NCBI GenBank assembly: GCA_016290905.1
Contig: JAEEVO010000001.1
Coordinates: forward strand, 61,412 to 125,411
DNA: 64,000 bases
DNA from: Lachnospiraceae bacterium
GTDB lineage: Bacteria; Bacillota; Clostridia; Lachnospirales; Lachnospiraceae
Direction of reading: 5' to 3'
In this document: in pieces, positions 1 through 64,000 of the stretch
How the letters are laid out: the number at the start of each line of letters is the position of its first letter
Numbering within the stretch: position 1 is the first letter of the stretch
Position numbers and translations under genes: made by a program
Notes under the pieces: generated by a model
Databases searched by the model: none
What the model was told of the DNA's origin: nothing
The model's input: only the letters and a program-made list of their open reading frames with translations

Positions 1-698
1 TTTTTAAAGACGCCTCTCGAAAAATATATTTTCTTATGATCGGAATGAAATCTGACACCGGAGGCTATTTTGTCAAACATATTAAGATACTCAGCCGAAT
101 AATAGTCGTTGGTCCGATAAGACGGCTCCGGAATGATCAGTTTCTCGAATGACGTCACCTTATTTATGAACACTATCCTTCTTTCATCTATCCCGTAAAG
201 CTGCAAAAACCTTTTTATATTCGGTATAAATGAAAACTCCTGTCCCTGCTTTACAAGGAAAACAAGCTTTGCGGAACTGTCGGCTTCGGAGACATACCAG
301 AGTCTGGTCGAAAAATCTATAAGGAAATGTCCCCAGTGATTGTGAACGAACCCGAGGTATACTGACTCACCCTTTAACTCATCCATTACTGCGTTTAAAT
401 CGGTTTTATATCCGGCACCCATATAAACTTCGGGCTTGGTTTCGGAGTCATACTCGGTTTTGATCCTATTTCCCCTGGAATAAATGCCGGATGCGGGAAC
501 AAACTTTCCGTCACGATCCAGAACGCCACCGCGTCCCATAAGATATTTGCTGTCGGTCTTCTTTACCGGAAGCAGATACCCGTGTTCCACGGTAACTGTC
601 TTAAGTCTATTCTTAAAACGGAGTTTTCTTGAAGAAAGTACTTCGTATCTATCCTTCATACAATCGTATATATATTCGGTATTGATCTTGTTACTCAC
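1..698 (-). CDS. Glycosyltransferase, GT61/DUF563-like (partial; 3' end runs off the window start)
   Basis: Absent from the ORF track because no stop lies inside the window. My own minus-strand translation from GTG 698 (or ATG 659) reads VSNKINTEYIYDCMKDRYEV...ESVYLGFVHNHWGHFLIDFSTRLWY...EKLIIPEPSY. The HxWGHFLxD core is typical of DUF563/GT61 polysaccharide glycosyltransferases. GTGA overlap with the stop of the upstream GT2 gene. Confidence 0.55.
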   Translation of the reverse strand, partial: MSNKINTEYIYDCMKDRYEVLSSRKLRFKNRLKTVTVEHGYLLPVKKTDSKYLMGRGGVLDRDGKFVPASGIYSRGNRIKTEYDSETKPEVYMGAGYKTDLNAVMDELKGESVYLGFVHNHWGHFLIDFSTRLWYVSEADSSAKLVFLVKQGQEFSFIPNIKRFLQLYGIDERRIVFINKVTSFEKLIIPEPSYRTNDYYSAEYLNMFDKIASGVRFHSDHKKIYFSRGVFK

Positions 699-1570
699 AG
701 CTTTTCACCCCTGATATTCTCGACAAACTGATATTTTTTTATCAGTTTAACAAGTACTTTCTGTGCCTTTATATGACGGATGAAGCTTTCCTTCGTCATC
801 TTCTTCCCACTGAGTGCCGTCGCAGCCCCTTCCTTGTGGAATATCCTTATCTCGGGATCGTAGATGCTTTTTAGGTTACTCTTCATCAGTCTGATGAATA
901 GTATTTCTTCCTCCGCATACATAAAGGTTAAATGCGCCAGACCTTTAAATCTCTTTATATAATCCCTTGAAAAAATAAGGAAACATCCGTGGAGCGTGAC
1001 ATTTTTCCAACCGCAGGAGTAAGCTTCGTCATTTTCTTTCTGAGTTCCGGGAGTATCCTTGCTCCTGAACCTTTCGTATGCTGAATACAGGCTTCCCAGA
1101 TAATATTTTAGGTACAGCCTGAAAATCCTTCCTTTAGCGAACTTAAGATCGGGAGGCAGAGTTCTGCAGCCCGTATGTCCGTTATCCGGATTCTCTATTG
1201 CGGGACCGAGTACAGCGAAGCCGTATTTCTCGTAGTCTTCTTCAACCTTCCGGTAGAAATCGGGGCTTTTTACCTCTATATCATTGTTGGAAAGGATTAT
1301 AAAGTCATAGCCCTGTTTTTTAAGCTCTCTGAAGCCGACGTTGTTTCCAGCGGAAAAGCCTAAGTTTTCATGGTTTAAAATGAAAGAAACATGCTCTCTG
1401 TCTTTATAGTCTCTAATAAGCTTTTCAGTGCTGCCGTTTTCTGAAGCGTTATCTACAACGACTATTTTAACGTCCCTGCCTTCCGCGGGGAGGCAAAGGA
1501 TTGAATCTATGGTTTCTTTTGTTTCTTCATACGTTTTATAATGTAGGACTACAAATCCGAAGCTGTACAT
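695..1570 (-). CDS. Glycosyltransferase family 2
   Basis: 291 aa ORF. N-terminal FGFVVLHYKTYEET...VVVDNASENGS and NLGFSAGNN motifs are typical of GT-A fold GT2 enzymes. Directly abuts the upstream gene (1570/1571). Confidence 0.8.
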   Translation of the reverse strand: MYSFGFVVLHYKTYEETKETIDSILCLPAEGRDVKIVVVDNASENGSTEKLIRDYKDREHVSFILNHENLGFSAGNNVGFRELKKQGYDFIILSNNDIEVKSPDFYRKVEEDYEKYGFAVLGPAIENPDNGHTGCRTLPPDLKFAKGRIFRLYLKYYLGSLYSAYERFRSKDTPGTQKENDEAYSCGWKNVTLHGCFLIFSRDYIKRFKGLAHLTFMYAEEEILFIRLMKSNLKSIYDPEIRIFHKEGAATALSGKKMTKESFIRHIKAQKVLVKLIKKYQFVENIRGEKL

Positions 1571-2584
1571 TTATGCCATTCCTTTCGCTATGAGCAGTGC
1601 CGGTATATACATATGAGTTTTCAACAGGAAAAGATAAACCTTAATGGATAAGGGCAGACCGTCAAACCTAAGCTTTTTCTGTATCCGGTATTTTTTTAAC
1701 TCTCCGGATACAAATCTGTAAATCCCGAGATAATCTTTCCTGTATCTCATTTCTCTTACTATCGATACTATAAGCCTTTCGGTAATAAAAGCATTGGCGC
1801 CCTTTTTCCCGTCCTGTAAAAGATTTTCGGGAAGTGTCTTTAGTTTTTTATATAATAATTTAGCACACATCGCGGTATTTAGAAAATAATCGTTGCGATA
1901 ATCGGATGTTGCCGAAGACCCTTTGACATAAATATATCTTACGGCAGAACTTTTGTATAGGGACTGAGCCTGCGATACTGCCAAGAAAACGCTTATGGCG
2001 TCCTCAAACAGTTTGAGTTTTCTGTTTTTTACAAGGGTTTTTGAAATAAGATCCTTTTTCCAGACCTTATTCCACAAAAAACCGTCTATGACGGGCTGTC
2101 TGAAATGGTTTTGCCTGAAATCATGGAAAACATATGGAAATATTTCATTTTCTATCTGTTTCCTGTCATAATATCCGGGCGCAAGTTTCTGTCCGGCGAA
2201 TGCTCTTTTGCCGTTTTCCTCGGAACAATGGTCAAAAACCAACATATCGGGACGGTTTACGGATATGTCTGAAAGCACTTCGTCAACAGCGTCCTCACAC
2301 AGCAGGTCATCGGAGTCGACGAACCAGATATACTCTCCGTAAGATTCCGACAGTCCAAGCTTTCTGGCAGCTACAACTCCGCCATGTTCCGGATAAAGGC
2401 ATTTGACGTAAGGATATCTTTGTGACAGATCCTGCATAGCCTCTTTTGTTCCGTCCTCAGATCCGTCATCGATCACTATCACCTCGATGGCATCACTGTC
2501 CTTGACAGCTATGCTTTTTACACAGTTAACTATGCCTGAAGCGTTATTGTATACAGGGATGATAATTGACAGTCTTTTTTTCAT
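1571..2584 (-). CDS. Glycosyltransferase family 2
   Basis: The ORF track gives 1571..2644. The internal Met at 2584 gives the canonical GT2 N-terminus MKKRLSIIIPVYNNASGI...VIVIDDGSEDGT and a later DSDD motif. Confidence 0.8.
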   Translation of the reverse strand: MKKRLSIIIPVYNNASGIVNCVKSIAVKDSDAIEVIVIDDGSEDGTKEAMQDLSQRYPYVKCLYPEHGGVVAARKLGLSESYGEYIWFVDSDDLLCEDAVDEVLSDISVNRPDMLVFDHCSEENGKRAFAGQKLAPGYYDRKQIENEIFPYVFHDFRQNHFRQPVIDGFLWNKVWKKDLISKTLVKNRKLKLFEDAISVFLAVSQAQSLYKSSAVRYIYVKGSSATSDYRNDYFLNTAMCAKLLYKKLKTLPENLLQDGKKGANAFITERLIVSIVREMRYRKDYLGIYRFVSGELKKYRIQKKLRFDGLPLSIKVYLFLLKTHMYIPALLIAKGMA

Positions 2585-2782
2585 GCAGATACTCCTTGCG
2601 CTGTTGCCGAATTTTTTATGCCCGTATGCTGTTGACGGATCCAAGCCACGCAGAATCCTTAAGGCTTTGTCTATAGGTATATTTTATTATTTTTCCGACA
2701 ATAAATCAAGTAAATTTTGGGATAGGATTGTATTTATAAATAAAATATGATAATGTGATAGTATCGTTTTTTAGCAGAAAAC

Positions 2783-2803
2783 AAAAAGCCCCCATATTGG
2801 GGC
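2783..2803 (-). terminator. Intrinsic terminator downstream of the XRE regulator gene
   Basis: The minus strand reads GCCCCAATATGGGGC followed by TTTTTGTTTT, about 30 nt after the stop at 2835. Confidence 0.5.
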
Positions 2804-2834
2804 AGACACAATACTTGAAGGGAAAACAAAACGA

Positions 2835-3182
2835 TTATTTATGAGAAGCATCATAGAGGCCTTGAGCATAAGTGAGTAAAAGTTCAATCTGCTTGTTGTC
2901 CATGGTTTGAGTGAGTTCAAAAAGAAGCTTTTCCTTAAGGGTTTTAATGAATTCATCATTTTTGGGATCGGAAATGTCGGCAAAGAAATCACTTAGGGTT
3001 ATTCCAAATCCTTTGCAGATGGTATCAAGAGTATCCAGCTTGGGCATGGTGCGACGCTGCATCATAGTATACAAACTTGTATGAGGGAGATTGCAGACGT
3101 CAGCAAGCTTATAGAGGCTCCAGTGTTTTTCGTCAAGAAGCACTTTTATTCTTTCGAGTACAACATCAACATCTATGGTCAT
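2835..3182 (-). CDS. XRE-family helix-turn-helix transcriptional regulator
   Basis: 115 aa. HWSLYKLADVCNLPHTSLYTMMQRRTMPKLDTLDTICKGFGITLSDFF is a classic Cro/C1-type HTH. Confidence 0.8.
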   Translation of the reverse strand: MTIDVDVVLERIKVLLDEKHWSLYKLADVCNLPHTSLYTMMQRRTMPKLDTLDTICKGFGITLSDFFADISDPKNDEFIKTLKEKLLFELTQTMDNKQIELLLTYAQGLYDASHK

Positions 3183-3443
3183 AAAGCAAGTCCTCTCTTT
3201 AATACAATAGTAAATCTATAATGTTATTTTATTCCAATACGGGCAGAAAAAATATTGCGAGTATGAGTAATAGCAATACGCAACAGCGCAATATAGAAAA
3301 ATACTATATAAATGATAGCATTCTGTCAAGACCAAGTTACCGGAGTAACAGAAAAATATGACTCCGGTAACTTAACAGGACACCCCAAATCTGTTAAAAT
3401 CCGATTATGCAATTCGGATTTAACAAAATAAAGGAGACCGCTC

Positions 3444-3842
3444 ATGAAAAAAATCACAGTATTTCTACTCGTATTATTTACGATCACATCCGTACTTACA
3501 GGGTGCGGGAAATATATCTCCAGCTGGAATGCTTTTTGTATGGTGCAGACAAACACGTCGAAAAAGGCAAGCATGTCTTTTTCAACATTCGAAGGAACGA
3601 TGGTAATGACTCTCAAACCCGACAAAGAGAAAAATGAAAATATTGCATATACGGCCAAGCTGGAAAAAGGAAGTGCCACGGTATACTATGACCATAACGG
3701 TACCAAAACAGAACTCTTCTCTATAAAAGCGGGAGGTGAGATTAGTTCTGTTGTTGAGAACTTTGAAAACGAAAAAGTATACCTAATAATAGAATCAAAT
3801 GAAAAGTGCGAAGAGGGTAAGCTGACGTTTGAGGTGGAGTAA
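3444..3842 (+). CDS. Small lipoprotein, function unknown
   Basis: 132 aa. Signal peptide MKKITVFLLVLFTITSVLTGC with an L-T-G-C lipobox. AAAGGAG RBS 8 nt upstream. Confidence 0.6.
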   Translation: MKKITVFLLVLFTITSVLTGCGKYISSWNAFCMVQTNTSKKASMSFSTFEGTMVMTLKPDKEKNENIAYTAKLEKGSATVYYDHNGTKTELFSIKAGGEISSVVENFENEKVYLIIESNEKCEEGKLTFEVE

Positions 3843-3963
3843 ACCGATCGGGCAGAGTATTACTTAAACGGAGATGCGGAGTGTCGATTTGTTAACTAAT
3901 AAACGCTGAAGGCTTTTAAAAGTGACATTGACGATCAATATGGAAGAAGGTGCATGTGATCAT

Positions 3964-5133
3964 ATGAGACGGGAGAAGACGTTTTTACATTTGGGAGATC
4001 TGCATTTGGGGAAATCATTGTGTGATTTTGATCTTACAGACGATCAAAAGTATATTCTTGACAGAATTTTGGAAATAGCGGATAAGGAAGCCGTAGACGG
4101 CATGCTTATAGCAGGGGATGTATTTGATAAGTCCATCCCCAGCGAAGCCGCAACAAATCTTCTGGATTATTTCTTAAACGAGCTTTCAAAAAGAAATATT
4201 AAAGTGTTTATGGTGAGCGGAAATCATGATTCGGATGACCGGCTGAATTATGGCAGCTCCTTGTTTGAATCCAATAATATTTTTATCTCGGCCGTATTTG
4301 ACGGGAAGCTTCACAAGCAAAGTGTTTGTGCCGCAGATGTGAATATTGACATATATATGCTTCCGTTTGTTAAGGCTTCGCAGGTGAGACATTATTATCC
4401 CGACGAGGTTATTGAATCTTATGATGACGCGGTAAGGATCATCCTGAAAAATACTCATTTGGATAAAACACATAAGAATATACTTGTCGCACACCAGTTT
4501 GTTGCGGGCTTAGACGGGGATCCCGTACTGGGCGGTTCGGAAGGCATAGGAACCCGGAGCGTTGGTCTGGTTGAGAAGATAGGGTATGACAGTTTTGGTG
4601 ACTTTGATTATGTTGCGTTAGGTCATATCCACTCGCCGCAAAGGATAGGAAGGGACACGGTCCGATACTCGGGGTCTCCTTTAAAGTATTCCTTAAGTGA
4701 GGTTGATAATGAAAAGTCCGTACCGCTGATAAAGGTATCGGAAGAGGAAAAGATAAAGATTGAACTCATTCCATTAAAACCTAAGCGGGACATGAGGCAC
4801 TTAAAAGGTCCTATGAAGGAACTGCTAGACAAAAAGAATGTTAAGTCTCCGGAAGATTTTATCTATGTGACACTGACGGATGAGGATATTGTTAATGATT
4901 CAATGGGTATCTTCCGGCAGACATACCCTAATACGTTAAAGATAGATTATGATAATTCACATACAAGGGAGATTGAGCAGGTAGATATTTCGAAGATTGC
5001 GGAAAACAGGTCTTTCACCGATCTGATCGGTGATTTCTACAGGCAGATGTATGGATGTGAGATATCCGAAGAGGAACTGGATGTCATGAGGACAGCAGCA
5101 AGAGAGGCAGGTGTTATAAATGAAGCCGATTAA
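3964..5133 (+). CDS. sbcD: Exonuclease SbcCD, nuclease subunit D (Mre11-type metallophosphoesterase)
   Basis: The internal Met at 3964 gives MRREKTFLHLGDLHLGK. GDVFD, SGNHD and GHIH metallophosphatase motifs are present. Overlaps the downstream sbcC by 14 nt. Confidence 0.9.
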   Translation: MRREKTFLHLGDLHLGKSLCDFDLTDDQKYILDRILEIADKEAVDGMLIAGDVFDKSIPSEAATNLLDYFLNELSKRNIKVFMVSGNHDSDDRLNYGSSLFESNNIFISAVFDGKLHKQSVCAADVNIDIYMLPFVKASQVRHYYPDEVIESYDDAVRIILKNTHLDKTHKNILVAHQFVAGLDGDPVLGGSEGIGTRSVGLVEKIGYDSFGDFDYVALGHIHSPQRIGRDTVRYSGSPLKYSLSEVDNEKSVPLIKVSEEEKIKIELIPLKPKRDMRHLKGPMKELLDKKNVKSPEDFIYVTLTDEDIVNDSMGIFRQTYPNTLKIDYDNSHTREIEQVDISKIAENRSFTDLIGDFYRQMYGCEISEEELDVMRTAAREAGVINEAD

Positions 5134-8100
5134 ACTGATCATAAGTGCCATAGGTCCATACGCGGGAAGGGTGCCGGATATAAATTTTTCCGAGTTTGAA
5201 GAAAAAGGCCTTTTTTTAATATCAGGAGATACCGGTGCAGGCAAAACCACGATTTTTGACGCCATCTGCTTTGCATTATACGGTTCTACCAGCGGATCGT
5301 ACAGGGATACAAAGAACTTAAGGAGCGAATATGCCGATGATTCTGTCCAAAGCTATGTGGATTTCTATTTTTCACATCAGGGAAAAGAGTATCATGTGTA
5401 CCGGGAGCCTTCTTATGAAAGAAAGAAACAGCGCGGCACAGGAGTCGTAGAGGTAAAGGAAAAAGCGGTTTTCTATGAAGCGGGCCGGACTCCGACAGAG
5501 GGACTCACACAGGTTCGAAATGCCGTTGAGGAGCTGCTTCACATTAACGAGAAGCAGTTTAAGCAGATAGTTATGATAGCGCAGGGAGAATTCTGGGACC
5601 TGCTTAATGCAAAGACCGATCAGAGGACAGAAATCCTGCGAACTATCTTTCAGACAGGCGGGTTTAAGAATATTGAATACAGACTAAAGGACAGAATGGA
5701 CAGAGCCGGCGGTACAAGGATCGGCGCTGAGAAGAGCATCATCCAGTATTTTGAAGATGTTACGGCAAGCGAAGAAGATAATATGTGTGATGAACTGGAA
5801 GGGCTTAAGGAAAGAGCCGGACGGTCGTCAAGCGCATGGAATATCGATGAAATGATAAATATCATGGAAAGCCTGATCGGTTCTGACAAAGAAAAGCTTG
5901 CCGTGATAAAGAAGGAATTAAAAGATGCCGAGACAGACCTTAATAAACATAATGATGAACTTGCTACAGCGGAGACGAATAATGCCTTTATAGAAAAAAG
6001 GGACAGATTATTGCTGGAGAAAGACGTACTTGCGGAGAAAAAAGCGGGGATGGATGAAAAAATCCGGATTCTTGACAGGCAGAAGAAGGCTGTCAGAAAT
6101 GTGAAACCGCCGTATGATTCATGGATAAATAAAAGCAAGGAAGTTGAGAATACAAAAATTAAGCTTGAAAAGTCTGAAGAAGCTGCTAGGAAAGCCAAAA
6201 CAGAAGCGGAAGTCAAAAAAGCAGCGCTTGAGAGTGCAAAAAAGCTTGAATCGGAAGCCGAAGAATTGAAAAAAACGATTGCAAGGATTGATGACGAAGA
6301 GCAGAAATACAGGCAGAAGGATGAGCTGGAAGGACGCTTAAAGAAGCTTAAGGAAGAGGAAGAGGCAATCGCCGCTGAAGAAAAAAATTTAACAGAAAAA
6401 GAAAATCGGCTTAATGAAAGAATAAAAACACTCAGAATGACGGTAAAAGAACTGAAGGATAGACCTCAGGAGCTTACACTGGCTAGGGGTGAGAAAGAAA
6501 AGATCGGTAATCTTTTATCGGATATGGATGAGCTTGTTAACATCCAAATCCCGGAAAGTGACGGAAGGAAAAAGAAGCTGGAAAAGGAACAGAAAGCTTT
6601 TCTTGATGCCAGAAATAAATATGATGAGGCAAGCATGAAAAGCAAGGAAGCTGAACGTATATTGGAGGACAGCCGTGCAGGTCTTCTTGCGCGTAGGCTT
6701 GTAGAAGGTGAGAAGTGTCCGGTATGCGGGTCGGTTCATCATCCCGAGCCCGCTAAGCTTGCGGATGCTTCTGTTACAGAGGATGAGTTTAAGGCTCTTC
6801 AGGAGGAAGAAGCGGATTTACTTAAGAAAAAGAACGAAGCCAATACTTCTGCGGAGAAAGCAAAGACATCGCTGGAAGAATTTGAAAGCCGGCTCAGAGT
6901 GAACATCTTAAACTGTATTGAATCTCCGCTTCTGGATATGCCGACGGAAGGTCTTGGCCCGCAAGAGTTATTGGAAGCTCTGGAAGAAGGCAGGGCAAAA
7001 GTCGGACTTCTTTCTTCCGATAATGAGAAAAAGTGCATAGCTCTCGAAAAAGACTGCAACACGCTAAAGCGTGCCGAAAATGAGCTTGAAAAAGCTTTGG
7101 GTACGGAAACAGATCATCTGAATTCGGAAAAAGAGAAGCTGGGTAACAGAAAATCAGTGATAAGGGATAAAATAACCAGTGACAGTGCTACCTTAAGAAC
7201 CCTTCAGAAATTGAGTTATCCCGATTGGAGTACGGCTGAGCAGGAAAGGAAACATGCCGATACCCGCAAGGATAAGATACTGGAAGATATCAGAAAGGCT
7301 GAGGAAGATAATAAGACGGCCGACAGCCGGGTTACCGCATTCTTATCCGAGAAAAAAACATTGGAAGAAAGTTTAGGACAACAGGTACGGGATGAAGAAG
7401 CCTTAAAGAAAAAACTGGATACTGCTGTTGTTTCCAATTCGTTTTCGTCCGTAGAGGATATGCTATTATTTGTAATTAGCGAAAAGGATATCTCATTGTC
7501 GGAGAAGGAGATAAATGAGTATGATCAGGCTGTCGCAACAAACAGGCAGAAGCTGTCCGATGCCGAAGCGGATGCGAAAGGCAGGGAAATAAAGGATATT
7601 GAAGCACTTAAGGTTTTGTGCAATGAGAAAAACGCTAATGTGACTTCAATAAGAAAAAAATATAACTACTGTGAAAACAGGTTAAATACTAACAGGGAAA
7701 AACAGAAGAGTATTCTTGAAAAAAGGGAAGAGTTTGAAAAAGCGGGAAAAGAATATAATATCTGTCGCAGGCTTTATGATCTGGTCAAAGGCACTACCGG
7801 AAACGGAAAGATCACTCTTGAGCAGTATATACAGGCAGCAGGGTTTGACGGCATCATTGCCGCAGCCAACAGGAGATTGCTGCCTATGAGCGACGGTCAG
7901 TATGAGCTATACCGTCAGGAAGATTCTCTTGGAAAAAAGAGTAACAATTTCCTTGATCTTGAAGTGCTGGACAATTATACCGGGCACAGGAGACCTGTGG
8001 GAAATCTCTCCGGCGGCGAAAGCTTTAAGGCGTCTTTGAGTCTGGCATTGGGGCTTTCGGATACTGTTTCGGCCAATCTTGGCGGTGTACAGATGGATGC

Positions 8101-8311
8101 CCTCTTTGTCGATGAAGGCTTTGGAACGCTTGACCGCAAATCGATAGATAATGCTATGGAGATACTTATGAACCTGACCGGAAGCAATAAGCTTGTCGGA
8201 ATTATCAGCCATAGGGAAGAGCTGATGGAAAGCATTCCGCAGCAGATCAAAGTCAGGAAAACAAAGACCGGCAGCCTGATTGCCGTTGAAGGCGGGAATA
8301 GGGGAAGCTGA
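5120..8311 (+). CDS. sbcC: Exonuclease SbcCD, ATPase subunit C (Rad50/SMC-like)
   Basis: 1063 aa. Walker A GDTGAGKTT, a long K/E-rich coiled coil, the central zinc hook EGEKCPVCGSVHH, signature LSGGESF and Walker B LFVDEGFGTLD. Confidence 0.9.
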   Translation: MKPIKLIISAIGPYAGRVPDINFSEFEEKGLFLISGDTGAGKTTIFDAICFALYGSTSGSYRDTKNLRSEYADDSVQSYVDFYFSHQGKEYHVYREPSYERKKQRGTGVVEVKEKAVFYEAGRTPTEGLTQVRNAVEELLHINEKQFKQIVMIAQGEFWDLLNAKTDQRTEILRTIFQTGGFKNIEYRLKDRMDRAGGTRIGAEKSIIQYFEDVTASEEDNMCDELEGLKERAGRSSSAWNIDEMINIMESLIGSDKEKLAVIKKELKDAETDLNKHNDELATAETNNAFIEKRDRLLLEKDVLAEKKAGMDEKIRILDRQKKAVRNVKPPYDSWINKSKEVENTKIKLEKSEEAARKAKTEAEVKKAALESAKKLESEAEELKKTIARIDDEEQKYRQKDELEGRLKKLKEEEEAIAAEEKNLTEKENRLNERIKTLRMTVKELKDRPQELTLARGEKEKIGNLLSDMDELVNIQIPESDGRKKKLEKEQKAFLDARNKYDEASMKSKEAERILEDSRAGLLARRLVEGEKCPVCGSVHHPEPAKLADASVTEDEFKALQEEEADLLKKKNEANTSAEKAKTSLEEFESRLRVNILNCIESPLLDMPTEGLGPQELLEALEEGRAKVGLLSSDNEKKCIALEKDCNTLKRAENELEKALGTETDHLNSEKEKLGNRKSVIRDKITSDSATLRTLQKLSYPDWSTAEQERKHADTRKDKILEDIRKAEEDNKTADSRVTAFLSEKKTLEESLGQQVRDEEALKKKLDTAVVSNSFSSVEDMLLFVISEKDISLSEKEINEYDQAVATNRQKLSDAEADAKGREIKDIEALKVLCNEKNANVTSIRKKYNYCENRLNTNREKQKSILEKREEFEKAGKEYNICRRLYDLVKGTTGNGKITLEQYIQAAGFDGIIAAANRRLLPMSDGQYELYRQEDSLGKKSNNFLDLEVLDNYTGHRRPVGNLSGGESFKASLSLALGLSDTVSANLGGVQMDALFVDEGFGTLDRKSIDNAMEILMNLTGSNKLVGIISHREELMESIPQQIKVRKTKTGSLIAVEGGNRGS

Positions 8312-8348
8312 TGGTATTATGTAATGCGGATAAGAAGGAGTTTATTGT

Positions 8349-9053
8349 TTGATGACAAGTTATTCGGCGGCGCTTTCGCACGATCTGTTTGAAGTGACGT
8401 CTGACTTCAGAAATTATTATGGAGGTTCGCAGTTCCTGTATCCTACGGAGAGGGAAAGAACAAGCGGCTGCGGGATAGCGGGAGCTGCGGACATAGTTCT
8501 GTATCTGAGAGCCTTGGAGACGGGAGATTACTCTGTTTCGGTACAGGAGTTTCTGGATATAAGCGGAGAAATACGAAAGTATATCCCTATTATACCCGGA
8601 CGCGGAGTGAATTCATTTATTCTGGCAGGAGGACTTAACCGATATTTTAAAAAACATGGCATGGGACTAAAGGCAAGATGGAAGATTACAAGATTCCGTA
8701 AATGGGAGAAGCTTGAAAAAATGCTTGAGGCTGATCTGCCGGTCATCCTGGCCATAGGAAACAATTTCCCGTTTGTCTGGGGCAGAAAGGAACTTAATCT
8801 TTATATCCCCGATGCCGACTCCAAAGACCGGGAAGAGAAGGTTTACAATAAATATCAGGGTGTCTGCGGGCATTTTGTTGTTGTGACAGGGATCGAGGAC
8901 AACTGCTTGACCGTTTCGTCATGGGGCAAAAAGCTTTTCATTAATCTGGATGAATATAACAGATATGTTTCGAGACACAGCATTCATATTTACAGTAACA
9001 TACTTGAAATCAAAAGAAGAGATAGAAAATTGGGCAGAAGTGAATTTACCTGA
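8349..9053 (+). CDS. Hypothetical papain-fold (C39-like/BtrH-like) cysteine peptidase
   Basis: 234 aa. Candidate nucleophile in TSGCGIAGAADIVLYL and candidate His in GVCGHFVVVTG, spaced as in C39-like peptidase domains. Motif-level call only. Confidence 0.4.
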   Translation: MMTSYSAALSHDLFEVTSDFRNYYGGSQFLYPTERERTSGCGIAGAADIVLYLRALETGDYSVSVQEFLDISGEIRKYIPIIPGRGVNSFILAGGLNRYFKKHGMGLKARWKITRFRKWEKLEKMLEADLPVILAIGNNFPFVWGRKELNLYIPDADSKDREEKVYNKYQGVCGHFVVVTGIEDNCLTVSSWGKKLFINLDEYNRYVSRHSIHIYSNILEIKRRDRKLGRSEFT

Positions 9054-9077
9054 CAGTGGATACAAAAAAGAAAACGC

Positions 9078-9106
9078 TTGTATTTTAAGGGAAAAGAGTT
9101 TATAAT
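9078..9106 (+). promoter_or_regulatory. SigA-type promoter candidate for cysE
   Basis: TTGTAT, 17 nt spacer, TATAAT, about 55 nt upstream of the cysE start. Confidence 0.4.
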
Positions 9107-9161
9107 TGCTTTGATCATACTGTTGTTTTGAAATAAGAATATATTGGTTAGGAGCATGGAT

Positions 9162-10082
9162 ATGGGACAGGCAGTCGATACCGAGATAAGCAAAGTAGTC
9201 AATATGATACTTGCCGATTACGAGGATGACAGGAACATAAACAGGACGGATATAAATAATCAGCCCGACAAACAGGCGATAGTCGACATTGTCGACAAAC
9301 TTATGAAAATCATGTATCCGGGTTATTACAGTGACAAGGTATACAAAATCTACAGTCTGGCAAACAACCTGCCCGCAACGATAGAAGATATCATATTCCA
9401 TTTGAACAAACAGATAGTAATAGTATTAAAATACTGTTGCAAAGACAGATACAAAGACGATCAGGAGATAGAGGCTGAAGCAAGGAAGACGACTCTTGAA
9501 TTCATGGGAAGGATCCCTTATATAAGAGGAATCCTTGAAACGGACGTTGAAGCCGCATACGAAGGGGATCCTGCGGCTGAAAGCAGGGACGAGATCATAC
9601 TTTCATATCCCGGTCTTTTTGCCATATCCATATATCGGATAGCTCACGAACTTTTCCTGTTAAAGGTTCCGATGATCCCGAGAATAATGACGGAGTATGC
9701 TCACGGTATCACAGGCATAGACATACATCCGGGTGCAACCATAGGTAACTATTTCTTTATAGATCACGGTACAGGCATAGTCATAGGAGAAACGACAGAG
9801 ATAGGCGAGCATTGCAAGATTTATCAGGGAGTGACGCTGGGCGGCCTTTCCACAAGGGGTGGTCAGGCATTGAGAGGCAAAAAGAGACATCCTACCATAG
9901 GTAACAATGTCACTATCTACTCGGGCGCTTCAATCCTCGGCGGCGAAACATATATAGGTGATGATGTGGTAGTCGGCGGAAACACTTTTATTGTTAACTC
10001 GGTGGAAAAGGGAACAAGGGTCAGCGCAAAGCTGCAGGAACTTAAATACAGTAATTCCGGAGAAAACCACAAAAACGGATGA
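9162..10082 (+). CDS. cysE: Serine O-acetyltransferase (long-form)
   Basis: Hexapeptide-repeat core HPGATIGNYFFIDHGTGIVIGETTEIGEHCKIYQGVTLGG...HPTIGNNVTIYSGASILGG. The ORF track starts at a TTG (9144). ATG 9162 lies 8 nt after a TAGGAG RBS. Confidence 0.85.
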   Translation: MGQAVDTEISKVVNMILADYEDDRNINRTDINNQPDKQAIVDIVDKLMKIMYPGYYSDKVYKIYSLANNLPATIEDIIFHLNKQIVIVLKYCCKDRYKDDQEIEAEARKTTLEFMGRIPYIRGILETDVEAAYEGDPAAESRDEIILSYPGLFAISIYRIAHELFLLKVPMIPRIMTEYAHGITGIDIHPGATIGNYFFIDHGTGIVIGETTEIGEHCKIYQGVTLGGLSTRGGQALRGKKRHPTIGNNVTIYSGASILGGETYIGDDVVVGGNTFIVNSVEKGTRVSAKLQELKYSNSGENHKNG

Positions 10083-10090
10083 CTTTATAC

Positions 10091-10127
10091 GGACCGCTTT
10101 CGGCTTTACAGCCGGGGCGGTCTTTTT
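10091..10127 (+). terminator. Intrinsic terminator of cysE
   Basis: GGACCGC...GCGGTC stem with an inner CGGCT/AGCCG pairing, followed by TTTTT. Begins 9 nt after the stop. Confidence 0.6.
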
Positions 10128-10142
10128 GTGCGATAAGCGAAT

Positions 10143-10278
10143 GCCCTCAGTGCAAGCTCGCTTGCAATCTGAGGGCTGAGCGAACGGACACTGAGAGAGC
10201 TTGCTCTCGAAGTGTCCGTTCGCATCGAGTAGGAGTCAGCCTACTCGATTTAGTGTCCCTTTGGGACATTGTTTTTTT
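10143..10278. repeat. Array of four consecutive independent palindromic hairpins (REP-like)
   Basis: HP1 GCCCTCAG..CTGAGGGC (10143-10176). HP2 GCGAACGGACAC..GTGTCCGTTCGC with inner GAGAGC/GCTCTC (10180-10223). HP3 ATCGAGTAGG..CCTACTCGAT (10224-10249). HP4 TGTCCC..GGGACA plus a T7 run (10255-10278). Confidence 0.6.
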
Positions 10279-10356
10279 GAATAAATCATGTATACTGTGG
10301 TTTGCAGGCAAAAAGGGGGACTATAAGATTGTCAAGTCTGCGGAAAGGGAAAGAAA

Positions 10357-11403
10357 ATGAAGAAAATAGTAACAGTATTGCTGATTTTGGTTATGGTAAC
10401 GGCGATTGCATCATGTGGTAAGAGTGAAGAGAAGAACGAGCCGGCAAAGACAGAAGAAGCAACAAAGACGCCTGAGGCAACAAAGACGCCGGAGGTTACC
10501 AAGGAAGCTGAAGAGACACCGAAGCCTGAGGTCACAAAGGAAGCAGAGGTCACAGAGGCACCCGAAGCAACGGATGCACCCGAAGTAACGGAAGCGCCTG
10601 AAGTTACAGATGAACCCGAGGTGCCTACAGCTACACCTGAACCGGTAACACCTGAGCCTACAGAGGCACCGGACATCAATGAAGAAGATGAGTTTTACAG
10701 TGCCGGACATGTATTCGAAGGAACTTATCAAAGCGATCAATGTACTCTGGTCGTTATGCCTGAGGGCGCAGCAGATATATTCCTGGTTTACAACGGAAAT
10801 AACATTAATAAAGAAGAATGGGAAGAATGGCTTGAATTATGGACCAATTATTCCGAAAACGATAAAACATTCTCTGCTGACGGCGGATATAAAAGGTATC
10901 AAAACGGAGAAAAAGACTATGAGAGACTTGAGGAACAGGTAAGCTTTGTTGTTTCCGGTGATAAGCTGGTATGGACTTCAAACGGCAATATGGAATTCGC
11001 CAAGGTTTCCGGTTCGGATGATCCGGAAGGAAACGAAGCAGAAGACGATGAATTCAATAATCCCGCACATGTGTACTGCGGAACCTGGAGCAGCGAAGGA
11101 TGTACTATGGAATTGATACCTGAAGGTTATGCAATAATAGTAAGGGTAGCCTTTGGTGAGGATGCCGCATCCAAAAGCTGGACAGAGTGGGAAGAGTACT
11201 CGGAGTACTGGGTAGAATTTTCCGAGGAAGATATGACTCTGCTCTGCGATGGTGATAATTACAGAGCTCATTTCGGAACAGGGGAAGACGGCGTTGAAGA
11301 ACTCTATGAAGAAGACCCTACATGCTTTGTAATAGAAAACAGCGGATCGGGCACAGTTATTTCATGGCCGGATAACAATATAACCTTTAATAAGGTTCCT
11401 TAA
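10357..11403 (+). CDS. Lipoprotein with Pro/Thr/Glu-rich linker and an internally duplicated domain
   Basis: 348 aa. Lipobox AIASC. TKTPEATKTPEVTKEAEETPKPEVTKEAEVTEAPEATDAPEVTEAPEVTDEPEV linker. Two paralogous halves (EDEFYSAGHVFEGTYQSDQCTLVVMPEG... and DDEFNNPAHVYCGTWSSEGCTMELIPEG...). Confidence 0.6.
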   Translation: MKKIVTVLLILVMVTAIASCGKSEEKNEPAKTEEATKTPEATKTPEVTKEAEETPKPEVTKEAEVTEAPEATDAPEVTEAPEVTDEPEVPTATPEPVTPEPTEAPDINEEDEFYSAGHVFEGTYQSDQCTLVVMPEGAADIFLVYNGNNINKEEWEEWLELWTNYSENDKTFSADGGYKRYQNGEKDYERLEEQVSFVVSGDKLVWTSNGNMEFAKVSGSDDPEGNEAEDDEFNNPAHVYCGTWSSEGCTMELIPEGYAIIVRVAFGEDAASKSWTEWEEYSEYWVEFSEEDMTLLCDGDNYRAHFGTGEDGVEELYEEDPTCFVIENSGSGTVISWPDNNITFNKVP

Positions 11404-11433
11404 CTTTAAACTCGGATAAACATTTCAAAAGAG

Positions 11434-11485
11434 AAGAGGCTGTAAATCGATGGGAACAACCCATATGGTTTTACAGCTTCTTTTT
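11434..11485 (+). terminator. Intrinsic terminator
   Basis: AAGAGGCTGTAAA ... TTTACAGCTTCTT long stem (one G-U pair) followed by a T-run, 30 nt after the stop at 11403. Confidence 0.6.
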
Positions 11486-11517
11486 ATGCGAAAAAGTAAC
11501 CAACTTTTATAAAACAC

Positions 11518-11546
11518 TTGAAATATATTTGTAAAAATGTTATAAT
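11518..11546 (+). promoter_or_regulatory. SigA-type promoter candidate
   Basis: TTGAAA, 17 nt spacer, TATAAT, upstream of the methyltransferase gene. Confidence 0.45.
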
Positions 11547-11640
11547 AATTCTAATTGCATTATTGGCGGAAAATCCGGTCGGATAGGGTAAAAAAGCAGA
11601 AGCGGATACTTAAAGTATGTTGAATAAACGGAGGTTTTAT

Positions 11641-12888
11641 ATGCGGGAGCTTATAGAAAAATATCTCTCGGAAGGCTTTGAATACGCAACGGCATCAAGT
11701 CCGCTGCCCATTGAGCCCGATCCCGATATATATACATATCTTAAGGACTGCAGTAAGCTCAAGATCAGACCGGTATTCATAAAGGGAAAGGATATGTTCC
11801 AGATAACCCGTACAGTAGGAGCAAAGGAGCTTCATGATAACATGGACCTTGAAAAGGCAGCGGCCTTATTGGAAAAGGCTGCCGGGAAACCGTTCAGGAA
11901 CATGGAGGTAGTAAACAGGGGCAGCAAGCTTACGGTTTTATCGAACAAAAAGGGACATACTACCGTTAAGGAGCATCATACAGGGCAGTTTAACAGGATC
12001 GGGGCAGAATGCAAAAATATTCGGGAAGACGGGGCTTTGGGGCTTGGATCCGGAAAGCCGTCACACAACCGTGAAAAAAAGCACATCCTTCGGGATGGGG
12101 TTCCGGTACCTTTTCTCGTTGAATTGGGAGTCATGACACCGTCAGGCAAAGTCATAGCTTCAAAATATGACAAATTCAGACAGATAAACAGGTATCTTGA
12201 ATTTATCGCAGATATCATTCCGGAACTTCCGAAAGATCGTGAGATATCAGTTATAGACTTCGGATGCGGTAAATCATATCTTACTTTTGCCATGTACTAT
12301 TATCTGCATGAAATGTCAGGGCTCGATGTAAACATAAAAGGACTTGATCTTAAGGAAGATGTTATTGATAAATGCAATCGTCTTGCTGAGCGGTTCGGAT
12401 ATGACAGGCTTTCGTTCAGTCAGGGGGATATTGCCGGTTATGAAAGCGGTACCCGTCCCGACATGGTAGTGACTCTTCATGCCTGTGATACCGCAACGGA
12501 TTATGCGCTTGAAAAGGCGGTGAAATGGGGAGCGTCGGTAATCTTATGCGTTCCCTGCTGTCAGCATGAGCTAAACCGCCAGATAAAGAATGACATACTT
12601 TCACCAATAATGAAATATGGGTTGTTAAAGGAACGGTTCGCCGCACTTCTGACAGACGGGCTAAGGGCAGAGATGCTTGAAGAAGCCGGATACAGGACGC
12701 AGATACTTGAATTCATCGATATGGAGCATACTCCGAAGAATATCCTTATCCGTGCCGTGAGGCAGCCTCTAAAGATAAAAAGACATACAGGATATGAAAA
12801 TACAGTAGAATTTATGCATGTAAAACCTACATTGCAGAAGCTTCTGTTTACCGGAACGGAAAAATATGAAGACAGGAATGAACACTAA
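11641..12888 (+). CDS. Class I SAM-dependent methyltransferase
   Basis: SAM motif I VIDFGCGKSYLTF followed by an acidic DLKED loop and LHACDTATD. ATG 11641 follows an ACGGAGG RBS (the track start 11617 is less likely). Confidence 0.75.
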   Translation: MRELIEKYLSEGFEYATASSPLPIEPDPDIYTYLKDCSKLKIRPVFIKGKDMFQITRTVGAKELHDNMDLEKAAALLEKAAGKPFRNMEVVNRGSKLTVLSNKKGHTTVKEHHTGQFNRIGAECKNIREDGALGLGSGKPSHNREKKHILRDGVPVPFLVELGVMTPSGKVIASKYDKFRQINRYLEFIADIIPELPKDREISVIDFGCGKSYLTFAMYYYLHEMSGLDVNIKGLDLKEDVIDKCNRLAERFGYDRLSFSQGDIAGYESGTRPDMVVTLHACDTATDYALEKAVKWGASVILCVPCCQHELNRQIKNDILSPIMKYGLLKERFAALLTDGLRAEMLEEAGYRTQILEFIDMEHTPKNILIRAVRQPLKIKRHTGYENTVEFMHVKPTLQKLLFTGTEKYEDRNEH

Positions 12889-15436
12889 AGCCAGGCATGG
12901 TGTCAGGCTGATTTATAAGATTTTGCTGGTGGTTGCAGTATTCATTGCGTCCCTGATATTCTTCGGCAGCGGTATAAAAGAAACATTGTTTAATAATGAA
13001 GAAGACATAACCACCATGAAAACGGCATCATTTCCCTTTATTTCCATGGAAGTGGCGGGATGTGAAATGAATCTTCTTCACGGATACGCCGCCAATCTTG
13101 ACAGTCAGGTCATAAGGGAATGCATAACACCGATAACAGAGGGAAGAAGCTTTACCGTGAATATTAAAGACGGAGAAAGCGATGTAAAAAAACTTAAGTA
13201 CGAGATTTTCAATCTTGACGGGAGACTCAAGGAGGAGGGGGATTATACCATTCTTGAGGATTCGGGAAAGAAAAGCGTTACAATAGACTTAAAGGAAATT
13301 TATGAGAGGGGAGCGGAATATATGCTCAAGATCACTCTCATAACCAATAAAAGCAGACGTGTTTATTATTACACGAGGATTAAGCTGTACGAAGACGGAA
13401 AACTGCAGGAGAAGCTTGATTTTATCATGAATTTCCACAGAAAGCTCCTGGATCCCAACGGAAAGAGAGCAGAGGATCTTATGGACTGGCTTGAACCGAA
13501 CAGAAGTACCGATCACTCTACTTTTGCAAGCGTTAATATCAAATCAAGGCTTAACATGGTTTCCTACGGTGATCTTTCACCGGTTGTAATCTGTGAGCAG
13601 CTTCCGACGGTAACCGAATTCTATGAGAATTATGCTTCGGTACGCATTGATTACATACTCGGAGTTGAAACTGGGTTCGGCACGGAATACTATCGCACGG
13701 AGGAGCATTACAGGATAGGTCTTTCGGGAAACAAGACATATCTCTATAACTATGAGAGAAGCATGGAGGAGCTCTTTGATCCGGAGAATTTTTCTGTTTC
13801 GAAGAGGGCTTTTAAACTCGGTATCTGCAACGAAGATTCGATAAACACCGCAATAAGCCCCGAAGGTAAGTATATGGCGTTTGTCTATGGCGGCGAGCTT
13901 TTGTTCTACGATCTTGAAAACAATACTGTGTCGATGGCGTTCTCGTTCAGAAGCCGTGAACGTGATTTTGAACGAGAGATATACAATAACTATAATATAA
14001 AAATTCTTAGGGTACAGGATGACGGTACCATGGACTTTTATGTCAGCGGATATATGAACGCCGGTGAATATGAGGGCAGGGTAGGTATGGTCCTTTACAC
14101 CTTTGACAATACGACGAAAACCAGGGAAGAAAGGCTGTATATGCCTATAAACAGTTCCCAGCAGGTATTTTCTTACGATCTTTCGGATTTTGCATATCTG
14201 GGAGACAAGCAGATATTCTATTTCTCTATTTACGACAGGATCTATGCGTATGATCTGGCATCGGCGGGACTGCAGGTAATTGCCGAGGGAGTTGACGCCG
14301 AAGAGATAGTATTCTGCGAGGAAGGAAATTATCTTGCGTGGAAAGAAAAAGGCAACAGTAAAAAGAAGGAAGCAATAAACATCCTTCACCTAGACAGTGA
14401 AAAACGTTACAGGATAGAGACTCCTGAAGACGGTATAAGGCTTTTCGGACGGATCAACGAAAACATCATTTACGGATTTGAGAAGTCCTCCGACGGGATA
14501 AAGCAGCGTGACGGTAGTATTGACAGACCGTGCTACACGCTTTTGATCGCGGACGGTACCGGCAAGATACTGAAGACCTATGATGAACAGGGCGTTTATA
14601 TTTCCGATGTGGAAATAGGTGAAAACATTATTACGATAAAGCGTGTCGTGAGGAACGACGAGCATGATAAGTATGATGAGATAGAAAGCGATACGATACT
14701 GAACAAGCTTGACAAAAGAGAGAATCCCATACCCGTAATAAAACAGGTGACAGACCGTATGCTTACGGAATATTATGTCGGGATCCCTGAGGGGGTGGAG
14801 ATTTCCGGGAAGCCTCAGATTGTAAGTGTGGGAAACCGGGTGCTTGACAAGGATACCATAGCCCGTATCAAGGAACCGGATGTTACTGAGAACAGGTATT
14901 ATTCCTATTCTTTCGGAAGGATTATAGAAGCAACCGAAAATGCGGCTGAGGCCATAGCGGTTTCTGACTTCAATGTCGGTACCGTTATCAACAGGGAAGG
15001 CCGGCTTATCTGGGAGCGAGGCATAAAGATGCCAAGGACCGAGATAAAAGGCTTAAAGGGGATAAAGGCTGACGAGAACTTAAGCCCGGTTCAGGCAGCC
15101 ATGAGCATGATTGCTGCATTCAGGGCATGTGAGCTGGATGTAAGCGGGTATGTTTCGGAAAACGAGAGTATTTATGATTTCCTGTGCCGGAACATGAAGC
15201 CTTCTGTTGTTGACATGACGGGAGCGGAGCTTGATGAGGTGTTGTACTGTGTATACAGACAGCATCCGGTCATTGCGGTAAGAGGAAACGGAGATATATG
15301 CGTTATTTATGCATATACTCCGACAGGAATAAAGGTTTACGATCCTTTGCTGGGCAGGAGTTTGGAAATAAATATAGCCGATGCAATAAAGGATTTTAAG
15401 ATGAGCGGAAACATATTCATAGGATATGTTGATTAA
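12866..15436 (+). CDS. Large membrane-anchored hypothetical protein
   Basis: 856 aa. Single N-terminal TM segment (LIYKILLVVAVFIASLIFFGSG) followed by a large, beta-rich extracytoplasmic region. I recognise no catalytic motif. Overlaps the upstream gene by 23 nt. Confidence 0.6.
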   Translation: MKTGMNTKARHGVRLIYKILLVVAVFIASLIFFGSGIKETLFNNEEDITTMKTASFPFISMEVAGCEMNLLHGYAANLDSQVIRECITPITEGRSFTVNIKDGESDVKKLKYEIFNLDGRLKEEGDYTILEDSGKKSVTIDLKEIYERGAEYMLKITLITNKSRRVYYYTRIKLYEDGKLQEKLDFIMNFHRKLLDPNGKRAEDLMDWLEPNRSTDHSTFASVNIKSRLNMVSYGDLSPVVICEQLPTVTEFYENYASVRIDYILGVETGFGTEYYRTEEHYRIGLSGNKTYLYNYERSMEELFDPENFSVSKRAFKLGICNEDSINTAISPEGKYMAFVYGGELLFYDLENNTVSMAFSFRSRERDFEREIYNNYNIKILRVQDDGTMDFYVSGYMNAGEYEGRVGMVLYTFDNTTKTREERLYMPINSSQQVFSYDLSDFAYLGDKQIFYFSIYDRIYAYDLASAGLQVIAEGVDAEEIVFCEEGNYLAWKEKGNSKKKEAINILHLDSEKRYRIETPEDGIRLFGRINENIIYGFEKSSDGIKQRDGSIDRPCYTLLIADGTGKILKTYDEQGVYISDVEIGENIITIKRVVRNDEHDKYDEIESDTILNKLDKRENPIPVIKQVTDRMLTEYYVGIPEGVEISGKPQIVSVGNRVLDKDTIARIKEPDVTENRYYSYSFGRIIEATENAAEAIAVSDFNVGTVINREGRLIWERGIKMPRTEIKGLKGIKADENLSPVQAAMSMIAAFRACELDVSGYVSENESIYDFLCRNMKPSVVDMTGAELDEVLYCVYRQHPVIAVRGNGDICVIYAYTPTGIKVYDPLLGRSLEINIADAIKDFKMSGNIFIGYVD

Positions 15437-15450
15437 CAGGGAGGTTGAAT

Positions 15451-16638
15451 ATGGGTAAAAAAAGAGTGTTTCTTATCGTCATGGACAGCGTGGGAGTTGG
15501 GGAACTTCCCGATGCGGCAGATTACGGAGACGAAGGCAGCAATACCGTGAAGGCGGCTGCCACCAGCGGTTTCCTCGATATGCCCGTGATGAAAAGTCTG
15601 GGGTTTTTCAATATTAAGGGGATTGATGACATGTATGACGATATCCCTTTAGCTCCTAAATATGCGGTTTCGCGTCTTGCGGAACGCTCAAAGGGCAAGG
15701 ATACGACCACAGGTCATTGGGAGATATCGGGTATAGTTTCAGAAAAGCCCATGCCGGTATTTTCAAGCGGTTTCCCGCAGGATTTCATAGATGAGTATTC
15801 TAAGAGATGCGGCCGTGGAATACTTTGCAACAAGGCGTATTCAGGTACGGCGGTCATTGCCGACTACGGCCGGGAGCATGTGGAGACAGGCAGCCTTATA
15901 GTATATACTTCGGCAGACAGTGTATTTCAGATTGCAGCGCATGAGGATGTTATCCCGGTCGAACAACTCTATGAATACTGCAGGATAGCTCGTGAGATGC
16001 TGCAGGGTGATCTGGGAGTCGGAAGAGTGATCGCACGTCCTTTTGATGGGGAATGGCCTTACAAGAGGACTTCGCACAGACATGATTTTTCTCTGGTGCC
16101 GCCTAAGGATACTATGCTTGATGTATTAAGCGGAAACGGCTTTGATGTGCTTTCTGTGGGAAAGATTATAGATATTTTTGCACAGAAGGGTATCACAGAA
16201 CACGTCCGTACGGAGAACAACGAACAGGGTATCGAAAGAACCCTTGAATATATGGACAGGGATTTTGAAGGACTTGTATTTACTAACCTTGTAGATTTTG
16301 ACATGGTCTACGGACACAGAAATGACGCGGAAGGCTATGCAAAGGCCCTTTCGTATTTTGACAGCCGCCTTCCTGAGATTCTCGGGAAGCTTAGAGATGA
16401 TGACATACTTATGATCACGGCCGATCATGGGTGTGACCCCGTGACTCCGTCTACCGATCATTCAAGGGAGTATATTCCCCTGGTAGTATACGGAAAGAAA
16501 TTAAAGACAGGAGTCAACCTCGGTACGAGGAGTTCTTTTGCCGATATAGGAGCAACGATCCTTGATTATTTCGGGCAGAAGATCACTATAGCGGGAGAGT
16601 CCTTCCTGAAAGAAATACTGAACGGGGAGATATTATGA
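15451..16638 (+). CDS. deoB: Phosphopentomutase
   Basis: [30 protein letters not shown]-terminus and ITADHGCDP motif. ATG 15451 lies 7 nt after a GGGAGG RBS. Confidence 0.9.
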
Positions 16639-17069
16639 GACTTGTGATTCAACGGGTGACATCGGCATCTGTTACTGTGGAGGACGATGTCATCGGAGAA
16701 ATAGGTAAGGGGTTTCTGGTATTTATCGGCATCGGAAAAGAAGACAATGAAGAAACTGTCAGAAAATATGCCGATAAGATGATGAAACTTCGTATTTTTG
16801 AGGATGAAAACGGGAAAACGAACCTTTCTTTGGCACAGGTAAAAGGTGAACTGCTTCTTATCTCGCAGTTTACATTATATGCGGACTGCAGTTCAAACCG
16901 TCCCGGCTTTACACAGGCCGCTGCTCCGGCGGAGGCAGAAAGGCTTTATGATTATTTTGTCAGATACTGTAGGGAAAAAGAGGTCGCTTCTAAGGTAGAA
17001 CAGGGAAGCTTTGGTGCGGACATGAAAGTGGCGCTTTTGAACGACGGACCGTTTACGATAATACTTTGA
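16635..17069 (+). CDS. dtd: D-aminoacyl-tRNA deacylase
   Basis: 144 aa. [15 protein letters not shown]...GFLVFIGIG...ISQFTLYAD...[20 protein letters not shown] overlap with deoB. Confidence 0.9.
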
Positions 17070-17104
17070 TGAACGGTACAAAAATGAATTTACAGGAGAA
17101 TGCC

Positions 17105-19690
17105 ATGAAAAGAGAAACCACCGGCCTTGTTTATACAAATGACAGATGTATCGGATGTAACCGATGCATAATGGTATGTCCGGTCCAGGGAGCCAACAGA
17201 TCGGTAATATCCGAAGGAAAGAATAAAATACTTGTCGATCCTTCAAAATGCATACATTGCGGAAACTGTATCAGGGAATGCCGCCATCAGGCAAGGGATT
17301 ACATAGATGATACGGAAGCATTCATAAAAGATCTCGGAAATGAGAATATTTCCATAATAATCGCACCGTCATTCTTTGTTTTATATCCTTATACCTGTGG
17401 AAAGGTCATTAATTTCCTGCTTGATAACGGGATAAACTGTGCTTATGACGGAAGCCGGGGCGCGGATATAGCCCTGTGGGCGGCTTTGAAGTTTTTTGAT
17501 GAGCATCCGGAGGGGGGATACATATTCCAGACCTGTCCTTCTTTCGTAAATTTTGTAAGAACTTTTTCCAAGGAGATGCTTGAAAGGATAATACCTGTTC
17601 AGTCTCCGCCCGTATGTCTTGCAAAATATATCCATAAATATCTGAACAATAATGACAAGATAGCGTTTATAGGTCCGTGTATCGCAAAGAAGGATGAATT
17701 TGATTCTCCGGAGACGAACGGTGAGATATCCTATAACATTACCTATGACCATCTTATTAAGGCAATAGGTGATATAGATATCAGCGGGTATTCGAACGAT
17801 TTTGAAGGAAGAATGTATACGTTAGGCTCGGTTGTAGGGATCGTCGGGGGTATAAAGAGAAACCTTTCGAGATTCATTCCCGAGGATAAGTTTATTCTTT
17901 CTGTGGATAACGGAGTTTATTATCTTCCGTATTACGAGTATTACGAGAATCAGATGTTTAATGATGTTAACGCTCCTTTCGCGACAGATATAAACATCTG
18001 TGAACACGGTTGTATCGCCGGTCCGGGCACTGAGCGCATAGGACGAAATCTGGCAGAGATTGCCAGGGATTATGTAAAACTGAAGTCTGATGCGGTTGCA
18101 AAAAATCCTGAGCTTTATTCGGGGAAAAAGGACTATACGGAAAGAAAGAAGGCTCTTTATGAGATTTTTAAAGAGCTTGATCCCAAAGATTTTGAGAGGA
18201 AGTTTACCGGGAAATTTGTAAGGAAACAGACCATACCTCAGAGCGTTATAGATGAAACCTTCAACAACATGTATAAACCTTCCGCTTCAGACAGATGTAT
18301 AGACTGTGGTTCGTGCGGATACGGTACCTGCCGTGAGATGGCTGAGGCTATAGCACTCGGATATAACCGCAGGGAAAACTGCGTTTATTTCGAGAGAGAA
18401 GAGAACAAGAGACTGTATCTGACGGATATTGTGACAGGCATACCTAATGTCAGTTATTTTAACGCAAGGCTTGCAGAGATAATCAAGAGCGATCAGGGCG
18501 GAAAATATGCGGTCGTATCCTTCTCTTTAAGCGGATGGGAACTTTTGAACGAACGTTTTACATATGCTGAGGGCGACAAGACTATCATAGAATATGCATC
18601 CATTGTTGAAAAGCTTGCAAAGGAAGATGAGCTTGTGGCACATCACGGCGGCGTCGATTTTCTTGCGGTCATAAATAAAGAGAGGCTGGAGCAGTTCCTT
18701 AATGATATCCAGAGCATAGTTGTTCATCCGAATGACGGTTTGAAGGAAATAGATTATCCGGTATCCGTTACCGCGGGAATATATATGATGAATGATTATG
18801 AACGTCTGGCAGGAACCGTTATCGGACGTACAAATATCGCCGCGGCAAATGCAAAGGAAGGCGGGGCTAATATCATAATCTATGACCAGAGCATGAAAGA
18901 GCAGCTGCTGGAAACAATACAGATGATAAAGGCCTTTCCGGAAGCACTTAAAAAGTGCGAATTTCAGGTATATTATCAGCCCAAAATTGATACCGTTACC
19001 TCGATGATGCACGGAGCTGAGGCATTGGTACGATGGAAGATAAAGAAGGAACTGGTGTCTCCGGCAAAGTTCATTCCGCTTTTTGAGAAGAACGGGCTTA
19101 TCTGTCATCTTGATTTCTATATGCTTGAACATGTATGTCAGGATATAAGGAGATGGATAGACAGCGGTCTTGTACCGGTATGCATAAGCGTAAACTTCTC
19201 TAAGATACACTTTAAGGAAATGACCTTTGTTCAGGAGATTAAGAGAATAGTTGATAAATATGAGATACCTCATGAATATATCGAGATAGAGATAACTGAA
19301 AGCGCATATGAAGAGACAAAGGAAAACCTGAGGACCATTTTAAGAGAGCTTAACGTAATGGGATTTTCGACATCGATAGATGATTTCGGAGCAGGTTACT
19401 CTTCACTTAATCTTCTTTCGCAGTTTGATTTCCAGGTTCTCAAGCTTGATAAGGCTTTCCTTGATTCGGGAATAGAAGAGGAAAAGGTAAAGAATGTTGT
19501 TGACAGCGTTATTTCAATGGCAAAGAAGCTCGACATGAAGGTTGTTGCCGAAGGTGTTGAAAGACGGGAGGAGCTTGAACTGCTTCGAAAACTGTCCTGC
19601 GATCTTATACAGGGTTATTATTTTGACAGACCCATACCTACGGAGGATTTTGAGAAGAGATTGAGGATACCCGATTATTACAGGATCTGA
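17105..19690 (+). CDS. Sensory [FeFe]-hydrogenase-like (HydS-type) protein fused to a degenerate GGDEF and an EAL c-di-GMP phosphodiesterase domain
   Basis: Two ferredoxin motifs (CIGCNRCIMVCP, CIHCGNCIRECR). H-domain motifs FQTCPSF, IGPCIAKKDE and INICEHGCIAGPG. CIDCGSCGYGTCREMAEAIALGYNRRENC Fe-S motif. GGDEF-like domain carrying GGVDF. EAL motifs EALVRW, EIEITE, DDFGAGYSS, KLDKAF, EGVE and QGYYF. ATG 17105 follows a GGAG RBS. Confidence 0.8.
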   Translation: MKRETTGLVYTNDRCIGCNRCIMVCPVQGANRSVISEGKNKILVDPSKCIHCGNCIRECRHQARDYIDDTEAFIKDLGNENISIIIAPSFFVLYPYTCGKVINFLLDNGINCAYDGSRGADIALWAALKFFDEHPEGGYIFQTCPSFVNFVRTFSKEMLERIIPVQSPPVCLAKYIHKYLNNNDKIAFIGPCIAKKDEFDSPETNGEISYNITYDHLIKAIGDIDISGYSNDFEGRMYTLGSVVGIVGGIKRNLSRFIPEDKFILSVDNGVYYLPYYEYYENQMFNDVNAPFATDINICEHGCIAGPGTERIGRNLAEIARDYVKLKSDAVAKNPELYSGKKDYTERKKALYEIFKELDPKDFERKFTGKFVRKQTIPQSVIDETFNNMYKPSASDRCIDCGSCGYGTCREMAEAIALGYNRRENCVYFEREENKRLYLTDIVTGIPNVSYFNARLAEIIKSDQGGKYAVVSFSLSGWELLNERFTYAEGDKTIIEYASIVEKLAKEDELVAHHGGVDFLAVINKERLEQFLNDIQSIVVHPNDGLKEIDYPVSVTAGIYMMNDYERLAGTVIGRTNIAAANAKEGGANIIIYDQSMKEQLLETIQMIKAFPEALKKCEFQVYYQPKIDTVTSMMHGAEALVRWKIKKELVSPAKFIPLFEKNGLICHLDFYMLEHVCQDIRRWIDSGLVPVCISVNFSKIHFKEMTFVQEIKRIVDKYEIPHEYIEIEITESAYEETKENLRTILRELNVMGFSTSIDDFGAGYSSLNLLSQFDFQVLKLDKAFLDSGIEEEKVKNVVDSVISMAKKLDMKVVAEGVERREELELLRKLSCDLIQGYYFDRPIPTEDFEKRLRIPDYYRI

Positions 19691-19752
19691 AGTTGGCAAT
19701 GCAATTGAAAGGCATTTTGCTGCTTGGTATATACACAAAGAAAGGAGTATAT

Positions 19753-22464
19753 ATGAATCCAGAGAATAATGAAAGCAGAACCGGTGTTACAGGTGAACCG
19801 CAGTATGAGGAATTTCCTGCCGACGGTCAGGTATATAATGCCGAACCCGTCGCGTATGCCGAGGCTGTTGCGGAACCGGTGGCTGAAGCGGTAGCTGAGC
19901 CGGTTTTTGCCGAGCCTGTGGCAGAGTTTGTAGTTGAGCCTGTCGTAGAAGCAGTGGCTGAACCCGTAGCGGAGTTTGCAGCAGAGCCTGTAGCGGAAGC
20001 AGTGGCTGAACCCGTAGCGGAGTTTGTTGCAGAGCCCGTAGCGGAAGCAGTGGCTGAACCCAAAGCGGAGTTTGTTGCAGAGCCTGTAGCGGAAGCAGTA
20101 GCTGAACCCGTAGCGGAGTTTACAGCCGAGCCTGTTGCAGAAGCAGTGGCCGAACCTGTAGCGGAGTTTGTAGCTGAGCCTGTGACCGAGACGGATGCTG
20201 AGCCTTTGTTTGCAAGACATACCGCAGAACCGGTTTATGCCTATCCGGAGCAGCAGACTGCGCCTGTTCAGGAACAGAATAACGGGTACAACAACGGTTA
20301 TCCGTCAGAAAACAACGGATATGCGGTTGCGGAATATAATGCACCGGTACAGGACAATAATAATCCTACAGTAAATCCGCCGGAAAAAGGTAAGAAAAAG
20401 AAAGAAAAGAAAACAGATGGTAATTCTGTGCCGAAAAAGAAAGGGGGAGCTCTCCCTGCCATAATCGTTTCGATAGTGGCTGTCCTGATCATAGGAGCAC
20501 TTTGTTTCTTCGGCTGGAAGGAATTGGATAAAAAGGATTCGCAGTTAAAACAGAAGGATACCGAATTCGAAGAAAAGACTGCGGAACTCACGCAGAAATC
20601 GGAAGAACTTGATAAAAAGACTTCCGAACTGGCTCAGAAGGAAGAAGAACTTAAAAAAGCCTTAGAAGAGAAAAGCCGGATTGAAACCGAAAGAGATCAG
20701 CTTTTGGCTGCGGACGCTGAACGTAAGCAGAAAGAAGAAGAGGCAGCAAAAGCCGATAACGGAGAAAAAGACGCCATTAACAATATGATCCGTCTTATGG
20801 ACAGAACGGAGGACCTGATTGCTAAAGTAGGAACCGAATTTAACAGGAATCCGAGTACTGTATCCGAATATGAAGTGATAAAAAACACCATTGGCGGATA
20901 TAATAACGAAATGGGCGCCTATATAAATGAATTTAATACGCTTACCGGTATTCCCCAGAATTTCCGTGACGCGGGAAAAGAATTCCTTGATTCTACAAAG
21001 GATTCTATTTCATCTACTCATGAACTGTTAGAATTTCTGATAGATTATCTAAAAATCACGGAAATGTTCCAGGATGTATATGATATGAATAATCTGAGCC
21101 GCTCATATGAGAATGCCGAGAAGTTCATCACGCTCATGGAAAGCTCAAAGGTGCCGGCATACATAAAGCCTATCTGGGACAGATGGAAAGATTCTATGGA
21201 AATCTCCAAAGAGGTATTAAAGAGGGTATATGAAGCTCAGACTGCTGGTGATTATCTGAGATTATCTTCTGCAAGCAATCTGCTTAACCGTCAGGTACAG
21301 ATCATAAAAAATCTGATCAATGAAATGAGTGAGGTTGTGGACAGTGAGTTTGATTTCCTTAAGAACAGACAGCAGTATGCAGCAGGTCTCGTCGATCAGG
21401 CCAGATCGGCGGTTGAGCTTGACCCGGAAGCAAGGAAGGCCTACAAATTCAACTTTGATCAAAAAGGAGAAATGGTCTTAAATTATAAGGTAAAGGATGA
21501 GATATATCCTTCTCTCTATAATTCCTATAACTATGTCATATATGTGGAGGCAGGCTGTTACGGAGAGTCAAAGGATATCGTGGTTGAGTGTGAGATACCC
21601 GGACTGACACAGAAATTTGAAAACTCTTACAGGCTTGATTCGCTTGTAACACCCATCTATATTAAGCCTGTAGCGGTTGAAAGCACTCAGGATCTCAGCG
21701 TTGCATGGGATTCGACTGTGAAGATCACCGTCAAAGACAAGCAGGGCAATCTTCTTGATACCAAGTCATTCCCTGTTCATATCTGCAGCGAGAACGATTT
21801 CAAATGGTTTGATGATGAGTTTGGTGTTGCTACAAGGGATAACATCCTTTGTTTCCTGACACCTCAGTCTGAAGCAGTAACCCAGCTCAAACGTGATGCC
21901 ATAGATATCCTTTCCGTTTGGACCGACGGTAAGGTTTCGGGAATTTATGGATATCAGGGGCCTGTATATGATACGTACACTGATACATATATTCAGGCAG
22001 CTGCTCTTATGTATGCTTTGTCAAATATGGGCGTCAGATATAACAATGATAATTTCTCGATTGACGGAGCAGGTCAGCATATATTGTTCCCTGCACAGGT
22101 TCTTGAGAGTAAAACGGGTCTTTGTATAGAAACCTCGCTTGTTATAGCAAGTGCGCTTCAGAGTGCGGGCTTCCACACATACCTGATATTCCCGCCCGGA
22201 CATGCACAGGTAGCAGTAGAGACATGGGAAGGCTCAGGGGAGTATTTCCTGGTTGAAACGACAAAACTTCCGTGCGATGAGGACAGTATCATTGATTATG
22301 CAAATGCAATACTGAGCGGAGATATTTCGGGAGTCAGCGGAAGCGATGCTCCGGTTACTTATCTTAACAAAGAAGAATGGGCAGGATACTTAAGCAACAG
22401 TGTTGTTTATCATATAGACTGCAGTGACGGAAAACTTCTGGGTCTCACACCGTTTGCCAGATAA
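19753..22464 (+). CDS. Membrane-anchored repeat protein with C-terminal transglutaminase-like (papain-fold) core
   Basis: ATG 19753 after an AAAGGAG RBS. AEPVAEAVAEPVAEFV tandem repeats. TM segment ALPAIIVSIVAVLIIGALCFFGW. K/E coiled coil. C-terminal TGLCIETSLVIASALQSAGFHTYLIFPPGHAQVAVE resembles the Cys...His core of transglutaminase-like domains. Confidence 0.65.
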   Translation: MNPENNESRTGVTGEPQYEEFPADGQVYNAEPVAYAEAVAEPVAEAVAEPVFAEPVAEFVVEPVVEAVAEPVAEFAAEPVAEAVAEPVAEFVAEPVAEAVAEPKAEFVAEPVAEAVAEPVAEFTAEPVAEAVAEPVAEFVAEPVTETDAEPLFARHTAEPVYAYPEQQTAPVQEQNNGYNNGYPSENNGYAVAEYNAPVQDNNNPTVNPPEKGKKKKEKKTDGNSVPKKKGGALPAIIVSIVAVLIIGALCFFGWKELDKKDSQLKQKDTEFEEKTAELTQKSEELDKKTSELAQKEEELKKALEEKSRIETERDQLLAADAERKQKEEEAAKADNGEKDAINNMIRLMDRTEDLIAKVGTEFNRNPSTVSEYEVIKNTIGGYNNEMGAYINEFNTLTGIPQNFRDAGKEFLDSTKDSISSTHELLEFLIDYLKITEMFQDVYDMNNLSRSYENAEKFITLMESSKVPAYIKPIWDRWKDSMEISKEVLKRVYEAQTAGDYLRLSSASNLLNRQVQIIKNLINEMSEVVDSEFDFLKNRQQYAAGLVDQARSAVELDPEARKAYKFNFDQKGEMVLNYKVKDEIYPSLYNSYNYVIYVEAGCYGESKDIVVECEIPGLTQKFENSYRLDSLVTPIYIKPVAVESTQDLSVAWDSTVKITVKDKQGNLLDTKSFPVHICSENDFKWFDDEFGVATRDNILCFLTPQSEAVTQLKRDAIDILSVWTDGKVSGIYGYQGPVYDTYTDTYIQAAALMYALSNMGVRYNNDNFSIDGAGQHILFPAQVLESKTGLCIETSLVIASALQSAGFHTYLIFPPGHAQVAVETWEGSGEYFLVETTKLPCDEDSIIDYANAILSGDISGVSGSDAPVTYLNKEEWAGYLSNSVVYHIDCSDGKLLGLTPFAR
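19840..20205 (+). repeat. In-frame 48-nt tandem repeat (16-aa unit AEPVAEAVAEPVAEFV)
   Basis: Five near-identical 48-nt units at 19951-19998, 19999-20046, 20047-20094, 20095-20142 and 20143-20190. More degenerate units lie 5' of them (19840-19950). Confidence 0.85.
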
Positions 22465-22503
22465 AAGAAAATCCTTGCAATTTTATGTAGTATAATATAT
22501 AAT

Positions 22504-22543
22504 GAACTGGTGCAGATGAAGATCGGCACCAGTTCAATTTTTT
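22504..22543 (+). terminator. Intrinsic terminator of the repeat-protein gene
   Basis: Perfect 10-bp stem GAACTGGTGC / GCACCAGTTC followed by AATTTTTT, 40 nt after the stop at 22464. Confidence 0.6.
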
Positions 22544-22564
22544 GGGTAAGAAGGGAGAATAATT

Positions 22565-23107
22565 ATGGCAAAATATGTTTGTAGTGTATGCGGTTATGTA
22601 TTTGAGGGAGATGCGGCACCTGCGGAGTGTCCCGTATGCCATGCGCCTGCAGAAAAGTTCAATAAGCAGGAAGGCGAGCTTACATGGGCAGCAGAGCATG
22701 TTGTCGGTGTGGCAAAGGGTGTCAGCGAAGATATATTAAATGATTTAAGAGCAAACTTTAACGGAGAGTGTTCAGAAGTCGGTATGTATCTGGCTATGTC
22801 CAGAGTAGCATTCCGTGAGGGATATCCCGAGATTGGTCTTTATTGGGAAAAGGCCGCTTACGAAGAGGCAGAGCATGCAGCTAAGTTTGCAGAACTGTTA
22901 GGCGAGGTAGTTACCGATTCAACAAAGAAGAATCTTGAGATGCGTATAGAAGCAGAGAATGGAGCAACAGCAGGAAAGACTGATCTTGCAAAGCGTGCGA
23001 AAGCTGCAAACCTTGACGCAATCCATGATACGGTTCATGAGATGGCAAGGGATGAGGCAAGACACGGCAAGGCATTCGAAGGACTTTACAAGAGGTATTT
23101 CGGATAA
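22565..23107 (+). CDS. rbr: Reverse rubrerythrin (N-terminal rubredoxin-like domain plus ferritin-like di-iron domain)
   Basis: 180 aa. CSVCGY...CPVCHAP rubredoxin motif at the N-terminus. ExxH di-iron motifs ([18 protein letters not shown]) in the C-terminal four-helix part. Confidence 0.9.
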
Positions 23108-23153
23108 GCTTAAGTCTTTGTTAAAAGACTTGAAAATCAGGTTTTGAAAGCAT

Positions 23154-23199
23154 AAGGGCACATATCTGTCATACGCAGGTATGGGCCCTTTTATTTTTT
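23154..23199 (+). terminator. Intrinsic terminator of rbr
   Basis: AAGGGC...GCCCTT outer stem with inner CATATCTG/CAGGTATG pairing, followed by TTATTTTTT. Confidence 0.6.
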
Positions 23200-23328
23200 C
23201 TACCCTGTCAAGAAATAACATCTTAAACACAATATAGTAAATTGCCTATACTATTACTCTCTATTACACTATTAAATGGAGATTTATATGATCCTGATCT
23301 GCCGTTATTATGCGGTATGGAGGTAGTA

Positions 23329-25746
23329 ATGAAAAAAGGAATATTTTCCAAAGCGGTTTTAAAACTGCTTGAAGAAAACGGAATAAAAGAAGACGACATA
23401 TTTGCGGCTTCGCCCGTCGATATGAATACGGAATGTGAATATGCCGACGGATTTGTGGTGGTGACGCTTGAAAAACTGGCGATCATCACATCACCGCCGG
23501 ATATCACCGAGGTTCGTTCATTTAAAGGCTATATGACCAAGCAGACTCCGTTGCAGAAGGATGAGAAGCAGTGGGCGTTGAAGCTGTATGAGCTTGATAA
23601 AGTGGAAGCCTTAAAGACAGAGCTTCAGGTGGCATGCAGCGTTCTGGTAGCGGATATTGACGGTATAACTTACAGACTTATCGCATTCTCAAATCTATAC
23701 AAGAGAGAGATGCATAAGCTGATAAGAACATTTGACCGTTTAAGTGCCGAGCTTAAGAGTGGTGATAAAAAAGAAGGCGGTCCCGGCGGAGAATTTAAAA
23801 AGGATGAGGATAGCGGATTATCAAAGGAAGAACGTCTTGAAAAGATAAAGACCTACGGTAAGGAAGAGGAAGGCGAGAAAAACGAATACTGTCCTATTTG
23901 CGGCATGATGTATCCCGACAGGAGCAGAAAGGTATGTCCGAGATGTATGGACAGGAAATCAATCTTTTTCAGGGTGCTCGGATATTTCAAGCCTTACAGA
24001 GGCAGGATAGCGGTCATGTTTACATGCTATATCCTGACTTCGCTTTTAAATCTGGTATGGCCCTATCTTAACGGTACGATCCTTTATGATAAGGTTCTTG
24101 CAAAGAACAATGAGTTTTTAAAACAGTTCGGCATAGAGGACAGTAAGTACATTACAGCCCTGTTGATGGTGGTTCTCACGATGCTTATGACAAGGGTTAC
24201 GCTCATTTTCATAAATATGCTTCAGGGTGTATTTGCAGCTAAGATAGTTACCGGTGTTGTATGTGACATGAAAAAGAGCATTTTCGGGAATATGGGAAAG
24301 CTGTCGATAAGCTTTTTCAGATCACGTCAGACGGGAAGTCTTATGACGCGTGTCATGAGTGATGCGGACAGAGTTACGGGTTTCTTCATAGACGGATGTC
24401 CTTACATATTTATTAACGGACTGATGATCATCGTTTCACTGGTAATGATGTTCAGTATAAAGTGGCAGATGACACTTATGGTCATTTTCATTATGCCTTT
24501 CGTAATGCTTATAGGCTTGAAGCTGAGACCTAAGGTTTGGACTCAGTTCGGACACAGGCACAGAGCCGAGCGTGCGGTAAACAGCCAGGTAAACGATAAC
24601 CTGACCGGAGCCAGGGTTGTAAAGGCTTTCGGGCAGGAGAACAGGGAGACAAACAGATTTGAGAAGAATAACCTAAGGTTAAGGGATGCCGAGATGAGCA
24701 TCGTCGGGACGCAGAATCTTGTAAGAGGTTCTTACTCGGGCATATTTGAGTTCCTGAATATTTCTGTATGGCTTATCGGTGTTTATCTGATAATGGTAGC
24801 AGGAGAGATAGAGCTTGGAGTACTCATTACTTTTGTAGGTTATATAGGACAGCTCCAGGGTCCCATAAACTTTTTCTCGAGAATATTCCACTGGTGGGCC
24901 GACAGTATGAACAGTGCCCAGAGAATGTTTGAGATAATTGATTCCGTACCGGAGATCAGAGAGGCGGAAAATCCCAAGACACTCGAGGATCCTAAGGGAA
25001 GGATAGAGTTAAAGAATGTATCCTTCGGATATGAGGTAAACCGTCCTGTTTTAAAGGAACTTAATCTTGAAATAAAGGAAGGCAGCATGCTGGGGATCGT
25101 AGGACGTTCCGGTGCGGGAAAGACCACGCTGGTAAACCTTATCTCGAGAATGTATGATCCGCAGGAGGGACAGATACTTATTGACGGTACCGATATAAAG
25201 GATCTGTCGTTCAAGTCCTTAAGAAGAAACGTTGCGATGGTTTCTCAGGAGACCTATATATTCATGGGAACCGTTGAGGAAAACATAGCGTATGCTAATC
25301 CTTCGGCTTCACATGCCGATGTTATACGTGCGGCTAAGCTTGCGAGTGCTCATGAATTCATAATGAGGATGCCCGACGGGTACGATACCAGGATAGGTTC
25401 CTCGGGCAGGGAGCTTTCGGGCGGAGAGAAGCAGCGAATTTCAATAGCAAGAGCGATACTCTCAAATCCCAAGATACTGATACTCGATGAAGCAACAGCT
25501 TCTGTTGATACTGAAACCGAGAGGGATATACAAAGATCGATCGCATATCTTATAAAGGGAAGGACGACGATATCCATAGCGCACAGGCTTTCAACCTTAA
25601 AGGATGCGGACTATCTTGTCGTAATAGATAACGGGAAGATAACGGAACGCGGAACCCACAAGGAGCTTGAGGAGCTTAAAGGAACGTATTTCAAGCTTAT
25701 GGAACTGCAGCGTAAGGCGCTGTCACTTAGAGGCGTTATGGAATAG
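23329..25746 (+). CDS. ABC exporter half-transporter (TMD-NBD) with about 230-aa N-terminal PH-like plus zinc-ribbon module
   Basis: ATG 23329 after a GGAGG RBS. N-terminal ADGFVVVTLEKLAIITS and CPICGMMYPDRSRKVCPRC. Six-helix exporter TMD. Walker A GRSGAGKTT, signature LSGGEKQR, Walker B ILILDEATS. Confidence 0.85.
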   Translation: MKKGIFSKAVLKLLEENGIKEDDIFAASPVDMNTECEYADGFVVVTLEKLAIITSPPDITEVRSFKGYMTKQTPLQKDEKQWALKLYELDKVEALKTELQVACSVLVADIDGITYRLIAFSNLYKREMHKLIRTFDRLSAELKSGDKKEGGPGGEFKKDEDSGLSKEERLEKIKTYGKEEEGEKNEYCPICGMMYPDRSRKVCPRCMDRKSIFFRVLGYFKPYRGRIAVMFTCYILTSLLNLVWPYLNGTILYDKVLAKNNEFLKQFGIEDSKYITALLMVVLTMLMTRVTLIFINMLQGVFAAKIVTGVVCDMKKSIFGNMGKLSISFFRSRQTGSLMTRVMSDADRVTGFFIDGCPYIFINGLMIIVSLVMMFSIKWQMTLMVIFIMPFVMLIGLKLRPKVWTQFGHRHRAERAVNSQVNDNLTGARVVKAFGQENRETNRFEKNNLRLRDAEMSIVGTQNLVRGSYSGIFEFLNISVWLIGVYLIMVAGEIELGVLITFVGYIGQLQGPINFFSRIFHWWADSMNSAQRMFEIIDSVPEIREAENPKTLEDPKGRIELKNVSFGYEVNRPVLKELNLEIKEGSMLGIVGRSGAGKTTLVNLISRMYDPQEGQILIDGTDIKDLSFKSLRRNVAMVSQETYIFMGTVEENIAYANPSASHADVIRAAKLASAHEFIMRMPDGYDTRIGSSGRELSGGEKQRISIARAILSNPKILILDEATASVDTETERDIQRSIAYLIKGRTTISIAHRLSTLKDADYLVVIDNGKITERGTHKELEELKGTYFKLMELQRKALSLRGVME

Positions 25747-25768
25747 TTTTTTATGGAAAGGAATAAAA

Positions 25769-26347
25769 ATGGGAAGATTTGACAGAAACAGAGGCGGCTT
25801 TGACGGTGGTGAGGATTTCAATCTCGAACAGATGGAGAAAGAAACCGAAGAGATGCTGAAGATGCGTTTTCTCGATAAAAAGAATGCCGAGTTTAAGGCT
25901 ACCGGCGGAGGATTCATATCGCTCAAGGTAGGCGATGAAGAGTATAAGAGGGTACAGGTCGTGAGGATGTTTCCTTTCACCGACCCCGATCATTATATTT
26001 CAATAAGGACATCGGATGAGAATTCAAAGGAAATAGGGATAATAAAGGATTTAAAGGATGTTACGAAGGAAACGGCAAAGCTCCTGACGGATCAGATGAA
26101 CATCAGGTATTTTACGCCGGTCATCACTAAGATCATAAACATTAAGGATGAATACGGTTATGCATATTTCGATGTTGTGACCGACAGGGGTGAATGCAGG
26201 TTCACCATAAACATGGGAGGCAGCTCGGTGGTACATCTGACCGAAACGAGGATACTTATTTCGGACGTGGATGAAAACAGGTTTGAAATTCCGGATGTAA
26301 TGGCACTGAGCACTGCCGAAAGAAAGAAGCTTGATCTGTTCCTGTGA
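25769..26347 (+). CDS. DUF1854-like protein (ABC-exporter-associated)
   Basis: 192 aa from ATG 25769, soluble. The family call rests on my recollection that DUF1854 proteins are encoded next to or between ABC exporter genes (VRMFPFTDPDHYISIR, RYFTPVITKI). Not verifiable without an HMM search. Confidence 0.45.
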   Translation: MGRFDRNRGGFDGGEDFNLEQMEKETEEMLKMRFLDKKNAEFKATGGGFISLKVGDEEYKRVQVVRMFPFTDPDHYISIRTSDENSKEIGIIKDLKDVTKETAKLLTDQMNIRYFTPVITKIINIKDEYGYAYFDVVTDRGECRFTINMGGSSVVHLTETRILISDVDENRFEIPDVMALSTAERKKLDLFL

Positions 26348-26401
26348 TAACGGGCTTAAACTGTTTCATGGGGATGTTTGGGATACGATCGGAGATCAAA
26401 A

Positions 26402-28609
26402 ATGATACTGAAATATGATTTAAAGGACTCATATGTCGGGCTTTTAAAGCTTGAACCCGAAGAGACCGTTGTTTACTGCGTGCCGTATGACATTGCGGAT
26501 GACGGCGGCTTTTTGAGGGATTCATATGTAGTCATCACGGAAAAACGGCTCTTTGTAATAGAAGAGGGAGTCTTGAAAAAAGAACTTAAGCTGGATGAAA
26601 TATCCGAAGTTATAAGCGAGCCGATGATAGCCTGCGGAGTGCTTTTCTACACTCAGAAAACCGGAGAAAGCAAGGATGATTTTTCCGAAAACATACTTGT
26701 TCGGTTTTCGTCAAAGCATCTTTCAAGATTTGCATATATTTCAAGGGGCTGCAGACTGTTAAAGGAAAACCCCGAGGCAAGGGTTTTCAGTAATGAGAGT
26801 GAAACAACCTGTCTTAAATGCGGAAGAGCCCTGCCCGGGACAAAGGTGTGCCCGAGATGTTCAAACAAAAAACGGGGCATGGTACATGAGCTAAAAACCA
26901 TGATAGCTCCTTATAAGAAAACCATGGGTGTGATCATGATCTTCATGCTCCTTGCGACATGTGTGACACTGTTCAATCCGTCAATGCAGAAGGTGCTGAT
27001 AGATGATGTGATAAAGAATGGTGATAAAACCTTCTTAAGTGCTCTGCCGGTGTTGTTGGCTATGTTTGCTATGAGCGGCGGCATCATATTGATAAACATC
27101 ATGAAATACTATCTGTGTTCAAAGCTCGGAGCAAATGTCAGCACGGATCTGAGAAGAAAGCTGTATCAGAAGATCCAGCTTCTCTCACTGTCGTTTGTTA
27201 ATGACAGAAAACCCGGTGAGCTTATGAACAGGGTGGTAAACGATACGGCAAGAGTAAAGGAATTCATAAACGATACGGCATGTGACCTGCTTACGGTCGG
27301 GGTTATCTTCGTATTTGATGTAGTGTTCATGCTTATCTTAGACTGGAAGCTTGCGCTGCTTGCATTTGCTTTCATACCCGTGACGGTTCTCATATCAATG
27401 AGCTTCAGGAAATTTGTCCATAGGCGTTTTCATATGCAGTGGGTGAAATCAGATAAGATCCACAGCAATCTGCAGGATGTTATCTCCGGCATGTCGGTAG
27501 TTAAATCCTATGGTAAGGAAGAAGAGGAGTCACAGCACTTTAACGAAACGGCCGAGGAATTTAAGGAAGTTCAGTTCAATAACGAGAAGTTCTGGGCGGT
27601 ATTCTTTCCGGCTATGCAGTTCATGGTCAGTGTGGGAGTTTATTTTGTAACCTACTTTGGTGGAGTAAAGGTGCTTGATGAGACCAAGACGGTTGGAGAA
27701 CTTATACAGTTCATAACATATTCTTCAATGCTTTACCAGTATGTCGGCTGGCTGACGAACCTGCCGAGACAGCTTATGAACCTTGTGACAAGCATGGAGC
27801 GTATCGGTGATATAATGGATCAGGAGCCGGATATCTTTGATACGGATAAATCGGTTGAACTTGCTGTAAAGGGACATGTAGAGTTTAAGGATGCTTCCTT
27901 CGGATATAAGTCATATAAACCCGTACTTGACGGTATTTCTCTTGACGTAAAGCCCGGTGAGATGATAGGTCTTGTCGGAGCTTCCGGTACAGGAAAATCC
28001 ACCCTGATAAATCTTATCATGCATCTTTACGAGGTGGATAACGGTGAGATACTTATCGACGGTGTGAATATCAGAGACATAAAGCTTGAGAACTATCATT
28101 CGCAGATAGGTGTCGTACTTCAGGAGACATTTCTGTTTACGGGTACGATACTTAACAATATAAGATTTGCACGTCCGGATGCAACCTATGAGCAGATTAT
28201 TCAGGCGGCAAAAATGGCTAATGCACATGAGTTCATTTGCAGGACTCCGGATGGATATAATACTTACTTAAGTGAGCGAGGATTCAATCTTTCCGGAGGT
28301 GAGAGGCAGAGGATCGCGATTGCAAGGGCGATACTGAATAATCCCAAGCTGCTCATCCTTGATGAGGCTACCGCAAGCCTCGATACCGAAAGCGAATATC
28401 TGATCCAGAAGGCTTTGGAAAGACTGACTAACGGCAGAACGACCTTTGCCATAGCGCACAGGCTCTCCACACTTAAAGATGCTGACAGGCTCGTGGTCAT
28501 AGATAATCATCACATAGCCGAGGTTGGCACTCATGACGAGCTTATGGCCAAGGGCGGCATATACGCCGGACTTGTAAACGCCCAGCTCGAGATGAATGCG
28601 GAAATATGA
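26402..28609 (+). CDS. ABC exporter half-transporter (TMD-NBD) with N-terminal PH-like plus zinc-ribbon module; paralog of 23329-25746
   Basis: N-terminal DSYVVITEKRLFVIEEG and CLKCGRALPGTKVCPRC. Walker A GASGTGKST, signature LSGGERQR, Walker B LLILDEATA. Confidence 0.85.
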   Translation: MILKYDLKDSYVGLLKLEPEETVVYCVPYDIADDGGFLRDSYVVITEKRLFVIEEGVLKKELKLDEISEVISEPMIACGVLFYTQKTGESKDDFSENILVRFSSKHLSRFAYISRGCRLLKENPEARVFSNESETTCLKCGRALPGTKVCPRCSNKKRGMVHELKTMIAPYKKTMGVIMIFMLLATCVTLFNPSMQKVLIDDVIKNGDKTFLSALPVLLAMFAMSGGIILINIMKYYLCSKLGANVSTDLRRKLYQKIQLLSLSFVNDRKPGELMNRVVNDTARVKEFINDTACDLLTVGVIFVFDVVFMLILDWKLALLAFAFIPVTVLISMSFRKFVHRRFHMQWVKSDKIHSNLQDVISGMSVVKSYGKEEEESQHFNETAEEFKEVQFNNEKFWAVFFPAMQFMVSVGVYFVTYFGGVKVLDETKTVGELIQFITYSSMLYQYVGWLTNLPRQLMNLVTSMERIGDIMDQEPDIFDTDKSVELAVKGHVEFKDASFGYKSYKPVLDGISLDVKPGEMIGLVGASGTGKSTLINLIMHLYEVDNGEILIDGVNIRDIKLENYHSQIGVVLQETFLFTGTILNNIRFARPDATYEQIIQAAKMANAHEFICRTPDGYNTYLSERGFNLSGGERQRIAIARAILNNPKLLILDEATASLDTESEYLIQKALERLTNGRTTFAIAHRLSTLKDADRLVVIDNHHIAEVGTHDELMAKGGIYAGLVNAQLEMNAEI

Positions 28610-28621
28610 TTCTTTTTTCCT

Positions 28622-28663
28622 CCAAACACCGAGAAGAAGCGATTTTATTTAAAAAATCGCGGG
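28622..28663. repeat. REP-like repeat, type B, copy 1
   Basis: CCAAACACCGAGAAGAAGCGATTTTATTTAAAAAATCGCGGG with an internal 8-bp hairpin GCGATTTT/AAAATCGC. A second copy lies at 37366-37417. Confidence 0.7.
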
Positions 28664-28672
28664 ATTAGTTAC

Positions 28673-28744
28673 TGTCATTCTGAGCGAAGCGAAGAATCTT
28701 TGGTCTTTAAGGAATAAGATTCTTCGCTGATGCTCAGGATGACA
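28673..28744. repeat. REP-like long imperfect palindrome, type A, copy 1
   Basis: TGTCATTCTGAGCGAAGCGAAGAATC ... GATTCTTCGCTGATGCTCAGGATGACA. Related copies at 35474-35546 and 36450-36521. Confidence 0.75.
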
Positions 28745-28757
28745 AAATTTTTTCCCT

Positions 28758-29207
28758 TTAGCTACTCGCCACTTTGAACATTCTGTCATTATATTTTGAA
28801 ACCGTTTCAACAGCATATTTTATGGATTCTTCCAAGAGCTCCTTTGAAATGATGCTGTTCCTGAAAGGTATGGCAACCCTGAATACTACTTTGCCCTTTT
28901 CTTCGTTATAATCGTAATTGCCTGCATAGAGATCGTTATAGTTTATCTCACAGACAAGTCGTGCAAACTCAGAGGCCTTTGTGGGCGGTACATCAAAGGG
29001 CAGAACGGAAAACAGGGTAACCAGTCCGTTCTCGGGATATATGGATAACTTGACATGCGCTTTAAAAGGCTCGGCGTTAAAGTCTCCGTCAATCTGGTGC
29101 TTTTCTTCATTTATAACTATCGAATCCTTGCGGGCAGAGCTGTTGAATATATCCTTTCCGATGGTAAACAGCCTTGAAACCGCCATGTTTAATTCTGATT
29201 GTGTCAT
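28758..29207 (-). CDS. YbjN-like (type III secretion chaperone-fold) protein
   Basis: 149 aa, soluble. The pattern LVTLFSVLPFDVPPTKASEFARLVCEINYNDLYAGNYDYNEEKGKVVFRVAIPF resembles the YbjN / putative sensory transduction regulator family. Motif-level call. Confidence 0.45.
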   Translation of the reverse strand: MTQSELNMAVSRLFTIGKDIFNSSARKDSIVINEEKHQIDGDFNAEPFKAHVKLSIYPENGLVTLFSVLPFDVPPTKASEFARLVCEINYNDLYAGNYDYNEEKGKVVFRVAIPFRNSIISKELLEESIKYAVETVSKYNDRMFKVASS

Positions 29208-29224
29208 GGTCTTCTCCTCTTTTT

Positions 29225-31213
29225 TCAGAAACCTATGCGTGATTTTATTGCAAGCTTTTCGGAAAACTCCTTTTCGCTTGATGCGGCAATGAAATCTTCT
29301 TTTTTAAGTGTTATGTCCTTGTAGCCGGACATGGATGAACGCATGGCGGCTTTTGACCAGCAACGTTCATAAAGGTTACGGACAAAACGTGCATTTGCGA
29401 ATTCGGCCGACTGCATGTAGTCCTTTGAAAGAGAATCAAAATATTCTGAAGCGGCATTGGCGAATTCCGTGTCATATTTAAAATGCTTTTCAACAAAGGA
29501 CATGAAAATGTCATAGAGCTGTTTTCTGTCATAGCTTTCAAATTCCAGCAGGAACGGCATACGGCTTCTTAAACCGGCGTTGCCTTCCATAAGCTTGTTC
29601 ATGTCATCTTTATATCCTGCCATGACTACTACCATGTCATCACGGTGGTTTTCCATCTCCGAAACCAGAGTCGTAAGTGCTTCACGCCCGTAATCGGAGT
29701 TCCTGTCGTCACCCTGATAAAGGGCATAAGCTTCGTCTATGAAGAGTACCGAACCGTATGCGTCACGACAGATGGCGGATGTCTTGGGAGCGGTCTGTCC
29801 GATGTATTCACCGCAGAGGTCACGTGCGGAGTATTCGAAGAAATAGCCGTTTCTTAAGATCCCATTTTCCCTGAAAATCTGTCCGAGTATCCTTGCAACG
29901 GTTGTTTTTCCCGTACCCGGAGCGCCTGCAAATCTCATATGCAGACAGGGCCTGTCCATGGTCTTGTTTTCTATGGCAAGCTTTACCTGAGCAACAATCT
30001 CCCGTATCCTTTCCGAGATTTTTTCCATACCTATAAGCTCGGCAAGAGCGTCAAAGCCGTCCTTTGTCTTTTTGTTAAATGTAGGAGAAAGTTCCAGGAT
30101 ATCGTTCTGAAGTATGAGCTTGTTATCGATAGTCTTGTCCTCTGCGTTTCCTTTCAGAGAGTCGGATTTGGCCTTGAGCCAGAGCATCTCGTATACTACC
30201 TTCATTACAGACTGGATGCCGTAAAATCTGCCGTCGCTTTTTTCCTCGCAGATCCTTGAGAAAAATACGTCCCAGACAATATCCTCTGCAGAATAGCCGG
30301 CCTGAGTTACGGCTCTGACCGCACATTCCTTGAGCTCTTCATTATTGAACGGTTGGACGGATATTGCCCTTATATAAAGGATATCCGCAAGTACTTTACG
30401 TATGCTGTTGAAGGCGTCGGGCTCGAGAAAAGGTATCCTGAAGAAGAATATATAGGACTCCTGAACAGCTACAAGCTTGGTAAGGAAGGTTTTCAGCTCG
30501 TTGTGCTTTGACTTCTCAAGATACTCGCTGATATCGAGACATACCAGCTTGTCCGTTTCGTCTTCGCTGTAAAGAGCTTCTATGGCTTCGGGGATTGTCA
30601 TCGAGTCGGGCTCTGATTTTGCGGAAAGCCTGATCTCGACTACAGGCTGTTTTTCACTGAACTTGAACAGTTCAAGGTCTTCTATAAGCTGTTTGAAATC
30701 GTCAAGAGCAGTGGACAATCCGTATCCGTCATCGACGGAAATGAGGAAGTTCTGAAAGAGGAAGCTTTTGTATATCCCGTTTCTTTTTATCTGGGGAGAA
30801 ACAAGAAGTATCTCTTGACAGAGTTCCTTGAACTCCTCCCAGCCGACCTTGTCTGTAATGTTTTTAAAAGAATCGTAAACTGAGGGTGCATTTGCTCCGA
30901 TTTCGGAAACCTGAGCGGAAAGTATGCCGTCACAGCTTATGATATAGGTGTTTTCTTCTGTTTTGACGATAAAACGGTCTTCCGGAAGACCAACTGCTTC
31001 GATAAGTATCTGAAGTATGATCTTCCCGGCACCCTCACAACCTTCTGCCTCGGCTTTGAAACTTAAGCGTGTCAGGCTTTCCTCATCTATGAGCATATCC
31101 TGTAGTGATAAAGCCTGTATCTTATTTTTGATATCCTCTATAGGCAGAACCTCCGAATACTGTCTTGTAAGTACAAAATCGGGTTCGAGGGTAATCTGTA
31201 TGTTAACTATCAT
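29225..31213 (-). CDS. AAA+ ATPase, CbbX/SpoVK family, with about 400-aa N-terminal extension
   Basis: 662 aa. Walker A FAGAPGTGKTTVARILG, Walker B VLFIDEAYAL, sensor region MAGY...NAGLRSRMP. The N-terminal part shows no recognisable ATP-binding motifs. Confidence 0.8.
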   Translation of the reverse strand: MIVNIQITLEPDFVLTRQYSEVLPIEDIKNKIQALSLQDMLIDEESLTRLSFKAEAEGCEGAGKIILQILIEAVGLPEDRFIVKTEENTYIISCDGILSAQVSEIGANAPSVYDSFKNITDKVGWEEFKELCQEILLVSPQIKRNGIYKSFLFQNFLISVDDGYGLSTALDDFKQLIEDLELFKFSEKQPVVEIRLSAKSEPDSMTIPEAIEALYSEDETDKLVCLDISEYLEKSKHNELKTFLTKLVAVQESYIFFFRIPFLEPDAFNSIRKVLADILYIRAISVQPFNNEELKECAVRAVTQAGYSAEDIVWDVFFSRICEEKSDGRFYGIQSVMKVVYEMLWLKAKSDSLKGNAEDKTIDNKLILQNDILELSPTFNKKTKDGFDALAELIGMEKISERIREIVAQVKLAIENKTMDRPCLHMRFAGAPGTGKTTVARILGQIFRENGILRNGYFFEYSARDLCGEYIGQTAPKTSAICRDAYGSVLFIDEAYALYQGDDRNSDYGREALTTLVSEMENHRDDMVVVMAGYKDDMNKLMEGNAGLRSRMPFLLEFESYDRKQLYDIFMSFVEKHFKYDTEFANAASEYFDSLSKDYMQSAEFANARFVRNLYERCWSKAAMRSSMSGYKDITLKKEDFIAASSEKEFSEKLAIKSRIGF

Positions 31214-31427
31214 TTTATATTCTCCCTTTGATTTGATACTATTATTTTACACCAAAGCGAATGAACTGTCAAAGTAAAGTTATTTATCGGGTTATAAGAT
31301 CATGGACATTATTCTCCTGAAAAAGGTTGTCAAATACGGCGTTTTTTGATATACTTTAACATATGTTAAAAACTTGGGAAAACATATATCATATATTTCA
31401 CAAATTGAAAAAGGAGGAGGGATAAAG

Positions 31428-33185
31428 TTGAAAAACAGACACGTTGGCTCGATAGGAAAAGCGCTTTTATGTATTTTGCTTTTGGTTATCGTAATGGTTT
31501 TCGGATTTACGGCATGTAAAAAGAAAAACAGATCAAACAATACTGATGACAGCAAATCCGAGAGCAGTTCTTCCGGAAAGAATACGGAAAAAGCCGAAGG
31601 CGAGGATGGTTCGGACAACGAAAACAAGGATGAAAAAACCGAAGCTGATAAGCCGGATGAAAAAATCCCGGATAACAAAGAAAATAATGAAAATAATGAC
31701 AGCAATGATAACAACGGAAATAATGATACCGTCACTTATGACAATCTGGTAAATGAGGGATCGTCATATTTTTATTCGGGTGATTATACGCAGGCGATAA
31801 GTACTTTTGAAAAGGCCGTAAACTTGGATCCGTCCAGAAGCATGGCATATATACAGATGTATTATGTATATTTGAATATCGGCGACATTGATTCTGCGGA
31901 AGCTGTGGTAAACAGAGGACTCTCGAAGGTAACGGACAACACCGGCATACTTACCCTGAACATTCTCAGTGAAGGTATAAAGAAGGAGCGGGAGAAACGT
32001 AACGGTACTTCCGAAGATATTACACTTACCGTATGGTGTACATCGGATTATACTATGTATCGCAGCTCATTTACCAACGCGATAACGGATATGCAAACGA
32101 GATTCCCGAATATTCATGTTAAAACGGAAAGCTTTGAGATCGAAGCCTATAAAGAAAAACTTAAGGCTGCGGTACAGTCGGACGATCTGCCCGATATCTT
32201 CTCTACGTGGACAGGTTCCTTCTTAAAGGAGTTTGTGTCTAAGGACAGGATATATTGTCTTGATGATGCTTTGAAGGATTACATAGGAAAAGACATAGAT
32301 AAAGGAAAGTTTAGTTCCGCGACATTTGGCGGAAAGATATACGGTGTCCCGATGAATATGAATGTCGCTGTTCTCTTTGCCAATATGGATATATTGGAAA
32401 AGGTCGGATATTCTTATATACCGCAGACGTATGAAGAATTAGTGGACTGCTGTGACAGGCTTCTTGAGGCAGGGATCACACCTTTTGGCTGTACCGGTAA
32501 TGGGGTAGAGACTTGGTGCGTATCCGAATATTTTGAGTCTATGGCTGAAAAAATCATCGGGGCGGATTCACTGAGAAAAATGTTTATAGGAGAAGAAACG
32601 TATGATAACAGCGGATTGGCTTTGGCGGTGGATCTGCTTTGCGGCATGATCGGGCATGGATATTTTGATCCCAATGCTGTGAATCTGGGTAATGAAGAAG
32701 TCAAGGACAATTTTATCAAGGGACAGTATGCCTTTTATCTGAACGGTTCCTGGAATTGTGCCGATTTCTGTTATCGCGCCGGCTTTAAGATACAGGTTGC
32801 GGAATTCCCTGTTATAAACAGTTCGGAAGCATCGCTCGGACAGTTTGTCGGAGGACCGTACGAATGTCTTTCTGTTGCCCAATCTTCCCGTTATGCATCT
32901 GCTGCGGCAGAATATGCCGTTGAGCTTGCAAAAGCAGTCAGTCATTACGGATATCTTGAAGGCGTGGGGCTTCCCGCATGGAACGTAGATTATGATGACA
33001 GTGCGGTTAATTATATTGCCAGACAGGCGGCTGAACTTTGTAAAAATGCCGAATTCTCATGTTTTGCCGATTGTACTATGACGGCTGATGAAACCGTGAT
33101 TTATTACAAATATTTATCGCTTGTTTTTTACGGCGGAATTAACGGCGGAGAATTCATTAAAGGACTTACTTCTGATATAAGGTAA
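31428..33185 (+). CDS. Extracellular solute-binding lipoprotein (family 1, sugar-type) with N-terminal acidic linker and TPR-like segment
   Basis: Probable TTG start at 31428, 7 nt after AAAGGAGGAGGG (the track ATG 31374 lacks an RBS). Lipobox GFTAC. D/E/N/K-rich linker. TPR-like YFYSGDYTQAISTFEKAVNLDP. SBP_bac_1-like remainder (LPDIFSTWTGSF..., YGVPMNMN). Confidence 0.7.
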   Translation: MKNRHVGSIGKALLCILLLVIVMVFGFTACKKKNRSNNTDDSKSESSSSGKNTEKAEGEDGSDNENKDEKTEADKPDEKIPDNKENNENNDSNDNNGNNDTVTYDNLVNEGSSYFYSGDYTQAISTFEKAVNLDPSRSMAYIQMYYVYLNIGDIDSAEAVVNRGLSKVTDNTGILTLNILSEGIKKEREKRNGTSEDITLTVWCTSDYTMYRSSFTNAITDMQTRFPNIHVKTESFEIEAYKEKLKAAVQSDDLPDIFSTWTGSFLKEFVSKDRIYCLDDALKDYIGKDIDKGKFSSATFGGKIYGVPMNMNVAVLFANMDILEKVGYSYIPQTYEELVDCCDRLLEAGITPFGCTGNGVETWCVSEYFESMAEKIIGADSLRKMFIGEETYDNSGLALAVDLLCGMIGHGYFDPNAVNLGNEEVKDNFIKGQYAFYLNGSWNCADFCYRAGFKIQVAEFPVINSSEASLGQFVGGPYECLSVAQSSRYASAAAEYAVELAKAVSHYGYLEGVGLPAWNVDYDDSAVNYIARQAAELCKNAEFSCFADCTMTADETVIYYKYLSLVFYGGINGGEFIKGLTSDIR

Positions 33186-33243
33186 AAAAGAAAATGCCGG
33201 AGATTGGCGGATATGATCTAACCGCTTATCTCCGGTACTTTTC
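33186..33243. terminator. Bidirectional terminator between convergent genes
   Basis: CCGGAGAT...ATCTCCGG stem with inner GGCGG/CCGC pairing, flanked by an A-run 5' and a T-run 3'. Confidence 0.55.
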
Positions 33244-33266
33244 TATGGAAATTTGCATATGCAGCT

Positions 33267-33590
33267 CTATCTGTTGTTATCTCTTACAGGGTAATCATTG
33301 TTGCAATTGTTGTAATTATTGCTGTTGTAATTATTGTAACCGTTGTTATAGTTGTTATGATTATTGTTATAATCATAATTGTTATAACGGTTATAATCGT
33401 TCTGCCCCATATCCTGCGGCATGATCAGACCAAAGATAAAATATAGAAGAAGTCCCGAACCGAAACAGCAAATCGCTATTGCCCAAATGATCCTTACAAG
33501 TGTCGAATCGATGTGCAGATATTGAGCGATACCGCCGCATACGCCTAAGATTTTTTTATCCCTGCTGCTTTTAACCAATCTTGTTCCCAT
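33267..33590 (-). CDS. PspC-domain membrane protein with Asn/Tyr-rich C-terminal tail
   Basis: Start at MGTRLVKSSRDKKILGVCGGIAQYLHIDSTLVRIIWAI (canonical PspC motif), one TM segment, then NDYNRYNNYDYNNNHNNYNNGYNNYNSNNYNNCNNDY. Confidence 0.8.
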   Translation of the reverse strand: MGTRLVKSSRDKKILGVCGGIAQYLHIDSTLVRIIWAIAICCFGSGLLLYFIFGLIMPQDMGQNDYNRYNNYDYNNNHNNYNNGYNNYNSNNYNNCNNDYPVRDNNR

Positions 33591-33797
33591 AATAACCCTC
33601 CTGTGTCCATGCCGGTAGACATGGCTCATTATATTTTTATAGTATTCGCACCGGATCCGATGTCCGCCGTGTTTCTTTTGTTTATGTGCTTATTATACTA
33701 CCTTAAAAACTTTTTTACAGATGTTATGATGGAGAAATAAACGTGTTGTTTTCCCTTCGTAAAGCGAAATAAAAACAATCTTTTTATCGGAAACCGA

Positions 33798-33826
33798 TTG
33801 ACAAAAGAAGAATTACATATTATAAT
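33798..33826 (+). promoter_or_regulatory. Consensus SigA promoter of the nitrogenase-like/ABC operon
   Basis: Perfect TTGACA (33798-33803), 17 nt spacer, perfect TATAAT (33821-33826), about 340 nt upstream of the first ORF. Confidence 0.6.
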
Positions 33827-33958
33827 TGCGCTAGCTCTGACACCGAAACAGTTGTTAAGGTGAAAGAAAATGCAGTATACGGTATGTTCCGGCACGGGAA
33901 AGATATGTTCTGCCTGATGTCGCATGATCGTGAAGCAAATTCTGTTTGCTTACAGATA

Positions 33959-33975
33959 TTTCTTTAATAAAGAAA
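33959..33975. promoter_or_regulatory. 8-1-8 perfect palindrome in the leader (candidate operator)
   Basis: TTTCTTTA-A-TAAAGAAA, nested inside a CAGAT...ATCTG inverted repeat. Confidence 0.35.
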
Positions 33976-34048
33976 GATCATCTGTAAATAGCAAATGAAC
34001 ACAAAGGATAAAACTGCATGTAAATGAATTGACAATTTTCGGGTATCA

Positions 34049-34079
34049 GGGCTGCATCCGCTTGGAAGCAGTCCTTTTT
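34049..34079 (+). terminator. Terminator-like hairpin inside the operon leader (candidate attenuator / riboswitch expression platform)
   Basis: GGGCTGCATCC-GCTT-GGAAGCAGTCC followed by TTTTT, 85 nt upstream of ATG 34165 and about 220 nt downstream of the promoter. Confidence 0.5.
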
Positions 34080-34164
34080 AAATTGTTGGCTGAGCAAACG
34101 GTCACATAAGAGAGATTGCTCTTGAAATGTCCGATAAATATACTTAAAAAACGGAGAAAAGAAA

Positions 34165-34428
34165 ATGAAAAGCAGAGTTGCAGTAATATCGATAATACTT
34201 GAAGATGTTTCCTCGGTAGAGAAACTAAATTCCATCCTTTCAAAATACCGGGAGAGGATAATCGGGAGGATGGGACTTCCATACAGGGAAAAGAACGTTA
34301 ATATTATATGTGTTGCCGTAGATGCTCCCGAGGATGAAATAAACAGTATGACGGGGCAGATAGGCCGGTTAAACGGAGTATCAGCGAAAACAAATTATTC
34401 AAATGTAATGTCTGAATTGGATGGATAG
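34165..34428 (+). CDS. TM1266-family small ACT-fold protein (annotated elsewhere as putative iron-only hydrogenase system regulator)
   Basis: 87 aa. RVAVISIILEDVSSVEKLNSILSKYRERIIGRMGLPYREKNVNIICVAVDAPEDEINSMTGQIGRLNGV matches my memory of the TM1266/TIGR03959 pattern (..GRMG.PYRE....I......). Confidence 0.55.
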   Translation: MKSRVAVISIILEDVSSVEKLNSILSKYRERIIGRMGLPYREKNVNIICVAVDAPEDEINSMTGQIGRLNGVSAKTNYSNVMSELDG

Positions 34429-34463
34429 TATTTTTACGGCAGATTATTAAGGGGCTGACTAAG

Positions 34464-35450
34464 GTGAAAAAAAAGACAATTATAATACTGATCATACTTC
34501 CTGTTATAACAGCACTTGCAAGTTTATGTATCGGAAGGAATTCCGTAAGTCCGGCAGATGTATTTAAGGCATTGACAGGTTCACAGGACATACAGGGAAG
34601 CGTCAGGATAACCATTCAGAACATAAGACTTCCCAGAATCCTGCTTGGTCTGTTATGCGGCGCGGGACTTTCGGTTGCAGGCTGCAGCTTTCAGGGATTT
34701 TTCTCAAATCCTCTGGCAACTCCGGATACAATGGGAGTTGCGGGTGGCGCAAGCTTCGGTGCAGCGCTTGGACTGCTGTTTGGATTTAACATGATCGGAG
34801 TACAGGTTTTATCCCTTTGTATGGGACTGGGCGCGGTTCTCATGACCAGGCTTGCAGCTTCGGGAAGGGAGCATGGACCGGCAGTGCTCATAATTTCAGG
34901 CATAATGGTCGGAGCGCTTTTTTCGGCGCTGGTTTCACTGGTTAAATTTATTGCTGATGCGGAATCACAGCTTCCTGCCATCACCTATTGGCTGATGGGG
35001 AGCCTGGGGAGTGCGGGATATAAAAATCTTGCCATAGGAGCTCCGGTGATCATAGCCGGGATTGTTGTGATCTTTCTTCTCAGGTGGAGGATGAACCTGC
35101 TCTCTCTTTCGGAGGACGAGCTTACCGCTTCAGGGACAAACGTAAAGCTTTTAAGGTCTCTGGTTGTCATTTCTGCAACGGCTGTGACAGCATCAGTGAT
35201 TTCCATGTGCGGCCAGGTAGGCTGGGTAGGCCTTATCGTACCGCATATGTGCAGGCTGATCTGGGGACAGGATAACAGAAAGCTTATACCCGCTTCGATA
35301 TGTATCGGGGCAGCGTTCATGGTAATAGTCGATACGGTTGCCAGATCTGTTAGTGCGTCCGAGATACCGGTGTCAATACTTACTGCGATCATCGGTGCCC
35401 CTTTCTTTATCATGATACTTACATCAAGGAAGAAATTGGTGTCTGTTTAA
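34464..35450 (+). CDS. FecCD-family metal-chelate ABC importer permease
   Basis: 328 aa, GTG start. LPRILLGLLCGAGLSVAGCSFQGFFSNPLATPDTMGVAGGASFGAA is the hallmark FecCD/BtuC N-terminal region. About 9-10 TM segments. Confidence 0.9.
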   Translation: MKKKTIIILIILPVITALASLCIGRNSVSPADVFKALTGSQDIQGSVRITIQNIRLPRILLGLLCGAGLSVAGCSFQGFFSNPLATPDTMGVAGGASFGAALGLLFGFNMIGVQVLSLCMGLGAVLMTRLAASGREHGPAVLIISGIMVGALFSALVSLVKFIADAESQLPAITYWLMGSLGSAGYKNLAIGAPVIIAGIVVIFLLRWRMNLLSLSEDELTASGTNVKLLRSLVVISATAVTASVISMCGQVGWVGLIVPHMCRLIWGQDNRKLIPASICIGAAFMVIVDTVARSVSASEIPVSILTAIIGAPFFIMILTSRKKLVSV

Positions 35451-35473
35451 ATTGATAAAATGATGTTAAGTAG

Positions 35474-35546
35474 CTGTCATTCTGAGCGAAGCGAAGAATC
35501 TTAAGCTTTATCAGATAACATCCTTCGCTGACACTTAGGATGACAG
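35474..35546. repeat. REP-like palindrome, type A, copy 2
   Basis: CTGTCATTCTGAGCGAAGCGAAGAATC ... CATCCTTCGCTGACACTTAGGATGACAG. Lies in the 160-nt spacer between the permease and ATPase genes. Confidence 0.75.
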
Positions 35547-35610
35547 ATTAAAAGGATTGCTGTTATAAATTGGGTTTAGATAAGCCAAATGCGGTTCATT
35601 GGGTGGAAAA

Positions 35611-36414
35611 ATGAAAATACAGACCGAAAATGCTTCGTTTTCTTATGAAAACAGAAAAGGTGGCAGGACAATCTTTGATAAAGTTAATACGTCCCTTGAC
35701 GGAGGACGGATAATGGCGATACTTGGGCCTAACGGAAGCGGAAAGACAACGTTCTTAAGATGCCTTATGGGAATGCTGAAGTGGACGGACGGGAGAAGTC
35801 TTTTTGACGGGCGGGATACAAATACCATGAGCCCCAAAGAGTTCTGGGAAAAGGTCAGCTATGTTCCTCAGCAGCGCATGGCAACTTCCGGATATTCAGC
35901 ATTTGAAAACGTGCTTCTTGGCAGGAGCGGGCAGGTGTCGTTTTTTGGAACGCCGGGGAAAGCCGATATCGAGGCAGCGGAAGGAATAATGGAAGAACTT
36001 GGCATCATCGAATACAGAAACAGACCGTGCAGTTCTTTAAGCGGAGGAGAGTTTCAGATGATTCTGATAGCAAAGGCATTGGTTTCCAACCCAAAGCTTC
36101 TGATACTTGACGAGCCCGAATCGGGGCTTGATTTCAGAAACCAGCTGATAGTCCTGAACACCTTGGACAGATTAAAGGAGAAAGGCATAAGCTGTATATT
36201 CAATACACATTACCCGAAACACGCTCTTCAGAAAGCGGATGTTTCACTGATACTCGGAGGCGAAAAACCGATATTCGGGAAGACCGGGGAAGTGGTTAAT
36301 GAAAAGAATATTGAGAACGTGTTCGGTGTCAGGGCTGTAATAAACGAGTTGGTGGTGGACGGTGAGACCATAAAGAATATCGTCCCCCTGTATGTGACCG
36401 GCAGGAAGGATTAA
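35611..36414 (+). CDS. Metal-chelate ABC importer ATP-binding protein (FepC/BtuD-like)
   Basis: Walker A GPNGSGKTT, signature LSGGEFQ, Walker B LLILDEPESGLD. ATG 35611. Confidence 0.9.
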   Translation: MKIQTENASFSYENRKGGRTIFDKVNTSLDGGRIMAILGPNGSGKTTFLRCLMGMLKWTDGRSLFDGRDTNTMSPKEFWEKVSYVPQQRMATSGYSAFENVLLGRSGQVSFFGTPGKADIEAAEGIMEELGIIEYRNRPCSSLSGGEFQMILIAKALVSNPKLLILDEPESGLDFRNQLIVLNTLDRLKEKGISCIFNTHYPKHALQKADVSLILGGEKPIFGKTGEVVNEKNIENVFGVRAVINELVVDGETIKNIVPLYVTGRKD

Positions 36415-36449
36415 GTGTTGTCCTGCTGAATCGGTTAGTAATCATGTTT

Positions 36450-36521
36450 TGTCATCCCGAGCGTCAGTGAAGGATCTTATCGCGTAAGGTTAAAAGATTC
36501 TTCGCTTCGCTCAGAATGACA
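36450..36521. repeat. REP-like palindrome, type A, copy 3 (inverted relative to copies 1-2)
   Basis: TGTCATCCCGAGCGTCAGTGAAGGATC ... GATTCTTCGCTTCGCTCAGAATGACA. Lies in the 194-nt spacer between the ATPase and NifH-like genes. Confidence 0.75.
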
Positions 36522-36608
36522 TCTGTAAATGGTTGTTCATAACAGGCTTATCGGGAAAGGAAAAAAGGTTCGTTTCCCGGAGAAATGAATTATGAGGTGA
36601 CAAACTAT

Positions 36609-37355
36609 ATGAGAAAGATAGCAATATACGGAAAAGGCGGAATAGGAAAATCGACTACGGTTTCGAATGTGGCTGTAGCCCTAAGCAGGAAGGGTTATAA
36701 GGTCATGCAGATAGGCTGTGATCCCAAGGCTGATTCAACCATGGCACTCAGGAAGGATAAGGAGATAAAAACGGTGCTCGATCTTATCCGGGAGAAAAAG
36801 AATGACTTTGATCATACGGATATGGTGACGGTAGGCGCGGAAGGCGTGCTGTGTGTTGAAGCGGGCGGACCTACGCCGGGAGTAGGATGTGCCGGAAGAG
36901 GTATAATAGCGGCACTTGACAAGCTGAAAGAAAAAGGAGCCTACGAAATATATAAACCTGATATCGTATTATACGATGTTCTCGGAGATGTTGTGTGCGG
37001 CGGATTTTCAATGCCTATGCATGCAGGCTACGCCGACTGCGTATATATTGTAACCTCGGGAGAAAACATGGCGATACATGCAGCTGCAAACATAGCAATG
37101 GCCATAGATAATTTCAGGTCGAGAGGATATGCTTCACTGGGCGGGCTGATACTAAACCATCGCGATGTTAAGAATGAAAGACAGAAGGTAGAAGAGCTTG
37201 CCTCGGACTTTAATACTCAGATTATAGGTGAGCTTACCCGAAGCGAAACGGTAAGCCTTGCAGAGGAACTCGGAAAGACTGTCATGGAAGCATTCCCCGA
37301 CAGTGACATGGCAAGAGAATATGAAGCGCTTGCGGATAAGCTTATAGGATATTAA
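36609..37355 (+). CDS. NifH/BchL/CfbC-family nitrogenase-like reductase ATPase (Fe-protein homolog)
   Basis: [18 protein letters not shown]-loop, switch [10 protein letters not shown], cluster ligands in VGCAGRGII and [11 protein letters not shown] (switch II). Confidence 0.9.
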
Positions 37356-37365
37356 GGTCAAAAGC

Positions 37366-37417
37366 CCAAACACCGGGAAGAAGCGATTTACTTTGAAAAA
37401 TCGCGGCATCCGGGGTG
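37366..37417. repeat. REP-like repeat, type B, copy 2
   Basis: CCAAACACCGGGAAGAAGCGATTTACTTTGAAAAATCGCGGCATCCGGGGTG. About 85 percent identical to 28622-28663 by eye. Lies in the 109-nt spacer between the NifH-like and NifD-like genes. Confidence 0.7.
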
Positions 37418-37464
37418 AAAAAAATTTGAAGAGAAAGGGACGTCGTGATCCGACCGGATAAGAT

Positions 37465-38832
37465 ATGCTGAAAAGAGTTGGAAATAAAGAAATAACTGAA
37501 GACGGTTCAGTGATAAGACTGGGGGATTCGGTTTTTCCCGCACCTTTTAAAAGCGGGCTTGAATATGCTTCGCCGGCAAGAGGAACTTGGAACATTGTAC
37601 ATACGGGTATGCTCGTCCCGGAAACACATGAGATATTCGTTTGCGCGGCAAGCTGTTTGAGGGGTGTGGTGCTTACGGCTGCAGAGATGGATGCCATGGA
37701 CAGATTTTCGACCGTTGAGGTACGCGAAAACAACCTATTGGAAGGAAATCTTGAGGAACTGTTGATCGATGGGGTAAGCGACATCATAGTAAAGCTTGGG
37801 CAAAAACCGCCCGCAGTTCTTGTTTACACAAGCTGTGTGCATCATTTTACGGGATGCGACTGGAAGGTCATGTTCGGAACTTTAAGAGAAAGGTTTCCGG
37901 ATATTGATTTTGTCGACTGCTATATGAACCCGACGTTGAGAAAGAGCGGGCTTACTCCGGATCAGATTATGCGTAGGCAGCTTTATTCACTGCTTAAACC
38001 TCGCAAAACGAACAGGAACGCTGCGGCAATAATAGGAAACGACCTGCCGACAAACAAGAACTCTGAGATTATTTCCGTTCTTAAGAAGTGCGGGATGAAG
38101 CTCCATGAGATAACCTCCTGCAAAACGTATGAAGAATACCAGGAGATGGCGGAGAGCAGTTTTTATATAAGCTATTATCCTTCCGCACGTGCGGGTGGGG
38201 ACGAACTTGAAAAGAGACTTGGCGGGAAACACATATATCTTTCTTACAGCTGGGATTATGATAAGATAACGGATGCTCTTAACCGGCTTGAAATGCTGAT
38301 GAGCGAAAACAAAGAAGATGATGCTTTTGAAAGCTTAAATGGATTTGTAAAAGAAAAGGCGGAATGCGAGAAGGCGTTTGACGAAGCCTTAAAGCTTATC
38401 GGGGATACTCCGATTGCGATAGATTACACATTTTGCCCGAGTATTACAACTGTTGCAAAAGCTCTCCTTGAACATGGCTTTAATGTCAGAAGGCTGTATG
38501 TGGACAGTTTCATAGGAGAAGAGAAGGAGGAATATAACTTCCTTAAGGAAAAATATCCCGAACTGATGCTTTATGCGACGGTCAATACCAAGTCAAGGTT
38601 CATGGCTCCGACCGGTGGCAGCGTGAGTGAAAAATGGCTTGCGATAGGTCAGAAAGCGGCATATTTCCTGGGTACGGAAAATTTTGTCAACATTGTCGAG
38701 GGCGGCGGCATGTTCGGTTTTGAGGCTGTGAAAGACACCTTGGAGCTTATGAAGGAAGCGTTTCTTAACGAAAAGGACATGAGAAAACTTGTACAGATAA
38801 AGGGTATGGGCTGCGGTTGCTGCGGTGAATGA
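37465..38832 (+). CDS. Nitrogenase component-1-type oxidoreductase, NifD/E-like subunit
   Basis: 455 aa. General Oxidored_nitro layout with Cys in IFVCAASCLRG and VYTSCVHHFTGCD. Unusual C-terminal GMGCGCCGE tail. Position directly after the NifH-like gene. Confidence 0.7.
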   Translation: MLKRVGNKEITEDGSVIRLGDSVFPAPFKSGLEYASPARGTWNIVHTGMLVPETHEIFVCAASCLRGVVLTAAEMDAMDRFSTVEVRENNLLEGNLEELLIDGVSDIIVKLGQKPPAVLVYTSCVHHFTGCDWKVMFGTLRERFPDIDFVDCYMNPTLRKSGLTPDQIMRRQLYSLLKPRKTNRNAAAIIGNDLPTNKNSEIISVLKKCGMKLHEITSCKTYEEYQEMAESSFYISYYPSARAGGDELEKRLGGKHIYLSYSWDYDKITDALNRLEMLMSENKEDDAFESLNGFVKEKAECEKAFDEALKLIGDTPIAIDYTFCPSITTVAKALLEHGFNVRRLYVDSFIGEEKEEYNFLKEKYPELMLYATVNTKSRFMAPTGGSVSEKWLAIGQKAAYFLGTENFVNIVEGGGMFGFEAVKDTLELMKEAFLNEKDMRKLVQIKGMGCGCCGE

Positions 38833-39976
38833 AAGGAGAAAGGATTTGAAACAGACTTCGGGATTTATATCCACGTATTCCGCTGATACATTCGGCGTAT
38901 GTTCGGCTTTGTTTGAGCTTGGCGGCATGGTGGTCATGCATGATGCTTCCGGATGTAACTCGACATATACGACGCATGATGAGCCGCGCTGGTATGATAT
39001 GGACAGCATGGTCTATATTTCCGGACTTACTGAGATAGAAGCGATAATGGGTGATGATGCAAAACTGATAGCAGATATTACGGAAGCGGCAAAAGAACTC
39101 AGTCCCAGATTCATTGCCATAGTGGGAACACCGATCCCCGCCATGACGGGCTTTGATTTTGACGCTGCCTCGGCAGTGATAACGGCTGAAACCGGGATAC
39201 CGGCGTACGGTTTTAAGACTACCGGTATGAGATCGTATATTTACGGAGCCGGAGAGGCATTCCTTAGGATTGCCGACTGTATGGTAAACAGGAATATAAC
39301 AAGATCGGAGAATCAGTCGGTGAATATCCTTGGGCTCACACCTCTTGATTTTTCGATAAACAAAAGTGCGGAATCCATTATCGGTCATTATGCGAAAAAG
39401 GGATATGATATCATTTCGACATGGGCCATGGGGTGCACGTTGGAGGATATGAAAAAAGCAGGAGGCGCGCATATGAATCTGGTTGTTTCCGAGACGGGAC
39501 TCCCGGCGGCCGTGCGATTAAAGGAACTGTTTGGTACGCCTTATTCGGTAGGTGTACCCGTTGGAGGAGAGGATATCGATATAACGGACATGTATCCGGC
39601 AGGAGATCCGGAAAAGAACAGATCGGCTGTTTTTTCGTCAGGAGACGGGGATGTTAAGGTGCTGATAATAGGTGAGGGCGTTTCCTCAAAATCACTTGCT
39701 AAATACCTGAATATAAAGACAGGCAGGAGCGTTGCTTCACTTACCGCCACAGACTTAAGCGAGGATGAGATATCAGAGACGATAAACGGTTATAAGAACC
39801 TGGAAACGGTTATCGCAGATCCGCTTTTTAAACCTTTGTGCAAATCATACGGAGATGAAAAAGGGATGAGCTTTGTCTCTCTTCCTCATGAAGCGTTTTC
39901 GGGAAGATTGTACAGGAAAGACATACCGGATCTTATAAAAGATGCAAACGAAATACTTAAAAGTATTCGGAAATAA
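38825..39976 (+). CDS. Nitrogenase component-1-type oxidoreductase, NifK/N-like subunit
   Basis: 383 aa from GTG 38825. The alternative TTG 38846 lies 7 nt after an AGGAG RBS and is at least as likely. ADTFGVCSALFELGGMVVMHDASGCNSTY and AIVGTPIPAMTGFD resemble the NifK/NifN/BchB-type N-terminal regions. Confidence 0.65.
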   Translation: MNERRKDLKQTSGFISTYSADTFGVCSALFELGGMVVMHDASGCNSTYTTHDEPRWYDMDSMVYISGLTEIEAIMGDDAKLIADITEAAKELSPRFIAIVGTPIPAMTGFDFDAASAVITAETGIPAYGFKTTGMRSYIYGAGEAFLRIADCMVNRNITRSENQSVNILGLTPLDFSINKSAESIIGHYAKKGYDIISTWAMGCTLEDMKKAGGAHMNLVVSETGLPAAVRLKELFGTPYSVGVPVGGEDIDITDMYPAGDPEKNRSAVFSSGDGDVKVLIIGEGVSSKSLAKYLNIKTGRSVASLTATDLSEDEISETINGYKNLETVIADPLFKPLCKSYGDEKGMSFVSLPHEAFSGRLYRKDIPDLIKDANEILKSIRK

Positions 39977-40002
39977 AAAACAAATTACAAGGAGATAATG
40001 AA

Positions 40003-41133
40003 ATGAAGAAACTATTGGCATTATTACTGGTATTAACGCTGTCTTTGGGAATTACGGCATGTTCATCGGAAGAAAAAAAAGAACCTGCCGCAGCGGAAGG
40101 AAAACATGTGGTAACGGATCATGCGGGAAATCAGGTTGAGGTTCCGAACACGATCAACCGTATAGTTGTTGCGGATATTTATCCGATGGCATCGGTGCTT
40201 ACGGTATTCTTTGATTCGGCAGAGAAGATCGTAGGAATGGCACCTCCATGTATGAGTGCCGCAAAGAACGGGCTTTTGGGAGAGCTTTATCCCGAAATCT
40301 TAAATGCAAAGACGGATTTCATCGACGGTACGAACGTTAATGTCGAGGAGCTGATGAAGCTCAATCCCGATATCGTATTCTACAGTGCCGGAAGCAAGGA
40401 GGAAGGCGAGGTTTACAAGAATGCCGGCATACCCGCAATTGCCATTTCTCCCGGAAAATGGGGTTATGATGCAATAGAGACTTTAAACCAGTGGATTGAT
40501 ACACTTGTTCAGTTATTTCCCGAAAACAACAAGTCGAAAACCGTAAGGGAGTATTCGGAAAATACATATAAGCTTGTTCAGGACAGAGTAAAGGATCTTT
40601 CCGCCGATAAAAAGGTTAAGGCATTTTTCCTGTTCCAGTATTCCGATTCGAATATTATGACCAGCGGAAAGAAGTTTTTCGGTCAGTGGTGGTGTGACGC
40701 CATCGGTGCGGTGAATGCTGCCGAAGAGCTTGAAAACGACAACTCCGTAGCCGTAAACATGGAACAGATTTATTCGTGGAATCCCGAGATGATCTTCATC
40801 ACGAATTTTAATACGGCATCTCCCGACAATCTGTACAATAACTCGATAGGAAATTATGACTGGAGTGAGATCAATGCGGTAAAGAACAAAAAGGTTTATA
40901 AGATGCCGCTCGGGATGTACAGGAGCTATACCTGCGGAGTTGATACGCCCGTAACGCTTCTCTGGCTGGCAAAGACAGCTTATCCGGATCTTTTTGAGGA
41001 TATAAACATAACTGATGAGACAGTAAAATACTATAAAGAAGTCTTTGGTATAACGCTTACGAACGATCAGGCGGAAAAGATATTTAAACCCGTGAGCGAA
41101 GCGGGAACAGGTTTTGCGGGAAACGGAAAATAA
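40003..41133 (+). CDS. Metal-chelate ABC importer substrate-binding lipoprotein (FhuD/BtuF/HmuT-type periplasmic binding protein)
   Basis: 376 aa. Lipobox LGITAC. RIVVADIYP...PDIVFYS...PEMIFITN pattern of PBP class III (PF01497-like). Confidence 0.8.
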   Translation: MKKLLALLLVLTLSLGITACSSEEKKEPAAAEGKHVVTDHAGNQVEVPNTINRIVVADIYPMASVLTVFFDSAEKIVGMAPPCMSAAKNGLLGELYPEILNAKTDFIDGTNVNVEELMKLNPDIVFYSAGSKEEGEVYKNAGIPAIAISPGKWGYDAIETLNQWIDTLVQLFPENNKSKTVREYSENTYKLVQDRVKDLSADKKVKAFFLFQYSDSNIMTSGKKFFGQWWCDAIGAVNAAEELENDNSVAVNMEQIYSWNPEMIFITNFNTASPDNLYNNSIGNYDWSEINAVKNKKVYKMPLGMYRSYTCGVDTPVTLLWLAKTAYPDLFEDINITDETVKYYKEVFGITLTNDQAEKIFKPVSEAGTGFAGNGK

Positions 41134-41141
41134 TGGTTTTC

Positions 41142-41183
41142 GGAGTCACAAAGGAGCATAATCCTTGTGACTCCTATATTTTT
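41142..41183 (+). terminator. Intrinsic terminator ending the nitrogenase-like/ABC operon
   Basis: GGAGTCACAAAGGA / TCCTTGTGACTCC 13-bp stem (one bulge) followed by TATATTTTT, 9 nt after the stop. Confidence 0.65.
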
Positions 41184-41184
41184 C

Positions 41185-41213
41185 TTGACATTTTTTGATT
41201 ATGACTGTAAAAT
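41185..41213 (+). promoter_or_regulatory. SigA-type promoter candidate for comFB-like gene
   Basis: TTGACA, 17 nt spacer, TAAAAT. Confidence 0.5.
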
Positions 41214-41292
41214 GAAATTCGGATCCTTGGGGAAACTTAAACGTACTGACAGTTTGCCGATAAAGATTACCCTTTTGTATAGAGGTGAAAAA

Positions 41293-41565
41293 ATGGCTGT
41301 TTTGGTAAAAAACATTATGGAAAAACTGGTAATAGATAAATTGGATCAGATGATGCCAAGTCTTGGCTGCTGTTCCTGTGATATCTGTAAGACCGATATC
41401 CTGTGCTATGCATTGAACAGGATAAAACCCAAGTATGTTTCTACCGAACAGGGTGAACTCCTTTCAAGAGTTGATTCCATAAGTGTCAGTTACGGAGCTG
41501 CGATCATGACAGAGCTTGTTGCAGGCGCTGAGATTGTCAGAAAAAATCCCCGTCACAAAGTATAA
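41293..41565 (+). CDS. ComFB-family (late competence development protein ComFB-like) small protein
   Basis: 90 aa from ATG 41293 (AGAGGTG RBS). NIMEKLVIDKLDQMMPSLGCCSCDICKTDILCYALNRIKPKYV is the ComFB Cys-motif region. Confidence 0.7.
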   Translation: MAVLVKNIMEKLVIDKLDQMMPSLGCCSCDICKTDILCYALNRIKPKYVSTEQGELLSRVDSISVSYGAAIMTELVAGAEIVRKNPRHKV

Positions 41566-41725
41566 ATTTAAGTGATACAAGACCATATATTGTCTTTGTC
41601 TGGATCTGTTCGCATTATAGACCGATCGTATCGGTTGGTCTTATCATTGATATCTGAGATATAACCTGATTGTATTTAGATCTTTATAAGATTCCCTATA
41701 AAAACATTTGAATGGAGATAGGTTT

Positions 41726-43297
41726 ATGGATTATACTTCTATGACTGTCGCACAACTTCGTGGTATTGCAAAAGAAAAAGGCGTTAAAAAGGCAACCTCT
41801 CTTAAGAAACAGGAACTTTTGAACGCACTTAACGAACTTGAAGAACAGAAAAATGCCGCTGAGATAAAAGAGGCTTCAGCAGTCCTTGAAGCGACTGCCG
41901 CTGTAGCATCAGGCGGGATGTCGGACAAAGAAGCGGAAAATGATAACGATAAGATTGAAATCGATACGGAAAGCATAGAAAGTGACGCGGCTTTGGCAGA
42001 CGCGTCGGAAGATTCCTATGAAGAGGACTATGATGAAGAGCCTGCAGTAAATATAGTTAATGAGGAAGGACCGGAGGCGGAAGTAAACGGAAACGTTTCC
42101 GAAGAAAACGGGGAACAGGCATCATCCGGAGAGGAAACTCAACTGAGGAAAAAGGAAACTTTCGGTTATAACAGGGGAGATACAAAAGAGGGTATCCTGG
42201 AGATCATGCCGGACGGATACGGTTTTATAAGAAACATGGACTGCCTTCCGAGTGATATGGATGTTTATGTCGGTCGTGAGCAGATAAGGAAGATGAACCT
42301 TAGAAAGGGCGACCTTATCGTATGTCTCGTAAAGCAGAAGATACAGGGCGAAAAATTTAATGCCATGCTTTACTGTAAGACCGTAAACGGATTAAGACCT
42401 TACGAGGATGGCAGAAGGCCGAAATTTGAGAATCTTACACCGATATTCCCTCATGAGAGGATCAGGCTGGAAACTCCCGGGTGTTCTCCCGCTATGAGGA
42501 TAATGGATATCCTGTCCCCTATAGGAAAGGGACAGAGAGGTATGATCGTTTCACAGCCGAAAGCAGGAAAGACTACCCTTTTAAAGCAGATAGCAAATGC
42601 CATAACAACAAACAATCCCGAGATACAGCTTCTCATACTGCTTATTGATGAGCGTCCCGAGGAGGTTACCGACATAAAGGAATCTATCGAGGGAGAGAAT
42701 GTTACCGTAATCTACTCAACATTTGACGAGACACCCGATAACCACAAGAGAGTTGCCGAGATGGTTATTGAGAGAGCAAAGAGAATGGTGGAGCAGAAAA
42801 AGGATGTTGTTATCCTTCTTGACAGTATCACGCGTCTTGCACGTGCATATAATCTTACCTGTACTGCAAGCGGAAGGACTCTTTCCGGCGGTCTCGATCC
42901 GGCGGCTCTTCATATGCCGAAGAAGTTCTTCGGTGCGGCAAGATGTATGAGAGAAGGCGGCAGTCTTACCATTCTTGCGACCGCGCTTGTTGAAACCGGA
43001 AGCCGTATGGACGATGTTGTATTTGAAGAATTTAAGGGAACCGGCAATATGGAGCTTGTTCTTGACAGGAATCTTTCCGAAAAGAGGATATTCCCTGCTA
43101 TAAATCTTCCAAAGTCAAGCACGCGCCGGGATGATCTGCTGCTTACCCAGGATGAGCAGGAGGCTAATGAAATAATCCGACATGCGTTTAACTCCGGAAG
43201 GGCCGAAAGCGTCGTAGAGAAGATAATCAGCGTATTTTCGAGAACGAGAAACAACAAAGAGTTCTGCGGTATGGTAAAGAAGACAAAGCTCTTATAA
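41726..43297 (+). CDS. rho: Transcription termination factor Rho with acidic N-terminal insertion domain
   Basis: Rho_N MTVAQLRGIAKEKGV..., about 110-aa D/E-rich insert, CSD-like GILEIMPDGYGFIR, Walker A PKAGKTT, Walker B LLIDERPEEV. Confidence 0.95.
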   Translation: MDYTSMTVAQLRGIAKEKGVKKATSLKKQELLNALNELEEQKNAAEIKEASAVLEATAAVASGGMSDKEAENDNDKIEIDTESIESDAALADASEDSYEEDYDEEPAVNIVNEEGPEAEVNGNVSEENGEQASSGEETQLRKKETFGYNRGDTKEGILEIMPDGYGFIRNMDCLPSDMDVYVGREQIRKMNLRKGDLIVCLVKQKIQGEKFNAMLYCKTVNGLRPYEDGRRPKFENLTPIFPHERIRLETPGCSPAMRIMDILSPIGKGQRGMIVSQPKAGKTTLLKQIANAITTNNPEIQLLILLIDERPEEVTDIKESIEGENVTVIYSTFDETPDNHKRVAEMVIERAKRMVEQKKDVVILLDSITRLARAYNLTCTASGRTLSGGLDPAALHMPKKFFGAARCMREGGSLTILATALVETGSRMDDVVFEEFKGTGNMELVLDRNLSEKRIFPAINLPKSSTRRDDLLLTQDEQEANEIIRHAFNSGRAESVVEKIISVFSRTRNNKEFCGMVKKTKLL

Positions 43298-43325
43298 AAA
43301 TCTTTGTGAAAAATCAAAAAATTTC

Positions 43326-43354
43326 TTGCATTTTTCATCTGAGCGTGATATAAT
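43326..43354 (+). promoter_or_regulatory. SigA-type promoter candidate for rpmE (extended -10)
   Basis: TTGCAT, 17 nt spacer ending in TGA, TATAAT. Confidence 0.5.
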
Positions 43355-43409
43355 CTGTTTCACTGTGTATCTGAAAGATAAGAAAATCAGTAAAAGATGA
43401 GGTGAAAAA

Positions 43410-43616
43410 ATGAGAGAGAATGTACAGCCTACATATTATCAGGCAAAAGTTACATGTAACTGCGGTAACGAGTTCGTGACCGGTTCTACAAAGAAGGAAA
43501 TCCACGTAGAAATCTGTTCAAAGTGCCATCCTTTCTATACAGGACAGCAGAAGTCAGTTCAGGCTCGTGGTGCTATTGATAAGTTCAACCGTAAGTATGG
43601 TCTGGGAAATAATTAG
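43410..43616 (+). CDS. rpmE: 50S ribosomal protein L31 (Cys-containing type A)
   Basis: 68 aa. QPTYYQAKVTCNCGNEF...CSKCHPFYTGQQK. Confidence 0.95.
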   Translation: MRENVQPTYYQAKVTCNCGNEFVTGSTKKEIHVEICSKCHPFYTGQQKSVQARGAIDKFNRKYGLGNN

Positions 43617-43634
43617 AATTTATCACTGAAGATT

Positions 43635-43668
43635 AAAGGTTGAGGTTATATTTTGCCTCAGCCTTTTT
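43635..43668 (+). terminator. Intrinsic terminator of rpmE
   Basis: AAAGGTTGAGG ... CCTCAGCCTTT stem followed by TTT. Confidence 0.6.
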
Positions 43669-43735
43669 GGTTTATAATCGGTAATGAGAGAGAAAAACAT
43701 TTCATTACACATATCTACAGGAGGAAGGAAAGCTC

Positions 43736-45166
43736 ATGAAAGCATCCGGAATAGGTGGACAGGCTCTTATGGAAGGCGTTATGATGAAAAACGGTAACCA
43801 TTATGCCTGCGCGGTTAGAAAGCCCGACGGAACCATAGAAGTGGATGACCAGCATACCACTTCCATAGGAGACAAATATAAGATATTTAAGCTTCCCATT
43901 ATCAGAGGCGTTGTTACGTTCATAGAGTCGCTGACCATTGGTGTGAAGACTCTTACCTGGTCCGCAAGCTTTTTCGAAGAAGATGAAGAAACAGACAAGA
44001 AGGATAAGGAAGCTGAAATTAAGATAAATACCGATGAGACCGGCGAACAGCTGCCCGGACAGAATGCGGAACAGGAAAATACGGCTGAAGCTGTGCAGCA
44101 GCAGTCATCACAGATAAATAAAGCACCCAAGAAGGAAAAGAAAAAGGGTGAAGGTCTTATGATGGCGCTTCTGGTCGTACTGGCAATAGTTTTTGCCGTC
44201 GGACTGTTTATGATCCTGCCGTATTTCATATCTACATTATTAAAGAAGGTCATAGAATCGCAGCTCCTTCTTGCAACAATCGAAGGACTTATACGTATAA
44301 CACTGTTTATCGGCTATGTTGCAGCCATCTCATGCATGAAGGATATAAGAAGGGTGTTCATGTATCACGGAGCTGAGCACAAGTCCATCAACTGCGTTGA
44401 AAACGGATATGAGCTTACCGTCGAGAATGTCAGGAAATGCTCAAAAGAACACAAAAGATGCGGAACGAGCTTTATACTTATAGTAATGGTTTTCAGTATC
44501 ATACTGTTCATGTTTGTAAGATTTGATTCGACAATACTGATGGTAGCGGGCAGACTGATACTGATACCCCTTATTGCAGGTCTTTCATATGAATTCCTGC
44601 GGCTTGCCGGAAGATCCGACAACAAGGTCATTAACATATTGAGCAAGCCGGGTCTTTGCCTGCAGAAGCTCACAACCCGTGAGCCCGACGATTCCATGAT
44701 CGAATGTGCAATTGCTTCCGTAGAGGCGGTTTTTGACTGGAAGGAGTTCCAGGAAAAATTAAAAGCTGAGGAAGAAGAGGCAAGGCAGAGCAAGGAGTCA
44801 CAGAAGGCAAGGAGAAGAAAGGAACGCGCCGAGGAAATACGTTTGAGACGTGAGGCCAGGGGCATAATCGATACTGAGCTTTCCGAGGAAAAGATCAGGG
44901 AAATCGATGCAGAGGCTGATAAACTTGCAGAAAAGGACTTAAACGATTTTGATTTTTCCGAGTCATTGGCACGTGATGCAGCCGAAAAAGCAAGAAATCT
45001 TTCCGAAGGTAAGGAAGAAGATAAGGAACAGGCTTCCGGCGGTATGAAGGAATCGGAAGAGGAGATACTTGCCGACATAGAGAGCAGACTTGAACAGGAG
45101 ACGCCGTCGGAAGAGGACGAGGATGATAAAGTTCTGAAAGCTCTCAATAAGATATATGATAAATAA
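43736..45166 (+). CDS. DUF1385-domain membrane protein (prmC-associated) with K/E-rich insert and C-terminal extension
   Basis: MKASGIGGQALMEGVMMKN and YHGAEHKSINC motifs typical of DUF1385. Conserved position upstream of prmC-prfA. Confidence 0.8.
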   Translation: MKASGIGGQALMEGVMMKNGNHYACAVRKPDGTIEVDDQHTTSIGDKYKIFKLPIIRGVVTFIESLTIGVKTLTWSASFFEEDEETDKKDKEAEIKINTDETGEQLPGQNAEQENTAEAVQQQSSQINKAPKKEKKKGEGLMMALLVVLAIVFAVGLFMILPYFISTLLKKVIESQLLLATIEGLIRITLFIGYVAAISCMKDIRRVFMYHGAEHKSINCVENGYELTVENVRKCSKEHKRCGTSFILIVMVFSIILFMFVRFDSTILMVAGRLILIPLIAGLSYEFLRLAGRSDNKVINILSKPGLCLQKLTTREPDDSMIECAIASVEAVFDWKEFQEKLKAEEEEARQSKESQKARRRKERAEEIRLRREARGIIDTELSEEKIREIDAEADKLAEKDLNDFDFSESLARDAAEKARNLSEGKEEDKEQASGGMKESEEEILADIESRLEQETPSEEDEDDKVLKALNKIYDK

Positions 45167-45175
45167 GGGGTAGAG

Positions 45176-46153
45176 ATGCGGTATTCCGATGCAAAGAAAA
45201 AAGCTGCCGAAGAATTGAAGGCGGCAGGGATAGAAGAAGCCGGAACGGATGCCGAGTATCTTCTCCTTGAAGCGACGGGACTTGAAAGAAGCAGTCTTTT
45301 TGTGAAGCTTTTTGAAGAAATGCCCGAAACGGAAGCCGGCGTATTTGACCGGCTTGTAAAGAGAAGATGTATGCACGAACCTCTGCAGTACATAGTCGGA
45401 AGCCAGGAATTCATGGGCTTTGATTTCGTGGTTACTCCTGATGTACTGATCCCAAGGTTTGACACGGAAATACTGGCAGAACATGCAATAAAAAGGAGTG
45501 TGTCAGCCATACGTTCTCTGCTCATGGAGAATGAAGGAGGCAAGGGAAAAAACGGATTCAGGATCCTCGATCTTTGTACGGGGAGTGGGTGCGTAGCCGT
45601 ATCTGTCGGATTGGGGAGCACAGGGGAACTTATGCGTGACAAGGCATTGTTAAGCAGGCTTGACGGTTTTTCTATCTCGGTTACGGGGAGCGATATTTCG
45701 CCGGCAGCGGTTAACCTTGCCCAAAAGAATCTGGAGATTAACCGGAAATCTTTATCTGACGTGGAAGAGAGTTCTGTAGAGTGCAGCATAAGCTTTCTGG
45801 AAAGCGACCTTTTTAAGGAAATCAGCGGTACATTTCATTTGATCACCGCAAATCCTCCGTATATAGTAAGAGATGAGATAAAGCAGCTTATGCCGGAGAT
45901 AACCGAGCATGAGCCGTATATTGCTCTTGACGGCGGAGATGACGGCATGGACTTTTATCGCAGGATATGTGAGAACGCACCGGGATATCTTGTTCCGGGA
46001 GGACGTCTGATTATGGAGTTTGATGACTCACAGGCTGAACCCGTAGGGGAAATGATGAGGCAGGCGGGATTTACGGATATTGAGGTACATCGTGATCTTG
46101 CCGGCTTAAGACGTGTTATCGAGGGAGTTTTTCCTGCTGATTTGGAGAAATAA
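45176..46153 (+). CDS. prmC: Peptide chain release factor N5-glutamine methyltransferase
   Basis: [26 protein letters not shown] and the NPPY motif (ITANPPYI). Confidence 0.9.
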
Positions 46154-46154
46154 A

Positions 46155-47228
46155 ATGTTTGAAAAGATAGAAGAACTTGAACGGCGTTATGAGGAGATAC
46201 AGGCCGAACTCTCCGAACCCGCCGTCGTAAACGATCAGAACAGATTCAGGAAGCTCATGAAGGAACAGACCGACATGGGCGCGATAGTTGAAAAATACAG
46301 GGAATATAAATCTGTAAAGAAAACGGTTGAAGAAAGCCTTGAACTTTTGGACAGCGAGAACGATCCCGATATGAGGGAGATGATAAAAGAAGAGCTTTCG
46401 GATGCCAGACAGAGGATACCCGAGATAGAAAACGAGCTGAAGATACTTCTTCTGCCCAAGGATCCCAACGATGAGAAAAACGTTGTCGTGGAGATACACG
46501 GCGGTGCCGGCGGTGATGAAGCGGCTCTGTTTGCGGCAGACCTTTACAGAATGTACAGTAAGTATGCAGATTCGCAGCGCTGGAAGATAGAGCTTGTCAG
46601 TATCAATGAAAGCGGTATAGGCGGATTTAAGGAAGTAATATTCATGGTCAATGGGAAGGGCGCTTATTCCAGGCTGAAATATGAGAGCGGCGTTCATCGT
46701 GTGCAGCGTATCCCCGTAACTGAGTCGGGCGGACGTATCCATACTTCGACCGCTACTGTTGCCATCATGCCCGAAGCGGAGGAGGTTGAGGTAAATCTCG
46801 ACCTGAACGACTGTAAGTTTGACGTTTTCCGTGCCTCGGGAAACGGCGGACAGTGTGTCAACACCACGGACTCCGCGGTAAGGCTTACGCATATCCCGAC
46901 AGGTATTGTAATTTCATGTCAGGACGAGAAGTCCCAGTTAAAGAACAGGGACAAGGCTTTAAGGGTACTTCGTGCAAAGCTTTATGAACTTGAGCTTGAG
47001 AAGGCACATGACGCCGAGGCGGAAGCGAAGAGAAGCCAGGTCGGGACGGGAGACCGTTCGGAGAAGATAAGGACCTACAATTTCCCTCAGAGCCGTTGTA
47101 CCGATCACAGGATAAAGCTTACCCTTTATACACTTGATGATGTAATGAACGGAAATCTTGACCAGCTTATTGACAGTCTGACTGCGGCAGATCAGGCGGC
47201 AAAGCTTTTAAAGATGAGTGAAAGCTAA
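46155..47228 (+). CDS. prfA: Peptide chain release factor 1
   Basis: ATG 46155 ([16 protein letters not shown]). PVT tripeptide-anticodon-type motif region RIPVTES and the GGQ motif [16 protein letters not shown]. Confidence 0.95.
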
Positions 47229-47251
47229 ACGATTTTTCGGATGGTTTTATT

Positions 47252-48076
47252 ATGGAAATGATAACAAGCAATAAAAACGAGAAGATAAAGAATTTACAGG
47301 CCCTGCTTAAGTTAAAGAAAGAACGCGATAGGCAGGGCGTTTTTGTAATTGAAGGTCTCAGGATTTTTAAGGATACATTGGAAACCGCGCCCGGATTTAT
47401 TGAGGGAATATATGTTTCGGAGAGTTTTGCCTCGGGTACTTTTATGGATGAATTAAAGGCGGGAATATCCGAAACCGATAATCTGAGGCTGAGGTTAAGC
47501 GAGAAGATCACGGTGATCAGGGAAAGCATATTTAACAGTATCAGCCAGACAGTCACGCCTCAGGGGATCATGTGCATCGTTAAGAAACCGGAGTATCGGA
47601 TGGAAGATATAACGGGAGCTCTTTCGGAAAAATCCGGTCACGTAAAAATACTGTTACTGGAAAACATCCAGGATCCGGGAAACCTCGGAACCATGCTCAG
47701 GACAGCGGAGGCGGCGGGAACAGCCGGTATTGTAATGAGCAGGGATTGTGCCGATATTTTTAACCCGAAGGTTGTACGGAGCACCATGGGTTCGATTTTC
47801 CGCGTTCCTTTTATCTATGCGGAAGATTTCTGTGCAGCAACCGGACAGCTGAAAGCTAACGGCTTCACGATATATGCAGCATATCTTCACGGCGGGGTAA
47901 AATATACCGGGGTACATTATGACGTGAAAAGTGCCATAATGATAGGAAATGAAGGAAACGGGCTTACCGACGAAGCAGTTGCCATAGCAGACAAAAGACT
48001 CTATATTCCCATGGCAGGAAAGATAGAGTCCTTAAATGCCGCTGTTGCGGCGGCTATACTGTTGTATCATGTGTGA
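47252..48076 (+). CDS. TrmH/SpoU-family RNA 2'-O-methyltransferase
   Basis: LENIQDPGNLGTMLRTAEAAG, MIGNEGNGL and IESLNAAVAAAILLY SPOUT motifs. Confidence 0.85.
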   Translation: MEMITSNKNEKIKNLQALLKLKKERDRQGVFVIEGLRIFKDTLETAPGFIEGIYVSESFASGTFMDELKAGISETDNLRLRLSEKITVIRESIFNSISQTVTPQGIMCIVKKPEYRMEDITGALSEKSGHVKILLLENIQDPGNLGTMLRTAEAAGTAGIVMSRDCADIFNPKVVRSTMGSIFRVPFIYAEDFCAATGQLKANGFTIYAAYLHGGVKYTGVHYDVKSAIMIGNEGNGLTDEAVAIADKRLYIPMAGKIESLNAAVAAAILLYHV

Positions 48077-50941
48077 TCACACATTCTCATTTTTCAATGC
48101 GTCTATAGTATTATCACGATTGATCTTGCCGGAAGCATAGAGCATTGTTATGAACACTACAAGTATGACTGCGGCTATTGCAATGAGTACACTGTACCAG
48201 GGGATACTGAATGCTACCGAAAAGGCAGAATTTGTTATCCGGTAGACAGCGTACGTTGTAAGTATTGCCAGCGGCATACCGAAGAGAATGCTTTTTATGC
48301 CGTATATGAGACATTCGATGTTAAGCATTTTCCTGACGCCTCTGTTTGACATTCCCATTGATTTTAACATTGCAAATTCCCTGCGCCGAAGGGCAACGTT
48401 CGTAGATATTGTATTAAATACGTTGGCTATGGCTACTAAGGAAATGAGCAATACAAAACCGAATGAGAATATGTTTATCATTTTTCGCATGAAGTGTATG
48501 TTTTCATTTGTCTGGGCATAGTTGAATACCCCCGAGGTATCCAGATTGTTTTCGTTCAGCAGTCGGTTTATGTCTTTTTCCGAGGCTTCGGCATTCGAAC
48601 TGTATATATAGTACTCGTAATCCGACAATACTTCTTCATACTCGGCGCCCATGGAGCTGAAGGGAAGAATGATCACCGGATTCGGGTCAAAGAGATAGTC
48701 CCTGTTATATGTAACGCCTATTACGGTGATATCGGTTGTTCGTTCAAGCTCGGATCTTTTAACGAAAAGGGACTTGTTAAGCAGCATATCCTTTTCATCT
48801 TCTGTGAGGCTGTCCGAAAGGATGGCTGAGGTAATATCGTTCCCTGAAGCTTTGTTGTTTGATATGTTTTCCAAGCTTTCCGTAACGCCTGCATAGTCCC
48901 GGTCAAGCATCTCGTAGAAAAGATCAAAATATTCCTCTTCAATATATATGTTATATATCTCTCCGGTTTTATCGACGTTTTCAAAAACCATGAATTTGTT
49001 GTCAATTTCATAGGGAGAGCTGAACCACAATATACTAACGTCCTTTGGAAGATCCTCTTCTTCAAAGAGTTTAAATTCATAGGTCTTTTTGTTGCCTTCC
49101 TCGTCATAGATGTTTCTTACTCCGAGATCGTAGGCTATTGCCTGATTTTTGCCGGAAGAGGGATCATATGGAATGTCTTCTTCAGCGGCGAGCTTTCGGA
49201 AGTTTTCATCATCCATGAATACAACGGAAGGAACTGTCGCAATATCATCCTCACTATCAATACCGGGGATGTTGACGCCGCTCAAGTAATACATTTCCCT
49301 TATCCTTATGACATTTGTTACGTATTCTGCCGATCTTAAGATTTCCTCGGTTTTTTCAGGCAGCCCATTCTCAATCTGTTCGTAGTCGAAATACGGAAAG
49401 TAGACAAGAGACATATTTCCGGAATAAAACTCGTCATTGGATGCACCTGTTAAGTATGAGGAAAAAGAAGACGCAGTAATGAAGAGGACTATGCTTAAGG
49501 TAAGAGAGATTATGGTGGTACGGTATTTGCTGCGGTTTCGCCAATAGTTTTTTGATGCAAGCATTCCCTCAATCCCGAAAAGCTTGGAAAGGATCAGGGA
49601 TTTCCTGAATTTTTTCCCTATCTTTATTTCGTTGTTCTGGCGTATAGAGTCGACGGGAGAAAGATTCCCCGCTCTTAATGCGGGTATGATGGCCGAGATG
49701 AAGGTAGTGGCCATTACGATAAGAACAGCGGCAAGCAGGAGAGGGATATTTATTACCAGCTTAATGGTTGTGCTTTCGGCTCCTTCATATCCTCCATAGT
49801 TTGCAAGGAATGAAGTGAAGCCTTCTTTTAGCAGATAAAGCGTGCTGCCTATACCGAGACAGCCTGTTAAAAGTCCGAGTGGTATTCCTATACCGCATTC
49901 AAACAGGGCTTCATATAAGATTGTTTTTCTTATCTGTTTCTTTGTCGCACCTGTGGATTTCAGTATTCCTATCTGTTTGGTACGTTCACTGACAGAGATG
50001 GAAAATGCGTTATAGATCAGGGCAATCGTTCCGAAGAGGATGAAAGCTATGAGAAGGATGATAAGTCCGTAGACATAGATGGAGTAGGATTTTGTAGCTC
50101 CACCGTAAAGAGCTACCAGCTCCCTGTTTTTCGTGAGCATCGTTTCGGGATGAATTTCCTTAAAGCTGCCTGCAAAATCGTTAAAAATCTGCGGATCCTT
50201 TAATCGGAAAAAGACTTTGAAACTGTCGGAATCGGTTACCTGTAGGCTGTCAGAGACGGTTATGGCTGTATATCCGGGACACTCGAAATCTTCTATAGTG
50301 TAAGGCAGCCTGGGTATTATGCCGCATACAGTGTAGGTTTTTTCAGTGCTTCCCTGCTTTGGTACAAGGTATTCGTTACGGATATGAGCGGTATCGTCGC
50401 CTGTTATGAGGATACTTTCGAAGCTTTCCGTTTTATTTGTCGTTTCGGCAGCCTTGTCATAATATCTGTCGCTTAAGGTGACTTTGACGGTATCTCCCAC
50501 TTTGTAGGATACATTTCCGTTGTATTCCAGATGTTCCGAGATCAGTAGTTCGCTGCTGTTTTGGGGCATCCTTCCGGATATTAACTTAAGGTTTAAGAAA
50601 TCGGTGATGTCAGGTGTGGTTTCCTTGATAAGAAGATAGGGTTTTGCGGTGTTTGAGGAATCGGCATAGGTCCAGCCCAGGGTCTTGTAAACAAGGACGG
50701 ATTCGGTCTCGCCGGTTTTTGTTAAGTATTCAAGACTGTTCGGAGACATGTTGGAAACTGAACCGTGGTAATTACCGTATGTTTCCATTACAACATTACG
50801 CATGTAAATAAGACCGCTGTATCCGCCTTCTATTACGGCAGTAACGAGTGCCATGGAAAGCGTGATACCGATCACGGTCATGATTGTCCGCAGACGGTTG
50901 CATTTTAAATTTCTTTTGACATAGGTTCCGAAAATATTCAT
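48077..50941 (-). CDS. ABC transporter permease with two FtsX-type modules (MacB/YxdM-like)
   Basis: 954 aa. N- and C-terminal FtsX 4-TM modules (KSTGATKKQIRK... and LKSMGMSNRGVRKM...) separated by a large extracytoplasmic region. Confidence 0.85.
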   Translation of the reverse strand: MNIFGTYVKRNLKCNRLRTIMTVIGITLSMALVTAVIEGGYSGLIYMRNVVMETYGNYHGSVSNMSPNSLEYLTKTGETESVLVYKTLGWTYADSSNTAKPYLLIKETTPDITDFLNLKLISGRMPQNSSELLISEHLEYNGNVSYKVGDTVKVTLSDRYYDKAAETTNKTESFESILITGDDTAHIRNEYLVPKQGSTEKTYTVCGIIPRLPYTIEDFECPGYTAITVSDSLQVTDSDSFKVFFRLKDPQIFNDFAGSFKEIHPETMLTKNRELVALYGGATKSYSIYVYGLIILLIAFILFGTIALIYNAFSISVSERTKQIGILKSTGATKKQIRKTILYEALFECGIGIPLGLLTGCLGIGSTLYLLKEGFTSFLANYGGYEGAESTTIKLVINIPLLLAAVLIVMATTFISAIIPALRAGNLSPVDSIRQNNEIKIGKKFRKSLILSKLFGIEGMLASKNYWRNRSKYRTTIISLTLSIVLFITASSFSSYLTGASNDEFYSGNMSLVYFPYFDYEQIENGLPEKTEEILRSAEYVTNVIRIREMYYLSGVNIPGIDSEDDIATVPSVVFMDDENFRKLAAEEDIPYDPSSGKNQAIAYDLGVRNIYDEEGNKKTYEFKLFEEEDLPKDVSILWFSSPYEIDNKFMVFENVDKTGEIYNIYIEEEYFDLFYEMLDRDYAGVTESLENISNNKASGNDITSAILSDSLTEDEKDMLLNKSLFVKRSELERTTDITVIGVTYNRDYLFDPNPVIILPFSSMGAEYEEVLSDYEYYIYSSNAEASEKDINRLLNENNLDTSGVFNYAQTNENIHFMRKMINIFSFGFVLLISLVAIANVFNTISTNVALRRREFAMLKSMGMSNRGVRKMLNIECLIYGIKSILFGMPLAILTTYAVYRITNSAFSVAFSIPWYSVLIAIAAVILVVFITMLYASGKINRDNTIDALKNENV

Positions 50942-50950
50942 GGTTATCCT

Positions 50951-51646
50951 TTATGATAAAGCACGTTTACGCAATACTTCGTTGCGGACTATCCTGCCGT
51001 CCTCTATGGCGAGTATCCTGTCGGCCTGCAGGGCTATTGATTCATCATGCGTTATGACTATAAGGGTCTGATTGTATTTGATATTGGAATATTTAAGCAG
51101 ATTTACGATTTCCTGACTGTTTTTTGAGTCAAGGTTTCCTGTCGGTTCATCGGCGAGTACAACGGAAGGGGCGTTCATTAAGGCTCTTCCTATGGAGACA
51201 CGCTGTTGTTGCCCACCGGACAATTGGTTCGGGAGATTGTCCTTTCTGTCGGAAAGTTTTAATACATCGAGAAGCTCGTCCAGTCTTTCGTTATTTATTT
51301 TTCTTCCGTCCATCAGTACCGGAAGGGTAATGTTCTCTACGACATTAAGTACCGGGATCAGATTGTAGAACTGATATACGAGCCCGACATAACGTCGTCT
51401 GAATATGGCAAGATTTTCTTCATCCTGGGCATAGACATCCTGCCCGTCCATGTAAACTTTTCCCGAGGTCGGGCGGTCCACTCCGCCTATGATGTGCAGA
51501 AGCGTGGATTTTCCGGAACCCGAGGGTCCGATTATTGCAAGGAACTCTCCGCGCTGTACACTGAAGGACACATCATCAAGTGCTTTTACAAGTGTTGAGC
51601 CGGAGCCGTATTCCTTTGTTATGTTTTCAACCTTTAATAATTCCAT
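50951..51646 (-). CDS. ABC transporter ATP-binding protein (MacB/LolD-type)
   Basis: Walker A GPSGSGKST, signature LSGGQQQR, Walker B VVLADEPTGNLD. Confidence 0.9.
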   Translation of the reverse strand: MELLKVENITKEYGSGSTLVKALDDVSFSVQRGEFLAIIGPSGSGKSTLLHIIGGVDRPTSGKVYMDGQDVYAQDEENLAIFRRRYVGLVYQFYNLIPVLNVVENITLPVLMDGRKINNERLDELLDVLKLSDRKDNLPNQLSGGQQQRVSIGRALMNAPSVVLADEPTGNLDSKNSQEIVNLLKYSNIKYNQTLIVITHDESIALQADRILAIEDGRIVRNEVLRKRALS

Positions 51647-51902
51647 GACGATCTCCTTAAAAAGCTGACAGATCTGTAATTTTTCCCTATAAGTTAAACC
51701 TTTTTATATGTCATTCTGATATTTTATTATAAAGCATAAAAGTGACTTTTGGGTGACAAAAACGGATAAATTGCGGGAAACTTTTTATTGCCAAAAAATA
51801 AGTAAAATGTTATACTTACGGCTAAGGATCTTAAAAACCTGTATGTTTTTGAGACATACGGAATACAGTATTAATAAGGGAAATCAGGTCAGGTAGGATA
51901 TA

Positions 51903-52505
51903 ATGAAGGCAGTAATAGGTCTTGGGAACCCCGGAAGGGATTACGCGGGTACCCGGCATAATATAGGATTTGATACGATAACGGCACTAACGGACAAGTT
52001 CGGACTAAAGCTTTCGGACAGGAAGTTTAAGGGAATATGCGCGGACGGGATGATCGCAGGTCAGCGGGTCGTACTTATACAACCCCAGACGTACATGAAC
52101 TTAAGCGGAGAATGTGTAAGAGCGGTAGCTGATTTTTACAAGCTCGCCCCGGAAGACATTATCATAATATGTGACGATGTCAATCTTGATGTGGGCCGTA
52201 TAAGGATACGCAAGAAAGGCAGTGCCGGCGGACATAACGGATTAAAGAGCATTATAGCTCATCTCGGGACCGATGAGTTCCCGAGGATACGTGTCGGCGT
52301 CGGAGAAAAACGGGAAGGGCAGGATCTGGCCGATCATGTTCTGGGCCGTTTTAAAAGAGAGGACGAGGAGACTATAAGGGAAATCCTTAAGGCCGCCGCA
52401 GGAGCAGTTGAAACATGGCTTGGGGAAGGTATAGATGCCGCTATGAACCGGTACAATTCCCTCGGTAAGAAGGAAAAGGATACAGAGAAAACGGATAGTA
52501 TATGA
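51903..52505 (+). CDS. pth: Peptidyl-tRNA hydrolase
   Basis: VIGLGNPGRDYAGTRHNIGF and GGHNGLKSI motifs. Confidence 0.95.
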   Translation: MKAVIGLGNPGRDYAGTRHNIGFDTITALTDKFGLKLSDRKFKGICADGMIAGQRVVLIQPQTYMNLSGECVRAVADFYKLAPEDIIIICDDVNLDVGRIRIRKKGSAGGHNGLKSIIAHLGTDEFPRIRVGVGEKREGQDLADHVLGRFKREDEETIREILKAAAGAVETWLGEGIDAAMNRYNSLGKKEKDTEKTDSI

Positions 52506-55500
52506 ATGCATTTACAGAACCTTTAAAGGAATACTCCGTCATTGAAGAAATAAAAACATCATTAGCCAAAGGAAAGACTCCGATCAGGGTTACCGGATGT
52601 GCGGGCGCACAGAAAAGTAACCTTATTTTTGCTGTCGGAAACGGTTTTTCACAGAGGCTTATCATAACTGAAAACGAGATAAGGGCAAGGGAACTGGCCT
52701 CGGATATGGCGCTTTACGACCATAATACTTATCTGTATCCGGAAAAGGACATTCTTTTTTACAGTGCCGATGTAAGGGGAAATACGATTCAGTGCGAAAG
52801 ACTGAGGATCATAAAAAGGATCCTGAATGATGAGAATATAACGGTTGTGGCAAGTGTATCGGCAGGACTTGACCGTCTGCCTGACCGGGAGCGCATGAAG
52901 TCTCAGATAATTCATATAGACTTAAGCTTCGCTTCCGAACCGGAGGACCTGTCAAAACGACTGACCGGGATAGGATACGCCAGGGAAGCTGTGGCCGAAC
53001 TTCCGGGACAGTTCGCGGTACGCGGCGGAATAGTTGATATATTCCCGGTTCAGGAGGAGGTACCGGTCAGGCTTGAGTTCTGGGGTGACAACATTGACTC
53101 GATAAGAAGCTATGATCCCGTAAGCCAGAGGTCAATAGAAAACATTACCGAAACGGACATATTTCCGGCCCAGGAGATCATTGTTTCTTCAGAGGAGATG
53201 GAAAAGGGTTTAAGGCAGATAGAAAAAGACGCAAAAAAACTCGAAAAGAAGTTTAACGATGCGTCGGACGGAGCGGCTGCCGGAAACATGAGACGGACCA
53301 TAAACGAATTAAAGGAAAATCTTGAGTTTTTTAAAGGAAATGTGGATCTCGACAGCTACGTCAATTATTTTCTGGAGGATACTGTTTCGTTCTTTGATTA
53401 TTTTGATAAGGAGAATACTGCTGTATTCATGGATGAACCCCAGAAGGTGGGTGCATCTCTTTCTTCGGTTGAGCTGGAATTCGGGGAAAGCATGAAGAGC
53501 CGTCTTTCAAAGGGATATATAGTTCCGGGACAGATGAATGCGGTTTTTGATGAGAAGTATCTTTTGGCAAGGCTCGCAGGACACAGGCTTGCCATGCTCT
53601 CGACCATGGACTACCGTTTTTCGGATATACCGGCATTAAAGAACTTTGAGCTTTCGGTTTCGGCTACAGCATCCTATAACGGTAATTTTGATATGCTGAT
53701 CTCGGATCTGTCCAAGTGGAAGAAACGTAAGTACAGGGTCATACTGCTTGCGGCTTCAAAATCGAGATGTATCAGGCTTGCTGAGGATCTGAGGGATTCC
53801 GGTATCAGTGCATTCTTCAATGATGATGAGAATAGGGCTCCCGGAGAGGGTGAGGTTGCCGTTATGTCCGGATCTTTGAGCAGAGGCTTTGAATACCCGC
53901 TCATAAGGTTTGCAGTTATCTGTGAATCGGATATTTTTGGAACTCAGAAGGTTAAGAACAAAAAGAAGCCCTACAAAGGTAAGGGCAGCAGGATAGAGAG
54001 CTTTGCCGAACTGAATCCCGGAGACTATGTTGTTCATGAGAGCTACGGCATAGGCATTTACCGCGGTATGGAACAGGTAGAGATAAACAATATCTTCAAG
54101 GATTACATAAAGGTCGAGTATAACGGCGGAGGAACGCTTTATGTTTTAGCATCCGCAATGGGTCAGCTTCAGAAATATGCGGGAGCAGACACGGGAAGGG
54201 CTCCAAAGCTTAACAGGCTTGACTCGGGAGAGTGGAAAAAGACAAAAGCCAGGGTGCAGAGTGCGGTCAGGGATATTGCCGCGGAACTTATAAGGCTTTA
54301 TGCGATACGACAGGCGGGGACCGGTCACAGGTTCGGTAAGGATACTGTATGGCAGAAGGAGTTTGAGGAACTGTTTCCTTTTGATGAGACCGAGGATCAG
54401 CTGAAAGCCATAGAGGAAACGAAGAAGGACATGGAAAGCAGTCATATCATGGACCGTCTTATTTGCGGTGATGTAGGCTTCGGGAAAACAGAGATAGCCA
54501 TAAGGGCGGCTTTTAAGGCTGTTCAGGACGGAAAACAGGTTGCAGTCCTTGTTCCGACGACAATCCTTGCCCAACAGCATTACAATACCTTCATACAGAG
54601 AATGGCAGGATACCCCGTAAATATAGGGATGCTGTCGAGATTCCGTACACGTGCCGAGCAGACGAAGGTCGTGGAAAAATTGAAAAACGGACTTGTTGAT
54701 ATAGTAATAGGTACGCACAGGCTTCTTTCAAAGGATATCGGTTTTAAGAACCTGGGGCTTCTTGTAGTGGATGAGGAACAGCGTTTCGGAGTTACCCACA
54801 AGGAAAAGATAAAGCAGATGAAGGGAAATGTGGATGTACTGACTCTTACGGCCACTCCCATTCCCAGGACGCTTCACATGAGTCTTGCGGGGATCAGAGA
54901 TATGAGTGTGCTCGATGAAGCACCTGTGGACAGGCTTCCGATACAGACCTTTGTACTCGAATATAACGAGGAGGTTGTCCGTGAGGCAATCAACAGGGAG
55001 ATAACAAGGGGCGGACAGGTTTATTACGTACACAACAGGGTTGCGGGTATTGATGATGTGACCGCATCGCTTATGAAGCTTGTTCCCGACGCAAACATAG
55101 TTTATGCTCACGGAAAGATGAATGAAAGGGAACTTGAGGATATCATGTTTTCCTTTGTAAACGGTGATATAGATGTTCTTGTTTCAACGACCATTATCGA
55201 AACGGGACTTGATATTTCTAATGTAAATACGATAATAATTGATGATGCGGACAAGTTCGGACTTTCCCAGCTGTATCAGTTAAGGGGAAGGGTAGGAAGA
55301 TCAAACCGTACCGCCTTTGCCTTCATGATGTACAGGAGAGACAGGCAACTGAAAGAGGATGCCGAAAAGAGGCTTGAAGCGATAAAGGAATTTACCGAGC
55401 TCGGAAGCGGGATAAAGATAGCTATGAGGGATCTTGAAATCCGAGGAGCGGGAAACCTGCTCGGAGCCGAACAGAGCGGACATATGGAGTCTGTCGGTTA

Positions 55501-56086
55501 TGAGCTTTACTGCAAGATGCTCAATCAGGCCGTAAAGAATCTTAAACCGGGTGAGTTCGAGGTTGAATACTATCAGACCTCGATTGACCTTGAGATGGAT
55601 GCGTTCATCCCGAGTTCATACATAAAGAACGAGCTTCAGAAGCTTGATATGTACAAGAGGATTGCAGCTGTTGACAATGAAAGTACTCTTATGGATCTTG
55701 AGGAGGAGCTTACGGACAGGTACGGGGATCTGCCTCAGCCGGTCATAAACCTTCTTTATATTGCACTTACAAAGGCTGAGGCACATGATGCGTTTGTCAT
55801 CTCCATAACCCAGAAGGGTCTGGTTGTGGATCTCAAGATGTATGAGAAGGCAAGGCTTGATGTCGCAAGGATACCGGAGCTGCTTAAAAAATATAACGGA
55901 GCTTTCAGAATGTATCCCGGAAAGGTACCGAGGTTTGATTATGTACTGCAGTCCGAACGAGGGAAAAAGACCTTGGGGTTTAAGCCCGAAGAAATATTCG
56001 GGCAGCTCAGGAGTTTATTTGATGATATGAAGGGGATAAGGCTAAATGAAAAGTCCGGAAATGAAGAAGAGAAGGAAAATTCATGA
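52502..56086 (+). CDS. mfd: Transcription-repair coupling factor
   Basis: 1194 aa. UvrB-homology N-terminus, CarD-like GDYVVHESYGIGIY, SF2 helicase motifs GDVGFGKTE and VVDEEQRFGV, TRG region. ATGA overlap with pth. Confidence 0.95.
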   Translation: MNAFTEPLKEYSVIEEIKTSLAKGKTPIRVTGCAGAQKSNLIFAVGNGFSQRLIITENEIRARELASDMALYDHNTYLYPEKDILFYSADVRGNTIQCERLRIIKRILNDENITVVASVSAGLDRLPDRERMKSQIIHIDLSFASEPEDLSKRLTGIGYAREAVAELPGQFAVRGGIVDIFPVQEEVPVRLEFWGDNIDSIRSYDPVSQRSIENITETDIFPAQEIIVSSEEMEKGLRQIEKDAKKLEKKFNDASDGAAAGNMRRTINELKENLEFFKGNVDLDSYVNYFLEDTVSFFDYFDKENTAVFMDEPQKVGASLSSVELEFGESMKSRLSKGYIVPGQMNAVFDEKYLLARLAGHRLAMLSTMDYRFSDIPALKNFELSVSATASYNGNFDMLISDLSKWKKRKYRVILLAASKSRCIRLAEDLRDSGISAFFNDDENRAPGEGEVAVMSGSLSRGFEYPLIRFAVICESDIFGTQKVKNKKKPYKGKGSRIESFAELNPGDYVVHESYGIGIYRGMEQVEINNIFKDYIKVEYNGGGTLYVLASAMGQLQKYAGADTGRAPKLNRLDSGEWKKTKARVQSAVRDIAAELIRLYAIRQAGTGHRFGKDTVWQKEFEELFPFDETEDQLKAIEETKKDMESSHIMDRLICGDVGFGKTEIAIRAAFKAVQDGKQVAVLVPTTILAQQHYNTFIQRMAGYPVNIGMLSRFRTRAEQTKVVEKLKNGLVDIVIGTHRLLSKDIGFKNLGLLVVDEEQRFGVTHKEKIKQMKGNVDVLTLTATPIPRTLHMSLAGIRDMSVLDEAPVDRLPIQTFVLEYNEEVVREAINREITRGGQVYYVHNRVAGIDDVTASLMKLVPDANIVYAHGKMNERELEDIMFSFVNGDIDVLVSTTIIETGLDISNVNTIIIDDADKFGLSQLYQLRGRVGRSNRTAFAFMMYRRDRQLKEDAEKRLEAIKEFTELGSGIKIAMRDLEIRGAGNLLGAEQSGHMESVGYELYCKMLNQAVKNLKPGEFEVEYYQTSIDLEMDAFIPSSYIKNELQKLDMYKRIAAVDNESTLMDLEEELTDRYGDLPQPVINLLYIALTKAEAHDAFVISITQKGLVVDLKMYEKARLDVARIPELLKKYNGAFRMYPGKVPRFDYVLQSERGKKTLGFKPEEIFGQLRSLFDDMKGIRLNEKSGNEEEKENS

Positions 56087-57143
56087 CAGCAGGATATCGC
56101 ACGGTAATGATCCGGGAGTTTGTTACGGGCTGTTTTTTAGCATGCTCCTTATTATTTCGGTAATGCTTTCCGCCTGTGCAAAACAAGAGACGCCAGTCCA
56201 AAAGAAACCGCAGATGCTTGACGATACTGTTTTCAGTGTTAACGGGGAACAGGTTTCGATAGGTGAGTGGAATCTTTATGCTCAGCCGGTCATAGAGAAA
56301 ACCGATGTGATGTACGGAAAAGAGATATGGGATTACAAAATGGATAATGAGGGCAGGCTTTTCGGGGAAGCCCTTCAGGAAAATATAAGAGACCGGATAG
56401 TTAACGTAAAAGTGGTCGCAGGTCATGCCAAAGAGCTGGAAGTAACTCTCAGCGAAGACGAAAGGACTGAGATAAGTATAGCCGTTGAAGAGTATCTTGA
56501 GAAGCTCACAGAAGAAGAGATGAAGGAATACGGCATTGACAGGGAAACGGTTGAAAAGGTGTATACAGATAATTATCTCGCAACCAAGGTTTATGAGCAT
56601 CTGACACTGAACGTAAATACCGAAACGGACGAAACCGATGTCCGCCACATGATCCTGCGCTACATAATGTTACCTAAAACTTATGAGGACAGGGAAGGAA
56701 ACACCTGCAGATACAGTAAAGAAGAGATGGATATAAAAAGAGAAACTCTTGAGATAATGCGGAATCAGACTTCAGAGAATCCGAATCTGTCCATAAAAGA
56801 TCTTGAGAATGAGAATTATGTGGTAACCGAGATAATTACCGATTATGCAGGTTTACGGGAGAAGCTGCCCGAAAAGCTGGCGGGGATCGTTTTCTGGCTG
56901 AGGGAAGGAGAGGTCGGAGATGTGATGGAAACCGATGCGGCACTGTTCCTTTTTGAATGTGTGAAGATAGAGGATGAAGCAAGTACACGGGCCGCCCGTG
57001 TAAGGATAATAGAAGAACGTGAGAAAAAGGTTTTTGAGGATTCGTTCGTAAAATGGAAGAAGGATATAATAGTTGAGAACAACCCGTCCATTTGGAAGAG
57101 TATAACCGACAGTATTAACGCAAACGGAGCCGTAACTGAGTAG
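56046..57143 (+). CDS. PrsA/SurA-like peptidyl-prolyl isomerase lipoprotein
   Basis: Lipobox-type signal ...ISVMLSAC. SurA_N-like region, then a parvulin-like segment DVRHMILRYI...LREGEVGDVMETDAALFLFE. The start is uncertain (56046 or 56061, both overlap the mfd 3' end). Confidence 0.6.
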   Translation: MKSPEMKKRRKIHDSRISHGNDPGVCYGLFFSMLLIISVMLSACAKQETPVQKKPQMLDDTVFSVNGEQVSIGEWNLYAQPVIEKTDVMYGKEIWDYKMDNEGRLFGEALQENIRDRIVNVKVVAGHAKELEVTLSEDERTEISIAVEEYLEKLTEEEMKEYGIDRETVEKVYTDNYLATKVYEHLTLNVNTETDETDVRHMILRYIMLPKTYEDREGNTCRYSKEEMDIKRETLEIMRNQTSENPNLSIKDLENENYVVTEIITDYAGLREKLPEKLAGIVFWLREGEVGDVMETDAALFLFECVKIEDEASTRAARVRIIEEREKKVFEDSFVKWKKDIIVENNPSIWKSITDSINANGAVTE

Positions 57144-57168
57144 TTATGACTCCGTTTTAAAAACTTTT

Positions 57169-58914
57169 TTACATATTCAGATATCCGTTTATCGGGTAGG
57201 TTTCAAGGGTTTCTTCATCGAAATTGTCCAGGACTGTATAAAATTCGTAGTATCCGTTCTCAACATCTTTAAGATAATTCTTTGTCAGCGCTTTTGCATA
57301 GCTTGCGTCAAGAGTATTATAGATTGGATCGTATTCCTTGCCGTAACCTGTGTTGCGCCAATGATAGAAGCTTACCGGAGTGATGGTGTTTTCAAAAAGA
57401 TTATTTGTTATCAGCGGGTTGGTTGCACCGTTTAATATGATGAATATATGTGAGAACTCCGGGAATACCGTGTTGATAAAGACGTTGTCGGTTATAACCG
57501 GTTTATCCCAGTTCATGCATCTTACCGCATAGGTGCTGCAGTCAATGACTGTATTTCTTAGGAAATTAACGTTTTTATGGGGACTTCCGTATGTATATTT
57601 GTGGGTTCCCGCGGCACATTCCAGATCGTAGAAAATATTATCTGTTATATAAACATTAAGATCCGGGGTTTTGTCATAACTGGTCCAGTATTGGTGAAAA
57701 CCATTTGTTACCGTATCGGGAGTATCGAGATTTATAGCTTCCTTTCTGGCGGTCGTGGATTCCGCTGAGCCGCTGAAATAATTATTGCTGATAATGACAT
57801 CCTTTGAGGCATCAAGCTCGATAAAATGGTAGGTATTCATGTTCAGGAATTTTATACCGGAAACAGTGAGCCTGTTGCAGTGACAGGCTACAATACCATG
57901 GCTCTTTATCCCGTTAAGATCTATTCGGGCGTCGCCTTCCCCCAGTATCTTTATGTCATGTTCCCCGTTGTAACCCTTGAAAACGCCCTCCTTAGCCGCA
58001 TTTGTGTAGGAGACGGTCTGGAAAAGGGATGCTGTAGCGTTAAGAGATGAATTTGTATTGTCCGATTTGACTATTCTGGCGCCATCTTCGAGCACTATAG
58101 TTGTGTTTGAAGGAATACAGAGGGTATTGGTAACGGTGTAGGTTCCCTTTTGCAGGACAAGGACGCCTCCTTTTGTGGCGTCAAGCTTTTCAAGATAGGA
58201 ACGGAGCAGATAGTATCCCTTTGTGTACTTATTATATGTGCTGTAAGTGGTATAATTGTCCTTATATGGCTTTGAATCAGGAGAAATGATGAAGAGAGGG
58301 CCTTTTCCGTCATAGATCTTTATATCTGTTGAAAAGGTTTCATCACCGCATCGTGCGACGAGAGAAAAACTCCCGGCCTTTAAAGGATGTACCTTACATC
58401 CAGTTGCCGAGACCGCTTCTATCTCAACGGGTGCGCCGTAAGAAAGCTCCCAGGAGACAGGTTTGTCGTGCCCGTAGCGTTCCAGATCGAAAACATAGGA
58501 ACCGTCGAGCGTCATCGTGGTGGTTGACGCAGAGAGCTTGCTGTAAGGCTCTTTGACGGTAACTTTCATGGAACAGGTTTTCTTTTTTTGCTTCGGGATC
58601 TTGATGGTCGCATATATGGTGGTCTTGCCCGGAGAAACCGGAAAGATTTCGCCGTCCTCGGATACCGTGGCTACCTTTTTGTTCTTGCTCTTAAATGTGA
58701 TGGTGGCGTTTTCGTCGGCTCCGATTATTTCAGCATAATAACTTTTCCAGCCTGTATACAGGATTTTGGAGGAAACGTCAAAAGAATACTTGGCTGCTGC
58801 TTCTTTGGCGTCGGCTTTTGTTCCTTGGATGAAGGCTAAAAACAGGATGAATAGAAAAGCCGTAACCGGCAGGTATTTGAAAATTGCATGTTTTTTAAAA
58901 AGTGATTCTTTCAT
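57169..58914 (-). CDS. Secreted protein with Big_2-type Ig-like domains and a right-handed parallel beta-helix domain
   Basis: 581 aa. Signal peptide. KKVATVSEDGEIFPVSPGKTTIYATI (Big_2-like). C-terminal repetitive N/I/T-rich strands (ISNNYF, ITDNIF, ITDNVF, ITNNLF) typical of pectin-lyase-fold repeats. Confidence 0.6.
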   Translation of the reverse strand: MKESLFKKHAIFKYLPVTAFLFILFLAFIQGTKADAKEAAAKYSFDVSSKILYTGWKSYYAEIIGADENATITFKSKNKKVATVSEDGEIFPVSPGKTTIYATIKIPKQKKKTCSMKVTVKEPYSKLSASTTTMTLDGSYVFDLERYGHDKPVSWELSYGAPVEIEAVSATGCKVHPLKAGSFSLVARCGDETFSTDIKIYDGKGPLFIISPDSKPYKDNYTTYSTYNKYTKGYYLLRSYLEKLDATKGGVLVLQKGTYTVTNTLCIPSNTTIVLEDGARIVKSDNTNSSLNATASLFQTVSYTNAAKEGVFKGYNGEHDIKILGEGDARIDLNGIKSHGIVACHCNRLTVSGIKFLNMNTYHFIELDASKDVIISNNYFSGSAESTTARKEAINLDTPDTVTNGFHQYWTSYDKTPDLNVYITDNIFYDLECAAGTHKYTYGSPHKNVNFLRNTVIDCSTYAVRCMNWDKPVITDNVFINTVFPEFSHIFIILNGATNPLITNNLFENTITPVSFYHWRNTGYGKEYDPIYNTLDASYAKALTKNYLKDVENGYYEFYTVLDNFDEETLETYPINGYLNM

Positions 58915-58942
58915 AAGCTAAAAATTTAAAGCTGCGCCGGTA

Positions 58943-59998
58943 TCAGGTACTACCGGCAGCAGCCTGTTTACTTTCTTTATATTTCTCAGCGGATATGCAA
59001 GTATAATACTCTACTCCGTTTTGAAGAGGCACCTCTCTTGCAGCGAACATTTCACTTACGGAGCAAACCTGATAGCCCTGTTCCAAAAGCCACGGAACGA
59101 CTAAGGTTACGGCTTCGGCTGTACTGGGATAACGGTCGTGCATAAGTATTATCGCACCGTCTTTGGTATATTTCTTTACCTCTTCAAAGACGGACTGCGC
59201 ATTTTTGCTATCCCAGTCAAGTGTATCAACAGACCAGTTGATGAGAGGATGTCCTGCAAGTGCTTTAACGGTATCGTTTGCATTTCCGTAGGGAGCTCTT
59301 AAAAGGAAATCACGGTTTGTTCCGAGTGCCTTATTTAAGAGATCCTGATTATCGTTTATTTCTTTTAATATTTCTTCCTTTGTCAGCTTGTTGAGGTTTT
59401 TATGATTTACGGTATGGCTTGCAACCTCACTTCCGGAATCGTATACAAGATTTACGTTTTGCGGATTGTTGGGTATTTCGTTGCCGACTATGAAGAATGT
59501 ACCATGAACGTTATATTTTACAAGAGTATTGACAATCTTGGCGGTATTAACGCTCGGTCCGTCATCAAAGGTAAGAGCGACTATAGGCTTTTCCGGATCG
59601 ATATGCGAAATATCCATATATAGTTCATGTTGATCGCCCTCGCCGTCCTGCGGTGTTGGTGTAGCCTCAGGATCATCGGTAGGAGAAGGAGTTGTTTCAT
59701 CCTGATCTTGTCCTGCCTCAGGGGAAGGAGTGACCTCCGGAGACGGATCCGCTGTCGGATCCGGAGCCACGGAGGATTTGTCTTCGGGTTGTAAAATATC
59801 GGTTCCCTGTTTGCCAACAATGGTACCCAGATTTCCCAAACCGGAAGAGGAAGCTTCGTTTTGGGTTTCATCCTCGGTTTTGCCGGTTCCCGATCCGGAA
59901 CCGGTAAGACCGTCAAGCTTTATAAAAAAGACTACGAGTACTATGATAGCGGCTATAGCGGTTGTAGCCAGGGCAATATTTAAAAACTTATTATTCAT
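58943..59998 (-). CDS. Polysaccharide deacetylase (CE4/NodB family), membrane-anchored
   Basis: N-terminal TM segment, P/T/E/D-rich linker, then NodB motifs ALTFDDGPS, ASHTVNH and LLRAPYG. Confidence 0.85.
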   Translation of the reverse strand: MNNKFLNIALATTAIAAIIVLVVFFIKLDGLTGSGSGTGKTEDETQNEASSSGLGNLGTIVGKQGTDILQPEDKSSVAPDPTADPSPEVTPSPEAGQDQDETTPSPTDDPEATPTPQDGEGDQHELYMDISHIDPEKPIVALTFDDGPSVNTAKIVNTLVKYNVHGTFFIVGNEIPNNPQNVNLVYDSGSEVASHTVNHKNLNKLTKEEILKEINDNQDLLNKALGTNRDFLLRAPYGNANDTVKALAGHPLINWSVDTLDWDSKNAQSVFEEVKKYTKDGAIILMHDRYPSTAEAVTLVVPWLLEQGYQVCSVSEMFAAREVPLQNGVEYYTCISAEKYKESKQAAAGST

Positions 59999-61122
59999 CA
60001 GATACTGTACCTGTCACTTCTCTCGAGAACGATTCTCGGTTTTCCGGGTTCACCGGAATAATTACTGTTCGGCATGATGGTGTCCCTGCTCTCTATAATG
60101 CAGTTTTCGATATAGGAATTGTCACCTATATGGACTCCGTTCAAAACGATAGAATTTCTGATGGTACAGTTGTTTCCTATATAAACCTGCTTAAATATGA
60201 TCGAATTCTCGACACGGCCGTTTACTATCGTACCGCTTGCTATCAGGCTGTTCCTGACATCGGCACCCGCATTGTACTTTGCGGGAGGAAGATCGTCAAC
60301 CTTGGAATATACATCGGGATACTGTCTGAAGAAGTAATCTCTTATGTCGGGCTTTAAGAAATCCATGTTGGCATCGTAATAATCCATTACAGATGCGATA
60401 TTACGCCAGTATTCGGTATGCTCAAACGCATAGATTTTCTTGACATCCTTGAATCTGATGATGATATCGCGAACCAGGTCATAGCGTTCTTCCTCGTTTG
60501 CACGCTCAAGCATTTCTATGAGCTGGCGTCTTCTTACGACATATATGCCTGCCGAAACAAGAGGCTCGTCCTCTGCTCCGTTGGGCTTTTCGTCAAAGGA
60601 TGTGATCCTGCCGTCGGGATCGGTGGTTATTATGCCGTAACGGCTGGTATCCGCACATTTTCCGAGACGCTTGCAGACAACGGTTATGTCGGCTTTATTC
60701 TCGATATGCTTTTCAAGAACCTTGTTAAAATCAAGCTTATAGATGATATCTCCCGATGTGATCACTACATAAGGCTCATGGCTGTTCTTTAAGAAATCTA
60801 TGTTCTGGTAGATAGAATCAGCGGTTCCTCTGTACCAGAAAGAATTATCCACCGTGATGGTAGGGGTGAATACATAAAGTCCGCCCTGTTTACGTCCGAA
60901 ATCCCACCATTTTGAAGAGCTCATGTGCTCGTTCAGTGAACGGGAGTTATACTGGGTGAGAACCGCAACCTTCTGAACCTTGGAATTTGCAAGACTGCTG
61001 AGCGCGAAATCGACAGCCCTGTAACTTCCTGCCAGAGGCATGGCAGCCACTGCACGTTTATTTGTAAGTTCTTTCATTCTGCTGGCGTTCCCGCCGGCAA
61101 GTACTATACCTATCGCCCTCAT
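59998..61122 (-). CDS. glgD: Glucose-1-phosphate adenylyltransferase, regulatory subunit GlgD
   Basis: 374 aa. MRAIGIVLAGGNASRM (degenerate GGxGxRL) plus a left-handed beta-helix C-terminus. Position directly after glgC with an ATGA overlap. Confidence 0.85.
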   Translation of the reverse strand: MRAIGIVLAGGNASRMKELTNKRAVAAMPLAGSYRAVDFALSSLANSKVQKVAVLTQYNSRSLNEHMSSSKWWDFGRKQGGLYVFTPTITVDNSFWYRGTADSIYQNIDFLKNSHEPYVVITSGDIIYKLDFNKVLEKHIENKADITVVCKRLGKCADTSRYGIITTDPDGRITSFDEKPNGAEDEPLVSAGIYVVRRRQLIEMLERANEEERYDLVRDIIIRFKDVKKIYAFEHTEYWRNIASVMDYYDANMDFLKPDIRDYFFRQYPDVYSKVDDLPPAKYNAGADVRNSLIASGTIVNGRVENSIIFKQVYIGNNCTIRNSIVLNGVHIGDNSYIENCIIESRDTIMPNSNYSGEPGKPRIVLERSDRYSI

Positions 61123-62393
61123 GCGTCTTCACCCGCCTTCCTGAGACTTTCACCGCCGGCAAGCCAGTTATTGGTATAATCCTCATGTGTGGTAATACCT
61201 GATATAACCGTGTTCTTACCTATATGAACCCCGTCCGGAATGACAGTTTTTTCCCCGAGTGTCACAAGTCCGTTACAATAGATATTGGGGTGCTCTTTGT
61301 TTTCGACCTCTTCACCTACACCGAGTTCGCAATTGGAGCCTACAACGGCTCTTTCGGCGATGATGGCCTTGTTTATCTTGGAATTTTTTCCGATGTGGGT
61401 TCCCTGCATGACGATGGAGTCGGAAACAACCGCTCCCTCCTCAATGACAACCTCGGGACCGATCACGGAGTTATACACACTTCCGTAGATCTCGGTACCT
61501 TCGCCGACGATGCTCCTGCTTAAAACGGCATGCTCGCCGAGATATTGAGCCGTGCTTACATCGCTTTTCGTATATATCTTCCAGAACTCTTCGTAAAGGT
61601 TGAAATCGGGAACAAGATCGATCAGTTCCATGTTGGATTCCCAGTAAGCGGAAAGTGTTCCCACATCCTTCCAATAGCCGTTATACTCAAACGCATAAAC
61701 GCTTGCGCCGTTATTGTGGCAATAAGGAATGACATGCATACCGAAGTCGCAGCCGGGCTGGTCCTTCAGCTTTATGAGCGCATCCTTGAGCACTTTCCAT
61801 GTAAAAATGTATATACCCATGGAAGCAAGGTTACTTCTGGGTTTTGCCGGTTTCTCCTCGAAATCTATGACCTTTTTGTTTTCATCGGTTATGACGAGAC
61901 CGAATCTTGAGGCATCCTCCCAGGCAACAGGGTAAGTGGCCAGCGTTATGTCTGCCTTGTTTGACTTGTGGAAATCCAGAAGGATCTCATAGTCCATCTT
62001 ATAAATATGATCGCCGCCGAGGATGAGGACGTATTCCGGATTGTAATGTTCAATGAACTTCAGGTTTTGATAAATGGCGTTTGCGGTTCCGGTGTACCAC
62101 TCTGCATTGTCGCTCTTTTCATAGGGCGGAAGAATACTTACGCCACCGATATTACGGTCAAGATCCCACGGTATGCCTATACCGATATGGGTGTTCAGTC
62201 TTAAAGGCTGATACTGGGTAAGGACACCTACTGTGTCTACTCCTGAATTAATGCAATTGCTCAAAGGAAAGTCAATTATCCTGTATTTACCGCCATAGCT
62301 TACTGCCGGTTTTGCCATATCTGCGGTGAGAATACCGAGTCGGGACCCCTGTCCGCCGGCCAAAAGCATGGCTATCATTTCTTTCCGGATCAA
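61119..62393 (-). CDS. glgC: Glucose-1-phosphate adenylyltransferase
   Basis: IAMLLAGGQGSRLG, YRIIDFPLSNC and WYTGTANAIYQN motifs. Probable TTG start at 62393, 8 nt after a GGAGG RBS (the track ATG 62414 lies upstream of that RBS). Confidence 0.9.
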   Translation of the reverse strand: MIRKEMIAMLLAGGQGSRLGILTADMAKPAVSYGGKYRIIDFPLSNCINSGVDTVGVLTQYQPLRLNTHIGIGIPWDLDRNIGGVSILPPYEKSDNAEWYTGTANAIYQNLKFIEHYNPEYVLILGGDHIYKMDYEILLDFHKSNKADITLATYPVAWEDASRFGLVITDENKKVIDFEEKPAKPRSNLASMGIYIFTWKVLKDALIKLKDQPGCDFGMHVIPYCHNNGASVYAFEYNGYWKDVGTLSAYWESNMELIDLVPDFNLYEEFWKIYTKSDVSTAQYLGEHAVLSRSIVGEGTEIYGSVYNSVIGPEVVIEEGAVVSDSIVMQGTHIGKNSKINKAIIAERAVVGSNCELGVGEEVENKEHPNIYCNGLVTLGEKTVIPDGVHIGKNTVISGITTHEDYTNNWLAGGESLRKAGEDA

Positions 62394-62610
62394 GCAGTTC
62401 ACCTCCATGTTCATTTATATTTTGCGTGCTCCCGAAAAAACGGGTATACACCCCCAACTACATAATAGCACATTGTATTGGCTTTTTCAAGCAAAAGTCT
62501 TTAAAAAACATAAAAAAACAGGGTTTACATCTACTGATTTTAATATTATAATGTTCGGGTAGTAAAAGAATAACCGGGTTATAACCATCCGGTTGATTTT
62601 GGAGGCAAAA

Positions 62611-63996
62611 ATGAAATATATTGATTATAGTGCTCCCTGCCGGGTCCATTTCATAGGAATAGGCGGGATAAGCATGAGCGGATTCGCCAAGCTTCTGCAC
62701 AACAAGGGATTCATAGTTTCGGGTTCGGATTCCGCAAGGAATGAGAATACGGAGGTTTTGGAGGAGATGGGTATAAAATGCTTTTATCCCAACAAAGCCG
62801 AGAATATACCCGGGGAGTGTAAGGTAGTGGTTTATTCGGCTGCCGTAAGCAAGGACAATCCCGAGCTTAAGGAGGCCGAAAGACGTGGCATACCTGTCAT
62901 AGACAGGGCAGAGATGGTCGGCGACATCATGCTTCACTATAATAGGAGCGTATCCGTTGCGGGAACTCACGGAAAGACCACGACCACATCCATGATGAGC
63001 CTGATCTTTTTGGAAGAGGGACTCGATCCTACGGTATCGGTCGGAGGAGTACTTGATGCGATAGGCGGTAACTTCAGGGACGGTGATCTCGGCAACATGG
63101 TCATAGAGTCCTGTGAGTACACCGATTCCTTCCTTAAATTCCATCCTACTCATGCGCTGATAACAAATATAGAAGCGGAACACCTTGATTATTTTAAGAA
63201 TCTTGAGAATGAAAGGGAGTCTTTTAAGAAGTTTGCCGGGCTGCTTCCGGAAAACGGGCTCCTGGTTGTTGAAAAATCAATACCCGATTATATTACACTG
63301 TTTAAAGATGTGAAATGCCCGGTGATCAACTATTCTTTATCGGATACGACGGCGGATTACTATGCCGCAGATGTCACCTATGACGAGTATGACAGGGGCT
63401 CATTCATGCTTATGCATAAGGGAGAACCCGTGATAAGGCTTAGTCTCTCGGTTGTGGGAGAGCATAACGTGAGCAATGCCACGGGGGCTGCGGCGCTTGC
63501 TCTTGAGATGGGAATATCCGGAGAGGCTGTTGCAAAGGGCATCGGAAAGTTTACCGGTACGAAGAGGCGCTTTGAGAAAAAAGGCGAATTCAAGGGAGTG
63601 ACGATCATAGATGACTATGCTCATCATCCGACGGAAATGACCGCCACCTTAAAGGCTGCCGCCCAATATCCCCACAGGAAGATCTGGTGTACCTTCCAGC
63701 CCCATACGTATTCACGGACGATATCCTTTAAAGACGAGATATGCGAGGCTCTTTCACTGGCGGACAGGGTTGTGCTGCTTGATATATACGCTGCCAGGGA
63801 GAAGGATCCGGGAACGATTTCCTCGCTTATGCTGACGGAGGAGATGAAAAGCAGATTTGGTAAAGAAACATACTATTTTTCGAGCTTTTCGGAGGCTGAA
63901 AAATTTTTATCGGACAGTTGTGAGCCGGGTGACCTGTTAATAACAATGGGCGCCGGAAACGTGGTAAAAATAGGCGAAGACCTTTTAGAGCATTAA
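62611..63996 (+). CDS. murC: UDP-N-acetylmuramate--L-alanine ligase
   Basis: ATG 62611 after a GGAGG RBS. VHFIGIGGISMSG, GTHGKTTTTSM and DDYAHHPTE motifs. Confidence 0.95.
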   Translation: MKYIDYSAPCRVHFIGIGGISMSGFAKLLHNKGFIVSGSDSARNENTEVLEEMGIKCFYPNKAENIPGECKVVVYSAAVSKDNPELKEAERRGIPVIDRAEMVGDIMLHYNRSVSVAGTHGKTTTTSMMSLIFLEEGLDPTVSVGGVLDAIGGNFRDGDLGNMVIESCEYTDSFLKFHPTHALITNIEAEHLDYFKNLENERESFKKFAGLLPENGLLVVEKSIPDYITLFKDVKCPVINYSLSDTTADYYAADVTYDEYDRGSFMLMHKGEPVIRLSLSVVGEHNVSNATGAAALALEMGISGEAVAKGIGKFTGTKRRFEKKGEFKGVTIIDDYAHHPTEMTATLKAAAQYPHRKIWCTFQPHTYSRTISFKDEICEALSLADRVVLLDIYAAREKDPGTISSLMLTEEMKSRFGKETYYFSSFSEAEKFLSDSCEPGDLLITMGAGNVVKIGEDLLEH

Positions 63997-64000
63997 GTTT

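Follow-up and report, generated by a model that had tools for sequence, protein, structure and literature searches.

In anaerobic gut ecosystems H2 is a central intermediate. To our knowledge, the studied models of sensory-type [FeFe]-hydrogenases, TmHydS and TamHydS, have no measurable output. The hydrogenase-like sensors of treponemes described by Ballor, Paulsen & Leadbetter in 2012 are reportedly tied to phosphorelay or methylation pathways, and not to c-di-GMP. HydS enzymes are assigned a sensory role with little direct physiological evidence (PMC8924675), and whether the [FeFe]-hydrogenases of groups C and D sense H2, and how the signal exits the H-domain, is an acknowledged question (PMC8924675, PMC8163306, PMC13104023). 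A Cx2Cx4Cx16C motif defines the sensory classes M2e and M2f (PMC8163306), and putative sensory enzymes carry substitutions at the equivalents of C299, M353 and M497 (PMC10055695, PMC8163306). H2 does not reduce the C-terminal cluster of TamHydS (PMC13104023), which makes it doubtful that the output is reached by a simple redox relay. Among [NiFe] enzymes, HydDB lists group 2c as 'diguanylate cyclase-linked' putative H2 sensors (PMC5037454).

The window analysed here is a 64 kb stretch of DNA from an uncultured Lachnospiraceae-like bacterium. The same locus is also present in JGI metagenome 3300041004 and in GCA_016295295.1, and RF1 has a 100% match on JAMQYI010615216.1. The open reading frame list of this window has a frame at 17066..19690 (+) that encodes a putative sensory-type [FeFe]-hydrogenase module fused to GGDEF-EAL, a combination that appears to be new, each type of module being already known. 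The order of domains is two [4Fe-4S] ferredoxin motifs, an H-domain, a Cx2Cx4Cx16C Fe-S domain, a degenerate GGDEF domain and an intact EAL domain (Table 1). As judged from the Pfam E-values, a chance origin of the domain matches is excluded. An AGGAG box (17094-17098) lies 6 nt ahead of the start at ATG 17105, and this start agrees with the N-termini of two homologues, P0001 and P0121. An alternative start at ATG 17069, which gives 873 aa and the same domain content, is the choice of public gene callers in metagenome contigs L087 and L088. An exact look-up of the 861-aa and 874-aa translations among public proteins found no match because the public calls begin at ATG 17069, and the public copies of the gene were reached via the neighbour gene dtd.

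Table 1. Positions of the gene and of its predicted domains in the 64 kb window.
Feature	Position	Strand	Basis
Whole gene, putative sensor-phosphodiesterase	17105..19690	+	861 aa; ORF list, SD-like box, homologue N-termini
F-domain, two [4Fe-4S] ferredoxin motifs	17129..17293	+	Pfam Fer4 x2, aa 9-63
[FeFe]-hydrogenase H-domain (PF02906, Fe_hyd_lg_C)	17354..18025	+	Pfam aa 84-307, E 1.6e-20
Accessory C-terminal Fe-S domain (PF04060)	18302..18388	+	Pfam aa 400-428, E 5.9e-8
Linker helix, aa 427-439	18383..18421	+	DSSP on both AF2 models
Degenerate GGDEF domain	18422..18871	+	Pfam aa 440-589, E 4.9e-12
EAL c-di-GMP phosphodiesterase domain (PF00563)	18932..19633	+	Pfam aa 610-843, E 4e-66

An earlier note, made from the sequence, had described two CxxCxxCxxxCP ferredoxin motifs at the N-terminus. 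Both motifs are present, and the second, CIHCGNCIRECR, is without the trailing Pro. Alignments A1 and A2 show no variation at any of the eight cysteines of this F-domain (C15, 18, 21, 25 and C49, 52, 55, 59). The H-domain that follows scores 74.2 bits with PF02906, against a cutoff of 22.1. The H-cluster ligands are C144, C192, C299 and C303, together with K195/E198 and A87-P88-S89, and the motifs CPSF (144-147), PCIAKK (191-196) and CEHGC (299-303) are located as the earlier note had quoted them. In HMMER alignments with solved hydrogenases (CbA5H, TmHydA and TkHydA), T143/C144 stand opposite the CC of TSCCP, G190/C192/K195/E198 opposite MPCxxKxxE, and N297/C299/C303 opposite M-x-C-x3-C. The family profile spans CpI 139-555 in a single stretch (E 2e-27), and the equivalents of CpI C300, C355, C499, C503 and K358/E361 are all present. 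The four H-cluster cysteines and the CxxK lysine that had been proposed are thus matched residue by residue to solved hydrogenases, with the cysteines at the ligand positions of CpI, and these cysteines are invariant or nearly invariant across the family.

Both the profile searches and the predicted structure show a significant match to the [FeFe]-hydrogenase family and fold. The AF2 model of the N-terminal half has a pLDDT of 91.4 and a pTM of 0.91, and the top 50 Foldseek matches to it are [FeFe]-hydrogenases only, including CbA5H, TmHydA, DdH and CpI (TMq 0.58-0.67, probability 1.0). In the full-length model (pLDDT 90.7) the modules are joined by continuous helices. The equivalents of CpI C299, M353 and M497 are T143, G190 and N297. 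These are the three deviations of sensory type (Thr, Gly and Asn) put forward previously, and they fit the published spectrum of substitutions. One natural allele has G190S, Ser being the other common sensory residue at this position. In addition, 53 sensor homologues linked to MCP, GGDEF or PAS domains have 27 invariant H-domain positions in common, and the protein keeps all 27. By its ligands, substitutions and cluster motifs, the N-terminal half is a putative sensory-type [FeFe]-hydrogenase.

The H-domain is followed by the Cx2Cx4Cx16C cluster motif that had been predicted there. It is found as C401-x2-C404-x4-C409-x16-C426 within the PF04060 match, its four cysteines are invariant in alignment A2, and an additional cysteine, Cys398, immediately precedes it. 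The linker helix leads from the last cluster cysteine straight to the GGDEF-like domain. No PAS domain is detected in the protein at E <= 0.1, in agreement with the earlier reading, and the GGDEF domain begins 14 residues past C426.

The GGDEF domain had been described as probably inactive, and it is more degenerate than was stated. GGVDF (18647-18661, aa 515-519) replaces GG(D/E)EF, and alignment with the active GGDEF domain of MorA shows that both metal-binding Asp residues are replaced (DxD to SxS), as are the Lys (to Glu) and the Arg of PNR (to PNV). The residue-level alignment also reveals no RxxD I-site in the domain. Most family members likewise have a degenerate motif. In the AF2 model the domain is confidently folded (pLDDT about 89-96). 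The EAL domain has a full set of residues, E639/R643, N697, E729/E732, D759/D760, K780, E816 and Q836, with loop-6 as DFGAGYSS, and these catalytic residues are invariant or nearly so in alignment A2. The motifs listed for it previously (EALVRW, EIEITE, DDFGAGYSS, KLD, EGVE and QGY) were all found. As judged from these residues, the EAL domain is catalytically complete. The best NCBIfam match to the C-terminal half is DosP (E 9e-74).

The presence of the H-domain fold with its ligands, and the detection of a GGDEF domain, could also be read as a catalytic metabolic hydrogenase with signalling domains, or as a bifunctional diguanylate cyclase/phosphodiesterase. Both of these are highly improbable. 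The proton-relay Cys is changed to Thr and the two framing Met residues are lost as well, changes that accompany low turnover in the characterised sensory enzymes, and no other hydrogenase genes, partner subunits included, are found among the window's open reading frames of 150 aa or longer. For the cyclase, the active site of the GGDEF domain is destroyed.

A survey of domain architectures shows that the protein is not unique. An exhaustive phmmer search recovered the full architecture in at least 46 protein clusters at 50% identity, from Firmicutes-like metagenome contigs and from Treponema, i.e., from two phyla, while a word-indexed homologue search had missed the full-length family. Members of the family include WP_318660597.1 (Treponema sp.), WP_407434536.1 and MCQ2582535.1. 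The publicly named members are called only 'EAL domain-containing protein', an annotation gap. A full-text search of the literature library used found no paper that describes a sensory [FeFe]-hydrogenase with a GGDEF/EAL output, in line with the earlier remark that no characterisation of this output was known. Among the best 120 matches to the sensor module, the output is an MCP in 101 and an intact GGDEF domain in 11. Such repeated fusion to signalling outputs is typical of a portable sensor. A possible HD-GYP fusion, P0097, was set aside, as its HD region is N-terminal and truncated, its C-terminus is cut, and it may be a gene-call artefact. A contig scan with a generic EAL pattern, [ASE][MIL]DDFG[STA]GY, returned ordinary GGDEF-EAL proteins only.

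Relatedness was displayed in a rough neighbour-joining tree that covered MCP-, GGDEF- and PAS-linked homologues. In this tree the MCP-linked sensors form a clade separate from most GGDEF-EAL fusions, and the GGDEF-EAL clade has long branches. In a related contig (L001) the sensor half has 61% identity, compared with 80-92% for neighbouring genes. This faster divergence, and the long branches, would be expected if the hydrogenase-like half were a relic, or a scaffold for dimerisation or stability, attached to a phosphodiesterase that is constitutive or otherwise regulated. That explanation is improbable, however. Across the family all 16 cluster-ligand cysteines are kept, or 20 when the C-terminal cluster is counted, the architecture is kept in the 46 or more clusters and the two phyla mentioned above, and the N-terminal half is under purifying selection. 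The natural alleles show 42 synonymous and 7 non-synonymous differences, a sign of purifying selection, and in the N-terminal half of the alleles compared the non-synonymous changes are few and conservative. An apparent split of the gene into 605 and 280 aa in contig L089 was considered as pseudogenisation and was ruled out, as it is due to a scaffold run of N.

The competing explanation of most weight concerns the nature of the metal site. The H-domain may hold a [4Fe-4S] cubane alone, in the manner of Nar1/NARF-type proteins, such that four clusters without the di-iron subcluster signal to the EAL domain and report the redox state of the ferredoxin pool, or oxidants such as O2 or ROS. We consider this unlikely, though several observations favour it. 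The maturase genes hydE, hydF and hydG are absent among the 64 kb window's open reading frames of 150 aa or longer, and neither they nor other hydrogenase genes are found up to 10 kb away from the gene at four related loci. The Lys equivalent to K358 is lost in 24 of the 47 members of the GGDEF-EAL clade, many members show erosion at further second-sphere residues, and the number of conserved H-domain positions falls to 12-19 of 27 in several; thus some relatives may no longer bind a di-iron site. The unresponsiveness of the TamHydS C-terminal cluster to H2 also suits this explanation, as does a rubrerythrin gene that lies close to the sensor in the window (22565-23107) and again in L001, where the rubrerythrin is 92% identical and the gene arrangement is inverted. 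However, the rubrerythrin linkage could be mere conservation of gene order between close species. The protein itself keeps K195, E198, the A-P-S, CP and C-x3-C motifs and the whole set of 27 H-domain positions, and its nearest relatives, P0121, P0122 and P0124, retain 26-27 of these. A promoter consensus scan of the region, in itself weak evidence, gave a candidate at 11518 and no further convincing one until 22475.

The explanation we favour, with somewhat better than an even chance of being correct, is a sensor of a gas or of redox state, soluble and cytoplasmic, by which the breakdown of c-di-GMP is controlled. The input module (aa 1-430) would consist of two relay [4Fe-4S] clusters, an H-domain fit for a [4Fe-4S]-[2Fe] H-cluster but without the fast proton-relay cysteine, and the further Cx2Cx4Cx16C [4Fe-4S] domain. 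The trigger may be H2, bound or turned over at the H-cluster, or else the redox poise of the chain of clusters, and would cause a conformational change in the H-domain and the C-terminal Fe-S domain. This change would pass along helix 427-439 into the catalytically dead GGDEF domain, which would serve as an adaptor, and helix 595-616 would then set the activity of the competent EAL phosphodiesterase. The resulting change in c-di-GMP level may bear on the choice between motility and attachment. In this scheme we infer that a [2Fe] subcluster is present and that H2 is the signal, together with the allosteric coupling and its sign, and the physiological output.

A wider proposal is offered more tentatively, as a possibility with rather less than an even chance: that the family is an unrecognised subgroup of sensory [FeFe]-hydrogenases, H2-gated c-di-GMP phosphodiesterases of gut and rumen Firmicutes and of Treponema, in which ambient H2 partial pressure would bear directly on the decision between motile and sessile life. 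If so, H2 would join O2 and NO as gases that control c-di-GMP, and the family would complement the MCP-linked paralogues, which are suggestive of H2 chemotaxis. As sensor and EAL domain are in one chain, the readout would be the conversion of c-di-GMP to pGpG, which is easily assayed, and the protein could serve as a natural reporter for whether and how proteins of the HydS type sense H2.

In comparison with known systems, the sensor module resembles groups C (TmHydS, M2f) and D (TamHydS, M2e) in its N-terminal pair of [4Fe-4S] clusters, its C-terminal Cx2Cx4Cx16C motif and its complete cluster ligands, and likewise in lacking C299, in the small residue at M353 and in the variable position M497. 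It differs from both groups in having Thr rather than the commoner Ala at C299, and in not adjoining an operon of a group A hydrogenase, a frequent linkage of theirs. Unlike group C HydS it has no PAS domain, the Fe-S domain leading directly into GGDEF-EAL, and unlike group D it is not a stand-alone enzyme. Outside its own family the closest relatives of the sensor module, rather than being HydS of the PAS type, are the MCP-linked sensors of HydDB group C2 ('chemotactic'), mostly from Lachnospiraceae MAGs, with 35-41% identity over 96-99% of the N-terminal half. These share the order Fer4, H-domain and PF04060; however, their MCP output is to chemotaxis, whereas c-di-GMP hydrolysis is predicted here.

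For the output half, aa 431-850 match end-to-end both DosP, the direct oxygen sensor phosphodiesterase of E. coli (PDB 9cmf, E 5e-50), and MorA, of the MorA/RbdA-type GGDEF-EAL proteins (E 1e-57). The possibility of a DosP orthologue (NF008467) was ruled out, as the score of 248.8 bits is far below the cutoff of 857 and only the GGDEF-EAL part matches. The protein would have the logic of DosP in common, i.e., a gas sensor, a degenerate GGDEF domain and an EAL domain. The predicted design thus parallels DosP with a hydrogenase-type input, the input of DosP being a haem-PAS domain and that of the protein described here a four-cluster hydrogenase-like module. With [NiFe] group 2c only the concept is shared, in which a sensor of hydrogenase type is proposed to regulate c-di-GMP. 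Group 2c is unrelated to the present protein in metal centre and in protein family, and its members are linked to separate cyclase genes and to c-di-GMP synthesis, whereas the present protein is a single-chain fusion with hydrolysis as its predicted output.

The sensor gene lies in a single long open reading frame (ORF). The ATG at 17105, the start used in the earlier note, is preceded by AGGAG and gives the same N-terminus as the closest homologs, P0001 and P0121 (residues 1-864 of P0121 align with query residues 1-860). Public gene calls at the same locus choose the ATG at 17069, which results in 873 aa and a 1-nt overlap with the dtd stop; domain content is identical with either start. The motifs quoted in the earlier note are all located in the protein where it placed them, and both ferredoxin CxxCxxCxxxCP motifs are there, with the exception that the second ends in CR rather than CP. 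An extra Cys398 is found ahead of the Cx2Cx4Cx16C motif.

Features of the sensor protein and of the window and related contigs (nt unless aa is stated)
Feature	Position	Strand	Remark
Sensor ORF	17066-19690	+	
AGGAG	17094-17098		precedes ATG 17105
Fer4 x2	aa 9-63		Pfam
Fe_hyd_lg_C	aa 84-307		Pfam E 1.6e-20
FeS (PF04060)	aa 400-428		Pfam E 5.9e-8
Helix	aa 427-439		last cluster Cys to GGDEF
GGDEF	aa 440-589		Pfam E 4.9e-12
Helix	aa 595-616		leads into EAL
EAL	aa 610-843		Pfam E 4e-66
G190S codon	17672-17674		M353 equivalent
348-aa ORF	10357-11403	+	
856-aa ORF	12866-15436	+	
923-aa ORF	19693-22464	+	
48-bp tandem repeat	19924-20183		5.4 copies
Nitrogenase-like region	34464-41133	+	
NifH-like	36585-37355	+	nitrogenase-like trio
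Oxidored_nitro	37465-38832	+	nitrogenase-like trio
Oxidored_nitro	38825-39976	+	nitrogenase-like trio
FIST/FIST_C gene	8807-9940 (L082; likewise L083, L084)		upstream of sensor-GGDEF-EAL gene
FIST/FIST_C gene	8787-9992 (L094, L095)		upstream of sensor-GGDEF-EAL gene

The H-domain was aligned by HMMER with the solved [FeFe]-hydrogenases CbA5H, T. maritima HydA and T. kivui HydA1. T143-C144 fall on both Cys of TSCCP, G190-P-C192-I-A-K195-K-D-E198 on MPCIAKKxE, and N297-I-C299-x3-C303 on M-A-C-x3-C; the four presumed H-cluster Cys (C144, C192, C299 and C303) thus all align with ligands of solved enzymes. The suggested HMM and structural comparisons also point to hydrogenases. CpI 139-555 aligns in one stretch (E 2e-27) with a profile from 54 sensor homologs, the AlphaFold2 model of residues 1-440 has pLDDT 91.4 and pTM 0.91, and the 50 Foldseek matches listed are all [FeFe]-hydrogenases (probability 1.0, TMq 0.58-0.67), from a PDB copy with no group C or D [FeFe]-hydrogenase structure. 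Where CpI has C299, M353 and M497, the query carries Thr, Gly and Asn. Such changes, noted before as sensory in type, agree with descriptions of putative sensory enzymes, in which C299 is not conserved (Ala ~43%, Pro ~10%, Ser ~10%), the M353 position is Gly (~51%), Ser (~32%) or Thr (~17%), and the M497 position is variable (PMC10055695).

Natural alleles of the sensor gene show 42 synonymous and 7 non-synonymous differences, so purifying selection acts on it. One of the seven is G190S, present in contigs L089 and L091. Because Gly and Ser are the two commonest residues at the M353 position of sensory hydrogenases, G190S may tune H-cluster properties within the population.

Over its full length, the C-terminal half (430 residues) can be aligned with MorA (E 1e-57) and with DosP (E 5e-50), and DosP is the best NCBIfam model at 249 bits, far under the equivalog cutoff. 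The EAL catalytic motifs are intact as proposed, with E639/R643, N697, E729/E732, D759/D760, K780, E816 and Q836 all kept, and loop-6 reads DFGAGYSS. In the full-length model (pLDDT 90.7, pTM 0.69) the GGDEF domain is folded (pLDDT ~89-96), with a helix on either side. Its degeneracy was also borne out: GGDEF is changed to GGVDF, DxD to SxS, FK to WE and PNR to PNV, and RxxD is absent. As judged from its sequence, the domain is catalytically dead.

An exhaustive phmmer search with the full protein against 1.84 billion representatives surveyed the architecture. About 46 clusters (50% identity level) give one continuous match over the full length and share the hydrogenase-GGDEF-EAL order, the best being P0121 at 51% identity. 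Fe_hyd_lg_C, GGDEF and EAL are present in 47/47 aligned sequences, and the only label on publicly named members is "EAL domain-containing protein [Treponema sp.]". An extra PAS domain is found in 13/47. P0131-type proteins (about 1134-1193 aa; Treponema) have about 290 added residues after EAL, and in P0131 the PAS domain is at about aa 1040-1130, an unusual position C-terminal to EAL. Equivalents of C300 and C355 are invariant and those of C499 and C503 are retained in 45-46/47, while that of C299 is Cys in 0/47 and that of M353 is Ser, Gly or Thr in 46/47. The GGDEF motif is mostly degenerate and the EAL residues are nearly invariant.

A rough NJ tree groups the query with other GGDEF-EAL sensors in one long-branched clade of about 40. 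Five others, three of them with an intact GGDEF motif (P0158, P0159, P0171), nest among MCP-linked sensors, which indicates that the fusion arose more than once. A word-indexed search with the N-terminal half yielded 502 homologs; among the best 120 of the 502, an MCP signalling domain is present in 101, intact GGDEF (RTGGDEF) in 11 and PAS domains in one. The MCP-linked sensors among the matches listed are often from Lachnospiraceae MAGs (35-41% identity to the query). P0100-P0116 (11 clusters, 585-611 aa) carry the same sensor module with intact RTGGDEF and without EAL; these are putative hydrogenase-type sensors that would drive c-di-GMP synthesis, an output opposite to that of the query.

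The sensor gene is preceded by deoB-dtd and followed by a gene for a 923-aa repeat-rich membrane protein and then rubrerythrin, an order shared by metagenome contigs with nearly identical alleles. For the window RF1, NCBI and JGI metagenome assemblies contain a protein of 100% identity; among named relatives, Lachnospiraceae MAGs (82-85%) and Anaerocolumna (80%) come closest. The 923-aa ORF begins 3 nt past the sensor stop, is kept downstream in L087 and L088, and is probably co-transcribed with the sensor gene. Its tandem repeat encodes acidic AEPVAE-type repeats; the protein also has a transmembrane segment and a coiled coil, and its C-terminus weakly matches transglutaminases (Pfam E 0.008). 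Upstream of the sensor gene, and apparently in one transcription unit with it, are 856-aa and 348-aa ORFs that are conserved in L087; Pfam gives no match for either, even with a cutoff of E 0.1. In contig L001, compared with window 17105-25746, gene order is inverted; rubrerythrin is 92% and the ABC transporter 80% identical, but the adjacent sensor homolog only 61%, reflecting either fast sensor evolution or replacement by a paralog. In distant members (P0121, Treponema P0299) a FIST/FIST_C-domain gene, absent from the window, is directly upstream of the sensor gene. FIST/FIST_C is the family of the haem NO sensor NosP, and the linkage raises the possibility that some lineages have an additional input from a gas or ligand. 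The window also has a nitrogenase-like trio between FecCD permease, ABC ATPase and Peripla_BP_2 genes, which is not a canonical nif cluster.

The best-supported reading is that a hydrogenase-type sensor controls the EAL phosphodiesterase via the degenerate GGDEF adaptor. The data show the architecture, the fold, the family, selection on the gene and conservation of the ligands and catalytic residues; we infer that the di-iron site is installed, that the signal is H2 and not redox state or O2, and which sign the regulation has. The chief alternative is a sensor of redox state or oxidants with Fe-S clusters only. It is kept in play by the lack of maturase genes in view, as neither hydE/F/G nor another hydrogenase gene is found among window ORFs of 150 aa or more, or less than 10 kb from related loci, and by erosion of the K358 equivalent in half of the GGDEF-EAL clade (kept in 23/47 family sequences). 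A third point is the TamHydS C-terminal cluster, reported not to respond to H2 (PMC13104023). However, while some members retain as few as 12/27 of the positions invariant in MCP-linked sensors, the query retains 27/27 and is a fully conservative member.

With EAL control, a hydrogenase-type sensor would provide an assayable output by which to judge the disputed hypothesis of H2 sensing, which is the practical value of this protein. The full-text literature search found no paper in which GGDEF or EAL is linked to the domain of an [FeFe] hydrogenase, though older work may mention it; in reviews and recent primary papers the output of groups C and D is PAS or none only. In HydDB, [FeFe] group C1 is histidine-kinase-linked, C2 ("chemotactic") MCP-linked and C3 phosphatase-linked, and a diguanylate cyclase is linked only to [NiFe] group 2c, which is unrelated to [FeFe] enzymes (PMC5037454). 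The query shares with putative sensory hydrogenases their Cx2Cx4Cx16C cluster, which is typical of both M2e and M2f enzymes (PMC8163306; PMC13104023). Its logic, hydrogenase-type input to degenerate GGDEF adaptor to EAL phosphodiesterase, would resemble that of DosP, in which a gas sensor acts through a degenerate GGDEF on EAL, but with a different gas-sensing input.

Follow-up and report, generated by a model that had tools for sequence, protein, structure and literature searches.

The seven genes on the + strand at 34165-41133 of the window, the whole 64 kb stretch of Lachnospiraceae DNA analysed, form a real operon in which the parts of an ABC importer are interleaved with a NifH-like ATPase and two subunits of nitrogenase component-1 type. 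Our tentative reading, to which a probability of roughly 0.45 is given, is that its products constitute an importer-fed, ATP-driven, NifEN/NifH-like reductase or scaffold that assembles CO/CN-ligated iron cofactors. Such a function, directed at the construction of iron cofactors and not at nitrogen fixation, would be undescribed; neither a published description of this type of operon nor a characterised precedent was found in the literature searched, and the preliminary description had likewise known of no precedent for the import-then-reduction pathway that it suggested.

The reading frames and the promoter and terminator bounds that had been proposed from the letters were borne out. Upstream is a sigma-70-type promoter (33798..33826, + strand; TTGACA-17 nt-TATAAT), which on direct reading matches 12/12 consensus positions, promoter-like sites in the region overall being no more numerous than in shuffles. 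Successive intergenic gaps are 35, 148, 170, 109, -8 and 26 nt, and none of the six holds a terminator-like site. An automatic scan did not flag the intrinsic terminator at 41142..41185 (+ strand), which is judged real from its fold: a 13-bp G+C-rich stem (GGAGUCACAAAGG...CCUUGUGACUCC) is followed by a U-run (UAUAUUUUUCU), with a folding energy of -20.9 kcal/mol and z = -6.4. The 5′ leader of about 340 nt (33827..34164, + strand; -89.9 kcal/mol, z = -3.8 versus shuffles) contains a terminator-like hairpin at about 34047-34074, then TTTTT at 34075-34079, that may be an attenuator. It matches no Rfam family, and nhmmer found no conservation of it upstream of homologous operons.

The first gene (34165..34428, + strand) specifies a protein of 87 aa whose small, ACT-like character had been recognised. 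What had escaped notice is its identity as a TM1266-family protein (PF21699, E 1e-30): with 109 bits it is above the curated cutoff of 60.8 for TIGR03959, ‘iron-only hydrogenase system putative regulator’, and it matches the solved structure of TM1266 (PDB 2NZC) at E 6e-10. The family, characterised by genomic context only, owes its name to co-occurrence with HydE/F/G. Of 61 related loci whose upstream flank is long enough to tell, 60 have a TM1266 gene at the head of the module, and the literature searched yielded no published link between TM1266 and nitrogenase-like genes.

The importer had been taken for one of the BtuCDF/Fhu/Hmu type, with heme, corrinoids or siderophores as cargo. This is not supported, as BtuC, Fhu and Hmu relatives score lower than those from MolBC-A. 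Among characterised systems this last (HI1470/71/72), a type II ABC system that imports molybdate and tungstate (PMC4031551), is closest to permease, ATPase and binding protein alike. The MolB-like FecCD permease (34464..35450, + strand; 328 aa; PF01032 E 5e-82) has HI1471 MolB as its best solved relative at 232 bits, ahead of hemin BhuU (167), FhuB (152), HmuU (148) and BtuC (130), and it is under all NCBIfam BtuC/Fec/Fhu cutoffs. The ATPase (35599..36414, + strand; 271 aa from TTG, alternative start ATG 35611; PF00005 E 3e-31) is most similar, among single-domain proteins of solved structure, to HI1470 MolC (122 bits). The class III substrate-binding lipoprotein (40003..41133, + strand; 376 aa; Peripla_BP_2, MolA/CeuE-like; PF01497 E 1.5e-19; lipobox LGITAC) is by sequence nearest in the PDB to 4OVK, an uncharacterised Veillonella protein, at 147 bits, followed by MolA (86), TM0189 (57), H. 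pylori CeuE (55) and FhuD (22), an order also given by Foldseek with its AF2 model (pLDDT 88.6). MolA, to which it is only about 26% identical, is its nearest characterised relative, and the Ni-His2-binding CeuE the next. Because the segments flanking its conserved motifs, FFGQWW and YRSYT, are unlike the aligned MolA sequence, its ligand is not assignable from MolA; candidates include an oxyanion, a complex of Ni or Fe, and other species of comparable size. To this extent the preliminary description, which saw nothing like Mo uptake in the 64 kb, needs qualifying; it was right on nif accessory genes, since nifB/E/N, as well as hyd and hyp genes, are absent among the 37 window ORFs scanned.

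The NifH-like protein (36585..37355, + strand; 256 aa; PF00142 E 3e-87) retains each Fe-protein hallmark earlier picked out: P-loop G16KGGIGKS, switch I C45DPKADST, and the cluster cysteines C102 (GCAGRG) and C138 (VCGGF). Many close homologues are 247-248 aa, so that translation probably begins at M9 (36609). Its best match in the PDB is MarH (235 bits), with NifH at 224 and BchL at 140; against curated models it reaches 313 bits for nifH (cutoff 394) and 308 for CfbC (cutoff 402). Source databases label it ‘nitrogenase iron protein NifH’.

Its presumptive partners are much more divergent. The D-like (NifE/D-like) subunit of 455 aa (37465..38832, + strand) has no NCBIfam match and meets PF00148 at only E 1e-10; among PDB entries NifE is best, at E 0.1 with the single sequence and 4e-15 with a profile, and its AF2 model (pLDDT 92.7) has the nitrogenase component-1 fold (TM about 0.6, 11-15% identity). 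The K-like (NifN/K-like) subunit of 383 aa (38825..39976, + strand; PF00148 E 3e-23), whose gene has 8 nt in common with the D-like gene, matches BchB at 4e-7 and NifD at 9e-7, with NifE again best by profile (1e-22). Judged on these scores the pair lies far from every characterised nitrogenase-like group. The family-invariant cysteines are C64 and C124 in the D-like subunit and, in the K-like one, just C44 (DxSGC), with C26 retained across most of clade A, and this pattern matches a single inter-subunit [4Fe-4S] site of NifEN/DPOR type. With one such ligand set, N2 fixation is unlikely, as had been supposed. Retention of the Fe-protein motifs and the database name might suggest a genuine if unusual nitrogenase, but that has next to no probability: the NifH-like protein is under the nifH cutoff, D and K score 0-48 bits where the cutoffs are 450-650, only three to four of six P-cluster cysteines are present and never the full set, no FeMoco ligand is conserved, and nifB/E/N were not found.

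Gene order in relatives is informative. The sequence permease, ATPase, H, D, K and binding protein is identical in 49 of 56 related species loci, counting those with enough flank on both sides, which is far beyond chance. The pairing of importer and reductase, first suspected from this one operon, recurs in clade B with another gene order, where D is only about 28% identical and the permease and binding protein of one locus, L085, are 50% and 48% identical, respectively, to those of the window; the clade-B importers are thus orthologous, and the coupling is ancient. Such constancy favours an alternative in which a metal complex, or a small metal species, of exogenous origin is imported and then reduced at the expense of ATP for assimilation, e.g. 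by reductive metal release or activation, with hydrogenase maturases adjoining only through a common metal. In the window, as in clade-B loci, importer and H-D-K make up a self-contained module, both are kept in those 49 of 56 loci, and DPOR, COR and CfbCD, which reduce substrates, likewise have a single [4Fe-4S] site. The import-then-reduction scheme of the preliminary description survives in its co-conservation of importer and reductase, but its heme, corrinoid and siderophore premise fails, and its tetrapyrrole version finds no accompanying, conserved tetrapyrrole genes near the module. Even in the broader form this alternative is rather unlikely, as it leaves unexplained a K::HydE fusion, importer-free clusters in which HypFCDE and TM1266 accompany H-D-K, and the lack of an importer in seven species loci that have TM1266-H-D-K.

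These last observations belong to a set of associations with HydE/HydF and HypFCDE that the preliminary description did not report. Of 80 species loci, 32 have a HydE gene between the importer genes and the nifH-like gene, and about 25 have a HydF gene after that of the binding protein, at a distance of only 20-50 nt in the window's nearest relatives (L002-L007). Both are canonical (HydE 533 bits, cutoff 255; HydF 557, cutoff 326). In L093 the K-like subunit is fused to a full-length HydE (584 bits) in a single protein. L088 has HypF-C-D-E, TM1266, an H::D fusion, K, HydF, HydE and a FumC/AspA-type lyase, with L090 the same as far as HydF, and 80 loci from metagenomes, which fall into 21 lineages at 90% identity, have, wherever the contig is long enough, H1-D1-K1, HypF-C-D-E, TM1266 and H2-D2-K2. 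An [FeFe]-hydrogenase gene lies immediately upstream in L121 and L110. The HydE and HydF links, the K::HydE fusion, HypFCDE and TM1266 together point to hydrogenase-cofactor biogenesis and not to salvage of an exogenous tetrapyrrole.

The same neighbourhoods can be turned around, with D/K as a new metalloenzyme whose own Fe-CO/CN active-site cofactor is built by the Hyp/Hyd maturases, and whose substrate or metal the importer provides. Maturase genes usually adjoin those of their target, HydE and HydF are inside or beside the operon in relatives, and most HypFCDE-TM1266-HDK clusters have no hydrogenase structural gene, HypA or HypB. This is nevertheless unlikely: the family alignment reveals no further invariant Cys or His to anchor a second cofactor in D/K, linked maturases are missing from the window and many relatives, and the clusters of L121 and L110 do include an [FeFe]-hydrogenase gene.

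On the cofactor-assembly reading, a lipoprotein-dependent importer of MolBC-A kind would take up a small metal-containing solute. ATP hydrolysis by a NifH/MarH-like dimer would then send low-potential electrons through the one inter-subunit [4Fe-4S] of a deep-branching, NifEN-like D/K to a metal-containing substrate held there, D/K perhaps acting as reductase or scaffold as NifEN-NifH does for FeMoco. Its product would enter assembly of the CO/CN-ligated iron cofactor of hydrogenase with HydE and HydF or, in sister clades, with HypFCDE as partner machinery, and TM1266 may be a small partner that regulates or binds a ligand. Gene content, motifs, fold, the pattern of cluster ligands, the importer type and the conserved neighbourhoods with their fusions are observed; what we infer is which substrate is used, which way the flow runs and that hydrogenase activity is involved. 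Against this reading, the 64 kb window has no linked hydE, hydF or hyp genes, and clade-B operons comprise just the importer and H-D-K, TM1266, Hyd and Hyp genes all being absent; the clustering with maturases might stem from common control by metal or redox state instead of a common pathway. The window does encode an H-cluster-domain protein at 17066-19690. In defined systems the H-cluster is reported to be made by HydE, HydF and HydG with no more than general metabolism in addition, and any H-D-K role would therefore be accessory or an alternative route.

Among known systems, the Group IV-C and IV-F C-S bond reductases MarHDK and IsrHDK include, in MarH, the solved protein closest to the NifH-like one, and according to a review (PMC13474568) Isr and an ABC transporter are co-regulated and co-expressed. 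By analogy with them, the operon might serve sulfur, selenium or oxyanion assimilation, with a small anion imported and then reduced or reductively cleaved, and the nearest characterised importer does carry tetrahedral oxyanions. That is decidedly improbable: D/K are very distant from MarD (profile E 5e-9) and have no P-cluster-type cysteines, whereas Mar and Isr have P-cluster- and L-cluster-like cofactors and a NifB homologue; MarB or NifB homologues and sulfur-metabolism neighbours were not found near the module, their transporter is of another family, and the Hyp/Hyd links would be left unexplained.

DPOR (BchLNB), COR (BchXYZ) and CfbCD similarly join an ATP-driven Fe protein to a component 1 with simple [4Fe-4S] and no complex cofactor (PMC13474568), and the CfbC model gives the NifH-like protein 308 bits. 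However, the curated cutoffs are all missed (BchL 193/345, BchB 36/490, CfbD 21/268), CfbD works without a K-type partner, and tetrapyrrole biosynthesis genes are not conserved with the module. Group VI nitrogenase paralogues of Elusimicrobia, whose NifH is described as sister to the BchL/BchX group and which have numerous radical-SAM genes of B12-binding or HemN type as neighbours (Meheust et al., bioRxiv 10.1101/765248), share D/K that have diverged strongly and retain few P-cluster cysteines, lack of nifB, radical-SAM neighbours and a proposed cofactor-biosynthetic role. They differ in that the H protein here is much nearer NifH/MarH than BchL, in having no HydE/HydF/Hyp/TM1266 or importer neighbours, and in their hosts, which here are gut and rumen Clostridia.

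NifEN-NifH, the FeMoco maturation scaffold with its Fe protein, is fed by the radical-SAM protein NifB, and natural NifN-B fusions exist, a parallel to K::HydE. The operon differs from it in D/K scores far under the NifE/NifN cutoffs (48 vs 505), in the absence of nifB, nifDK and nitrogenase, and in having HydE as radical-SAM partner and, as neighbours, hydrogenase maturases and a MolBC-A-like importer. The likeness lies in short subunits with NifE as best solved match by profile, in conserved ligands at NifE/NifN positions for a single inter-subunit [4Fe-4S], in the Fe-protein partner, in a radical-SAM gene alongside, once fused to the N/K-like subunit, and in the D::K fusion proteins of relatives, comparable to fused NifEN.

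The seven plus-strand ORFs that the preliminary description had placed between a single promoter and a single terminator are borne out at their positions. A 12/12 sigma-70 consensus promoter at 33798-33826 precedes them and a strong terminator hairpin (41142-41185; -20.9 kcal/mol, z = -6.4; overlooked by an automatic terminator scan) closes the series; intergenic distances lie between -8 and 170 nt, with no terminator-like site in any of them. The first gene (34165-34428) encodes an ACT-like protein of the TM1266 family, which scores 109 bits on TIGR03959 (cutoff 60.8) and matches PDB 2NZC at E 6e-10. By Pfam and NCBIfam it is followed by a FecCD-type permease (34464-35450), an ABC ATPase (35599-36414), a NifH-like ATPase (H, 36585-37355), two Oxidored_nitro proteins, NifE/D-like of 455 aa (D, 37465-38832) and NifN/K-like of 383 aa (K, 38825-39976), and a Peripla_BP_2 lipoprotein (40003-41133). 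The 340-nt leader (33827-34164, plus strand) is strongly structured (z = -3.8), with a hairpin of terminator type and a T-run at ~34047-34079, ~85 nt 5' of the first start codon. It may be a lineage-specific attenuator; it is not conserved 5' of homologous operons, and a riboswitch was set aside in view of there being no Rfam match to the leader at gathering or relaxed thresholds.

With the D-like gene as seed and one genome per GTDB species, relatives were found in 315 species, the best 80 of which belong to Lachnospiraceae, Oscillospiraceae, Mogibacterium, Anaerovoracaceae and related gut or rumen Clostridia. Where there is enough flank on both sides, the window's order of permease, ATPase, H, D, K and binding protein is kept in 49 of 56 loci, and 7 of the 56 have TM1266-H-D-K with the importer missing. 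TM1266 itself is present in 60 of the 61 loci with enough upstream flank. A distant member of clade B, with a D protein ~28% identical to that of the window, lies in operons of the order binding protein-permease-ATPase-H-D-K or H-D-K-binding protein-permease-ATPase, and shares 48% identity with the window in the binding protein and 50% in the permease. Given this retention of order and this degree of importer identity in so distant a clade, the coupling of importer to reductase is both old and specific, and the co-conservation in related genomes that the preliminary description had named as its own test is found, clade B included.

What the importer carries is a separate matter. Among solved relatives of the permease the ranking is HI1471 MolB (232 bits), hemin BhuU (167), FhuB (152), HmuU (148) and BtuC (130), and the top single-domain relative of the ATPase is HI1470 MolC. 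For the binding protein it is 4OVK, an uncharacterised Veillonella protein, then HI1472 MolA, followed by TM0189 and H. pylori CeuE (Ni-His2), with siderophore and heme binders far down; the ranking is the same by sequence and by Foldseek with an AF2 model (pLDDT 88.6). MolBC-A, a type II importer of the small oxyanions molybdate and tungstate (PMC4031551), is thus the nearest characterised relative of all three components, though segments at the window binding protein's own conserved motifs mismatch in the alignment with MolA. Curated models for importers of the BtuCDF, FhuBCD, HmuUVT and FecCDE kinds, for heme, corrinoids and siderophores, all fall short of their cutoffs (BtuC 202/461, FecC 173/396, FhuB 161/849, IsdE 47/299, BtuF 19/234) and, together with the ranking, rule out an importer of that kind. 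The cargo suggested earlier, of the type handled by BtuCDF, FhuBCD or HmuUVT, therefore lacks support; the solute is more probably some small metal species than a tetrapyrrole or a bulky chelate.

A feature overlooked in the preliminary description is the hydrogenase-maturation context of the relatives. Inserted between the ATPase and nifH-like genes in 32 of the 80 species loci are genes for a canonical HydE (533 bits, cutoff 255) and for a further TM1266 paralogue, and in ~25 of the 80 a canonical HydF (557 bits, cutoff 326) is 3' of the binding protein, the gap being only 20-50 nt in the window's closest relatives (L002-L007, L081). In other branches of the window's clade the importer is dropped and the nitrogenase-like (NFL) genes lie between both hydrogenase maturation systems. 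One such locus, L088, has the order HypF, HypC, HypD, HypE, TM1266, a NifH::D fusion, K, HydF, HydE and a FumC/AspA-type lyase, with L090 similar as far as HydF. Another, L093, has HypC, HypD, HypE, TM1266, D and, with no nifH-like gene in between, a K::HydE fusion (4211-6559) whose 782 aa comprise a K-like N-terminal part and a full-length C-terminal HydE (584 bits). In 13 of 56 loci (L074 2432-3784 and 12 other Mogibacterium/Anaerovoracaceae loci) TM1266-H-D-K is preceded, at a distance of ~3-5 kb, by two tandem genes for HypB, the Ni-insertion GTPase. DUF6273 was considered as a conserved partner and discarded, being present in a few loci only. For HydG, a weak search made without a HydG query sequence gave no weak second HydE-like match near the 175 loci.

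A metagenome scan seeded from the Hyp-linked branch yielded 80 further loci (L096-L175), mostly from human gut; at 90% identity they make up 21 lineages. All contigs of sufficient length have an 11-gene unit, H1-D1-K1, HypF-C-D-E, TM1266, H2-D2-K2 (e.g. L099 876-12531), in which two divergent NFL sets stand either side of the Hyp proteins that build Fe(CN)2CO. HypA and HypB are not part of the unit, and a hydrogenase gene is usually lacking. This lack speaks for the rather unlikely alternative that D/K is itself the recipient of a cofactor built by Hyp or Hyd proteins. Against it is the presence in two loci of a gene for a 506-aa [FeFe]-hydrogenase (Fer4 x2 and Fe_hyd_lg_C, 221 bits; L121 750-2270, L110 765-2282) immediately 5' of a lone K-like gene, HypFCDE, TM1266 and H-D-K. 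In these two an [FeFe] enzyme adjoins [NiFe]-type maturases as well as NFL genes.

In the window operon itself, tblastn finds no hydE, hydF or [FeFe]-hydrogenase gene. However, an 874-aa product encoded 14 kb upstream (17066-19690, plus strand) has two Fer4 motifs, an H-cluster domain (Fe_hyd_lg_C, E 2e-20), GGDEF and EAL, and from these domains looks like a sensory hydrogenase-like protein, of a distant type, wired to c-di-GMP signalling. A protein with this H-cluster domain means that H-cluster maturases are needed, and must be encoded somewhere in the organism. Also in this part of the window are two large fused ABC exporter genes (ABC_membrane and ABC_tran) around a DUF1854 gene (23242-28609, plus strand) and a rubrerythrin gene (22565-23107), with no evident tie to the operon.

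The preliminary description read every recognisable hallmark in the NifH-like protein and expected an active ATP-driven electron donor; the P-loop, switches I and II and both of the cluster cysteines, C102 and C138, were all located. Its translation probably starts at M9 (36609), as many near-identical homologues are of 247-248 aa. The top solved relatives are MarH (235 bits) and NifH (224), with BchL well lower (140). Its partners are far more divergent. Both have PF00148 matches and, with the PF00142 match and motifs of the NifH-type ATPase, place the system in the NFL superfamily in the generic sense, but a single-sequence PDB search brings D to NifE at only E = 0.1, with zero NCBIfam matches, and K to BchB and NifD at ~1e-6. 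Family profiles give NifE as best match for both (D 4e-15, K 1e-22), and then VnfD/NifD, MarD and BchN/BchB. An AlphaFold (AF2) model of D (pLDDT 92.7) is predicted to have the nitrogenase component-1 fold, matching NifEN/NifDK at E ~1e-15 and superposing on NifN, NifK and NifE at TM ~0.6 with an identity of only 11-15%.

A search of protein clusters at 90% identity matched more than 4000 proteins to this large D/K family, whose 822 clusters at 50% identity fall into two deep clades. Only D C64, D C124 and K C44 are invariant cysteines throughout, K C26 being retained in most of the window's clade and not family-wide. To judge from this pattern, which fits a single [4Fe-4S] cluster between the subunits, of the sort that NifEN, DPOR or CfbD has, and not a P-cluster or FeMoco, the metal site would be a simple one. 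D and K always come as a pair or in one fused protein. D::K fusions of 786-1010 aa occur in several lineages (P0136, P0144, P0172, P0193, P0218), and L088 (6165-8354) encodes a fusion of another kind, a 729-aa NifH-like::D-like protein.

The window has an ATPase of the Fe-protein type with all its motifs, a D/K pair that resembles NifEN and has a single simple cluster site, a dedicated MolBC-A-like importer and TM1266, and NFL genes are recurrently embedded among maturases of CO/CN-iron centres, to the extent of physical fusion with HydE. Because it covers most of these facts, the preferred explanation, tentatively held at a probability of about 0.45, is that the NFL proteins are a reductase or scaffold, driven by ATP, for some metal-containing intermediate on the way to a hydrogenase cofactor. 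Hyp proteins would supply this intermediate, with the importer doing so in the window's lineage, and an analogy would be the passage from NifB to NifEN/NifH in FeMoco synthesis. This explanation is weakened by the absence of the linked maturases from the window and clade B, and by the sufficiency of HydEFG alone in defined systems. In the window and clade B the importer stands with H-D-K and no such maturases, and import and reduction for assimilation, with no tie to hydrogenase, has a lesser though appreciable chance; the loci in which the importer is gone and the maturases adjoin the NFL genes speak against it.

A bolder form of the hydrogenase-assembly explanation, a long shot, is that the window's NFL family would supply an ATP-driven step so far missing from the way anaerobes make hydrogenase metallocofactors. 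Either the CO ligand would be made or handled via reduction of CO2 at ~-530 mV, or Fe-CN/CO synthons from HypCDEF would be reduced; in both versions there would be a HydG-independent route to the [2Fe] subcluster via HydE and HydF. In window-type lineages the MolBC-type importer would be in place of Hyp, salvaging a metal precursor from outside. The attraction is that the anaerobic source of CO for the [NiFe] cofactor is a recognised puzzle, and making it would need ~-530 mV and ATP (PMC12134894).

NFL enzymes form a small set of ATP-driven reductases with remarkable chemistry, and the window's clade is a large one, common in human-gut and rumen Clostridia. With HydE, HydF, HypFCDE, TM1266 and the importer as neighbours, that an NFL reductase or scaffold has a part in building the CO/CN-iron cofactors of hydrogenases is a testable hypothesis, the possibility of alternative H-cluster pathways is raised, and the operon merits experimental follow-up. 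From a practical perspective, public databases enter H as 'nitrogenase iron protein NifH', give 'nitrogenase' or 'hypothetical' for its partners, and also use 'oxidoreductase' among these proteins; nifH surveys of gut and rumen could miscount NifH-labelled entries as diazotrophs, and nifH-like genes of this clade are not to be tallied as diazotroph markers there.

Comparison with the known groups starts from H, which scores under every curated cutoff: nifH 313/394, CfbC 308/402, BchL 193/345 and BchX 158/331. Membership in Nif/Vnf/Anf needs three P-cluster cysteines in each of D and K, against the two invariant in D and one in K; the D-like C-terminal half has no invariant Cys or His that could correspond to Cys275/His442 of the FeMoco site, and K reaches 28-48 bits on NifD/NifK-type curated models with cutoffs of 450-650. 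Among the 37 window ORFs scanned (four at 58943-63183 being outside the scan) there is no nifB/E/N, PII, hyd or hyp gene, nor is nifB/E/N among the conserved neighbours in the 80 species loci. With such scores, no P-cluster/FeMoco pattern and no nifB/E/N in the scanned ORFs, N2 fixation, which the preliminary description had called unlikely, is excluded for practical purposes, and a true nitrogenase is scarcely conceivable. Of that description's broader interpretation, the non-nitrogenase character, the coupling and the claim of no characterised precedent stand, and the cargo type does not; full-text searches, studies of hyd genomic context included, turned up no paper pairing NFL genes with HydE/F/G, HypCDEF, TM1266 or such an importer.

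DPOR/COR (Group V) is rejected on the BchL and BchX scores and on BchB (36/490), D being unmatched. So is CfbCD (Group IV-B), CfbD (TIGR03282) giving 21/268 for the K-like protein only; moreover CfbD acts without a K partner whereas the window's D is always with K. For MarHDK/IsrHDK (Group IV-C/IV-F) the P-cluster-like cysteines are missing, MarD is matched only at E 5e-9 by profile, and no NifB/MarB-like gene is in the scanned window ORFs or among conserved neighbours. Assimilation of oxyanions, sulfur or selenium in Mar/Isr style, to which MarH as top solved relative of H and the oxyanion cargo of MolBC-A are pertinent, is very unlikely. For Group VI (Elusimicrobia) the comparison is with its published description: its H branches beside BchL/BchX whereas the window's is nearer NifH/MarH than BchL, and its many radical-SAM/B12 neighbours and its hosts differ from those of the window's family. 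A July 2026 survey in Chemical Reviews covering Groups IV-A to IV-F, V and VI (PMC13474568) gives no gene context for Groups IV-D/IV-E, leaves hydrogenase or chelate-transport context unmentioned, and counts the functions of uncharacterised NFL clades among the field's greatest challenges. The present operon is an uncharacterised and widespread NFL variant of unprecedented gene context. NifEN membership is rejected too (nifE 48/505, nifN 20/327), yet three of the four positions of its [4Fe-4S] ligands (NifE C37/C62/C124 and NifN C44) appear conserved in the window's family, and what links D/K with NifEN is resemblance and not membership.
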